Assembly: GCA_020850695.1 (NCBI GenBank) | Contig: JADZEF010000164.1 | Span: 1 to 36,111 of the forward strand | DNA: 36,111 nucleotides | Reading direction: 5' to 3' | Source: Planctomycetaceae bacterium | Lineage (GTDB): Bacteria; Planctomycetota; Planctomycetia; Planctomycetales; Planctomycetaceae | Part shown: in pieces, positions 1 through 36,111 of the stretch | Layout: every line of letters starts with the position of its first letter | Position numbering within the stretch: the first letter of the stretch is position 1 | Program-made: the position numbers and the translations under genes | Notes under the pieces: generated by a model | What the model was told of the DNA's origin: nothing | The model's database searches: none | What the model saw: only the letters and a program-made list of their open reading frames with translations

Positions 1-52
1 CGTCGCGATGAAAGGCGGCAACCTGTGCGTCGGTCAGCGTGAAACCACTCAT
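1..52 (-). CDS. 5' fragment of a gene running off the left edge (N-terminus MSGFTLTDAQVAAFHRD...); product unknown
   Basis: ATG on the minus strand (plus 'cat' ~50-52) with an AGGA-like SD about 11 nt upstream. The reading frame stays open to position 1. Only 17 codons are visible. Confidence 0.25.
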   Translation of the reverse strand, partial: MSGFTLTDAQVAAFHRD

Positions 53-298
53 GGGGAATCCATCCTGCGAAGGCAGTAAAGGCTCGTCCGATTGTCGACT
101 GCCATCGTACCTCTGTGGCTCGGTCAGAGGTTAGGCCGTGCCCAATCGCCGTGAAGCCGCGTCGGACTCACCGGCGGAACGAACGGCGTTTTTTCGCGTT
201 GCTTATCCCCCCTTTCGTCTTGGGGAAGGCCTCCGAGAGATCCACACGCCGGCGGCCAAACTTCGTGCGGAGCAGGAAGGCGACTTTTAACGAACGAA

Positions 299-328
299 GC
301 CGGGCGGATGCCATCGCACCCGCCCGGC
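299..328 (-). terminator. Hairpin (9-bp perfect stem gccgggcgg/ccgcccggc, 12-nt loop) just downstream of the minus-strand thioredoxin-domain gene; putative intrinsic terminator
   Basis: Perfect inverted repeat at 299-307/320-328. On the minus strand it is followed by CTTCGTTCGTTAAAAG, a weak T-rich tail. It lies 33 nt after the stop at 361. Confidence 0.45.
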
Positions 329-360
329 TCTCGATTGTCACTTGAGCGATTCAAGGCCGC

Positions 361-2781
361 TCACTTCGCGATCCTCGGCGGAAGCTGCACGGGAGCCGGC
401 CCAAACGGCCCCTTGATCGCCTTACGCATCAACTCATTGTGGTTGGCTGGGGGGGCCGTGGGTAAGGCATGGAACTTCGGCTCAACGTCAGCGGGAGAGA
501 GCACCCCCGGTGAATTGAGGCGCTCGCCAAACGGCTGGGCACCGGCCGCGAAGTGAGGTCGGGGAGGCGAAGGCAGACTTGATTCCTCAGATCCCCCATA
601 GGTTCCGCGAAATTGAGTTCCCATCTGCGGGAGCGACACTTCCTGAAGCTGCTCGAGGAAATCGGCGATCTCGCGGTGAGCGGCCTGCGACTGCGTGATG
701 ATCAGCATGCCGGGCAGCGTCTCGATGACGGCCGTCGGCGGATCGCCGTGGTGGACCATCTCGAGAGCCGAGAGGCCCCCCTGGAACAACGTCGCCGCCC
801 CGTGAATCGCAAGCTGGCCGACTCCGGCCGCCGCCTGCGAGATGGCGTCGGTCGATGCCGTCCCCGCGGGAGAGGCTGGCGCGCCATTCGCCACCACCTG
901 CGGCGTGACGCCACCCGCCATCTGAATGGCGGTGCTGTAGTATCCCTGAACGAGCGAGCCGAGGACATTGGGCGTCGCGCACTTCGCCGCGAGCTTCTCG
1001 GCCATCTCGTTCACCTGCGACCGCCAGCTCCACGGCCGCACCGTGTGCGTAAGGATCTGGGCGACCCGCTCGGTGGGACAGTTCGGCAGCATCGGCACAC
1101 GATAGATCCGCGTCTCCTTCCGCAGATTGGCGGTCATTCGTGTCGTCACCAGCACGCCGTCGTCAACGACGAGGTAGGCCAGGTCGTTGGCACACGTCAG
1201 GCGGACCGGGAGGCCCATCTCGGCCCCCAGTTCATCCGCCGAACCCGCTGGCGTCAGGGCTTCGAGCATCTGATTGAGGGCCGACTCGATGCTCGCGTCT
1301 TCCAGCGAAAGCGACTCGACCGAAACGGCGGTGTGACGGAGCGAGTCGATGCCCGTTGTTCCCGCATAGGCCACGGACGCCTTTCCTTCGCACGCTTCGT
1401 CCGAAGACTTCGGGCAGCAAGAGGCAACCGGGCAATCGGCAGGACACGAGGCGGCCGCACAGCACGCCGCGGCGGGCGCTTCGGAAGCATTCTCAACAGG
1501 CTTTCGCGACTTCAGCAGGGCGAGATAGGCCGGCTCAGTGATCGCGCTGCTCGCCTGGAAATGCATCGACTCCCGCGTACCATTCGGGTGAACGATAACC
1601 GTCGTGGGGATCGCGTTGACGTTGTACTTCGACACCAATTCCGGCGATTGGTCAACATTCACACGAACCCCGACGCAGTCGGTTTCCAGCGCCTTCAAGA
1701 CGTCTGGCGATTCCAGGACCTTCGCCATTTTCCGGCACGGACCGCACCACGTTGCTTCGAACTGCACGACCAGCGGCACCTTCCGCGAACTGGCCTCGGC
1801 TCGTGCCTTTTCGAAGCTGGTGTGCCACGCCCCCTTCGCGGGTACTTCCGCGACTGCGGCCTCATTCGTCTTCGCTGACAGCGGACAAGCGGGGCACGCG
1901 GCGGTGACATCCGTCGCGTTCGACTCTTCCACGGCCAGTGCCGCGGGGAGCGCCCCGTCCGCCACCAGGGTGAACGTGGCAGGCTGGGTCGCGGCGGCCT
2001 TGGCGTTCGCACCCGCGTCGGTAAATTCCAGAGTGACGCCCTGAATCGTCGCTCCGACCACAACGGGCTGAGCGACGGGCGCACGGCCAATGGCCACGGA
2101 CGCTGCCGAATTCGCGATCAGTCCCTGAAGAATGACCGTCTGCGTCTCTTCCGGCTTTGTTCCCGTCGACATTAATGAAATGACGCCGACGTTCGGGCTC
2201 GCCTTGAGAGGCTCCGGGCCGTATTGGATCGCAGAGGCAGGTGCGGACGCGGCGGGAACCGGCCCCCCATTCGACAGACGGAACTCGGCCGCGGCAGGAA
2301 AGTATTGGATTTCGTCCCGCAGGTAGTAAGCCGAGGGAAGTGTCTGGCCGCTGACCGCGGTCGGCGACTTCGGTGCGCAGCTCAACGGCATGCAGGCTGT
2401 CGGCCCGCAGGCTGCCGGCGCACATGTCGCCGGCGTGCAGACGGTCGGCGGGCATCCCACATCGGGGATGTCGAAGGAATCATCACTCAACAGTGTCCGC
2501 AACGTCGCCGCATCAAACCGGATCGCGATGCGGTGCTTCGTCCGCACGTGTTCGATCAGTTCCGCCAGCGTGATGGTCTCGCGGCCTTTTAGCGGCAGGT
2601 CGAGCGGGGCCTGAAGCTGCTGCTCGATCCGCTTCCGCTTCGCCGTGCTTCCCGCGACGGCGGACGGCCTGTGAGCGGCTGGCGAGATCACGACGTGGAA
2701 CGCCTTGTCTCCGGCTATTCCGGCTGAGTTGGCCAGACAGGCGGAGAACAGCACTCCGGCGGCCAGAAGAGTACGACGCAT
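361..2781 (-). CDS. Large secreted thioredoxin-domain protein (signal peptide, low-complexity A/P/T linkers, two Cys-rich CxxxC arrays, one TRX fold, ~330-aa C-terminal domain of unknown function)
   Basis: Internal ATG at 2781 gives the signal peptide MRRTLLAAGVLFSACLANSAG. The canonical thioredoxin active site WCGPC lies in ...VVQFEATWCGPCRKMAKVLE...AIPTTVIVHPNG. Cys arrays: CPPTVCTPATCAPAACGPTACMPLSC and CCAAASCPADCPVASCCP. Codon usage is consistent with neighbouring genes. Confidence 0.8.
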   Translation of the reverse strand: MRRTLLAAGVLFSACLANSAGIAGDKAFHVVISPAAHRPSAVAGSTAKRKRIEQQLQAPLDLPLKGRETITLAELIEHVRTKHRIAIRFDAATLRTLLSDDSFDIPDVGCPPTVCTPATCAPAACGPTACMPLSCAPKSPTAVSGQTLPSAYYLRDEIQYFPAAAEFRLSNGGPVPAASAPASAIQYGPEPLKASPNVGVISLMSTGTKPEETQTVILQGLIANSAASVAIGRAPVAQPVVVGATIQGVTLEFTDAGANAKAAATQPATFTLVADGALPAALAVEESNATDVTAACPACPLSAKTNEAAVAEVPAKGAWHTSFEKARAEASSRKVPLVVQFEATWCGPCRKMAKVLESPDVLKALETDCVGVRVNVDQSPELVSKYNVNAIPTTVIVHPNGTRESMHFQASSAITEPAYLALLKSRKPVENASEAPAAACCAAASCPADCPVASCCPKSSDEACEGKASVAYAGTTGIDSLRHTAVSVESLSLEDASIESALNQMLEALTPAGSADELGAEMGLPVRLTCANDLAYLVVDDGVLVTTRMTANLRKETRIYRVPMLPNCPTERVAQILTHTVRPWSWRSQVNEMAEKLAAKCATPNVLGSLVQGYYSTAIQMAGGVTPQVVANGAPASPAGTASTDAISQAAAGVGQLAIHGAATLFQGGLSALEMVHHGDPPTAVIETLPGMLIITQSQAAHREIADFLEQLQEVSLPQMGTQFRGTYGGSEESSLPSPPRPHFAAGAQPFGERLNSPGVLSPADVEPKFHALPTAPPANHNELMRKAIKGPFGPAPVQLPPRIAK

Positions 2782-3040
2782 CGAATGCCCTCCCTGAGAT
2801 CGATGACTTGCTGACGACGGACGCTCCATCGTCCGGCGGGATTGTGGCCCGTCCTTGTAAATCCTGCAATACGCGTTCTTCGCACCGCGGCCCTCGCGTT
2901 CGAGGATCCCCGTGACTTCCCCCAAAGCTCGTCGCTCGTTGATTGGAACGCGGATTCCCCCGGTGCGGGATTGCGTCCGCCGCCGCAGCGAAGCATCATC
3001 TGGGGTGTCTGCTCACCCTCAGGAGAACTCCGTGGCCGGA

Positions 3041-4627
3041 ATGACTTCCAGCGCGCATCCGATCGTCTCGGGCGCCGACCCGACGCGCCCCGCCGTCAAT
3101 CCCGAAGAGGCCGCCATCCTCATCTTCGGAGCGTCGGGAGACCTCACCGCCCGCAAGCTCCTGCCGGCCCTGTTCCAACTCTGGAAGGAAGGCTTCCTTT
3201 CGGACCGCGCCCCGATCGTCGGCGTCGCCCGCCGCGACAAGTCGGACGACGAGTTCCGCAACGAGATGCGCGACGGGGTCTCTCAATTCGCCCGCACGGG
3301 CGCATTGACCGACGAGGACTGGGCGAAGTTCTCCCAGCGGCTTTACTACCGCCGGCTCGACTTCACGCAGGAAGAGGCGTTCCGCGCCTTCCGCGGGCAG
3401 GTCGAAGAACTCGAAAAGTCGTCCGGCGTCTCGGGACGGCGAATCGTGTACCTGGCCACGTCGCCCGACCTCTTTCTTTCGTCGGTGGAGGGACTCGGCA
3501 AGGCGGGGATGATCCCGCACGGCAACGGCGACGGCTCGCTGCGGGTCGTCTTCGAGAAGCCGTTCGGGCACGACCTCGCGTCGGCTCAGAAGATCTCGCA
3601 CGACCTGGGCCGGTTGCTGACCGAAGACCAGATCTACCGCATCGACCATTACCTCGGCAAAGAGACCGTCCAGAACATCCTGTTGTTCCGCTTCGGCAAC
3701 TCGATCTTCGAACCTCTCTTCAACCGCACGCACATCGACCATGTGCAGATCACCGTGGCCGAGTCGCAGGGGATCGAGCGCGGCCGCGGCGGGTACTACG
3801 ACGAGTCGGGGGCGCTCCGCGACGTGCTGCAGAATCACGTCCTGCAGTTGCTCTGCCTCGTGGCGATGGAGCCGCCGGCCCTGTTCGACGCGAAGTACAT
3901 CCGCGACGAAAAGCTGAAAGTGCTGCAGTCGCTCGCTCCAGGACGCCCGGGGGACGTCTCGAACTGGGCCGTCGCCGGGCAGTACGCCGACGGCACAAGC
4001 GACGGCGAGCCGGCCCGCGCTTACCGCAAGGAAGACCGCGTCGATCCGAAGTCGAACCGCGAAACGTTCGTCGCCATGGAGTGCCGCATCGACAACTGGC
4101 GGTGGGCCGGAGTTCCGTTCTACCTGCGGACCGGCAAGCGGCTCCCCGAGCGCGTCAGCGAAATCGCGATCCAGTTCAAGCTGCCGCCGCTCAACCTCTT
4201 CACCACGGTCGAGTGCGAAGGAGACATCTGCGACCTCGTCGGAGCGCGGCCGAATACGCTCATCTTCCGCATCCAGCCGCGCGAGGCGATCTCGCTCAAG
4301 ATCATGACGAAGCGGGTTGGCATGCAGTACCAACTGCTGCCGGTGGCAATGGACTTCGAATACGAGTCGGCGTTCTCGAAAGGGCTGCCCGAAGCGTATG
4401 AGCGGCTGCTGCTCGATGTGCTGCGTGGCGACTCGACCCTCTTCACCCGTAGCGACGAACTCGAAGCGGCGTGGAAGTTCTGCACGCCGGTCCTTGAGGC
4501 CTGGGAGAAGCAGAACCGCGAGCCCGAATTCTATCCGGCGGGAACGTGGGGACCGGAAGGTTCGACGAAACTGCTGACGCGCACCGGACGGAACTGGCGG
4601 TCCCCGAGTTCGAAGAAGAATCACTGA
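3041..4627 (+). CDS. zwf: Glucose-6-phosphate 1-dehydrogenase
   Basis: NADP-binding motif IFGASGDLTARKLLP. Signature active-site peptide RIDHYLGKE. Also NHVLQLLCLVAMEPP. Length 528 aa from the ATG at 3041, with a GGAGA SD-like sequence about 16 nt upstream. Earlier in-frame codons in the track ORF are probably not used. Confidence 0.95.
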   Translation: MTSSAHPIVSGADPTRPAVNPEEAAILIFGASGDLTARKLLPALFQLWKEGFLSDRAPIVGVARRDKSDDEFRNEMRDGVSQFARTGALTDEDWAKFSQRLYYRRLDFTQEEAFRAFRGQVEELEKSSGVSGRRIVYLATSPDLFLSSVEGLGKAGMIPHGNGDGSLRVVFEKPFGHDLASAQKISHDLGRLLTEDQIYRIDHYLGKETVQNILLFRFGNSIFEPLFNRTHIDHVQITVAESQGIERGRGGYYDESGALRDVLQNHVLQLLCLVAMEPPALFDAKYIRDEKLKVLQSLAPGRPGDVSNWAVAGQYADGTSDGEPARAYRKEDRVDPKSNRETFVAMECRIDNWRWAGVPFYLRTGKRLPERVSEIAIQFKLPPLNLFTTVECEGDICDLVGARPNTLIFRIQPREAISLKIMTKRVGMQYQLLPVAMDFEYESAFSKGLPEAYERLLLDVLRGDSTLFTRSDELEAAWKFCTPVLEAWEKQNREPEFYPAGTWGPEGSTKLLTRTGRNWRSPSSKKNH

Positions 4628-5017
4628 ATGACCGGCCGCGATTGTGAGGCACTTCTGCAAAGCGAGCATTTGACGGTCTATCGTCCGTAGATCGGTCAGG
4701 CCGTCCCGGCAGGTTCTTCGTCTTTACGCCAACGGCGTTGTACGCAGTAGCCCAGGGTCGCGAATGAAGTGAGCGCACCCTGGGGCGAAGGTGGAATACG
4801 ATGCGAACCCCGACGGGGTTCTACATTGCGTGCGGGTCGGCTCGGAATGCTTCACTTCCTGGACGCTGATCGTCGTACCCCGTTGGGGTACCGGGCAACG
4901 TGTTCTTCAACCCAGGGTGCGCTCGCAAAGCCTCGCGACCCTGGGCTACTGCGTGCAACGCCTTCGGCGTAAACCGCAACCATTCATGGTCGTGCGCCTC
5001 ACAATCATGGCCGGTGA
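4627..5017. repeat. ~390-bp nested imperfect inverted-repeat element (MITE-like or structured RNA) between convergent zwf and the SPFH gene
   Basis: Outer arms at 4627-4651 (atgaccggccgcgattgtgaggcac) and 4991-5017 (gtgcgcctcacaatcatggccggtgat) match in 23 of 26 positions as reverse complements. Inner arms at 4723-4763 and 4934-4974 match over ~38 of 41 positions. Internal perfect hairpins: gaaccccgacggggttc (4807-4823) and ggtaccccgttggggtacc (4875-4893). Further complementarity between 4762-4776 and 4846-4860. Confidence 0.5.
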
Positions 5018-5083
5018 TTTAGGTTTCGCTCGAGCGACGGCGCGTCTGGGTTTGATCAAAACTGGTGAAAAATCGCGACCCGG

Positions 5084-5113
5084 GCCCCCGGCTGCGTGAA
5101 TTCGCAGCCGGGG
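5084..5113 (-). terminator. Strong hairpin (12-bp perfect stem cccccggctgcg/cgcagccggggg, 6-nt loop) downstream of the SPFH gene; putative intrinsic terminator
   Basis: Perfect 12-bp inverted repeat. On the minus strand a TTTTT run (plus A-run 5067-5071) follows about 12 nt after the stem. It sits 57 nt past the stop at 5170. A second small hairpin, gcctgtc-N7-gacaggc, lies at ~5131-5151. Confidence 0.5.
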
Positions 5114-5169
5114 GGCTGTCAGCTTGGAAGCCTGTCCCATGATGACAGGCTGGAAGGCTGTCCCACGGG

Positions 5170-6300
5170 TCACAGCAGGTTGATCACCTTGTCGACCAGG
5201 CCCCGCTCCTCGGAACCCTTGCCGCCAAGGACAATGTTGAGCTTGCCCGTCGCTGCGATCTTCTCGAGCGTTTCCAGCTCGCGCAGACGCATCAGCACCG
5301 GGCTCTCGGCCAGCAGCCGCGCCGTGTTCGACTGGCTGCGGATGGCCGCCGTCTCTTCCCGACGCACGATCAGGTTGGCTTCCGCCGCCTTCCGTGCCTC
5401 GGTCACCTTGTTCATCAGCTCCTTCATCTCGCCCGGCAGGATGATGTCGCGGATACCGACCGACGCGATGTCGAGCCCGAGCTCGCCCGCCCGGCGGCGG
5501 ACGTTCTCCTCGATCTCGCGACCCACCGCATCCTTCTCGGTCAGCAGCGGGTCGAGCTCGCGGGCCCCGATCACGCCCCGCAGCACGAGCTGCGTTTCGC
5601 GGTAGAGAGCCTGCCGCACGTCGTCCGTCCGGCACACCGCCCGCCGCGCGTCGGCGATGCGATACGTCACCACCGCGTTCAGCCGCAGCGTCACCTTGTC
5701 GGCCGTCATGATCTCCTGGCCGCCAACGTCGACCATCGTTTCGCGCAGGTCGACCTCGGCCACCTTCGCCTCGGCCGGTCCCTTCCAGAAGGCGTACTCG
5801 CCGGGCTCCAGCGTGTCGGTGTAGCGGCCATCGATGAACAGGACGCCCGCCCGGTCGCGCGGAATCGTGCAGACGTCGAGCACCCGAGCGGCCATCGTCG
5901 AGCGGACGATGACCTTGAACTGCTCGTGCTCGAACCGCACCTTGCGGGCGTCGATGATCTCGGCCCGGACCTCCTTCTGTCCGGTCCAGTAGACGTACCG
6001 CCCCGCCGGCAGGATGTGGCTGAAGCGGCCGTCGATCCACACGAGCGCCCGCTCGTGGTCCTTCAGGTCGAGGACGATCGCCCGCCCTTCGAGCGCGCCC
6101 GACTTCACGATGAGGTCGAGCTTCTCGTGGACCAGCCACGGATCGCGCTGCGACACGACATCGACCCGCACCTTGCCCAGCGGGTCGAAGAACCAGTGCG
6201 AGCCCGCCGGCACGAGGCCGAGGAACTCATCGTCGCGGAACAGCAGTCCGACTTCGTACGAACGAATCTTGAAACGCTTGAAGAACACGGCACACCTCAT
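5170..6300 (-). CDS. SPFH/band-7 (stomatin/prohibitin/flotillin/HflKC superfamily) protein with three N-terminal internal ~60-aa repeats and no predicted TM segment
   Basis: The C-terminal half carries SPFH hallmarks: ...VTLRLNAVVTYRIADARRAV...LRGVIGARELDPLLTEKDAVGREIEENV...GLDIASVGIRDIILPGEMKELMNKVTEARKAAEANLIVRREETAA. The N-terminal half has three repeats sharing the motif [D/G]G-x-[F/Y]-x3-L-x-[P/A]G-x-[H/Y]-x-[F/Y]-[F/W]. Clean ATG at 6300 and TGA at 5170. Confidence 0.85.
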   Translation of the reverse strand: MRCAVFFKRFKIRSYEVGLLFRDDEFLGLVPAGSHWFFDPLGKVRVDVVSQRDPWLVHEKLDLIVKSGALEGRAIVLDLKDHERALVWIDGRFSHILPAGRYVYWTGQKEVRAEIIDARKVRFEHEQFKVIVRSTMAARVLDVCTIPRDRAGVLFIDGRYTDTLEPGEYAFWKGPAEAKVAEVDLRETMVDVGGQEIMTADKVTLRLNAVVTYRIADARRAVCRTDDVRQALYRETQLVLRGVIGARELDPLLTEKDAVGREIEENVRRRAGELGLDIASVGIRDIILPGEMKELMNKVTEARKAAEANLIVRREETAAIRSQSNTARLLAESPVLMRLRELETLEKIAATGKLNIVLGGKGSEERGLVDKVINLL

Positions 6301-6512
6301 CGACCGAACATGTTGATTTCAGTTGATAGAGGGGTGAAGGCCGCGCGGGGTTCATGCGATTTCCACCAATACCTTTCGTGCGAGGCGCCGGAGTTGCCGG
6401 TTCCGATCACGGATCGCGGAGGGGGATGATCCACGTCGCGACGACCGGCTGGCGGATCGTCGCGACTCCGGACGATTGCCTTGATCGCCCGATGGCCTCT
6501 CGGGGGAAAACT

Positions 6513-6546
6513 GGTCTGGACACACTTCCCGTCGTTCCTAGAATCC
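6513..6546 (+). promoter_or_regulatory. Putative sigma70-like promoter (TGGACA-16nt-TAGAAT) upstream of the P/G-rich lipoprotein gene
   Basis: tggaca at 6513-6518, a 16-nt spacer, and tagaat at 6541-6546. It lies ~135 nt upstream of the ATG at 6681, in the divergent intergenic region. This is sequence resemblance to the E. coli consensus only. Planctomycete promoter rules are poorly defined. Confidence 0.2.
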
Positions 6547-6680
6547 CGCCGCCTTTGACCGTGGGGAGGGTCCGATCGTGCGCCCGCAACGCATGTGAGA
6601 TCCGGCTCCCGCGGCGTGTGATTCTTGACCTCGGTCCCGCAAACCGGCGTCGAGAACCCTCGGGGAGAAGGACCCAGACC

Positions 6681-7853
6681 ATGCTTTCCACCGGTTGCGT
6701 GGGGCGATCGCCCCACGCCGTGCTCGTCGTCGCGCTCGTTGCGACCACGGGATGCTATTCCTATGCACCTGCCGGACGCTATCCGTCCGCGCCGGGCTAC
6801 TACTCGTCCCCTCCTCCGGGCGTTTATTCGCAGCCGGGCGTGTTCTCTGCGCCCGCTTATGGCCAACCCGGGGGGATCCCTCCCGGAGCCATCATGGGAC
6901 CGGGAACGACGGTTCCCCCCGGATCGGCGGCGCCGCCGGACGGATTCATGACTCCGGGCAGCGGCTTCACTCCGAACAGCAGTTCGCCGCCGGGAGGCAA
7001 TCTTCCACCCGGCGGAAACTACCCGGGTGACTCCTATCCGGGTGGATCGAGCCCCACTTACGGGAGTCCGAACAACGGCCCGATCAACGGCGGGCCTCGC
7101 GACGCCAATCCGCCGCGCAGCCGGGCTCCGTTCGAAGGGGAACGCGCTCCGTTCGAATCCAATTCCCCCCCGCGGACCGATCGCCGTGCGGTTCCGCCGG
7201 CACGGAGCCTCGACACGCCGAATACGGCACCGTTTGAGAGCGGTTCCGTCCCGTTCGGAGCCCAGCCGAACGACAATCGTTTCACGCAACCGCGCAGCGG
7301 GCGCGGCACCAACCCGCCCCCGGCGGCTGGCGGCAACGGCGGAACGTTTGGATCGGGCGAGCAGCCCTTCGGCGAAAACGGCGGTGCGGCCATCCTGCCC
7401 ATGCCGGCGACCGAAGGCCCGGCGACGGCATCGGCGGCGCGTGCTCTGACGCCGGTTGACGAGGGGCCGAAACTTCAGTCGCCGCCGGAGCCGGTCATTC
7501 CGGCAGGGGCCGAATTTGCCGCGCCGATCATCAAGGCGGAAGCGTCACGGAAGCCTCAGCGGCATCCGAATCCGCATGATTTTGATCGCAACGCCTATCG
7601 CTGGATCCGCGGGACGGTGGACTACGACGAAGAAGACAAGTCGTGGTACCTCATCTACAACCTGACGCCGGATGAGAACGACGTGCACCAGGGGGGGCTG
7701 ACACTGGTCGGCGATCCGGTCGTCCTGGGAGCTCTGCACGACGGCGATGTCGTCCAGGTGGAAGGGGAAGTGCAGAAAGCCGCCGAAGGCTTCCGCCACT
7801 CCACCGTTTTCCATGTGGAGAAGCTCGAAGGCCTCGCCACCGCGGGAATGTAG
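6681..7853 (+). CDS. Putative lipoprotein with long Pro/Gly/Ser-rich low-complexity region and a ~100-aa folded C-terminal domain
   Basis: ATG at 6681 with a GGAGAAGGA SD about 10 nt upstream. The N-terminus MLSTGCVGRSPHAVLVVALVATTGC has a signal peptide and a LVATTGC lipobox. The C-terminus ...YRWIRGTVDYDEEDKSWYLIYNLTPDENDVHQGGLTLVGDPVVLGALHDGDVVQVEGEV... is not low-complexity. Confidence 0.6.
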   Translation: MLSTGCVGRSPHAVLVVALVATTGCYSYAPAGRYPSAPGYYSSPPPGVYSQPGVFSAPAYGQPGGIPPGAIMGPGTTVPPGSAAPPDGFMTPGSGFTPNSSSPPGGNLPPGGNYPGDSYPGGSSPTYGSPNNGPINGGPRDANPPRSRAPFEGERAPFESNSPPRTDRRAVPPARSLDTPNTAPFESGSVPFGAQPNDNRFTQPRSGRGTNPPPAAGGNGGTFGSGEQPFGENGGAAILPMPATEGPATASAARALTPVDEGPKLQSPPEPVIPAGAEFAAPIIKAEASRKPQRHPNPHDFDRNAYRWIRGTVDYDEEDKSWYLIYNLTPDENDVHQGGLTLVGDPVVLGALHDGDVVQVEGEVQKAAEGFRHSTVFHVEKLEGLATAGM

Positions 7854-7921
7854 GCTTCCGCTCCTTTCTCCGCGCGTGACCGTCACGGGGGCCGATGGCG
7901 ACGACGCGGTGATTGGGAGCG

Positions 7922-8404
7922 CTACGACGGGTCGACGATTTCGACGATCTTGAGGCGTTCGACGCCGCGCGGGACGACGACTTCCACCGACTCTCCCACT
8001 TTCTTCCCGACCAGGCCCTGGGCAATCGGGCTGCTGGTGAGAATTTTCATGATATCGCCGTCGTAGTTTTCTTCGCCCGGTCCGACGAGTTCGTACTTTT
8101 CCTCGAAGCCGTCATCGACGTTCTTCACGGTGACGATCGACCCGAAGCCGACCTGACCCTTGGGCATCGTCGCCTTGTCGACGATGTAGCAGCTCGCCAG
8201 CTTGCCTTTCAGCTGGTTGATTTTGGCCTGCAGAAGCCCCTGGGCTTCGCGCTGGCCGTGGTATTCGGCGTTCTCGCTGAGATCCCCTTCGGCGCGGGCT
8301 TTGGCGATCTGCTCGGCAATGTGCGGCATGTCCACGGTTTCGAGCTTGCGAATCTCGTCGCGAAGCTTTTCGAATCCTTCGCGCGAAATGGGCTGCCGAT
8401 CCAT
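7922..8404 (-). CDS. greA: Transcription elongation factor GreA
   Basis: Internal ATG at 8404 gives a 160-aa protein [76 protein letters not shown]..., the classical GreA coiled-coil plus FKBP-like C-domain. The longer track ORF upstream is non-homologous extension. Confidence 0.9.
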
Positions 8405-8578
8405 ATTGCGGTCTGCTCCCGGAAAGCGACGCGGCCCGCGAGGCTTCACCGTCGAGGTCGACGACACCACTTCAACAAGGCGTCGATTCCCTCGGGACAA
8501 AAGAAGAACGGGCGACCCGGCGGACGAAACCGATGTTCCGCCGCGACCGATGCCCGTCGTACAGATTTCACTCGGCTT

Positions 8579-8609
8579 ATTATACGCAACCCCGTTTGCC
8601 GATTGCCAA
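8579..8609 (-). promoter_or_regulatory. Putative greA promoter: minus-strand TTGGCA-19nt-TATAAT, overlapping the palindrome gccgattg...caatcggc
   Basis: The minus strand reads TTGGCA atcggcaaacggggttgcg TATAAT. The 19-nt spacer is longer than optimal. It lies ~175 nt upstream of the greA ATG. The adjacent 8-bp inverted repeat ccgattg..caatcgg at 8596-8616 could be an operator. Confidence 0.2.
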
Positions 8610-8760
8610 TCCAATCGGCCGAAGCTCACCCTGGCTGCGGCTCTGAGCAGCCGGGGTGCCGAAGCAGGCGACGTGCTTCATTGAACGCGATTTGATCCGG
8701 CACACAGGGTGCCCAAAGCCGCACCTTGGGTGCTGACCCATAAGCCATCTACCCGACAGG

Positions 8761-11208
8761 CTATTGCTTCTCGGGTTCGAGCCCGCGGCGCATCCGGAAG
8801 GGCTCGCTCTGGATGATTTCGGTCAGCAGCACCGACATCTTGTAGTCCCCTTTGGCGACGTTGGCCTGGATGCGGTCCAGGACGGGGCGGTCGTAGAACT
8901 CGATGCCGCGGCCGAGGGCGTAGGTCATCAATTTCTCGATGAGGCTGCGGGTGAACTGGTCCTTGCGGTTGCGGAGGACGAGCTTGAAATCTCCCGGCCC
9001 CTGGAAGGCGGTGCCGTCCGGGAGGGCTCCCGCGGTTTCGAGCGGGAACTCGCCGTCCTTTTCGCGCCAGGCGCCGATCGCGTTGTAGTTCTCGAAGGCG
9101 AAGCCGATGGGGTCCATGCTGGCGTGGCAGTTGGCGCAGGCGACGTTCTTGCGGTGCTGCTCCATTCGCTGACGGAGCGAGCCGGTGAGCTGGGCTTTGT
9201 CCCCTTCGACAAGTTCGGGGACATTCGGCGGCGGGGGCGGGGGCGGGTCGCCGAGGATCTGCTCGAGGATCCACTTGCCGCGCTTCACCGGGGAGGTGCG
9301 GGTGGGGTTGGAGGTGACGGTCAGGATGCCGGCCTGCGTGGGGAGGCCGCCCCGCTGCTTGTCGGCGAGGGAGACGCGGACGAACTCCGGGCCGCGGATC
9401 GGCTGGCCGCCGGGACGCGGGTCCTTCTGGCCGGGGCGGTTGCCCATCGTGTCGCTGATGCCGTAGTGCCGGGCGAGCGGCTCGTTGAGGTACGTGAAGT
9501 CGGCTTCGAGGAGGTCGAGGATGCTGCGGTCTTCGCGGATGACTTCGCTGAAGAAGTGGACGGTCTCCTGCGTCATGGCCGCCCGGAGCGGCTCATTGAA
9601 TGTCGGGAAGAGCTTCTGATCGGGGGCGAAGGTCTTCAGACGCTGGAGCTGCAACCATTGCAGGCCAAAGTTTTCGACGAGAGCCCGGGCCTTCGGGCTT
9701 TTCACCATGCGGGCGACCTGGGCGTTGAGGTTGGCGGTGAGCTGCCCCTTTTCGGCGAGGTCGAGCAGCTCGTCGTCGGGCATCGTGCTCCAGAGGAAGT
9801 ACGAGATGCGCGAGGCGAGTTGGAATTCATCGAGCGGCCGCTGCTCGAGGGCTTCGGGACGGTCATCGAGTTCGACGCGGAACAGGAACTTCGGCGAGCA
9901 GAGGGTGTAGAGAATGGCCTGCTGCATGCCGGCTTCCCACTTCTTGCCGGATGCGATGGTGGCGTCGGCGATTCTTGTGACGCGGGCGAGTTCGTCGGCG
10001 GTGGGCGTGCGGCGGTAGGCGCGGCGGAGGAACCGCGTGAGGACCTCGCGGGTCTGCTCGGCCTGCGGTTTGTCGGGCGAGCAGGCGAGGAGCATGCGGT
10101 GCGAGGCGGGACGGGTTTCCATCGGCCCTTCGCTCCAGATGTGCTCGATGTGCAACTTGGCCGGCTTCTCCTCACCCGGCGGTTTCACCAGGGCCAGCCC
10201 CGCCCGCTGAATGCCCTCGATTCCGCTGACGGGGAATTCGATCTGCTGGACTTTGCCCGCTTCGCGCGCGGTGATCTCGAAGATCTTCAGGATCTTGATC
10301 GGTTTCATCGAGGCCAGCGCGGGGCCCATCAGCTGGTCCACCTCGGCATCGGGAGAGACTTCCTTCAGCTCCTTGCCGGACAGGAACAGGGCAACCTTCA
10401 CCGGGGCTTCGCCGCTCGTCTCGGCATAGAGGTTGGCCCGCAGGATCAGCTGGTCGTTGGGAAGCAGCTTGAGGTAATCGGCCCCCGCCGCGAAAGGTCC
10501 GCCGTGGACGGGCTCGGTCGATAGCGGATTGAGCAGCCGAAAACGCCCCTGGGACGTCTGAGCGTTATTCGGCTGCAGGAACCGACCGGCCAGGTAGCGC
10601 CGCGCCGGCGGAGGGACGTTGACGAGGATCGCCCGGTTGACAATCGACTCGGCCGCGTCGAGGTAACGCTCCATCAACACCGGCGACAGCGTGAGGACGT
10701 CGCCGATGTTGTCGAAGCCGTGCCCGATATCGTCGGCGGGGAAGTCCTCGGCGGGGTTGAAGTCGACACCGACGAGATCGCGGACGGTGTTGTTGTATTC
10801 GGTCCGGTTGAGGCGTCGGATGGTGACGCGCCCCGCATCGGGCTTCGCGGTCTTGTCGTGCTGCGCGTAGATGCCGCGAATGAGGCGGGCGAATCCTTCG
10901 ATCTCCTCTTTGGTCGGCCGCGGCTTCTCCTCGGGCGGCATTTCACCCGACTCGACGCGTTGCAGCAGCTTGAGCCACGCCTTGCGGCCGCGGAGGAGAG
11001 ACGCTTCATCAGGATACGTCGTGAGCGACAGGCTCCCCTCGGACTTCCCGTCCGCGTGGCACTCGTTGCAGTGCTTCTTGAGGAACGCGGCCCCCTCTTT
11101 GGCGTACGTGGCGGCCGGCTTGTCATCCGAGCGGGCGGGGCTTGCGACGCCCAGCACCAGAGTAAAAATCAGCGCGCATCGAACCAGGGCGATCGAGTCG
11201 ATTCGCAT
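8761..11208 (-). CDS. Planctomycete-type DUF1592/DUF1595/DUF1587/DUF1588/DUF1585-family secreted protein with N-terminal CxxCH motif (PSCyt/PSD family)
   Basis: Internal ATG at 11208 gives the signal peptide MRIDSIALVRCALIFTLVLGVASPARS. It is followed by a heme-binding-like CNECHA motif. The C-terminal block CANCHASMDPIGFAFENYNAIGAWRE...LMTYALGRGIEFYDRPVLDRI is typical of this Planctomycete-specific family. Total length 815 aa. Confidence 0.8.
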   Translation of the reverse strand: MRIDSIALVRCALIFTLVLGVASPARSDDKPAATYAKEGAAFLKKHCNECHADGKSEGSLSLTTYPDEASLLRGRKAWLKLLQRVESGEMPPEEKPRPTKEEIEGFARLIRGIYAQHDKTAKPDAGRVTIRRLNRTEYNNTVRDLVGVDFNPAEDFPADDIGHGFDNIGDVLTLSPVLMERYLDAAESIVNRAILVNVPPPARRYLAGRFLQPNNAQTSQGRFRLLNPLSTEPVHGGPFAAGADYLKLLPNDQLILRANLYAETSGEAPVKVALFLSGKELKEVSPDAEVDQLMGPALASMKPIKILKIFEITAREAGKVQQIEFPVSGIEGIQRAGLALVKPPGEEKPAKLHIEHIWSEGPMETRPASHRMLLACSPDKPQAEQTREVLTRFLRRAYRRTPTADELARVTRIADATIASGKKWEAGMQQAILYTLCSPKFLFRVELDDRPEALEQRPLDEFQLASRISYFLWSTMPDDELLDLAEKGQLTANLNAQVARMVKSPKARALVENFGLQWLQLQRLKTFAPDQKLFPTFNEPLRAAMTQETVHFFSEVIREDRSILDLLEADFTYLNEPLARHYGISDTMGNRPGQKDPRPGGQPIRGPEFVRVSLADKQRGGLPTQAGILTVTSNPTRTSPVKRGKWILEQILGDPPPPPPPNVPELVEGDKAQLTGSLRQRMEQHRKNVACANCHASMDPIGFAFENYNAIGAWREKDGEFPLETAGALPDGTAFQGPGDFKLVLRNRKDQFTRSLIEKLMTYALGRGIEFYDRPVLDRIQANVAKGDYKMSVLLTEIIQSEPFRMRRGLEPEKQ

Positions 11209-11441
11209 AGGAGAGAGACCTGGCGGGAGATTGCGAGGACGGCGTACAGGCGGGGGTGCCGACGTGAGTGAGGCCCGCACGTCGAGGCTCTTTAGGTTAT
11301 CACCCCCGCAGGCCGTTGCGTAGGGTGAAAACGGAAGCACCGCGTCGTGGCTGGGGCGCGATCATGGTGCACCCACTCGACAATCAGAGCCGCACAGTCG
11401 AGACTGAGCGCGCCGTCTGACACCCCCTTGAGATCGCTTCG

Positions 11442-12332
11442 ATGAACGCGTCAATCGCTTCGCTTCCCGCCACGGCCACTCCACCCGCCGGTCCTTCTGT
11501 CCTCGCTCGCTACCTCCTTCCGGTGGGGACGCTCGCGGTGCGCGAACTCGTTCGCTTCTTTCGCCAGCGGACGCGAATCGTCGGAGCGCTGGGGCAGCCG
11601 ATTCTCTTCTGGATCCTCTTTGGGGCCGGGCTCTCGGGATCGTTCCGGGCGCCGGACTGGGTGCCGGAAGGGCGGGCGATGTCGTACCAGGAATACTTCT
11701 TCCCGGGCGTCGCCGTGATGATCGTGATGTTCACGGCGATTTTCTCGACGATCTCGATCATCGAAGATCGCCGCGAGGGTTTTCTTCAGGGCGTGCTCGC
11801 CGCGCCGGTGCCGCGGATTTCGATCGTCTTCGGAAAGCTGTGCGGGGGGGCGGCGCTGGCCGTGTTGCAGGCGTTCCTGTTTCTCGCGCTGGGACCGGCG
11901 TTGTCGTGGGTGGGTCTCGCGCCGCCGATGGAGACCGGCATGACGGTGTCGAGCGCCCTCGCGACGGGGGCTTTCCTCACTCTGCTGGCGTTCTGCCTGA
12001 CCGCCCTCGGCTATCTCATCGCCTGGCCGCTCGATTCGACGCAGGGATTCCACGCCATCATGAGCGTGTTCCTGATGCCGATGTGGCTGCTGTCGGGGTC
12101 GTTCTTTCCCGTGGCGTCCGGCGGCTGGCTATCGTGGGTGATGCGGGCCAACCCGCTGACCTACGGCGTGGCCGGGCTCAGGCGGATCATGTCCCCGTCG
12201 ATCTCGTTTGCAGAAGGCCCGGGGATGCCGGCGTTGTCAACGTGCCTCGCGGTGACCGTGCTGTTCGGCGTCGTCTGCATCGGGATCGACGTCTGGCTGA
12301 CCGGCCGGCGCAGTGCAGCGAACGCGCGATAA
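11442..12332 (+). CDS. ABC-2 type transporter permease (6 TM)
   Basis: Hydrophobic profile and the ABC-2 family signature region ...FRQRTRIVGALGQPILFWILFGAGL...FLMPMWLLSGSFFPV...MRANPLTYGVAGLRRI. No ATPase gene is adjacent; the upstream gene is on the opposite strand. Confidence 0.75.
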   Translation: MNASIASLPATATPPAGPSVLARYLLPVGTLAVRELVRFFRQRTRIVGALGQPILFWILFGAGLSGSFRAPDWVPEGRAMSYQEYFFPGVAVMIVMFTAIFSTISIIEDRREGFLQGVLAAPVPRISIVFGKLCGGAALAVLQAFLFLALGPALSWVGLAPPMETGMTVSSALATGAFLTLLAFCLTALGYLIAWPLDSTQGFHAIMSVFLMPMWLLSGSFFPVASGGWLSWVMRANPLTYGVAGLRRIMSPSISFAEGPGMPALSTCLAVTVLFGVVCIGIDVWLTGRRSAANAR

Positions 12333-12434
12333 GAGTGGAGACCATGCGGTCGTGTCCTCATTCGGTGGGTGCCACGCCCTGAGTCCTCGAAGGGCGTGCC
12401 ACCCGCAGTCGGCTTCAAATGAGGGCACCACCAG

Positions 12435-12468
12435 AGACCCCGTCAGTGAGGTCTGGCGGGGTCTTTTC
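12435..12468 (+). terminator. Intrinsic terminator after the ABC-2 permease gene (8-bp stem agaccccg/cggggtct followed by TTTT)
   Basis: Perfect stem at 12435-12442/12457-12464 with a T-run at 12464-12467. It lies 100 nt after the stop. It is preceded by a second 13-bp imperfect hairpin at 12367-12404. Confidence 0.55.
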
Positions 12469-12492
12469 GTGCGCGGGGGGTAGAATCACGGA

Positions 12493-12741
12493 ATGAAAAT
12501 CCTGCTACACGCACAGCACTGCATCGCCTCGGGACTGTCCTGGCATCAGGTCATTGAAGCCGAACGGCTCGCCAATGCGAGCCCCGCAGGAGAGCACTTC
12601 TTTTTCACGAAACGCATCGACGAGAACGCGACTCACCCTGTAAATCGATGGATGCTCATGGCGCTGCACCGCAGTTACTGGGGTGATCGCGCCTTCGAGG
12701 GACGCAACTCGGCAGAATGGCAGATCACCATTCCCGACTGA
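12493..12741 (+). CDS. Small hypothetical protein (82 aa), lower GC than surroundings, possibly leaderless
   Basis: ATG at 12493 with TAGAAT (12481-12486) only 6 nt upstream, consistent with a leaderless transcript. Codon usage is acceptable. I recognise no conserved domain. Confidence 0.35.
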   Translation: MKILLHAQHCIASGLSWHQVIEAERLANASPAGEHFFFTKRIDENATHPVNRWMLMALHRSYWGDRAFEGRNSAEWQITIPD

Positions 12742-12899
12742 CCTGACAACTTCCGTGCCACTCGCTTTCGGGGCCGGATTTCAAATAGGACACTACCCGA
12801 CCCGGCAGCGCGTGTTGGGGTGGTTTTGATTCATCACCCCGGACCGTTATTCTGAGCGGTTGATCTTCAACCCCCTGCAACACTGCGGAGCGTTTTTCG

Positions 12900-13337
12900 A
12901 TGAGTGCGGAAAAGAAGGCGGCCGAGCTCGGCCTGACGTTCGCCCCCGTGGAACCCGGTTACCTCAACCTGTGCGCCAAGTCGGGCAACCTGCTGATCAC
13001 GTCAGGGCACGTCAGCGACATGAAGGGAAAGCTGGGAGCGGGCCTGACCGTCGAACAGGGATACCAGGCCGCCCGCGAGTGCATGGTGAAGATCCTCCGG
13101 TCGGTGAAGCACACGCACGGCACGCTCGACGGACTGAAGGTCGTGAAGCTCCTCGGGTGCGTCAACTGCACCCAGGACTTCATCGAGCAGCATCTCGTGA
13201 TCAACGGAGCGTCCGACCTGCTGCACGAACTCTACGGCAAGACGGGCGACGGCTGGCACGCCCGCAGCGCCCTCGGCTTCGCGTCGCTGCCGACCGGCGT
13301 CGCGGTCGAGGTCGAAGCGATCTTCGAGATCAAGTGA
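12900..13337 (+). CDS. RidA/YjgF/UK114-family (reactive intermediate deaminase) protein
   Basis: 145 aa. The C-terminal signature ...ARSALGFASLPTGVAVEVEAIFEI matches the family motif R-x-A-x-G-x-x-LP-x-x-A-x-VEVEAI. GGAG lies 9 nt upstream of the ATG. Confidence 0.75.
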   Translation: MSAEKKAAELGLTFAPVEPGYLNLCAKSGNLLITSGHVSDMKGKLGAGLTVEQGYQAARECMVKILRSVKHTHGTLDGLKVVKLLGCVNCTQDFIEQHLVINGASDLLHELYGKTGDGWHARSALGFASLPTGVAVEVEAIFEIK

Positions 13338-13368
13338 GCTTGCGACACGCTCAAGGGCAACGTCGGCG

Positions 13369-13396
13369 GCGAAAGCCGGTTCAATCCGGCTTTCGC
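13369..13396. terminator. Perfect 10-bp hairpin (cgaaagccgg-ttcaat-ccggctttcg) between convergent RidA-family and TPR genes; possible bidirectional terminator
   Basis: The stem is perfect. The stop codon of the TPR gene (plus 13381-13383) lies in the loop. There is no strong T-tract on either side, so the terminator role is uncertain. Confidence 0.35.
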
Positions 13397-14760
13397 GACA
13401 CCTTCGCCTCGGGAACCTCGGCAACCGCCGGCTCGTCAGCCGATTCCAGACCGGCTCGGACGCGGATCTCGCGGGCCGCCGCATCCAGCACGGCCGAAGC
13501 CTCCCGGTCGGCCATGATCCGCCGCGTCCATTGCATCGCTTCGAGCGCCAGGTGACGCTGGGTTCCCACGGCGTCTTTCTGCCCTTCGATGACCTGGCCC
13601 AGCCGCTGCAGCGCCCCGACATAGTCCTTCTGCAGATACCGGATGCGGCCTTCGAAATAGGCGATCACCAGCGGGTCCTTGATCTCCTTCCGGTACTCCG
13701 CAAGCCGTTCTTCGCAGATCTCCACTTCGCCCGATTCGAGGGCGATGGTCATGATCGAATCAATAAACAGTCGCCGCCCGTCGGGATCGGTCTGAGCGGC
13801 CAGTGCGGCGTCCAGGTCCTTCAGCCCTTCCTTGAATCGTCGCGAGCGGGCGAGATAGATCGCGCGCTTGACGACCAGCCCGTACTGCTTGGGATGGTCG
13901 GCGATCAGCACGTCGAACATCCGGTCGTGGTCCGGCGTGGCGGTCGATCGTTCGAGGACGCTGGCGAACAGCGAGGCCGTCTCCTCGTTCCGCTTCTTGA
14001 GATTATAGAGATGCTCGGCGACCGGAAGGGCGGCATCGAACTGGTTCAGGGCCGTCAGAATCGTCAGGCGGTCGTGGTTGATGCCCGGGTCGTCGGGCGC
14101 CGCTTCGAGCAGTTTCCCCGAGACCAGGTCGGCGTTGTCGATCATCTGCGACTTGATCGCCAGAGACAGGATCTCTCGCTGAAACTCCGGGATCTCGGCC
14201 CCCAGCGTGATCGCCGAGTTGAGGGCCTGCATCGCGCGTCCTCCCTCCACCCGTGAATCCGACTCGTGGTTCGTCACTTTGAGATGCACCGACCGCGCGA
14301 CGTGCGCGTAAAACGAGAACAGGGCCAGCGCCGCCGACGCCCGGTTCTCTTCCCGCAAGGTCAGGATTTCGTCAACGGCCTTCATGTCGGCCTTGTAGAG
14401 CTTCAACCGCAGCAGGAATCCGCGGTATTCGGAATTCGACGGATCGAGCTCCAGCGCCTTCTCGATCTGTCCGCGGGCATCGTCGAGCTGCTCCATCCGC
14501 TCGAGGCAGATCGCCTTCAGCCAGTAGCCCTGCGCCGTCGTGGTCTTCGACAGCGATTCCAGCGCCGTCTTCGGCTTGTTGAGCTGCAGGAGCTTCCGGG
14601 CCTGCACGATCTCGGGAGGATCCCCCTTGGCGCCGCAACCTGCGACGCCCGTGATCAGCAGGAAGCCGGTCAGCGCGACGGCAACCGGCCGGAGCGTCGA
14701 TCTCCCGGCGAACGCCGAGAGGCCCGATCGAGAGGGGGAGGAATGAATCGAGCCGCACAT
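13381..14760 (-). CDS. TPR-repeat lipoprotein
   Basis: ATG at 14760. Signal peptide with lipobox ...LLITGVAGC. Multiple TPR-like helical repeats: YWLKAICLERMEQLDDARGQIEKALELDPSNSEY..., AIYLARSRRFKEGLKDLDAAL..., YFEGRIRYLQKDYVGALQRLGQ. Confidence 0.8.
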   Translation of the reverse strand: MCGSIHSSPSRSGLSAFAGRSTLRPVAVALTGFLLITGVAGCGAKGDPPEIVQARKLLQLNKPKTALESLSKTTTAQGYWLKAICLERMEQLDDARGQIEKALELDPSNSEYRGFLLRLKLYKADMKAVDEILTLREENRASAALALFSFYAHVARSVHLKVTNHESDSRVEGGRAMQALNSAITLGAEIPEFQREILSLAIKSQMIDNADLVSGKLLEAAPDDPGINHDRLTILTALNQFDAALPVAEHLYNLKKRNEETASLFASVLERSTATPDHDRMFDVLIADHPKQYGLVVKRAIYLARSRRFKEGLKDLDAALAAQTDPDGRRLFIDSIMTIALESGEVEICEERLAEYRKEIKDPLVIAYFEGRIRYLQKDYVGALQRLGQVIEGQKDAVGTQRHLALEAMQWTRRIMADREASAVLDAAAREIRVRAGLESADEPAVAEVPEAKVSRKPD

Positions 14761-14867
14761 GGACCGGAACCCGCTGAATGATCAATCGGAAAGAACGGAA
14801 TGACGCCGGAAGGACGGAATGTCGAAGCGAACAGAGCGGTGATGGGAAAAAGCGATGGCGCCCCGAG

Positions 14868-15278
14868 CTACCAGCGGAGAGGGAAGTGGAACGTCGAATG
14901 TCCGGCGCTGACGGTGCGCTCCAGCTCGCACGATTTGACCGCTCCGCTGGCCTCTTCGAATGTTTTTGCCGCGCCCGGTTTCGTCGAGTTCAGCACGCGG
15001 ATGAGGACGCGGTGCTTTCCAGGCACCGCCCCGTAACGATCGGCCGTGAAGGCGAGACGATACGAGCCGTCCGCGGCGGTGCGGGCTGTCGAAGCGCGGC
15101 CGCCTCCCTTCCCTGGCGTGTATTCCGGCTCGAACATGATCTCGGCCGGCGCCGGCTGACCGTTGAACGTGACGGTCCCCCGCACGTCGACGAGGACCGG
15201 TCCCTCGTTCGAGCAGCCGGCGACGGTCAGCATCGCCGCACAGGCTGTCACCCTGCAAAGGACTTTCCGTCCGCTCAT
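14868..15278 (-). CDS. Small lipoprotein (carboxypeptidase-regulatory-like beta-sandwich candidate) translationally coupled to the DUF1559 gene
   Basis: Its ATG at 15278 overlaps the upstream TGA (ATGA overlap). Signal peptide with lipobox MLTVAGC. This ~135-aa type is the usual downstream partner of DUF1559 genes in Planctomycetes. Confidence 0.7.
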   Translation of the reverse strand: MSGRKVLCRVTACAAMLTVAGCSNEGPVLVDVRGTVTFNGQPAPAEIMFEPEYTPGKGGGRASTARTAADGSYRLAFTADRYGAVPGKHRVLIRVLNSTKPGAAKTFEEASGAVKSCELERTVSAGHSTFHFPLRW

Positions 15279-16570
15279 CGGAACTCGCTCTCCTCCGTGA
15301 GGTCGGTTCCGCCGATGGTCGACAGGTTGCGGTAGACGTGTTGGTCGATCGCGTTGCCCAGGAAATGCACCGCCCCGTCGGCGAACAGGAACATCGCTCC
15401 CCCCGCATGAGCCGACTGGAACGAATAGAAGGGACGCTCGTCAGAGCTGGAAGGAACCTCGCGCGGAAACGGATTCATGGGAAACGGGATCCCCGCATTC
15501 ACGTCGCTGGGACAATTCGGATGGCGAATGTCCTGCGTGACGGCGAATGGTCCGGCCACCCAGAAATTGCCTCCACCGTCGCCGTAGGTTGGAGCAAAGT
15601 AGGTGACGGCGGCCATCGCCCAGGGGTACTCGAACGGCAACTGCGGGTAACTCGAGTTCCAACCTCCGTAAGTCAGAATGCTTCCGGCTTTTTCTCCCAG
15701 CGCAATAGTCGTGCCGCGCCCGTCGCGGAAGTCGCTGTCACGGCATTCGCTGCTGTAGCCGAAGGCCCCGCGCGTGCTGGCCGGATACTTCTTCCAGAAC
15801 CCGAGAACTCCTTCGGGGCAGGTCTCGGGGAACCCGGGGATGGCCCGCAGCACATCGGCCCCGTGGCAGAACGAGTAGTCGGTCGGCGCCCCGGACATCC
15901 AGTGTCCTGTCCCGCCGAGGTTGCCGGCGAACGCGGTATTGTCCACGACGACCGCCACATTGCCCGCCTGGCCGCCGAACGCCGTCGAATCCGCGCCGAT
16001 GTGGCGGTTGGAGTGCGGTGCGCTGGGGCAGACCAGCGTCGCCAGGAATTTCTGATTGCCCCGCCACATGCTGCGGTCGTTGATGTCGGTCAGAGATGAC
16101 AGCCACGTCTTCTTGAAGTCGAACAGATCCCGGTTGTCCCCATCGTCAAGGTAGGGGAGCAGCAGATGAAAGCCGGTCCAATGGCTGCGGTACTGCAACG
16201 CGCCGAAGGACGCCCCCATGGGGGGCGGCGGATTGCCGTCGGTCTGGCGGACGAAGCTGCATGGCCAGCAGCGGTGCGACGATTCATAGTTGTGAAGGGC
16301 GATGCCGATCTGCTTCATCCGGTTCCGGCAATCGGCGACGCGGGACCGTTCGCGGGCCTGCTGGACCGCCGGGAGGAGCAGGCCGGTCAGAATCCCGATG
16401 ATGGCAATACTGACCAGCAGTTCGATCAGCGAGAAGGCTCGGTAGGTGCGGCGATTGGGGCGCACGGAGGCGATCGCCGGCGCAGGCGGCACGTTATGTA
16501 CAGGTTGTCTGGCAGCGAGGAATCCGGCGGGGGTTCGTCGCGAGAGGGGGCCGTCCATCGCCGCAGTCAT
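15275..16570 (-). CDS. DUF1559 (H-X9-DG) protein with prepilin-type N-terminal cleavage/methylation domain
   Basis: N-terminal class-III signal RAFSLIELLVSIAIIGILTGLLLPAVQQARE. C-terminal H-X9-DG motif HAGGAMFLFADG. This is a massively expanded Planctomycete family. ATG at 16570. Confidence 0.9.
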   Translation of the reverse strand: MTAAMDGPLSRRTPAGFLAARQPVHNVPPAPAIASVRPNRRTYRAFSLIELLVSIAIIGILTGLLLPAVQQARERSRVADCRNRMKQIGIALHNYESSHRCWPCSFVRQTDGNPPPPMGASFGALQYRSHWTGFHLLLPYLDDGDNRDLFDFKKTWLSSLTDINDRSMWRGNQKFLATLVCPSAPHSNRHIGADSTAFGGQAGNVAVVVDNTAFAGNLGGTGHWMSGAPTDYSFCHGADVLRAIPGFPETCPEGVLGFWKKYPASTRGAFGYSSECRDSDFRDGRGTTIALGEKAGSILTYGGWNSSYPQLPFEYPWAMAAVTYFAPTYGDGGGNFWVAGPFAVTQDIRHPNCPSDVNAGIPFPMNPFPREVPSSSDERPFYSFQSAHAGGAMFLFADGAVHFLGNAIDQHVYRNLSTIGGTDLTEESEFR

Positions 16571-17108
16571 CCGATCGAGGCGCGAGGTCGTCTGCTTCCG
16601 TCCGGGGTTGGACGGTCACGGCGGATTTGCAGTTCCGATTATCTTACGTCAGAAATGCGCGGCGGGGCGAGGGGAAACGATTCTGGCGTCCACCGCGTCC
16701 GAGAATCTCGGATTGGTCCGTGGATTGTCACGGCCGACCGCCTTCCTGTGCGACCTTCCGGATTTCTGATGACAACCGGACGAACAGTCCGACATCCCCC
16801 GGCCGATCGCCGCTCTCGGGAATTTCCGGCTGTCCCTGGCCGGATTGTCGCTAAATTTATTCCTCGGAACTGGTTGTGACTTGGACGGGAGCATTCGATT
16901 CTCCCTGTTCGCCGGATTTCGAGTCGCCAATAATTGCACGGCTGGAACGCAACTTGCGGCATTCCAGCACGCCGCAACTTCCCAAAGTCGTGATCCGGAA
17001 TCGCGCCGTCTGCGTTCTCACTTTTGACGTAAAAGAGGTGACGCGGCGTGGGATTCATCCCGGGCCGCAACGAGGGAGCTGACCCGAGTCAGCAGAAGGA
17101 ATAAGAGA

Positions 17109-17798
17109 ATGTTCTACTTCGATCCGATGTATTTCGTGTTCGCGTCTCCCGCGATCCTGCTCATGCTCTGGGCGCAGTGGCGGGTGAAGTCGACGTATCA
17201 TGAAGCGTCCCAGGTGGACGCCCACCTGAGCGGTGCGGCCGCGGCGCGCCATATTCTCGACGACGCCGGACTGCACGACGTTCAGATCGAGACGACCGAA
17301 GGAGTTCTCTCGGACCACTACGATCCGACCGAGCGTGTCCTTCGGCTCAGCCACGACGTCTACTACAACCACTCCGCGGCCTCCGTCGGAATCGCCGCGC
17401 ACGAAGCCGGGCACGCCCTGCAGCATGCGCATGGATATGCTCCGCTGGTGATCCGCAACATTGCGGTTCCGGCCGCGCAATTTGGCCCGATCCTGTTCAC
17501 CATCCTGCTGATCGCCGGCTTCATCATGCAGATCCCGCAGCTGATCACGCTCGGCATCTTCTGCTATGCGGGGCTGGTCTTCTTCCAGGTCGTCAATCTG
17601 CCGGTCGAATTCGATGCCAGCAACCGCGCCAAGCAATTGCTGACGGAATACCGAATCGTCGACGGCCAGGGTGCCGCGGCTGTCCGCTCGGTCCTCAACG
17701 CCGCGGGTTGGACCTACGTGGCGGCGACGCTGCAGTCGGTGATGACGCTGCTCTACTACATTCTCCGCTTCAGCGGCGGATCGAGCAGCCGCGACTGA
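17109..17798 (+). CDS. YugP-family membrane zinc metallopeptidase
   Basis: HEAGH zinc-binding motif in ...SVGIAAHEAGHALQH. About 4 TM segments. 229 aa. A good AAGGA SD lies 11 nt upstream of the ATG. Confidence 0.85.
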   Translation: MFYFDPMYFVFASPAILLMLWAQWRVKSTYHEASQVDAHLSGAAAARHILDDAGLHDVQIETTEGVLSDHYDPTERVLRLSHDVYYNHSAASVGIAAHEAGHALQHAHGYAPLVIRNIAVPAAQFGPILFTILLIAGFIMQIPQLITLGIFCYAGLVFFQVVNLPVEFDASNRAKQLLTEYRIVDGQGAAAVRSVLNAAGWTYVAATLQSVMTLLYYILRFSGGSSSRD

Positions 17799-17912
17799 TC
17801 GGATCAGCTCCATCTGACAAAGTGGACATCAACCCGGAAACCAACCGCCATTCTGACCGAGGCCCGGACCAGCCGTCCGGGCTTCATTTTGCGCCAAGGT
17901 TGCCCTGCGTTC

Positions 17913-19472
17913 TCACCCTTTGAGAATCACGACCGTGCGATCATCTCGCGGCGGCACCGACTGCGTGTGCTGATCGACCGCCTGAAAGATCGCCGCAAGG
18001 ATCTCCGCCGCCGTCCTTGCTCGATGCGAGCGAACCGTATTCAGCAGCCGATCGACGCCAAAAGGAACTCCCCCCAGCGATTCCGCTTCGACGATTCCGT
18101 CGGTCACCGCAACATAGACAGCACCCGGCGTCAGTGGGACGGACGCCGCCGCCGGAATCGTCGCGTCCGACACCATTCCCAGGGCGGGTCCCGTCGTCGC
18201 CAGTTCGTGCTGAGAATCATCCGCTTCAACGATCCACGCGTTGTGGCCGGCGCCGGCGTAGGTCAGCAGACGTCTCTCCAGATTGACGCACACGCACGAC
18301 ACCTCGCAGAACCGCGAGCCGCGCACATCGTCGGCCACGAAGCGGTTCGCCTCGCTCAGGATGGCCCCCGGATCGCTCCGCTCGCGGCAGACTCCGCGCA
18401 GGTACGCTCGCGTCTGCGCCATCAGGGCCGAGGCTCCGACGTCGTGTCCGGAAACGTCCGCGAGCACCAAAGCCCATCCGCCCGTTGGCAGCGGGATGTA
18501 GTCGAAGAAGTCTCCCCCCATGACGTCGGCCGGATCCGAACGCCCTGCCATCTCCAACCCCGCCAGTGCGGGGGGCGCCGAGGGGAGAATGCCTCGCTGG
18601 ACTTCCCGGGCGATCCGCAGTTTCTCTTCCGCCGCACGCAGCGAACTCTCGGCGTGATAGGCCCGCCGGTAGTCGAGCATCAATCCGTAAAACGGAACCT
18701 GGTAGGCGAGGATCTTGAGGAAGCTCGCGATGTTCGCATCGCTGTCGAACGGGGCCCGCGATCCGAAGGCCGCATGACACTGAGCGGCGATCTGAGGCAG
18801 GATGCTCAACATCAATCCGTGCAAAAAGAGGCTCGGATGCGCCCGATGAAATCGGGGCAGCACGATCGCCCCGCCGAGCAGAAAGAGGATCAGCGGGACC
18901 GCGTCCCAGGGACGCGGAATGGGACTGTCGAGGTAGATCGTGCGAGGGAGTTTCGGCGTGGCGCTGCACGCATGGACGACGCCGTACGCCGCCACGCCCA
19001 GCAGCACGGTGAACATCGCCAGGAACCGCACGCTCCGCTCGGTGCGGCCCGAAATCGCGTGGTCGCCCCGGAGAAAGAAGCTGGCGCCTCCCACGATGAA
19101 CAGGGCATTGAGGATGCGCGACAGTGCCCAGGTAAAGGGGACGAAGTCGGTGCGCTGGGCGGCCCCGGAGAGGATCAAGCCGTTGGCGGCCAGCGTGTGA
19201 AACGCATCCATCGATCCGGAAAAGAAGAGCGCCGTCCCGATGATGGGCGTCGACACATCCCCTCTGAGCGAAAACTGCACCATGGAGAAATGGACGCTGA
19301 CAAGGGCCACGCCGAACGCAGTCCACTCGAGGATCGTGTGAATCGCCAGCTGCCGGAATGGGTCGCGCGAGGCGAAGTTCACCCCGGCGACTTGAAGCAG
19401 GGCCGGCACCGCGCACGCCAGCACCACCGACCAGACGATCGCCGGCGGCAGTGTCTTCGACGAGTCGCGCAT
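17913..19472 (-). CDS. Membrane-anchored PP2C-family (SpoIIE/RsbU-like) serine phosphatase with N-terminal multi-TM sensor region
   Basis: Internal ATG at 19472 gives MRDSSKTLPPAIVW.... About 8 TM helices. The C-terminal PP2C core has metal-binding Asp motifs in GGDFFDYIPLPTGGWALVLADVSGHDVGASALMA...YAGAGHNAWIV...AVTDGIVEA. Confidence 0.85.
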   Translation of the reverse strand: MRDSSKTLPPAIVWSVVLACAVPALLQVAGVNFASRDPFRQLAIHTILEWTAFGVALVSVHFSMVQFSLRGDVSTPIIGTALFFSGSMDAFHTLAANGLILSGAAQRTDFVPFTWALSRILNALFIVGGASFFLRGDHAISGRTERSVRFLAMFTVLLGVAAYGVVHACSATPKLPRTIYLDSPIPRPWDAVPLILFLLGGAIVLPRFHRAHPSLFLHGLMLSILPQIAAQCHAAFGSRAPFDSDANIASFLKILAYQVPFYGLMLDYRRAYHAESSLRAAEEKLRIAREVQRGILPSAPPALAGLEMAGRSDPADVMGGDFFDYIPLPTGGWALVLADVSGHDVGASALMAQTRAYLRGVCRERSDPGAILSEANRFVADDVRGSRFCEVSCVCVNLERRLLTYAGAGHNAWIVEADDSQHELATTGPALGMVSDATIPAAASVPLTPGAVYVAVTDGIVEAESLGGVPFGVDRLLNTVRSHRARTAAEILAAIFQAVDQHTQSVPPRDDRTVVILKG

Positions 19473-20021
19473 CGGAGAAAACGTTCCCGGCACTGGAGAA
19501 TGAGGTGTGGCTCGGGCACCGCCGCGCGCCCATCCCTTCGCTCGCGACGCATTGAAACCGATTGCAATTCCGCTCGACAACCCTTCGCGTCGCAATCTTC
19601 CTCAAACGCTCATCTTTCCGGCCGCAAGTCGCACTCGTCACACGACATGGCCATTCGGCTCCCGCGCCTCCCGCAGCATGGCCCACCGTTTGCAACTCCA
19701 CATCCGCTTCCCGCATCCCGCGGCGATCGAGGCTGGCAAACTCTGCCATCAGCGCAAACTGCGTTGAGTGCGTCGATGCTGCAGCGCTTACCCAGCTTTC
19801 GCGATCGGTGCGACCCGTCCGCACGCGCCAATTCGTTCTCTCGGAGCAGCCGGAATGACCATTGCCTGCATCCTGTGACGTATAGAATCAGCAATCGAAC
19901 GTGCGGCGTGTCGAACGCCTCGCGGTCGCATTCGTCGCCCGACATCGATGTCGGTCTCTGTGCGAGCAGGATGCTCAACCGGATCATCACCCCACTGTGG
20001 ATCAGGGGACTGGCCGTGTTG

Positions 20022-21698
20022 ATGCGCACGCAACTCCCATCACGCCGCACGCTGCTTTTCGCCGCTGCGCTTCTGCTTTCGGATGGATCGCCCGTCTCGT
20101 CGGCCCGCGCCCAGGATGCCGCCACCGCGGAGTCCTTTCCGCGCGAGGCCCAGCCGGCCGCGGTGGCGATGAATTACTCGCGGGCCGCCTTCCACCGCAT
20201 CCGCCGCTATCCGTCGAAGCGGGTGCTCATCGAGGAACGCGAGCAGATCCTCAACAATCTCGACCTCAACGGCATCGCCGACGAAGAGACCGTCCGTCTC
20301 TACACGGCCGTGCTGGCCGAGATCAGCGACGTCCAGATCGCCGACCGGGAGCGGGTGCTCATTCGAGAAGCCTTCCAGCGGAACCTCGAACGCTCGACGT
20401 TCAACAACGCCTGGACCCTGGGCACGCAGATCGCCTCGCACGACTTCCTCAATGCGGTAAAGACGGGGGCGAACAGCTGGTGGGATTACCGCGCCATCGT
20501 CTGGCAGAAGGACCTCGACACCTTCAAGGTCGATAAGTCGCAGCTCGTGGGGCTCGTCGACAAGTCGTCGCTGTTCCTCGACACCTTCTGGAAACTCATC
20601 CGCAAGCGCGGCATTCCCGACCGCTGGCTCATCCGCGGCGACGATCTCGATCGCCTCGAAGCGGCCATCCGCGAGCCCGACCCCGAGACACGGCTCCGCG
20701 TCCTCAAGCGGATGGAATCGTTCATGGAGTGCTATCCGCCATATTGGTATTACGTCGCCCGCACCCAGCAGGCCCTCGGCCAGCTGTTCGCGGCGGCCGA
20801 AACCTACGACCGCATGGCCAAGCTCGGCGAAGGGCACTTCCGCCGCGACGAGATGCTGGCTTCGGGGCTCGCCAACCGCGCGATGATCCAGGAATACCTG
20901 CATCAGCCCGGCGCTCCCGCCACGGCCCGCGACGCGTTGCGGCACGCGACCACGGTGTGGGAAGTGAACCTCGTCTGCTCGTCAGTGCTCGAACGCCACG
21001 GCTATCTCGACGAGGCCGAGGACGGCATCCTGCGAAACCTGGACGTTGGCCTCGAACGCGAGCAGAGCCGTGCGGCCCTCGCGGGTCTCTACATCCGCAA
21101 GGGAGACCGGGCGAAGCTCCTGTCGTACCTCAAGCAGGAAAACGTCGTCGGCTCGCTGCCCGTCCCGCTTCTCGTCGACGCGGCGCTGCTGCTGAAGTAC
21201 GAAGCCATCGGAGCGGGCGTCGCCGAGCGACTCGCCGGCTCGATGGCCTGCTACCCGGAACTCCGATTCGGCAAGGACGATTACGTCGTGGTCGCCGGCC
21301 CCGCCTGGAACCTCGGCGCCGTGCAGCTCTCCTTGAAGGCATCCGAGCGGCATTACGACGCCCCGAAGGTCGGCCCGCACGGGACGAAGAACGCGTTCCT
21401 CGAAGCCCGCTTCCGGGGCGTCGCCGAACTTGGCTCCCCGCTCAAACCGGCAGGCCTGCCGCCGACACTCTACCTGACGGTCGCCAATGGTGAGAACGAG
21501 AAGCTCGTCCTGCAGCTCCAGTCGTCGGGAGTTCTAGCCGACATCGCGAACGAAGCCGAGCAATCCTCCTCGCCCCTCGGCCTCACGCTGGGCCCGCGGA
21601 TGCCGGTCTACCGCATCACCGGCGTCGGGCGCGGCGAGGTCAACGTCTCCTTCCAGCCTGACCGCAACGCCTCGACGCTCTCGGCCAACGCGCCGTAG
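20022..21698 (+). CDS. Secreted hypothetical protein (~558 aa)
   Basis: ATG at 20022 gives the signal peptide MRTQLPSRRTLLFAAALLLSDGSPVSSARAQD. An alternative ATG lies at 19971. The rest of the 1269-aa track ORF upstream is an antisense shadow of the phosphatase gene. I recognise no domain. The sequence is helical-rich. Confidence 0.65.
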   Translation: MRTQLPSRRTLLFAAALLLSDGSPVSSARAQDAATAESFPREAQPAAVAMNYSRAAFHRIRRYPSKRVLIEEREQILNNLDLNGIADEETVRLYTAVLAEISDVQIADRERVLIREAFQRNLERSTFNNAWTLGTQIASHDFLNAVKTGANSWWDYRAIVWQKDLDTFKVDKSQLVGLVDKSSLFLDTFWKLIRKRGIPDRWLIRGDDLDRLEAAIREPDPETRLRVLKRMESFMECYPPYWYYVARTQQALGQLFAAAETYDRMAKLGEGHFRRDEMLASGLANRAMIQEYLHQPGAPATARDALRHATTVWEVNLVCSSVLERHGYLDEAEDGILRNLDVGLEREQSRAALAGLYIRKGDRAKLLSYLKQENVVGSLPVPLLVDAALLLKYEAIGAGVAERLAGSMACYPELRFGKDDYVVVAGPAWNLGAVQLSLKASERHYDAPKVGPHGTKNAFLEARFRGVAELGSPLKPAGLPPTLYLTVANGENEKLVLQLQSSGVLADIANEAEQSSSPLGLTLGPRMPVYRITGVGRGEVNVSFQPDRNASTLSANAP

Positions 21699-21908
21699 AA
21701 GACAGAAGTCGGCCAGAATGCAGGCAGCCCTCCCGCTTCGCGAGACAGTACGCCGAAGGCGTTCCATCGGATAGCCCGGCATCGCGAACGGAGTGAGCGC
21801 ACGCCGGACGCCGGGAATGGCTGTCGTTGACTTTGGCGCGGAAGGGGACGATCCGGTATCGTAGCGAGCTTCGCTCCGGTCCATTCCCTTTTGCCCCGCT
21901 TCCGTTCC

Positions 21909-22565
21909 ATGAGCAGCCGAACCGATCTGCAGCGCGTCCTCGACAGCGGCCTCGTGGCCATCATCCGGGCTTCGTCCAGCGAGCAGCTGGTCAACGTCGC
22001 CCGCGCCCTTCATGAAGGGGGCATCGACGTCCTCGAGGTCACGTTCACCGTGCCCAACGCGCTCGAGATTCTGGCGGCCGTGAAGAAGGACCTTGGGAAA
22101 AAGGTGCTGCTCGGCGCGGGGACCGTCCTCGATCCCGAGACGGCCCGCGCGGCGCTTCTGGCGGGGGCCGAGTTTCTCGTCTCGCCCAATGTCAATCTCG
22201 ACGTCATCCGCATGTGCCGGCGTTACGACAAGTGTGTGATGCCCGGAGCCTTCACGCCGACAGAAATCCTGTCAGCGTGGGACGCGGGGGCCGACATTGT
22301 GAAGGTCTTTCCGGCAGACGTTGGCGGACCCGGCTATCTCAAGGCCGTCCACGGACCACTCCCGCAAGTCCGCCTGATGCCGACCGGCGGCGTCGACCTG
22401 ACGACGCTTCGCGACTTCGTGAAAGCGGGTGCGGTGGCGGTCGGCCTCGGCAGCGCCCTTGTCGAAAAGAAGGCGGTCGAAACCGGCGACATGGCCCGCA
22501 TCCGCGACCTCGCCGGCCAGTACGTTCAGCTCATGAAGACGGTCCGGGCCGAACTGAAAGGCTGA
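21909..22565 (+). CDS. eda: KDPG/KHG aldolase (2-dehydro-3-deoxyphosphogluconate aldolase)
   Basis: TIM-barrel aldolase motifs: GLVAIIRASS...GIDVLEVTF, LLGAGTVL, FLVSPN, MPGAFTPTEI and the Schiff-base region GADIVKVFPA. ATG at 21909. Confidence 0.9.
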   Translation: MSSRTDLQRVLDSGLVAIIRASSSEQLVNVARALHEGGIDVLEVTFTVPNALEILAAVKKDLGKKVLLGAGTVLDPETARAALLAGAEFLVSPNVNLDVIRMCRRYDKCVMPGAFTPTEILSAWDAGADIVKVFPADVGGPGYLKAVHGPLPQVRLMPTGGVDLTTLRDFVKAGAVAVGLGSALVEKKAVETGDMARIRDLAGQYVQLMKTVRAELKG

Positions 22566-22756
22566 GTCTCTCAGAAAGCATTTCAACGCAAAGACGCAAG
22601 GACAGCTAAGAAACGCAAGGGAAGAAGCGATTCAGCTTTCGCCGCGCAGTCGTCATCCGTTCGCGCCGGCATTCCCAAGGATCTGCATCCCCGACTTTCC
22701 CTTGCGCCCCTCGCGTCTTTGCGTTAAGGGCTTTTTCCTGCCCATAACATCACATG

Positions 22757-22790
22757 CAACCTCGCCGATGGAATGTCCGCGGCGAGGTTG
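22757..22790 (+). other. Perfect 11-bp hairpin (caacctcgccg-N12-cggcgaggttg) in the AT-richer eda-eno intergenic region
   Basis: Seen directly. It lies 53 nt upstream of the eno start. It also sits inside a longer-range 13-bp perfect inverted repeat pair, aacgcaaagacgc (22586-22598) and gcgtctttgcgtt (22704-22716). Confidence 0.4.
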
Positions 22791-22830
22791 GTAAAACACC
22801 GCTCAAACATCTGCCATCACTCGAGTCTGA

Positions 22831-24117
<1,287 letters not shown>

Positions 24118-24477
24118 CGGCCGTCGGCGGAGGAGTCTCTTGTCCTCCACGCACCGTCGTGAGATGCGTCCATAAGGAGCGTCGAACGGGTCCCCGCGTC
24201 CCTGCATCGCCAGCAGAGGATGCTCTCCGAGCGAAGGACTGCGGCGCATTACCGGCGGGTGATCCGCTTCGCAGCCTTGCCTTCCATCGCCAGGCGTGAG
24301 GTTTGGTCCGGCCTTGGAAGGCCGGACTACGGAAGCGCGGCGGTAAAGCGCTCTCATCCATTCGGTTCAAGGAATGAAGGCGAGTGGTCCTGCCTCCACT
24401 CGTCTCATCATGTGAATGGGGTGGCCGAAGCGGGCGGGGCCACCGGAGCGGCGGACGTCTGAGGTTTTCGGCCGGGC

Positions 24478-25869
24478 CTAAAGCGAGTACCCGCCCTCAG
24501 GCATGGCCAGGCCGCTGAAGTTTTCGAACCGCATGAACTCGCTGCGCCACGTCAGGTTCACGATGCCGACGGGGCCGCTGCGGTTCTTGGCGACGATGAT
24601 CTCGGCCAGCCCCTTCTTCTGATCGTACTCGGGATCGCCGGGGACCATGTAGACCTCGGGGCGATGCAGCAGCATCACGAGGTCGGCGTCCTGCTCGATC
24701 GAACCGCTCTCGCGAAGGTCGGCGAGTCGCGGGCGCTTGTCTCCTTCCTTGCGTGTTTCAACGCCGCGGTTGAGCTGCGCCAGCGCGATGACGGGAATGT
24801 GGAGTTCCTTGGCGAGGAACTTCAGCCGCCGCGTGATCTGGGCGACCTGCTGCTCGCGCGGGGCGCGACGGTCTTCCGGCTCGATGAGCTGGAGATAGTC
24901 GATGATGACCAGCCCCAGGTTGTGCTGCCGCTTCATGCGCCGCGACAGGGCGGAAATCTGCGAGATCGATCGGCCCGGCTGATCGTCGATGAACAGCGGC
25001 ATCTCGCTCAGCTCGGACGACGCGGTCATCAACTGATGCCGCTCGATCTCGTCGAGTTCGCCCGCCCGCAGCCGGTGTCCGTTGATGCGGGCTCGGATGC
25101 ATAGGAACCGCTCGGCCAGCTCGACCTTCGACTGTTCGAGGCTGAAGATCAGCACGCCCTTTTGCGTCTCGGCGGCCGCTTCGGCGAGGTTACAGACGAG
25201 GGCCGTCTTACCCATGCTGGGACGGGCGGCGATGATGATGAGTTCGGTCGGCTGCAGGCCGTTGGTCTTCTCGTCGAGGTCCATGAACCCTGTTGGCAGC
25301 CCGCTGATCGTCCCTTCCTTCTCCATCCGCTCGTTGATCTTGTCGAACGCGTCAATGAGGATGTCGCCGATCGCGAACTTCTGCGTCGTCTCCTGCTCTT
25401 CGAGAATGCGGAAGATGCTCTGCTCGGCTTTTTCGAGCAGGTCGTCGGTGTCGACGTTTGACTCGTAGCAGCCCTTCAGGACGTCGGTGCAGGCGTAGAT
25501 GAGGCTCCGCTGGATGGCCTTGTCGCGGACGATGCGGCCGTAATAGCGGGCGTGTGCCGCGTGCGGGACCGCATCGAGGATCTCGGCGATGTAGGCCGGG
25601 CCGCCGATCTCGGCCAGCTCGCCGCGGCGGTCGAGTTCTTCGGCCAGCGTCACCGCATCGATGCCGCGGGTGCCGTTCTCGTAGAGGTGCTGGATGGCCG
25701 AGAAGATCTTGCGGTGCGTGTCGCTGTAGAAGTGGTCCGAGACGAGGAACTCGGTGACTTCGTCGATCGTGTCGTTGACGAGCAGCACGCTTCCGAGGAC
25801 GCCCTTTTCGGCGTCGAGGTTCTGCGGGGGGAGCCGGTCGAAGGCAGCGGCGATGCGGTTTTCGGGCAT
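24478..25869 (-). CDS. dnaB: Replicative DNA helicase DnaB
   Basis: N-terminal domain PPQNLDAEKGVLGSVLL. Walker A IIIAARPSMGKTA. Walker B/H4 LGLVIIDYLQLI. ...QISRRLKFLAKELHIPVIALAQLNR. 463 aa, no intein. Confidence 0.95.
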   Translation of the reverse strand: MPENRIAAAFDRLPPQNLDAEKGVLGSVLLVNDTIDEVTEFLVSDHFYSDTHRKIFSAIQHLYENGTRGIDAVTLAEELDRRGELAEIGGPAYIAEILDAVPHAAHARYYGRIVRDKAIQRSLIYACTDVLKGCYESNVDTDDLLEKAEQSIFRILEEQETTQKFAIGDILIDAFDKINERMEKEGTISGLPTGFMDLDEKTNGLQPTELIIIAARPSMGKTALVCNLAEAAAETQKGVLIFSLEQSKVELAERFLCIRARINGHRLRAGELDEIERHQLMTASSELSEMPLFIDDQPGRSISQISALSRRMKRQHNLGLVIIDYLQLIEPEDRRAPREQQVAQITRRLKFLAKELHIPVIALAQLNRGVETRKEGDKRPRLADLRESGSIEQDADLVMLLHRPEVYMVPGDPEYDQKKGLAEIIVAKNRSGPVGIVNLTWRSEFMRFENFSGLAMPEGGYSL

Positions 25870-25873
25870 GGGA

Positions 25874-26290
25874 TCAGGTCACTCCTTCCGATTCACGTTC
25901 GCCTTGCGCATCTCGGTTTTGCTCGTCAGGCGATTCGAGCAACTCCAGTTCTCTGACGGCCGCCTGCCAGGCGGGGTCATGAACTGCCCTCTGAATCGGC
26001 CTTAAAGCTTTTTCCCGGCTTCGGCGAGCGCCGCGATAGCCATAACAATCCGTGTCCCACAGGAAATCGAACCATGCGAGCAGATCATATCCGAAGTCTT
26101 GCCGCGTCATGAGAACGAGACGATGTCGAGCGGACTGGATCCGCTCTGCCAGCGGCGTTCTGGGGCGAAAATCGGAGTGCCACGTCCGGCCGCACATAAG
26201 GGCCATGGCCCATTCAGAAGGAGTCAGTTTCATCCAGCGGTTCCGGCAATCAAGGACTCTTTCGTCGACGGAACGCGAATTGGCTGGCAT
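25874..26290 (-). CDS. Hypothetical protein (~138 aa) inserted between rplI and dnaB; noticeably lower GC
   Basis: Internal ATG at 26290 (MPANSRSVDERVLDCRNRWMKLTPSEW...). Its stop is 4 nt before the dnaB ATG. I recognise no domain. GC is roughly 55% against ~65% in the flanks. Confidence 0.5.
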   Translation of the reverse strand: MPANSRSVDERVLDCRNRWMKLTPSEWAMALMCGRTWHSDFRPRTPLAERIQSARHRLVLMTRQDFGYDLLAWFDFLWDTDCYGYRGARRSREKALRPIQRAVHDPAWQAAVRELELLESPDEQNRDAQGERESEGVT

Positions 26291-26397
26291 TGACGCACAA
26301 AGCCCGGCCTTCCGAAGGAAGACCGGGCTTCGAGTTGTCTCACGAAAGCATCGCGTGCGGAGCGAACGGGTTACAGAGCGACCCGATCGCGGGCACA

Positions 26398-26916
26398 TCA
26401 CGTGCTGGCTGTCGGGACGACCCACACTTTGACGTCGGTGCGGACTTCCGGGTGCAGCTCGAGCTTCACGGTGTACATGCCCAGTTCCTTCAGCGGGCCT
26501 TCGAGCTTGATGTGGTCCGTCTCGATATCGTAGCCGGCCGTCTTGAGGGCTTTCGAAATGTCGTGGGCGAGGACCGATCCGTAGAGGTGTCCTTCGGCGT
26601 TGGCGTGGGCTTCGAGGGTCACGCTGTACTTGCTGACCGCATCGGCCCGCTGCCGGAGCGTCTTGACGCGGGCGACTTCGAGTTCGCCCAGCTTCTTCTT
26701 GTGCTGTTCGACAGCCCGCTTGTTTTCCTCGGTCGCGATGGTCGCGTAGCCGTGCGGGAGGAGGTAGTTCCGGGCGTAGCCGGGCTTCACCTTCACGATC
26801 TCGCCGCGGTTACCGAGCGTCGAAATGTCTTCCGCGAGGAGCACTTCCATCGACCGGCGGGTGATCCCGATGTCGCGGTTGATGCCGCGTTTCTTCTTGG
26901 TGGCGGGGGCAGGCAT
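26398..26916 (-). CDS. rplI: 50S ribosomal protein L9, possibly with a 22-aa Lys-rich N-terminal extension
   Basis: The core MEVLLAEDISTLGNRGEIVKVKPGYARNYLLPHGYA...HLYGSVLAHDISKALKTAGYDIETDHIKLEGPLKELGMYTVKLELHPEV is canonical L9. The ATG at 26916 has a GAGGGA SD 12 nt upstream. The ATG at 26850 (canonical L9 N-terminus) has none. Confidence 0.85.
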   Translation of the reverse strand: MPAPATKKKRGINRDIGITRRSMEVLLAEDISTLGNRGEIVKVKPGYARNYLLPHGYATIATEENKRAVEQHKKKLGELEVARVKTLRQRADAVSKYSVTLEAHANAEGHLYGSVLAHDISKALKTAGYDIETDHIKLEGPLKELGMYTVKLELHPEVRTDVKVWVVPTAST

Positions 26917-27394
26917 GACAGAAAATCCCTCGAACGATTCGATCGTCCGCCGTCCGGACGACTGCACAAAAACACAGAACTTCGCAAGGCCAAGTGGCGG
27001 GAGCGAAGGATCGGACAGTGTCTCCGGAACAGGGCGTAAGGTCAAGTCATCCGGGGTTGGTACGGATGTGTGCAGGTGATACCTATCCGAGGACCGGTCG
27101 CAATGAAACCCATCCCCGATTATTCAGCCTCTGCCTTGAGGACGCGGTCGTCCGCGCAGTCGAAGCGACAATCCCGTCGTCGAACCGACGACGGGCTTCG
27201 CCTTCCCGAACCGGTCCGTCCGGTCATAATGGAATGTCTCGAACGACCTTCGACGCCTGAGCCGATTCCTGCCGGATTCGGCGCGCTTTCTGCATGCCTC
27301 TGAGTGGTATAGCGAAAGCGTGGTTGCTTTGGTGCCATGAATCGGATACAGGTCCGGTGGTCGGATACGCTTCGTAAGGGCAGGAGTTCTCGCC

Positions 27395-27877
27395 GTGGGT
27401 CGCGTGTTGGTCGTGGTGATGGCGACCACTTCCGTGCTTTATCACACGGTGGTGGGATGCTGCGCGCACCATGTCCACTCCCATCGTTCGACGCCGGCGG
27501 CAGAAACGGCAAAATCTGCTTCGACATGCTCGACGAAACGCCTCTGCTGCCACGTCCACTCCCATCGACGTGGGAGCAAGTCGGCCTCGGTAGATGCCAG
27601 GGACAACGGCCCGAAGGATTCTGAGCACGGTCGATCAGCGCCCGACGACGACTCCGTGCCGTGTGACGAGGCTTCGTGCGCGTTTGCTTTGACGAAGCCC
27701 GCAGCACTCCCGCGGGATGCCATGAAATGGCTCCCCCTGTCGGCCCTGGCCGATGTGGCCGAGTCGCGGGACATTCTGATTTCGACGCAGACAAGTGCGG
27801 CGACCTGCGGGCAATCTCCCGTCTGGTGGCCCGAATCCTTGCGCGCGCATCTCTTCCTGCAGAACCTGCGGAATTGA
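27395..27877 (+). CDS. Small Cys/His-motif protein (160 aa) upstream of the heavy-metal RND operon; candidate metal-binding or sensing protein
   Basis: GTG start at 27395 with AGGAG 7 nt upstream (ATG alternative at 27419). Hydrophobic N-terminus RVLVVVMATTSVLY. Duplicated motif CCAHHVHSHR / CCHVHSHRR, plus extra Cys (VPCDEASC, ATCGQ). GC3-rich codon usage. Confidence 0.5.
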   Translation: MGRVLVVVMATTSVLYHTVVGCCAHHVHSHRSTPAAETAKSASTCSTKRLCCHVHSHRRGSKSASVDARDNGPKDSEHGRSAPDDDSVPCDEASCAFALTKPAALPRDAMKWLPLSALADVAESRDILISTQTSAATCGQSPVWWPESLRAHLFLQNLRN

Positions 27878-27949
27878 GTTGCGGGACCGTTGCGTCTTGC
27901 GACGCCGGGTTCTGATATCGCGCGATCCCTGATTGCCCATGCGGCCTGG

Positions 27950-27975
27950 TCGCGTTCCCGTGTCGCGTTCCCGTG
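27950..27975 (+). promoter_or_regulatory. Perfect 13-bp tandem direct repeat (tcgcgttcccgtg x2) ~85 nt upstream of the RND adaptor gene; candidate regulator binding site
   Basis: Seen directly: 27950-27962 equals 27963-27975, followed by the related tcgtgcatcgtg. Direct repeats of this spacing are typical of OmpR/CzcR-type response regulator sites. No regulator gene is in the window. Confidence 0.3.
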
Positions 27976-28059
27976 TCGTGCATCGTGGCCATTCGAAGGC
28001 CGCGGATCCGACGCCTTCTCCTTCTTGCCGGTACGTTCCGAAAGTCGCAGGGTGCTCTG

Positions 28060-29490
28060 ATGCTGCGCCGTCCACAGAATATGCGTCCCTGGATTGCCGT
28101 GGCGGTCGTCGTTGCCCTCATCGGCGGCGTGCTCGCGGTTCGCTCCCTCTGGTTGCCGCAGATCAAGGCCCGACTCCTGGCCTGGGCCAGCGATGGTGCG
28201 GCCGCCGCCCATGGTGAAGCGGGACATGAAGGCCATGCAGACCACGGCCATACGGGCCACGAAGGACACGATCACGGCGATGACTCCAATAGCATTGCGG
28301 TGACGGCCCAGGGCCTGAAGAACATCGGTTTCCGGTCGATGAAGGTCGCGCTCGGACCCTACGCTCAGACCGTGCGGATGCCGGCCATGGTCGTCGAGCG
28401 TCCCGGCAAGACCCAGATCCAGGTGCCCGCTCCGATGACGGGAATCGTCACGAAGGTGCTGGCCCAGGAAGGGGTCGCGGTCGAACCGGGAGATCCGCTG
28501 TTCGAGATGCGGCTGATGCACGAGGAACTGGTCACCGCCCATCGGGATTTCCTGAAGACCGCCGAAAGCCTTGATGTCGTCAACCGCGAGATCAAGCGGC
28601 TCAAGGGATTGACCGAAGGCCTTGTTCCCGGAAAGCGCCTGCTCGACGAAGAGTACGAGCGGCAGAAGCTCGAAGCGTCGCTCAAGGCGGAGCGGCAGGG
28701 ATTGATCCTGCACGGCATCAGCGAGCCGCAGATCGAGGACATTCTCAAAACCCGTAAGCTGCTGCAGACACTGGTGGTCCGCGCCCCGCAACAATCCCAT
28801 GAAGGGCATCGCCATGAGGAGCAGCCCGGCAAGACGGACCACCCGTTTCACGTGCAGCAGCTCAACGTCCAACAAGGGCAGCAGATCGAGGCGGGAAGCC
28901 CCCTCTGCATTCTGGCCGACCACTACGAGCTGTTCGTCGAAGGTCGCGCCTTTGAAGACGGCGCCGAGCAACTGAAGCGGGCGTTGGAGCAGGGGTGGGA
29001 CGTCAATGCGTACCTGGCGGGCGGAAGCGGCCAGGAGAGCGGAAAGTTCGGTCCGCTCCAACTGCTGTATCTCGCGGACCGCGTCGATCCCGAATCGCGC
29101 GCCTTCCGCTTCTATCTCAGCTTGCCGAACGAAGTCTCGGCCGACCGCACCGGCCCGGATGGAAAGCGGTACGTCGCGTGGAAGTATCGGCCCGGGCAGC
29201 GGCTCGAAGTCGAGGTCCCCGTCTCGACCTGGGAGAAACGGATCGTTCTGCCCGTCGACGCTCTCATCGACGAAGGAGCCGAATCCTACGTCTTCCGACA
29301 GAACGGTTCGCAGTTCGAGCGAGTGGCCGTTCATGTCGAGCACCGCGACCGGACGAGCGTCGTGGTGGCGAATGACGGGGCGCTGTATCCCGGAGACGTG
29401 GTCGCGGCGAAGGGCGCCTATCAACTGCAGTTGGCGATCAAGAACAAGGCAGGGGGCGGAGCGGATCCCCATGCGGGCCATCACCACTGA
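28060..29490 (+). CDS. Efflux RND periplasmic adaptor (membrane fusion protein), CzcB-like with His-rich metal-binding tracts
   Basis: TM anchor MRPWIAVAVVVALIGGVLAV. His-rich N-terminal tract HGEAGHEGHADHGHTGHEGHDHGDD and C-terminal DPHAGHHH. Biotinyl-lipoyl and beta-barrel MFP regions (QIQVPAPMTGIVTKVLAQEGVAVEPGDPLFEM...). ATG at 28060 or 28081. Confidence 0.9.
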   Translation: MLRRPQNMRPWIAVAVVVALIGGVLAVRSLWLPQIKARLLAWASDGAAAAHGEAGHEGHADHGHTGHEGHDHGDDSNSIAVTAQGLKNIGFRSMKVALGPYAQTVRMPAMVVERPGKTQIQVPAPMTGIVTKVLAQEGVAVEPGDPLFEMRLMHEELVTAHRDFLKTAESLDVVNREIKRLKGLTEGLVPGKRLLDEEYERQKLEASLKAERQGLILHGISEPQIEDILKTRKLLQTLVVRAPQQSHEGHRHEEQPGKTDHPFHVQQLNVQQGQQIEAGSPLCILADHYELFVEGRAFEDGAEQLKRALEQGWDVNAYLAGGSGQESGKFGPLQLLYLADRVDPESRAFRFYLSLPNEVSADRTGPDGKRYVAWKYRPGQRLEVEVPVSTWEKRIVLPVDALIDEGAESYVFRQNGSQFERVAVHVEHRDRTSVVVANDGALYPGDVVAAKGAYQLQLAIKNKAGGGADPHAGHHH

Positions 29491-29550
29491 TCTCGTCCGC
29501 GCCGACACGTCGATCTCCGCCCCGAATGAACTGAGCCCGGGTTCTCTGCC

Positions 29551-32500
29551 ATGCTGAATGCCGTCATTCGATTCTCCTTGCGACAGCGCCTGCTGGTGCT
29601 GGCGGTCTCGCTGTTTCTCACCGGATACGGCACGTACCTCGCGTTGCAGATGCCGATCGATGTCTTTCCGGACCTCGATCGGCCGCGGGTCGTCGTCATG
29701 ACCGAGGCCCTCGGCCTCGCCCCCGAGGAAGTCGAGACCCGCATCACGTTCCCCCTGGAGACGGCGCTCAACGGGGCCAACGGCGTCCAGGCCGTCCGCA
29801 GCACGTCCGGCATCGGCCTGTCGGTCGTGTATGTCGAATTCGACTTCGGGACCGATATCTACATCGATCGTCAGATCGTGGCCGAACGGCTGGCCCTCGT
29901 CGCCGATCGCATGCCGCCGGGAGTCCGGCCCCAGCTCGCGCCGATCTCCTCGATCATGGGCCAGATTCTGATGCTGGGGATGTGGAGCGAAGATGGAAAA
30001 ACCGATCCCGTCGAGCTTCGCACTCAGGCCGACTGGATCGTGCGGCAGCGGCTGCTGACGATCCCTGGCGTCGCCCAGGTCTTCACGATGGGGGGAGGCC
30101 GCAAGCAGTTCCAGGTGCTGGCCGATCCGTCGCTGATGCTGCGATTCGGCGTCACGCTCGACCAGGTGAGCGACGCCCTGCGGAAGAGCAATGAGAACGC
30201 GACCGGCGGATACCTCGACAAGCAGGGTCCGAATGAATTGCTGGTGCGGGCGCTGGGACGCGTCGAGTCGGTCGACGACCTCAGGAAGGTCGTGGTGACA
30301 ATCCGCGAAGGGCACCCCGTCGCACTCGCCCAGGTGGCGACGATCGTCGAAGCCCCGCAGGTGAAGCGAGGCGACGCCAGCGCCTTCGTCCGCGATAAGG
30401 ACGGAAAGTTCAGCGGAGGTCCGGCGGTTGTGCTGACGATCAGCAAGCAGCCCGGAGCCGACACCCGCCGCATGACCGAATCCCTTCTTCAGGCGGTCGA
30501 GGACCTCAAGCCCTCGCTGTCGCCCGACATCCGGGTCGCTCCCCTTTACGCGCAGAAGGATTTCATCGACCGCGCCATCCACAATGTGATGGAGGCATTG
30601 CGGGACGGCGGCATCCTGGTCGTCGTCATCCTCTTCCTGTTCCTGATGAACTTTCGGACGACGTTCATCTCGCTGACCGCCATCCCTCTTTCGCTGGTCA
30701 TGACGGCCCTCGTCTTTCACTGGTTCCGGATGTCGATCAACACGATGACGCTGGGAGGCCTGGCGGTCGCGATCGGCGAACTGGTGGACGATGCCATCGT
30801 CGACGTCGAGAACATCTTCCGCCGGCTGAAGGAGAACCAGCATGCGGCGAATCCGAAGCATCCGCTGCTGGTGGTCTTCCAGGCGAGCACCGAGGTCCGC
30901 AGCTCGATCGTCTTCAGCACGATGATCGTCTGCCTGGTGTTCGTCCCGCTCTTCGCCCTCTCGGGGATGGAAGGGCGGTTGTTTCTGCCGCTCGGGATCG
31001 CCTACATCGTCTCGATCCTGGCATCGCTCGTCGTGTCGCTCACGGTCACACCGGTCCTGTCGTATTGGCTCCTGCCGAATTCCAGAGCGGCCGCCCACGA
31101 ACAGGACGGTCCGCTGCTCCGATTTCTCAAGGCGATTGCCGACCGGATCATCCGGTTCAGCCTGGAATTCCCGCGATTGAATCTCGCCGTCGTCGTCGGT
31201 GCCGTCGCCATTGCCGGAATGTTTGTCGCGACGCTCGACCGCGACTTCCTGCCGCCGTTCAACGAAGGGGCGATCCAGCTCAACGTCGTGCTGCCGCCGG
31301 GGAGTTCGCTCGCGTCGAGCAACGAGATCAATCGCACGGTGGAACAGCGGCTGACGGAGAACCCGGACATCGTGAACTTCGTTCGCCGCACCGGCCGGGC
31401 GGAACTCGACGAGCATGCGGAGCCGGTCAGCGCCAGCGAATACATCGTCGACCTCGACCCCAGTTCCCCGCGAACCCGCGAGCAGCAGCTTGACGCCATC
31501 CGCGAAGCGATGGCCGACATTCCCGGGATCGTCACGGCGGTCGAGCAGCCGCTGGCCCACCTCATCTCGCACATGCTGTCCGGGGTGAAGGCCCAGATCG
31601 GCATCAAGATCTTCGGCGATGATCTCGACCTTCTGCGTCGCAAGGCGGCCGAAGTGAAATCGGCCATCCAGTCGGTCCGCGGCGTCCGCGACCTGCTGAT
31701 CGAGCCTCAGGTCATCGTCCCGCAGCTCCGCATCCAGGTCGACCGAGACCGTCTGCTTCAGAACGGGCTGACGGTTCAGCAGGTCAACGAGTTCATCGAG
31801 ACGGCCATGAACGGACACGTTGTCTCCGAGGTGCTGCTCGGTCAGCGGACGTTCGATCTCGTGGTGCGGCTGAAGGAGGACGCCCGTGAAGACCTGCAGG
31901 TGCTCAGGCGGCTGTCGATCGAGGTCCCCGGCGGCGGGACGATCCCGCTCGAATCGGTCGCCCGCATCTATGAATCGGGGGGGCCGAATACCGTCAACCG
32001 CGAGCAGGTGCGGCGTCGCGTGGTCATCCAGTGCAACGTCGGCGACCGCGGACTCGTCGACGTCGTGGAAGAGATCCGGCAGAAGCTGCAGCCGATCCAG
32101 AACTCGTTGCCCCAAGGTTACTACTTCGAGTACAGCGGGCAGTTCGAGAGCCAGCAGAAGGCCTCGCGGATGATCGGCTGGTTGTTCCTGATGGCGTTGG
32201 GCGGGGTGTTCCTCGTCCTCTTCACGATGTTCCGCTCGGTCAATCTGTCGCTGCAGGTGATGGCGGCGCTGCCGATGGCCTTCATCGGCTCGGTGGCTGC
32301 CCTGGTCCTCACGGGGCAGACGCTGACGATCGCCAGCATGGTCGGCTTCATCTCTCTCGCCGGCATCGCCTCCCGCAACGGCATTCTGCTCCTTCAGCAC
32401 TACCTTCACCTCGTGAAGTACGAAGGGGAGGGCTGGACGAAGGAGATGATCGTGCGGGCGGGGCTCGAACGATTGGCCCCCGTATTGATGACGGCCTTGA

Positions 32501-32754
32501 CGGCGGGCATCGGTCTCGTGCCGCTCGTGCTCGCCGCGGGGCAGCCGGGGAAAGAGATCCTCTATCCCGTGGCCACCGTGATCCTCGGCGGCGTCGTCAG
32601 CTCGACGCTTCTGGACTTCTTCGTTCACCCCGCGCTGTTCTGGCTCTTCGGAATCAAGGAGGGGGAGCGGGTCGTCCGCGAGGCGCATGAAGAGATCGAG
32701 CTTGAAGAAGAATCGGGCGCTGCGGCACGCCCGTCGCACAAGACGACTTCATAG
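29551..32754 (+). CDS. Heavy-metal efflux RND permease (CzcA/CusA, HME family)
   Basis: 1067 aa with 12-TM RND topology. HME-family motifs: N-terminal MLNAVIRFSLRQRLLVLAVSLFL, TM4 region ...LGGLAVAIGELVDDAIVDVENIFRRL..., FLPPFNEGA. It starts 61 nt after the adaptor gene. Confidence 0.95.
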   Translation: MLNAVIRFSLRQRLLVLAVSLFLTGYGTYLALQMPIDVFPDLDRPRVVVMTEALGLAPEEVETRITFPLETALNGANGVQAVRSTSGIGLSVVYVEFDFGTDIYIDRQIVAERLALVADRMPPGVRPQLAPISSIMGQILMLGMWSEDGKTDPVELRTQADWIVRQRLLTIPGVAQVFTMGGGRKQFQVLADPSLMLRFGVTLDQVSDALRKSNENATGGYLDKQGPNELLVRALGRVESVDDLRKVVVTIREGHPVALAQVATIVEAPQVKRGDASAFVRDKDGKFSGGPAVVLTISKQPGADTRRMTESLLQAVEDLKPSLSPDIRVAPLYAQKDFIDRAIHNVMEALRDGGILVVVILFLFLMNFRTTFISLTAIPLSLVMTALVFHWFRMSINTMTLGGLAVAIGELVDDAIVDVENIFRRLKENQHAANPKHPLLVVFQASTEVRSSIVFSTMIVCLVFVPLFALSGMEGRLFLPLGIAYIVSILASLVVSLTVTPVLSYWLLPNSRAAAHEQDGPLLRFLKAIADRIIRFSLEFPRLNLAVVVGAVAIAGMFVATLDRDFLPPFNEGAIQLNVVLPPGSSLASSNEINRTVEQRLTENPDIVNFVRRTGRAELDEHAEPVSASEYIVDLDPSSPRTREQQLDAIREAMADIPGIVTAVEQPLAHLISHMLSGVKAQIGIKIFGDDLDLLRRKAAEVKSAIQSVRGVRDLLIEPQVIVPQLRIQVDRDRLLQNGLTVQQVNEFIETAMNGHVVSEVLLGQRTFDLVVRLKEDAREDLQVLRRLSIEVPGGGTIPLESVARIYESGGPNTVNREQVRRRVVIQCNVGDRGLVDVVEEIRQKLQPIQNSLPQGYYFEYSGQFESQQKASRMIGWLFLMALGGVFLVLFTMFRSVNLSLQVMAALPMAFIGSVAALVLTGQTLTIASMVGFISLAGIASRNGILLLQHYLHLVKYEGEGWTKEMIVRAGLERLAPVLMTALTAGIGLVPLVLAAGQPGKEILYPVATVILGGVVSSTLLDFFVHPALFWLFGIKEGERVVREAHEEIELEEESGAAARPSHKTTS

Positions 32755-32842
32755 GTTCCGAGTCGTGTCGTCTGGCAGGGCAGGCCAGGCCGGCCCGACG
32801 CAGGCCCACCATCTCTCGCCGTGAGCATAAGCGTCGACGCCA

Positions 32843-33586
32843 TTAGAACCGACGCGCAAGCAACAGGACGTTGTGAACACCGAACTCATCCCTGAGCTTC
32901 GCCGTCGCGGGGTGATACTGACTCGTACCTGCCCGGAAAGAGGTTGCGCGGTCGAGGTACGGCGCGAGCGTCTCTGCCACTTCGCGCTCGGGGCGTCTTT
33001 CGGCAAATGCAATCTGGCACCAGTCGAGACGAGGCTCATGGTGCATTTGAAATTCGGGTTCATCGGCCATTCGTCCTGAATATCCAGGATACCCCTGAAC
33101 CACGCCCCCCAGGCGATGCGCGATGATGTCGAACCATTCTCGCGTCCGGTTACCGGTTTCCACCTGCGAGATTTCGAACGACAACAGGGAGACGCTCTGT
33201 GCCGACCTGATCTTTTCCGGCAGGTCGTCGAACGCTTGTTGAGCGTGGTTGCCCAACTCTTGCAGGAACTTCTGGGGGTTCTCCAGCACCATCCGCGAGT
33301 CTTCGCGCAACGCACCATAGACGTAGACCTGGCCGGCCACCGCACTCTCGATCGCGAAGCCATCCTGAAAGGGCTGCGTGCGAAAACTGAGTTCAACGAA
33401 CGAGCGGCCGTCCATGAGAAGTGCCTCATTCAGGCATGTCGGCAGCCACGCATGCTCGGTGAGATCGAACCACAGACCAACTTTCCGATACCAGCTGACG
33501 ATGTAATCGGTGAGTGGCCCGAGTTGGCTGTGGATGTGCTTATCAGATTTTCGCCGAAACACGCGAGAATCCTTGCGTCCGGACAC
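32843..33586 (-). CDS. Hypothetical cytoplasmic protein (247 aa), apparently co-transcribed with ygiQ
   Basis: Its ATG at 33586 lies 3 nt after the ygiQ stop. No signal peptide and no recognisable motif. Somewhat lower GC than neighbours. Confidence 0.55.
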   Translation of the reverse strand: MSGRKDSRVFRRKSDKHIHSQLGPLTDYIVSWYRKVGLWFDLTEHAWLPTCLNEALLMDGRSFVELSFRTQPFQDGFAIESAVAGQVYVYGALREDSRMVLENPQKFLQELGNHAQQAFDDLPEKIRSAQSVSLLSFEISQVETGNRTREWFDIIAHRLGGVVQGYPGYSGRMADEPEFQMHHEPRLDWCQIAFAERRPEREVAETLAPYLDRATSFRAGTSQYHPATAKLRDEFGVHNVLLLARRF

Positions 33587-33589
33587 ATA

Positions 33590-35737
33590 CTACCGGTCTG
33601 CGTCGCCTTTTTTCGTTGAACGCCGCTCCGGCCGATAACCCTGTCCTGGCTTGAATCGCGACTGCTTGCGCGAGCCCTTCGACTTCGGCGGGTGCGATCC
33701 CGGTCGTGACGCCTGCTGCGATGGCTTACCGACGCGCGGGACCACGTGAATGTCTCCGCTCGCTGGTCTGTCCTCATCGCCGTCGTCGCGCACGGCGGCG
33801 TTCGCCTGTTGACGTCGGCGGTCGAGGGCTTCTCTGGGCGGGTGCGGGGGGATCAGGGCGTCGCAGCCGAAGCCGATCAGGTCCTGTCGCTTCGCCTGCT
33901 CCAATGCCTTGCGGACTTCGAAGTAGTTTTCGGGCTTGAAGAACTGCAAGAGGGCCCGCTGCAGTTTGCGGTCGCGGAGGTGCTTGGCGATGTGGACCGG
34001 CTTCTTGGTGAAGGGGTCGAGGCCGGTGTGGTACATCGCCGTCGCCACGTCGAACGGGGCGGGGATGAAGTCCTGCACCTGGTCCGGCTTGTAACCGTTC
34101 CGCTTGAGGAACACCGCGAGGTCGATCATCGCGTTCAGGTCGCTGCCCGGGTGGCTGGCGATGAAGTACGGGATGATGTACTGCGTCTTCCCCGCCTTCT
34201 CGGACTCGCGCTCGAACACGCCGGCGAACTGCGTGAAGTCGTCCCCCGAGGGCTTCCGCATCAAGTTCAGCACGCCCGGATCGGTGTGCTCGGGGGCGAC
34301 CTTCAGGTGCCCGCCGACATGGTGCTGCACCAGGTCCCGCATGTATTCGGGCGAGCGGCGCGCGAGGTCCATGCGGATGCCGCTGGCGACCAGCACCTTC
34401 CGCACTCCCTTCGTCTCGCGCGAGTCCTTCATCAACTGCACGAGCGGGCCGTGGTCGGTGCCGAGCAGCTTGCAGATCGTCGGATGCACGCACGACTGCC
34501 GCCGGCACTTCGCCTCGACTTCGGGCCGCGAGCACTTCATCTGGTACATGTTGGCGGTCGGCCCGCCGATGTCGCTGATGACTCCCTTGAACTGCGGGTC
34601 GGTCGTCATTCCCTTCACTTCGGCCAGCACCGACTCGGGGCTCCGCGACTGAATGATCCGCCCCTGGTGGGTGGTGATCGAGCAGAACGTGCAGCCGCCG
34701 AAGCAGCCCCGCATGATGCTGACCGAGTCCTTGATCATCTCGAACGCAGGAATCGGCTCGTTGTAGGAAGGGTGCGGGCGGCGGGTGAAAGGGAGCGCGT
34801 GGATGGCGTCCATCGAGCCCTGCGAAATCGGCAGGCAGGGAGCGTTGCAGACGACCCACTGCCGGTCGTGCCGCTGGATGAGTCGCTTGGCGTTATAAGG
34901 GTTCGTCTCGTTGTGAATCCGCTTCGTCGCTTCGGCGAATGCGACCTTGTCCTTCACGACCTCTTCGTAGGCGGGGATCTCCAGCGCGTCGGCGGGCGGT
35001 TGTTCCGAGGCACCCATCGCATAGGCGATGCCGCGCAGGTCGCGCAGGTCCTTCACCGTCGCGCCGTCCTTCAGCCGGCGGGCGATCTCGACGATCGACT
35101 CTTCCCCCATGCCGAAGCCGACGAGATCGGCCTTGCTGTCCAGAAGGATCGACCGCTTGACGGTGTCGCTCCAGTAGTCGTAGTGGGCCAGCCGCCGCAA
35201 CGACGCCTCGACGCCCCCTGCAATCACCGGTACGCCGCGATAGGCCTCGCGGGCCCGCTGGCAGTAGGCGAGCGTCGCCCGATCGGGCCGCAGGCCGATG
35301 CGTCCCCCCGGGGAGTAGGCATCGCTGTTCCGCACCTTCCGGTTCGCGGTGTAGTGGTTGATCATCGAGTCCATGTTCCCCGCCGAGATGGCGAAGAACA
35401 GCCGCGGCCGTCCGAACCGCTTCCAGGCCTCGGCGTTCCGCCAGTCGGGCTGGCTGATGACTCCGACGCGGAAGCCCGCCGCCTCCAGCACGCGACCGAG
35501 CAGGGCCATGGCGAAGCTGGGATGATCGATGTAGGCGTCGCCGGTGACGAAGACGATGTCGACTTCGTCCCATCCGCGGGCGCGGGCTTCCTCGGCCGAC
35601 ATCGGCAGCGGCTTGTCGGCCCGGCGGTAGAGCTTGCGCCCGCCGAGAGCCTCCAGCATGGCCCCCGTTTGACCGCCAGAGCAAGGCGAAGCGGCGGCCG
35701 GGACCGGGTCGGAAAGGATGGGGAGCGGGGAGATCAC
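33590..35737 (-). CDS. ygiQ: YgiQ-family (UPF0313) radical SAM protein with basic C-terminal tail
   Basis: N-terminal region LPMSAEEARARGWDEVDIVFVTGDAYIDHPSF aligns to E. coli YgiQ [32 protein letters not shown]. Radical-SAM cysteine cluster CFGGCTFCSITTHQG. The track start is GTG. In-frame ATGs at MLEALGG or MSAEEAR are alternatives. The C-terminal ~70 aa are Arg/Lys-rich and disordered. Confidence 0.9.
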   Translation of the reverse strand: MISPLPILSDPVPAAASPCSGGQTGAMLEALGGRKLYRRADKPLPMSAEEARARGWDEVDIVFVTGDAYIDHPSFAMALLGRVLEAAGFRVGVISQPDWRNAEAWKRFGRPRLFFAISAGNMDSMINHYTANRKVRNSDAYSPGGRIGLRPDRATLAYCQRAREAYRGVPVIAGGVEASLRRLAHYDYWSDTVKRSILLDSKADLVGFGMGEESIVEIARRLKDGATVKDLRDLRGIAYAMGASEQPPADALEIPAYEEVVKDKVAFAEATKRIHNETNPYNAKRLIQRHDRQWVVCNAPCLPISQGSMDAIHALPFTRRPHPSYNEPIPAFEMIKDSVSIMRGCFGGCTFCSITTHQGRIIQSRSPESVLAEVKGMTTDPQFKGVISDIGGPTANMYQMKCSRPEVEAKCRRQSCVHPTICKLLGTDHGPLVQLMKDSRETKGVRKVLVASGIRMDLARRSPEYMRDLVQHHVGGHLKVAPEHTDPGVLNLMRKPSGDDFTQFAGVFERESEKAGKTQYIIPYFIASHPGSDLNAMIDLAVFLKRNGYKPDQVQDFIPAPFDVATAMYHTGLDPFTKKPVHIAKHLRDRKLQRALLQFFKPENYFEVRKALEQAKRQDLIGFGCDALIPPHPPREALDRRRQQANAAVRDDGDEDRPASGDIHVVPRVGKPSQQASRPGSHPPKSKGSRKQSRFKPGQGYRPERRSTKKGDADR

Positions 35738-36111
35738 GAGAGAGTCATCCGGGCACGGAGCGGCGGGGCCGCGGTCGTCGTGCGGCGATTGGAAATTGTA
35801 GTCGATCGGGGACTGGCTCGCAGGGTTTGGACGGGCAACCCAGTGCTGATCGCATCGAATACGACCTGTCCGACGGAAGCATCGATTTCCGAAGACTCAC
35901 CGGGCTTGGACACAGGAGAGCATCGTTGCCCCGTCGTTCCAAGGTTCTAACTTCTGTTTAGACTAAGATCATTCCATCGAAAGACATTTTTTCACCACGG
36001 AGTCGAGAATGAGGCCTTCGCCGCACTCTCAATGATGAAAATGGCATCACCTGTGCATGGCTTGGGGGCGTGACGCCTATTTTCGGAACAGACACGGAGT
36101 CACGGAGAAAG

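Follow-up and report, generated by a model that had tools for sequence, protein, structure and literature searches.

What is the large palindrome that fills the gap between zwf and a convergent SPFH gene in a 36,111-nt contig of a Planctomycetaceae bacterium (JADZEF010000164.1, the whole of which is called the window here)? A preliminary description, made from the letters alone, judged that an ordinary terminator would not explain it, and offered three readings: a miniature inverted-repeat transposable element (MITE), a long structured non-coding RNA, and a DNA cruciform or recombination site. The analysis presented here makes it likely that the core of the palindrome (4722-4974) is a gene-less, non-autonomous doublet of a dispersed three-hairpin DNA repeat, part of a REPtron- or REPIN-like system with a Y1 transposase as partner.

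Both flanking genes were upheld: zwf by PF00479 and PF02781, with its TGA at 4625-4627, and convergent with it, on the minus strand, the SPFH/Band_7 gene (5170-6300). The SPFH gene has a separate GC-rich hairpin of its own at 5085-5114. A repeat search of the window resolved the post-zwf palindrome into four nested arm pairs: an outer pair (4624-4650 and 4996-5022; 27 nt, 85% complementary), an inner pair (4723-4763 and 4933-4973; 41 nt, 93%), a third (4771-4790 and 4905-4924; 20 nt, 90%) and a fourth (4807-4824 and 4872-4889). No further repeat of similar size occurs in the whole 36-kb window. Folded as a single strand, 4620-5025 reaches -245 kcal/mol, compared with -157 +/- 5.6 for shuffled sequences (z = -15.8), and the opposite strand gives z = -12.7. 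The nested, multi-level palindrome reported earlier is therefore real, with two corrections of detail. The left outer arm overlaps the zwf stop codon as described, but it starts one base before the TGA. Among the two internal hairpins described as perfect, GAACCCCGACGGGGTTC (4805-4821) is exact, whereas the second was off by one base: the perfect hairpin is GTACCCCGTTGGGGTAC (4875-4891), flanked by C and C and not by G and C.

The core 4722-4974 consists of two head-to-head copies of a unit of about 107 nt, composed of hairpin H0, hairpin H1 followed by CTA and an 8-nt linker, and hairpin H2. In the left unit (4722-4828, minus strand) H0 lies at 4805-4821, H1 at 4751-4784 and H2 at 4726-4738; in the right unit (4868-4974, plus strand) the corresponding positions are 4875-4891, 4911-4945 and 4958-4970. 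H2 points outward on both sides, and 39 nt (4829-4867) separate the H0-side ends. A third copy, solitary and diverged, is found far from the palindrome, at 21746-21857 on the minus strand, in the gap ahead of a KDPG aldolase gene; it has retained H1 and H2 with compensatory stem changes, while its H0 has decayed. All three units match the full-length covariance model R1 (H0-H1-CTA-N8-H2), the left one with 71.5 bits (E 8e-21; nhmmer 54.8), the right one with 73.2 bits (E 3e-21) and the third with 46.1 bits (E 9e-13); all three were in the seed alignment of this model, and independent members (L120-L129) reach the same scores.

The unit belongs to a dispersed family. A strict 18-base search pattern, GGGCTA-N8-AACGCC-N3-GGCGTA, has three matches in the window (4725-4753, minus; 4943-4971, plus; 21749-21777, minus), none being expected, and at least 115 genome stretches were matched, several per genome. 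Among the matches listed, hosts are mostly Planctomycetota, Verrucomicrobiota and Acidobacteriota, with some other phyla, though some phylum labels rest on MAG binning and could be mistaken. Chromosome OZ260084.1 holds at least eight strict matches and Acidobacteriota CBDCUP at least ten, genome-wide copy numbers being lower bounds. Wherever gene calls exist, units are intergenic; a scan of viral contigs with the unit pattern gave no match. A local inverted duplication or cruciform that arose once and belongs to no family would have the palindromic shape alone in its favour; the third copy in the window and related units numbering in the hundreds across other genomes refute it, and we give it practically no weight.

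In an alignment of 113 units (A1), the H0/H1/H2 architecture is conserved, with 91% of stem cells paired as against 25-47% when partners are slid. The preliminary description had proposed covariation over homologs as a check, and the signal is strong: 134 double-sided stem changes were counted, where shuffles give 40 +/- 5. A single H1 pair is AU in 69 units, GC in 23 and CG in 16, and H2 covariation is also present in units outside the pattern selection. After H1 comes CTA, TAG when read on the other strand, three bases that the search pattern fixes; units not selected by it carry CTA, CTG or CCA, and the fourth base of the tag varies (C in 47 units, T in 39, A in 21 and G in 6). The loop reads TNC in 65-70% of units, corresponding to a GNA triloop on the complementary strand. 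Among stem mismatches, G·T (34) and A·C (39) are about equally common, which favours DNA hairpins over an RNA made from one strand. By analogy with IS608, the 8-nt linker might have served as a guide that pairs with, or is repeated in, a nearby segment; the test showed no excess over permuted controls.

Such structure might also suggest RNA. At gathering level, Rfam has nothing in the whole window; at E-value level it returns chance matches to P35, Ms_IGR-8 and Guanidine-II, together with a sub-threshold match to Acido-Lenti-1 (RF01687; Weinberg et al. 2010, PMC2864571) at 4911-4971, with 23.3 bits for a gathering score of 37. Acido-Lenti-1 has the same two-hairpin layout (a hairpin, CUA, about 8 nt and a second hairpin, of 5 bp and with the loop UUC), is likewise multi-copy, forms pairs about 200 nt apart in its seed alignment and occurs in overlapping taxa. 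True RF01687 matches occupy other sites within the loci of our units, and with R1 they reach only about 16 bits; motif and unit are sister subfamilies. Since Rfam treats RF01687 as an sRNA of unknown function, each unit could be read as a small structured RNA gene akin to it, and the palindrome as two divergent RNA genes or as one long transcript or 3'UTR, a reading that the stem covariation and the very stable fold of both strands would also suit. Covariation, however, fits DNA hairpins equally, and the parity of G·T and A·C favours no strand in the way an RNA would. In 4400-5300 there is neither a sigma-70-like promoter pattern nor an intrinsic-terminator pattern, and the 39-nt centre is too short for two divergent promoters to fit comfortably. 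Units are, moreover, mainly arranged in inverted pairs, they flank a transposase gene, and they are targeted by IS110 elements as REPs are (all described below). We consider it quite improbable that the units are RNA genes; the long structured RNA of the preliminary description is not favoured, given the lack of wobble strand bias, the inverted doublets and the missing promoter. The element more probably works as DNA, and the DNA hairpin or recombination site suggested at the same time comes close to the mechanism proposed below.

The arrangement of units points to a partner enzyme. Of 78 pairs of neighbouring units, 69 have the minus/plus, head-to-head order; the gap between nhmmer unit matches has a median of about 20 nt and is 52 nt in the window doublet. 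In five of these 69 the units stand 497-641 nt apart, enough for a gene, and this class includes the gene-carrying pairs. Clustering of ORFs revealed Y1_Tnp genes at four motif-anchored loci in different phyla, each between a minus and a plus unit, and four further Y1 homologues, retrieved by protein identity alone, have the same flanking units. In all eight cases, an IS200-like HUH gene of 151 aa is thus bracketed by an inverted unit pair with H2 outward, at the position that corresponds to the doublet centre (4829-4867) of the window. The same clustering gave no other universal neighbour gene besides the Y1 cluster, its top clusters being spurious ORFs through the repeat. Because the inverted pair brackets a Y1 gene in other genomes, we regard the element of the window as the non-autonomous form. 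The Y1 gene is absent from the 36-kb contig, which is what the search covered, and a cognate enzyme in this organism is for that reason assumed. In substance, then, these results support the earlier proposal of a mobile repeat that is non-autonomous and depends on a transposase from outside the window: the family is dispersed and multi-copy, and elsewhere its inverted pair has a transposase gene between the units.

All eight Y1 proteins share the motifs DH[VIL]H, FQWQxGYGAFSVSQS, Y[IV]xxQxxHH and DERYVWD. Compared by signature, they all agree with TnpAY1 subclass 1.2 (HuH motif DH[IV]H, WQ, Y---Q--HH, about 148 aa, C-terminal domain) as defined by Quentin et al. (2018, PMC6006769), down to a length of about 148-151 aa and a conserved C-terminal tail. 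That survey gives 'REP: no' for subclass 1.2, whose members as a rule lack terminal secondary structures, average 1.7 copies and come mostly from Cyanobacteria and Bacteroidetes. The members described here come instead from PVC, Acidobacteriota and other bacteria, and inverted hairpin units flank eight out of eight. As the 2018 survey gave the subclass as being without repeats, the putative partnership of the unit with a subclass-1.2 Y1 protein appears to be previously undescribed. The nearest solved structure is ISDra2 TnpA. Against NF033573 (IS200) the proteins score 55-65 bits with a cutoff of 55, and against the NCBIfam RAYT model NF047646 (REP_Tyr_transpos) only 23-25 bits with a cutoff of 80. 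Canonical RAYTs (class 2, Y..NP) were rejected as an identification on this score and on the tyrosine motif, which is Y[IV]xxQxxHH.

Among repeat populations that persist over long times with a single-strand DNA enzyme of their own, the best studied is that of REP/REPIN sequences and RAYTs, a system that, to our knowledge, is known almost only from Proteobacteria. The element in the window resembles REPIN, BIME and REPtron since it is the same inverted pair minus the gene, and the family shares more with REP/REPIN/BIME sequences and their RAYTs (Nunvar 2010; Bertels & Rainey 2011, PMC3116915; Ton-Hoang 2012, PMC3333891). Both are extragenic, palindromic and multi-copy, and both occur mostly as inverted doublets able to fold into a long hairpin, as REPINs and BIMEs do. 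As in REPtrons, the cognate Y1/HUH gene stands between inverted units, often with extra units close by. Further common traits are a mosaic composition with lineage-specific extra hairpins and use as a target by IS110-family insertions. The CTA at one foot of the main hairpin (TAG on the other strand) may correspond to the conserved GTAG (or CGTC) tetranucleotide of REPs. The differences are no less clear. REPs measure 20-40 nt, whereas the unit of the window has about 107 nt and three hairpins, its doublet about 250 nt; RAYTs are class 2 proteins with Y..NP, whereas the protein of this family is IS200-like, class 1, with Y---Q--HH and 151 aa. REPs are usually species- or genus-specific and their hosts are Proteobacteria, while the three-hairpin unit is conserved across several phyla and its hosts are PVC and Acidobacteriota.

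Two other known arrangements were compared. TIRtrons (Di Nocera et al. 2013, PMC3733652) likewise have a Y1 gene (TIRYT) flanked by long inverted repeats; some of these repeats are dispersed as dimers or clusters, and Acidobacteria and R. baltica are mentioned. The acidobacterial TIRYT proteins, however, (aba 1552 and others) are of RAYT type with Y..NP and not Y---Q--HH, and the shared TIR motif GGGGWSAS has no match to the three-hairpin unit. Given the Y..NP of these proteins, we rejected the TIRYT families as the same system. IS200/IS605 elements have in common with our family a Y1 HUH enzyme nearest to ISDra2 TnpA, subterminal imperfect hairpins as recognition elements and no expected target-site duplication. 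Their left and right ends (LE and RE), however, differ from each other and have hairpins of the same orientation on one strand, whereas the ends of this family are inverted copies of one unit; there is no tnpB, and gene-less copies vastly outnumber gene-carrying ones. The window element can also be compared with a palindrome-associated transposable element (PATE), the MITE-like derivative that deletion leaves of an IS200-type element. As an IS200/IS605 insertion sequence or a PATE proper it was rejected, its ends being inverted copies of one unit with no gene inside.

The following mechanism for the three-hairpin doublet would suit these observations. The hairpins would fold on single-stranded DNA, for instance on the lagging-strand template, and a Y1 enzyme encoded elsewhere in the genome would be supplied in trans. 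It may recognise the imperfect H1 and H2 hairpins, including a conserved A·A or G·G purine-purine mismatch and the CTA tag, and by cutting and rejoining single strands it could copy or move the doublet without target-site duplication. That the Y1 enzyme acts on the units and mobilises them is what we infer. More tentatively, and with somewhat less than even confidence, we suggest that the unit might be the single-strand recognition module of a low-copy, possibly domesticated Y1 nuclease of subclass 1.2, the two forming an ancient partnership like that of REPINs and RAYTs in PVC, Acidobacteriota and other non-proteobacterial phyla.

If so, a second repeat-enzyme system would exist, built differently, with three hairpins per unit and an enzyme of IS200 rather than RAYT type, and widespread in Planctomycetota, Verrucomicrobiota and Acidobacteriota. 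TnpAY1 subclass 1.2 would gain a function, and Acido-Lenti-1, an orphan 'sRNA' of Rfam, would be a sister DNA repeat and not an RNA gene. The system would also account for one kind of large palindrome between genes at which MAG assemblies break. Carriers of the family are in culture (Rubripirellula obstinata, Stieleria tagensis, Allorhodopirellula solitaria). For the window itself the message would be modest: the palindrome would be a repeat element, with no regulatory device specific to zwf.

About a quarter of the palindrome, the outer arms, is not accounted for by the family model. The left arm (CTGAATGACCGGCCGCGATTGTGAGGC, 4624-4650) is separated from the core by a spacer of 71 nt (4651-4721), which has no counterpart on the right, bears no likeness to family units and in the MFE structure forms a local hairpin of its own at about 4672-4697; on the right, 21 nt (4975-4995) lead from H2 to the arm GCCTCACAATCATGGCCGGTGATTTAG (4996-5022). 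In a classical MITE derived from a DDE transposon, these 27-bp arms would be the terminal inverted repeats, with a target-site duplication on their outer sides. The arms, GCCTCACAATC..GGCCGGT, are indeed significant (flank inverted-repeat test, z = 9.3), and their pattern recurs in a related metagenome contig, L129, 24 nt past H2 as counted from GGCGTA, the same spacer length as in the window. This is, however, its single match across the metagenome collection, probably in the orthologous zwf locus, and L129 has no partner arm at the other side. An outer inverted repeat of any kind accompanies only 3 of 23 doublets, and conservation of the family ends within 5 nt of H2; on both grounds we rejected the arms as general family termini. 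As for the target-site duplication that the preliminary description had suggested looking for, no direct repeat flanks 4624 and 5022. A Y1 enzyme is the sole protein found in recurrent linkage with the family. It is very improbable, therefore, that the element is a classical MITE: its partner is Y1/HUH and not DDE, and subterminal hairpins are conserved in place of terminal repeats with target-site duplication. The outer arms lie outside the unit as the family defines it and, with their spacers (4624-4721 and 4975-5022), are an extra layer specific to the locus or lineage.

The site of the doublet, between convergent genes and starting at the zwf stop codon, together with its extreme stability, raises the question of whether it serves the host, whatever its origin, as a bidirectional transcription barrier or as a stem that stabilises mRNA. 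In E. coli, REPs have an established part in stabilising mRNA upstream of them and in terminating transcription (PMC3733652). Yet no T-run terminator pattern was found in 4400-5300, and the SPFH gene has its own hairpin. Conservation across phyla and linkage to Y1 would be unneeded for a terminator. The nearest zwf relative (78% amino acid identity) has another downstream gene after a gap of just 57 nt, and no such element; relatives at 71% have a different palindrome. An exact-protein look-up of the SPFH gene returned no record, and no pair of empty and filled sites was found among the zwf relatives compared. We consider a host 3' element unlikely as the explanation, although slightly less so than an RNA gene; such a role is at best secondary and exapted, and as such compatible with the mobile doublet.

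Finally, the units are themselves targets of insertion. Two unrelated IS110-family elements, from two phyla, are both inserted at the CT of ACC-CT-GGGCTA, so that the family, if correctly understood, would offer a conserved insertion target to elements of this bridge-RNA type. Promoter-like stretches upstream of truncated units (L046, L082, L102, L129), at first candidates for transcription starts, were in fact right ends of inserted IS110-family elements.

Repeat search of the window showed that the region 4624-5022, directly after zwf (gene identity confirmed by PF00479 and PF02781), forms a nested imperfect palindrome composed of four nested arm pairs: an outer 27-nt pair (4624-4650/4996-5022, 85% complementary), a 41-nt pair (4723-4763/4933-4973, 93%), a 20-nt pair (4771-4790/4905-4924, 90%) and an innermost pair (4807-4824/4872-4889). 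No second structure comparable to it was found by this search in the 36-kb window. The single-strand fold of 4620-5025 reaches -245 kcal/mol against -157 +/- 5.6 in dinucleotide shuffles (z = -15.8), and the opposite strand gives z = -12.7. The large nested palindrome reported in the preliminary description is thus real, while its details needed adjustment: the left arm, said to begin with the zwf stop codon, does overlap it and starts one base before it, and of the two perfect internal hairpins the first is exact (4805-4821) and the second was one base off, the true one being GTACCCCGTTGGGGTAC at 4875-4891. The convergent neighbour (5170-6300) encodes a Band_7/SPFH protein. Neither a sigma-70-like promoter nor an intrinsic-terminator pattern was detected in 4400-5300. 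On the strand of the SPFH gene, a perfect 12-bp GC-rich hairpin (CCCCCGGCTGCG / CGCAGCCGGGGG, 5085-5114) follows this gene at a distance of 56 nt; the hairpin's match to Pseudomonas sRNA P35 is at chance level, and it is probably the 3' stem-loop of the SPFH gene itself, distinct from the palindrome.

A sub-threshold match to the Rfam family RF01687 (Acido-Lenti-1), obtained at E-value level at 4911-4971 (23.3 bits, gathering score 37), prompted us to read the halves of the palindrome on opposite strands, the right one on plus and the left one on minus. Read in this way, the halves are two copies of one unit, with 83 identical positions in a 112-column alignment. The unit consists of a small hairpin H0 (ACCCC-NNN-GGGGT), a spacer of about 20-30 nt, a larger hairpin H1 (CCCAGGGT ... 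ACCCTGGG), CTA with an 8-nt linker, and a 5-bp hairpin H2 (ACGCC-NNN-GGCGT). In the doublet, both H0 face the centre and both H2 point outwards. All inner features noted previously map to the unit, the 41-bp arms corresponding to H2, linker and half of H1, and the two perfect hairpins to the two H0s. A third, diverged copy, matched by both the covariance model of the unit (R1) and the family pattern described below, is present on the minus strand at 21746-21857 and bears compensatory changes in H1 (CCGGC...GCCGG). This copy is solitary, partly decayed and located immediately upstream of a KDPG aldolase gene (21891-22565, PF01081). Both the intact doublet and the third copy adjoin Entner-Doudoroff or pentose-phosphate genes, which is probably a coincidence.

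The family pattern GGGCTA-N8-AACGCC-N3-GGCGTA, with 18 fixed bases, matches three times in the window (the whole contig of a 'Planctomycetaceae bacterium' MAG), where no match is expected by chance, and in at least 115 stretches of a one-genome-per-species collection. Among the matches listed, most belong to Planctomycetota, Verrucomicrobiota and Acidobacteriota, and the carriers listed include complete chromosomes as well as the cultured Rubripirellula obstinata, Stieleria tagensis and Allorhodopirellula solitaria. Several genomes hold at least 6-10 strict matches. A few matching MAGs are recorded, with unconfirmed labels, as Binatia, Armatimonadota, Margulisiibacteriota, cyanobacterium and others. 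One labelled 'Cyanophyceae cyanobacterium' carries seven units of verrucomicrobial sequence type (L042, L085, L098, L106, L119), and further odd labels are Akkermansia muciniphila, Granulosicoccus and Deltaproteobacteria (L064, L075, L007, L044); such labels may stem from mis-binning and not from the actual range of hosts.

The three-hairpin layout is kept throughout an alignment of 113 units. Across H0, H1 and H2, pairing is seen in 91% of cells, and sliding the partners by 1-3 columns lowers this to 25-47%. Cells with both partners changed number 134, where shuffles give 40 +/- 5. One H1 pair occurs as AU 69, GC 23 and CG 16 times. The invariance of H2 in this alignment comes solely from the search pattern; among units that the model alone detected, it covaries as well (ACCCC/GGGGT, ACCGC/GCGGT, GCCCC/GGGGC). 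Conservation at the family level ends within about 5 nt past H2. The core of the palindrome, then, is a doublet of a hairpin repeat that is widespread and covaries. The RF01687 model itself scores at or above its threshold elsewhere, in loci L059 (411-455) and L095 (1622-1671), with 39.1 and 38.5 bits, and the L059 site is weak under R1 (16 bits). The R1-type units form a sister subfamily to RF01687, and RF01687 does not include the window units. R1-type units are also present at different positions of L059 and L095, and one genome can hold both sister subfamilies.

An nhmmer profile of the alignment detected 215 units in 122 sources. When units less than 700 nt apart were counted as neighbours, 69 pairs were minus/plus (head-to-head, as in the window), 7 plus/minus and 2 tandem. 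Doublets are therefore the main form of the family. The head-to-head gap has a median of about 20 nt; that of the window is 52 nt, and five such gaps extend to 497-641 nt.

Clustering of all ORFs within 2.5 kb of pattern matches yielded no universal neighbour gene. One cluster of proteins of about 150 aa was found in four loci, assigned to three phyla by the labels of their records: L024 (Chloracidobacterium), L049 (Phycisphaerales), L059 (Margulisiibacteriota) and L099 (Pirellulales). These proteins are Y1_Tnp/IS200-like (PF01797, E 1e-20 to 1e-24) and share 46-55% mutual identity. In all four loci R1 places the gene exactly between a minus-strand and a plus-strand unit, as in L059, where the unit 3880-3989(-), the gene 3998-4450 and the unit 4485-4589(+) follow one another. 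As an independent test, four homologue contigs were picked by protein identity alone and only then searched with R1; the gene was bracketed likewise in every one, sometimes with extra units beside. Hence every Y1 gene examined (8/8), all IS200-like and of subclass-1.2 type, is bracketed by this same doublet, in a geometry identical to that of the window element, which has no gene. The window contains no Y1 gene. Among the homologues hit in the protein search, most contigs with Y1 genes of this clade are very short (0.5-2 kb), as expected if flanking repeats break metagenome assemblies.

All eight Y1 proteins are 151 aa long and share DH[VIL]H, FQWQxGYGAFSVSQS, Y[IV]xxQxxHH and a C-terminal DERYVWD. 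They score at threshold with the NCBIfam IS200 model (55-65 bits, cutoff 55) and far under it with the RAYT model (23-25 bits, cutoff 80); the closest solved structure is ISDra2 TnpA. Their signature is that of TnpAY1 subclass 1.2 of Quentin et al. 2018, which was reported as repeat-less (PMC6006769). 'TIRtrons', Y1 genes with long flanking inverted repeats, some dispersed as dimers (Di Nocera et al. 2013, PMC3733652), were considered as the identity of the family and rejected, since their acidobacterial proteins bear the RAYT-type Y..NP motif, whereas the system described here has Y[IV]xxQxxHH. In the literature searched, no paper connects the subclass-1.2-type clade with these repeats or with Acido-Lenti-1. 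The window element itself is ordinary for its family. The association of this family with an enzyme subclass that was listed as lacking repeats, and with an orphan Rfam motif, seems to be undescribed so far and is directly testable.

The hairpins could act as RNA or as DNA. A functional one-strand RNA should tolerate G·U and avoid A·C, and in the covarying stems G·T (34) and A·C (39) mismatches are equally frequent; such a balance is consistent with hairpins that are relevant on both strands of the DNA. H1 further contains a conserved purine-purine mismatch (A·A 48, G·G 27), recalling the imperfect hairpins of IS608 and REP that Y1 transposases read. The only clear strand asymmetry observed in the hairpins concerns the H0 and H2 loops (4731-4733, 4812-4814, 4882-4884 and 4963-4965 in the window), which across the alignment read TNC in 65-70% of units and show no case of GNA on the unit strand, so that C-GNA-G triloops arise on the complementary strand. 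C-GNA-G is a notably stable DNA triloop; we regard this as a lead, not as evidence.

Some units are cut short exactly at GGGCTA, preceded by promoter-like sequence. In L129 (an unlabelled metagenome contig) and L102 (Acidobacteriota), loci that we count as different phyla, this sequence was identified as the right end of an IS110-family element with DEDD_Tnp_IS110 and Transposase_20 (L129 ~287-1660; L102 ~4367-6026). The two transposases are unrelated at tblastn level, but the elements share one insertion point, the CT of ACC-CT-GGGCTA, and CT stands at each of their junctions. An identical right junction occurs in two other loci, L046 (~7888) and L082 (~4205). In E. coli, REPs serve as targets of IS110-family elements, IS621 among them, and the unit is likewise a conserved target for IS110/bridge-RNA-type elements. 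By analogy, this parallel supports a REP-like nature of the unit.

We propose that the Y1 enzyme would recognise the folded hairpins on single-stranded DNA and would copy or move gene-less doublets in trans, as has been proposed for RAYT and REPINs. With such a trans-acting enzyme, the window copy would be a non-autonomous element, which may incidentally influence how the zwf 3' end forms or how stable the zwf mRNA is. Gene-carrying copies may be either mobile (an IS and its MITE) or a domesticated single-copy gene (a REPtron and its REPINs). The preliminary suggestion of a non-autonomous mobile element survives in spirit, the doublet being dispersed and bracketing Y1 elsewhere; its kind has to be revised from a TIR MITE to a Y1/REPIN-like element.

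Nor are the outer arms, previously taken as termini, termini of the family: they lie 71 and 21 nt beyond the units, outside the family consensus. Only three cases out of 23, doublets and gene-carrying pairs taken together, show a significant inverted repeat outside the units: L058 (z = 17), L120 (z = 13) and the window (z = 9.3). Those of L058 and L120 are partial units or other hairpin modules. A metagenome scan with the arm pattern retrieved one contig, L129, with a homologous doublet (71-82% identity). The arm recurs there 24 nt past H2, and the sequence after it is similar to the zwf 3' end in reverse complement; no partner arm is present on the other side of this doublet. Judging from just 32 nt of flank, L129 is probably the orthologous zwf locus in a relative. 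The arms may be true termini of a longer local variant, a remnant of a pre-existing stem by zwf, or an extension of the palindrome.

Outer layers were also seen in one acidobacterial genome, where doublets of L053 (~370-425, 651-700), L093 (~3370-3423, 3649-3700) and L069 have tails beyond H2. These are built of conserved, non-palindromic modules, A (GGAACGTGTCTnAAACACGCCCAAT) and B (GTGATcTTCTgAAGTGGGAAGAAGTcTCTT), in either orientation. The mobile unit there is thus longer than the family core, and lineage-specific outer layers do exist, mosaic like BIMEs. Finally, zwf relatives at 71% identity (L002, L003, L004) carry another large nested palindrome, TTTGGGTGGCAC...GTGCCACCCAAATT (L002 ~5655-5800), in a 383-nt gap after zwf; it gives no match to R1 and may represent a further REP-like family in the same kind of site.

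What the first reader, a model, noticed from the sequence alone, without database searches (positions are those of the whole stretch)
27395..27877. Small ORF with duplicated CC-H-x-H-S-H motif and strong SD immediately upstream of czcBA-like heavy-metal efflux genes
A 160-codon frame starts GTG with AGGAG 7 nt upstream. It encodes a hydrophobic N-terminus followed by two near-identical Cys-Cys-His-rich motifs (CCAHHVHSHR and CCHVHSHRR) and further Cys residues. It sits head-to-tail ahead of a His-tract CzcB-like adaptor and a CzcA-type RND pump. No CzcD/CzcRS/CusF-type gene is present. A CC-H-x-H-S-H repeat is not a motif I recognise from CusF, CzcI, CopZ or CzcE. This could be an undescribed metal-binding chaperone or membrane-anchored metal sensor for the efflux system.
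Basis: partly seen in the sequence, partly recalled or inferred. Interest (0 to 1): 0.7.

Follow-up and report, generated by a model that had tools for sequence, protein, structure and literature searches.

The report
New Cys/His protein of metal-efflux operons
The small ORF is a real gene from an undescribed family, so far seen only in Planctomycetota, of membrane-anchored cysteine/histidine-rich proteins that sit next to one clade of heavy-metal efflux pumps, in the operon slot CusF holds in E. coli.

Summary
The 160-codon GTG frame at 27395-27877 exists as described. It is a conserved protein-coding gene.

- **Family size:** a profile search finds at least 218 cluster representatives of about 140-180 aa.
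- **Taxonomy:** all 32 genome loci found are Planctomycetota.
- **Annotation:** no Pfam, NCBIfam, PDB or literature match. The named members are "hypothetical protein".
- **Hallmarks:** an N-terminal hydrophobic helix ends in an almost invariant H-x3-G-C-C-x-H-H-x-H. A disordered acidic His/Cys linker follows, with a partly conserved second CC-x-H-x-H. Then come an invariant C-x4-C-x-F and a conserved C-terminal P-x3-R-x-H-L-x3-V-L-L-I.
- **Synteny:** in 29 of 34 loci the gene directly precedes an orthologous His-rich adaptor, and the CusA/CzcA-type RND pump follows wherever the contig reaches that far. An outer-membrane factor often sits upstream, giving the cusCFBA order.
- **Reverse test:** the gene is present upstream of 10/10 pumps at ≥66% identity, 9/14 at 59-65% and 1/30 at ≤53%.
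- **Selection:** dN/dS is 0.3-0.45 overall, with strong constraint on the motifs.

Most likely it is a periplasm-facing, membrane-tethered metal-binding accessory of the pump, delivering substrate or controlling flux. Metal binding, topology and role are inferred, not shown.

The parts
27382..27386 (+). Shine-Dalgarno-like AGGAG, 8 nt before the GTG start. It is also the exact left edge of nucleotide homology with the related operon in L001.
   Evidence: Sequence read. blastn window vs L001 aligns 27382-30216 at 80% identity, with nothing upstream.
27395..27877 (+). Small ORF, 160 aa plus stop. It belongs to an undescribed Cys/His-rich protein family found so far only in Planctomycetota.
27404..27466 (+). 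Residues 4-24, the single N-terminal hydrophobic segment. It is a predicted transmembrane anchor or a lipoprotein signal peptide.
   Evidence: Kyte-Doolittle 19-residue maximum is 1.86 at residues 4-22; family median is 1.94 and 91% exceed 1.6. AF2 predicts a helix over residues 2-31 with pLDDT 87-92 over the first 20. The PROSITE lipoprotein rule is met with Cys22.
27443..27478 (+). Hallmark motif H17-x3-G21-C22-C23-x-H25-H26-x-H28.
   Evidence: Among 106 members: H17 and G21 100%, C22/C23 98-99%, H25/H26/H28 97-99%.
27545..27565 (+). Second motif C51-C52-H-x-H55-x-H57, partly conserved, inside the variable acidic His/Cys-rich linker.
   Evidence: C51 75%, C52 50%, H55 82%, H57 59%. It shares an 18-nt direct repeat with motif 1. 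The linker evolves nearly neutrally.
27641..27685 (+). P83 ... C90-x4-C95-x-F97 module.
   Evidence: P83 92%, C90 99%, C95 100%, F/Y97 84%. For residues 89-106, pN is 0.10 against pS 0.94.
27830..27874 (+). Conserved extreme C-terminus, P146-x3-R150-x-H152-L-x3-(V)-(L/W)-(L)-(L/I). In the window it reads PESLRAHLFLQNLRN.
   Evidence: P146 92%, R150 74%, H152 62%, hydrophobic last four residues. For residues 145-end, pN is 0.10 against pS 0.36.
27973..29490 (+). Periplasmic adaptor (MFP, CusB/CzcB-like). It has an N-terminal TM helix followed by a His tract (HGEAGHEGHADHGHTGHEGHDH) and a C-terminal HAGHHH. The true start is probably ATG 28060 or 28081.
   Evidence: Pfam HlyD_D23 3e-16. Orthologues in 29/34 loci lie directly after the small ORF. 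TM plus His tract is conserved in other loci.
29551..32754 (+). HME-RND inner-membrane pump (CusA/CzcA family). Its TM4 motif is AIG-x3-DDA-x3-VEN, and the CusA methionine triad is absent.
   Evidence: TIGR00914 818 bits, ACR_tran 7e-259. ZneA 503 bits and CusA 498 bits are nearly equal. CusA M573/M623/M672 align to N578/A628/H674 (counted by hand).
27949..27974 (+). Perfect 13-nt tandem duplication, GTCGCGTTCCCGT x2, in the spacer between the small ORF and the adaptor. Its role is unknown.
   Evidence: the repeat finder family D3.

Best explanation
The ORF encodes a small envelope protein that works as an accessory component of the heavy-metal RND efflux system encoded just downstream.

**Proposed anatomy**
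- An N-terminal helix of about 21 hydrophobic residues anchors the protein in the inner membrane. Only Met-Gly-Arg faces the cytoplasm.
- The helix emerges at the periplasmic face as the invariant H-x3-G-C-C-x-H-H-x-H cluster.
- The rest is acidic, His/Cys-rich and largely disordered. It carries an invariant C-x4-C and a conserved C-terminal peptide, and it lies in the periplasm.

**Proposed mechanism**
- The vicinal-Cys/His cluster and the His/Cys-rich linker capture soft or borderline metal cations at the membrane surface. Candidates are Zn, Cd, Cu, Ni and Co.
- They hand the metal to the neighbouring membrane-proximal His tract of the adaptor, and so to the RND pump. This is the job CusF does for CusCBA, done by an unrelated protein.

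**Shown**
- Gene reality, family conservation, operon linkage, and absence from described families.

**Inferred**
- Export and topology, metal binding, partner contacts, and direction of transfer.

About 0.8 confidence that it is a metal-binding accessory of this pump. About 0.45 for the specific capture-and-delivery role.
For: **(1) Real gene and real family**
- Two close homologues (58% and 42% identity) share the same length and start.
- 32 genome loci, all Planctomycetota.
- 218 representatives at E≤1e-3 among 1.84 billion.
- The start codon lies 20-21 codons before GCC in 48 loci.
- RefSeq calls the same start in Blastopirellula marina, WP_131282740.1.

**(2) Selection**
- dN/dS is 0.32-0.45 overall.
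- In the motif modules pN is 0.10-0.21 against pS 0.36-0.94. The linkers are near-neutral.

**(3) Operon linkage**
- In 29/34 loci an orthologous MFP directly follows on the same strand, and in 26 of them the RND pump is also on the contig. An OMF lies directly upstream in 12 loci, giving the order OMF-X-MFP-RND as in cusCFBA.
- Homology with L001 starts exactly at this gene's SD. The X-MFP-RND block therefore moved or stayed as a unit when the OMF was lost.

**(4) Specificity**
- The gene is present upstream of 10/10 RND pumps at ≥66% identity, 9/14 at 59-65% and 1/30 at ≤53%.

**(5) Topology**
- There is one hydrophobic segment of TM length. AF2 predicts it as a helix with pLDDT about 90.
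- The N-flank carries net +0.7 and the remainder net -6.4, which fits N-in/C-out.

**(6) Ligand-rich and invariant residues**
- H17, C22, C23, H25, H26, H28, C90 and C95 are 97-100% conserved. The remainder is 6.6% His, 4.9% Cys and 12% Asp+Glu.

**(7) Partner**
- The adaptor has a TM helix followed by a His tract in all loci inspected.

**(8) Precedent**
- More distant RND operons of other lineages carry other, non-homologous small secreted His-rich or HMA-like ORFs in the same slot.
Against: - No experiment or structure shows metal binding. AF2 gives no compact fold (pTM 0.26-0.29).
- Thiolate ligands are unusual in the oxidising periplasm. The four invariant Cys could instead be structural disulfides.
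- The gene is missing from 5/14 operons whose pump is 59-65% identical, so the pump can exist without it.
- Its fast evolution (58% identity where the pump's first 222 residues are 99% identical) means loose constraints outside the motifs.
- The known small protein CzcI, in a similar position, restrains rather than feeds its pump (PMC10127602). The direction of the effect cannot be read from sequence.
- The metal substrate of this RND clade is unknown. It lacks the CusA Met triad and the CzcA DFG-DGA motif.
Confidence: 0.45

Rival explanations
1. Flux-control ('quencher') protein working like CzcI. The membrane-tethered protein binds the adaptor or pump and throttles export of essential metals at low concentration. 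It releases the pump once its Cys/His sites are filled.
For: - It has the same kind of genomic position as czcI, a small exported Cys/His-containing protein encoded ahead of the HME-RND genes.
- CzcI is reported to quench CzcCBA for Zn and Co but not Cd (PMC10127602).
- No dedicated regulator is present in the window, so post-translational control would be useful.
- The conserved C-terminal peptide and the helices predicted at low to moderate confidence could be a docking element.
Against: - There is no sequence relationship to CzcI. hhalign gives probability 0.6%. The NCBIfam CzcI models are hit by 1/106 members at E about 0.02-0.07.
- The gene order OMF-X-MFP-RND matches cusF, not czcI, which precedes the OMF gene.
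- Sequence alone cannot separate activation from inhibition.
Confidence: 0.2
2. Periplasmic metal buffer or sponge working like SilE/PcoE. This would be an intrinsically disordered, His-rich protein that soaks up metal at the membrane surface as a first line of defence, without specific hand-over to the pump.
For: - Most of the protein is predicted disordered, with only short or moderate-confidence helices outside the anchor.
- It has a low-complexity acidic His/Cys composition.
- The linkers evolve almost neutrally, so composition rather than sequence is kept.
- SilE is known, from my own knowledge, to be disordered and to fold on Ag+ binding.
Against: - A pure sponge would not need 97-100% invariant residues at fixed positions (H17, G21, C22, C23, H25, H26, H28, C90, C95). 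Nor would it need a conserved C-terminal peptide.
- The tight one-to-one association with a single RND clade suggests a specific partner.
Confidence: 0.12
3. Cleaved lipoprotein rather than a TM-anchored protein. Signal peptidase II cuts before Cys22, and the mature protein starts with a lipidated Cys followed by C-A-H-H-x-H. This is a topological variant that is compatible with any of the functional models.
For: - The window protein meets the PROSITE PS51257-type rule: K/R in the first 7 residues, no charge in the 6 residues before the box, T-V-V-G-C, and Cys at position 22.
- 64/100 members meet that rule. Gly at -1 is invariant.
Against: - Only 40/100 fit the strict lipobox [LVI][ASTVI][GAS]C.
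- An invariant His at -5, and 64% Thr at residue 10, inside a discarded signal peptide would be unexplained.
- The hydrophobic stretch has TM length, about 21 residues.
- AF2 runs one helix straight through the motif.
Confidence: 0.3
4. Integral small subunit of the pump working like AcrZ does for AcrB. The TM helix packs against the RND or adaptor TM helices and is needed for assembly or stability. The Cys/His cluster is structural (a Zn(Cys)4-type site or disulfides) rather than a transfer site.
For: - The TM helix is predicted with high confidence.
- Gly21 is invariant, and four Cys (C22, C23, C90, C95) are invariant and could form one structural site.
- The gene is co-inherited with MFP-RND as a block.
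Against: - Conservation along the helix shows no helical periodicity, so no conserved packing face appears. The moment is 0.09, and 2303 of 5000 shuffles reach it.
- Some closely related pumps lack the gene.
Confidence: 0.1
5. Chance ORF in GC-rich DNA, or a non-coding leader of the efflux operon.
For: - GC-rich genomes give long spurious ORFs. A 1765-aa antisense ORF overlaps this very region.
- The GC3 bias of the ORF (0.72) is weaker than that of its neighbours, 0.77-0.88.
Against: - Hundreds of homologues have the same length, start and motifs.
- Synonymous change far exceeds non-synonymous change in the motif modules.
- There is no Rfam hit in 26900-28200.
Confidence: 0.02

Closest known systems
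CusF (E. coli cusCFBA; Pfam CusF_Ec)
   Same: It is a small exported protein encoded between the outer-membrane factor and the adaptor of an HME-RND operon. The proposed role is periplasmic capture of metal and hand-over to the adaptor or pump.
   Different: - There is no sequence match.
- AF2 predicts helices and disorder, with no beta-barrel.
- It is membrane-tethered rather than soluble.
- Its ligands would be Cys/His rather than His/Met/Trp.
- The associated pump lacks the CusA Met triad.
CzcI (C. metallidurans pMOL30 czcICBA; NCBIfam NF045614/NF045615)
   Same: It is a small protein with an N-terminal hydrophobic leader and Cys/His clusters, encoded at the head of an HME-RND operon. CzcI is reported to modulate (quench) its pump (PMC10127602).
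   Different: - It is not homologous: hhalign probability is 0.6%, and the NCBIfam models are not met.
- czcI lies before the OMF gene, whereas this gene lies after it.
- CzcI has a cleavable Sec-type leader and no GCC-x-HH-x-H motif.
SilE / PcoE periplasmic metal-binding proteins
   Same: They are His-rich, largely disordered small envelope proteins encoded in metal-efflux gene clusters.
   Different: - Those are soluble, Met/His-based and Cys-free (from my own knowledge).
- This family has invariant Cys pairs, a membrane anchor and fixed motif positions.
MerT/MerF first transmembrane helix (vicinal Cys-Cys pair)
   Same: A vicinal Cys-Cys pair sits near the periplasmic end of a transmembrane helix, which in Mer transporters receives Hg(II) from MerP. 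This comes from my own knowledge and is a lead, not a test.
   Different: - Mer proteins are importers with 2-3 TM helices.
- No sequence match to any Mer family appeared in the Pfam or NCBIfam scans.
- Here the partner is an exporter.
CopL family (NCBIfam NF033807)
   Same: It is a small Cys/His-rich protein encoded ahead of metal-resistance genes. It is also the most frequent faint NCBIfam hit apart from a His-rich transporter.
   Different: Only 3 of 106 members hit it, with best E=0.028, far below the threshold. The similarity is probably compositional.

Membership tests
CusF (Pfam CusF_Ec) | Sequence match to the family profile | tested here: not met
   No Pfam hit at E≤1 for the window protein. 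The family is not among those hit at E≤0.1 by any of 106 members.
CusF (Pfam CusF_Ec) | Small all-beta (OB-like) barrel fold | tested here: not met
   Two AF2 models show only helices and disorder, with no strands. Confidence is low outside the N-terminal helix.
CusF (Pfam CusF_Ec) | Gene between the OMF and MFP genes of an HME-RND operon | tested here: met
   The order OMF-X-MFP(-RND) is seen in 12 loci. X followed by the MFP is seen in 29/34, and the RND pump follows wherever the contig reaches that far. The OMF is absent from this window.
CzcI (NCBIfam NF045614 / NF045615) | Sequence match to the family profile or to pMOL30 CzcI | tested here: not met
   The window protein has no hit at E≤1. 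1/106 members hit at E=0.019 and 0.069. hhalign of the family profile against CzcI gives probability 0.6%.
CopL family (NCBIfam NF033807) | Sequence match above the curated cut-off | tested here: not met
   3/106 members hit, with best E=0.028.
HMA / CopZ / MerP (Pfam HMA) | GMxCxxC ferredoxin-like domain | tested here: not met
   There is no HMA hit, no CxxC motif in the window protein and no beta-alpha-beta fold in the models.
SilE / PcoE | Sequence match; Met/His repeats | tested here: inconclusive
   No such family appeared in the Pfam or NCBIfam scans, but I did not verify that a model exists in those libraries. Met is only 0.6% of the family's post-motif sequence, which argues against membership.
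Bacterial lipoprotein (PROSITE PS51257-type rule) | Basic N-region, uncharged h-region, lipobox ending in Cys at position 15-35 | tested here: inconclusive
   The window protein meets it, as do 64/100 members. 40/100 meet the strict lipobox. An invariant His at -5 and a TM-length hydrophobic run argue for an uncleaved anchor. SignalP and LipoP were not available.
c-type cytochrome | CxxCH haem-binding motif | tested here: not met
   The motifs are CC-x-HH and C-x4-C. There is no CxxCH in the window protein.
HME-RND pump, CusA/CzcA family (downstream gene) | TIGR00914 above the cut-off | tested here: met
   818.4 bits against a cut-off of 701.45.
CusA-type Cu(I)/Ag(I) pump (downstream gene) | Methionine triad M573/M623/M672 | tested here: not met
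   In the phmmer alignment to CusA chain 4dop_A these positions align to N578, A628 and H674 (counted by hand). N578 and H674 are invariant in 12 planctomycete orthologues.
AcrZ-like small RND-binding TM protein | TM helix bound in a groove of the RND TM domain | not testable with these tools
   No multimer prediction was available. No helical periodicity of conservation was found.

The most novel reading that the evidence does not exclude
The family is a new type of pump subunit. A single-pass inner-membrane protein presents a vicinal-cysteine/histidine cluster (H-x3-G-CC-x-HH-x-H) exactly at the periplasmic membrane boundary. It acts as a thiolate/imidazole relay, akin to the Cys-Cys relay of MerT but coupled to an exporter. 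The relay loads metal into the RND pump or the adaptor's His tract. The four invariant Cys may double as a redox switch that gates efflux. That would add a fourth, membrane-embedded component to tripartite HME-RND systems.
Probability: 0.2. Interest if true: 0.8.

Novelty: new variant of a known kind. Interest (0 to 1): 0.6.

Why it matters
Small accessory proteins decide how tripartite metal pumps acquire or restrain their substrate, and only a few types are understood (CusF, CzcI, SilE/PcoE). This is a sizeable, uncharacterised family with an unusually sharp signature.

- It is tied to one clade of RND pumps whose substrate is itself unknown. That clade has neither the CusA Met triad nor the CzcA DFG-DGA motif.
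- It gives a concrete, testable handle on metal homeostasis in Planctomycetota, a phylum where almost nothing is known about it.
- It offers a candidate for a membrane-anchored Cys/His hand-over mechanism.
- It justifies a new family model, so that hundreds of 'hypothetical proteins' can be annotated.

More distant RND operons carry other, unrelated small His-rich or HMA-like ORFs in the same slot. This suggests the slot is a recurrent evolutionary solution.

Tried and rejected
- **Pfam and NCBIfam.** I scanned the window protein and all 106 aligned members. Nothing was significant. The faint hits (ZIP, RcnA-like, CopL, CzcI, LpqS) look compositional.
- **PDB profile search.** Best E was 0.35, which is meaningless.
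- **CzcI comparison.** hhalign against pMOL30 CzcI showed no relationship.
- **Structure prediction.** Two AF2 runs, on the window protein and on the compact member P0096, gave pTM 0.26 and 0.29 with only the N-terminal helix confident. I therefore did not run fold search, since matches to such models are meaningless.
- **Conserved helix face.** I tested whether the TM helix has a conserved packing or metal stripe such as H17-G21-H25-H28. The helical conservation moment is not above shuffles, 2303/5000, so the idea is dropped.
- **RNA and regulatory signals, 26900-28200.** Rfam at E≤1 found nothing, so there is no riboswitch such as NiCo. The scan found no sigma-70-like promoter. The one terminator-like site lies inside the ORF, at chance level.
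- **Literature.** Searches for GCCAHH, DSM3645_02218 / A3ZVA7 / WP_131282740, and planctomycete RND/CusF returned nothing relevant.
- **Haem-c motif.** Absent.
- **Anti-sigma or sensor role.** Rejected because there is essentially no cytoplasmic portion.
- **Antisense ORF.** The 1765-aa ORF at 27442-32739 is taken as a GC-rich artefact opposite the real MFP and RND genes.
Full report
**1. The observation**

The + strand of 27395-27877 is an open frame of 160 codons. It starts at the first possible start codon, GTG.

The translation is MGRVLVVVMATTSVLYHTVVGCCAHHVHSHRS...CCHVHSHRR...CDEASCAFA...WWPESLRAHLFLQNLRN. Both CC-H motifs are there. They also share an 18-nt direct repeat at the DNA level, 17/18 identical. 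That points to a local duplication or conversion in this lineage.

Downstream genes:
- A CusB/HlyD_D23-type adaptor follows, with His tracts at both ends.
- A 1067-aa RND protein follows it. It passes the CusA/CzcA family model TIGR00914 at 818 bits against a cut-off of 701.

Upstream, on the other strand, are rplI and dnaB; eno lies beyond them on the + strand.

Pfam scans of 21 other large ORFs show planctomycete hallmark domains (DUF1559, PSD1-5, planctomycete cytochrome c). None is a CDF, two-component, CusF or outer-membrane-factor gene.

**2. Is it a gene?**

Base composition by codon position is coding-like, with GC3 0.72, GC1 0.61 and GC2 0.56. The bias is weaker than in the neighbours.

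Homologues:
- A word-indexed search of 5.8 billion proteins found only two relatives. They are 58% and 42% identical and 160 and 159 aa long. Both begin with MGR and align end to end.
- A pattern-plus-tblastn scan of one genome per species found 32 loci. Every one is from Planctomycetota: Pirellulales, Planctomycetales, Fuerstiella, Planctomicrobium, Blastopirellula marina DSM 3645 and others.
- An exhaustive HMM search of 1.84 billion cluster representatives found 218 proteins at E≤1e-3. Almost all are 140-180 aa.

Start codon:
- In 48 loci a start codon lies 20-21 codons before the GCC motif: 38 ATG, 9 GTG and 1 TTG.
- RefSeq calls the same start in B. marina.

Nei-Gojobori estimates among the window, L001 and L002:

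| Gene | dN/dS |
|---|---|
| Small ORF | 0.32-0.45 |
| Adaptor | 0.06-0.13 |
| Pump | 0.015-0.05 |

Within the small ORF the three motif modules are constrained, with pN 0.10-0.21 against pS 0.36-0.94. The two linkers drift almost neutrally. It is a real, fast-evolving protein-coding gene.

**3. Anatomy of the family**

These figures come from 106 aligned members.

- **(a) N-terminal anchor.** M-x-R is followed by a hydrophobic run. The Kyte-Doolittle 19-residue maximum is 1.86 in the window protein and 1.94 at the family median. Only 8% of members have a second hydrophobic segment.
- **(b) Hallmark motif.** H17 and G21 are 100% conserved. C22 and C23 are 98-99%, and H25, H26 and H28 are 97-99%. 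This gives H-x3-G-C-C-x-H-H-x-H. The G sits at residue 20-21 in 89 of the 100 members carrying the canonical motif.
- **(c) Variable linker.** It is acidic and rich in Ala, Ser, Pro, Gly, His and Cys. It carries a second CC-x-H-x-H that is only partly conserved: C51 75%, C52 50%, H55 82%, H57 59%.
- **(d) C-x4-C module.** P83 is 92% conserved, C90 99%, C95 100% and F/Y97 84%.
- **(e) C-terminus.** P146 is 92% conserved, followed by x3-R-x-H-L-x3-V-(L/W)-L-(L/I) as the last residues.

AF2 on two members predicts a confident N-terminal helix that runs through the motif in the window protein. The middle is disordered, and the C-terminal half has helices of low to moderate confidence. There is no compact fold, with pTM 0.26 and 0.29.

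Net charge is +0.7 before the hydrophobic run and -6.4 after it. That fits N-in/C-out, so the Cys/His-rich part would be periplasmic.

Lipoprotein or anchor:
- The G-C junction satisfies a PROSITE-type lipoprotein rule in the window protein and in 64/100 members. Only 40/100 fit a strict lipobox.
- An invariant His at -5 would be odd in a discarded signal peptide.
- I therefore favour an uncleaved anchor but cannot exclude a lipoprotein.

**4. Genomic association**

tblastn with the window's adaptor and pump, and with the L001 outer-membrane factor, gave the following.
- In 29 of 34 loci the small gene is followed on the same strand by an orthologous adaptor (41-90% identity).
- In 26 of those 29 the pump is also on the contig (62-99% identity). 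The other three contigs end first.
- In 12 loci an OMF gene lies directly upstream. This gives OMF-X-MFP-RND, the cusCFBA order.

The exceptions:
- L029 is cut by the contig end.
- In L021 the downstream pump matches only in fragments and no adaptor match was found. It could be degraded or mis-assembled.
- In L012 the gene lies next to what looks, by eye only, like a metal P-type ATPase.
- In L025 no adaptor or pump match follows, and the context is unexplained.

Nucleotide homology between the window and L001 begins exactly at the SD of the small gene. The X-MFP-RND block has therefore stayed together while the OMF gene was lost or relocated here.

For the reverse test I scanned metagenomes with an alignment of the pumps. 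This gave 80 loci at 46-78% identity. I then searched their upstream regions with the family HMM.

| Pump identity to the window's pump | Loci with the small gene upstream |
|---|---|
| ≥66% | 10/10 |
| 59-65% | 9/14 |
| ≤53% | 1/30 |

The single hit in the ≤53% group is a weak, divergent variant in L108, with FCCCNFHSW...LLRLHCALIV. The gene is thus specific to one RND clade, but the clade does not strictly require it.

In all loci inspected the adaptor has a TM helix followed by a His tract such as HAGHDHAGH.

**5. The pump**

- It is about equally similar to ZneA (503 bits) and CusA (498 bits).
- Its TM4 motif is AIG-x3-DDA-x3-VEN.
- The CusA methionine triad aligns to N578, A628 and H674. 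I counted this by hand from the alignment. N578 and H674 are invariant in 12 orthologues.
- It is therefore not a CusA-type Met-triad pump, and its substrate cannot be named.

**6. Comparison with known families**

- No Pfam or NCBIfam model is met by the window protein or by any of the 106 members. The faint hits are CopL in 3 members (E 0.028), CzcI in 1 (E 0.019), and His-rich transporters.
- The family profile finds nothing in the PDB.
- CzcI from pMOL30, fetched, is unrelated by hhalign at probability 0.6%.
- The named members are 'hypothetical protein'.
- Literature searches found nothing on the motif or the locus tags.

Functionally the closest systems are these:
- CusF has the same operon slot and is a periplasmic chaperone.
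- CzcI is a small periplasmic protein that quenches CzcCBA for Zn and Co (PMC10127602).
- SilE/PcoE are disordered His-rich metal binders.

The vicinal Cys pair near the end of a TM helix recalls MerT/MerF. That comes from my own knowledge and is a lead only.

**7. Mechanism**

I commit to a periplasm-facing, membrane-tethered metal-binding accessory of the pump. It would capture metal at the membrane surface and pass it to the adaptor's His tract and the pump. My confidence in the general class is about 0.8. For capture-and-delivery specifically it is about 0.45.

The main rival is CzcI-like flux control. Sponge and structural-subunit models follow. The four invariant Cys could be ligands or disulfides, and sequence cannot tell which.

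**8. Verdict**

The finding is real and the gene belongs to an undescribed family. It is a new, non-homologous variant of a known kind of component, the small accessory proteins of HME-RND operons. Interest is moderate to high.

Noticed in passing
window 27949-27974: A perfect tandem duplication of a 13-mer, GTCGCGTTCCCGT x2, lies in the spacer between the small ORF and the adaptor gene, overlapping the upstream-most possible GTG start of the adaptor. It could be a replication-slippage scar or a protein-binding site.
   Followed up: no
window 27469-27486 and 27550-27567: The two H-V-H-S-H-R stretches are encoded by an 18-nt direct repeat, 17/18 identical. In the relatives L001 and L002 the first motif reads differently (HAHAQ, HSHAA). 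This suggests a recent intragenic conversion from motif 2 to motif 1 in this lineage.
   Followed up: partly
window 27382 (breakpoint); L001 5006: Nucleotide homology with the closest related operon starts exactly at the SD of the small ORF. Upstream the window has rplI on the other strand, whereas L001 has a 716-aa outer-membrane factor gene. No OMF gene is anywhere in the 36-kb window.
   Followed up: partly
window 27284-27320: An imperfect palindrome, CGCTTTCTGCATGCCTCT / AGTGGTATAGCGAAAGCG, lies 75-110 nt upstream of the small ORF in the rplI-ORF intergenic region. It is a possible operator or promoter element. It is not conserved in L001 or L002, whose upstream context differs.
   Followed up: no
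window 27442-32739 (- strand): A 1765-aa ORF lies antisense to the small ORF, the adaptor and the pump. It is taken as a typical GC-rich antisense artefact, since the + strand genes have strong family matches.
   Followed up: partly
L083 4003-4374 and 4403-4837; L100 4366-4794; L079 5486-5929; L092 4231-4803; L096 4280-4849; L110 4278-4823; L111 2662-3222; L081 4010-4321: RND operons only 46-53% identical to the window's pump carry other, unrelated small ORFs upstream of the adaptor or pump. They have signal peptides and His-rich ends or an HMA-like GNCGMC motif, and some end in PGCC[QH]Y. The slot seems to be filled repeatedly by different metal-binding proteins. These were judged by eye only.
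   Followed up: partly
L108 3603-4163: A divergent relative (27.9 bits) sits upstream of a 48%-identical pump. Its N-terminal motif is FCCCNFHSW instead of GCCAHHxH, but it keeps a His-rich linker, a Cys cluster and the C-terminal LLRLHCALIV. This hints at a wider superfamily.
   Followed up: no
L004 2146-2639; L008 4923-5400; L022 10135-10660; L027 12068-12529: In four related operons an ORF of about 130-140 aa is inserted between the adaptor and pump genes. By eye it resembles the 'four-helix-bundle / 23S rRNA intervening-sequence protein' type (MFRFEKLMVWQKA...SNIAEGSSR).
   Followed up: no
L012 5903-8356 and 10001-10387: One family member is not next to an RND pump. It lies downstream of an 817-aa ORF that by eye looks like a heavy-metal P-type ATPase, and upstream of a His-rich secreted ORF (12365-13123).
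   Followed up: no
window 17889-21698 (+): A 1269-aa ORF with good coding statistics (GC3 0.75) has no Pfam match at E≤1e-3. Three others also have none: 14868-15278 (-), 32843-33586 (-) and 7545-7886 (-).
   Followed up: no
genome records JAFLCO01 (L005, L032), JAJDEJ01 (L017, L024), DAOUPA01 (L004, L029): Several single genomes carry two copies of the small gene. Where the contig allows it to be seen, each copy has its own adaptor-pump pair, so the whole module is duplicated.
   Followed up: partly
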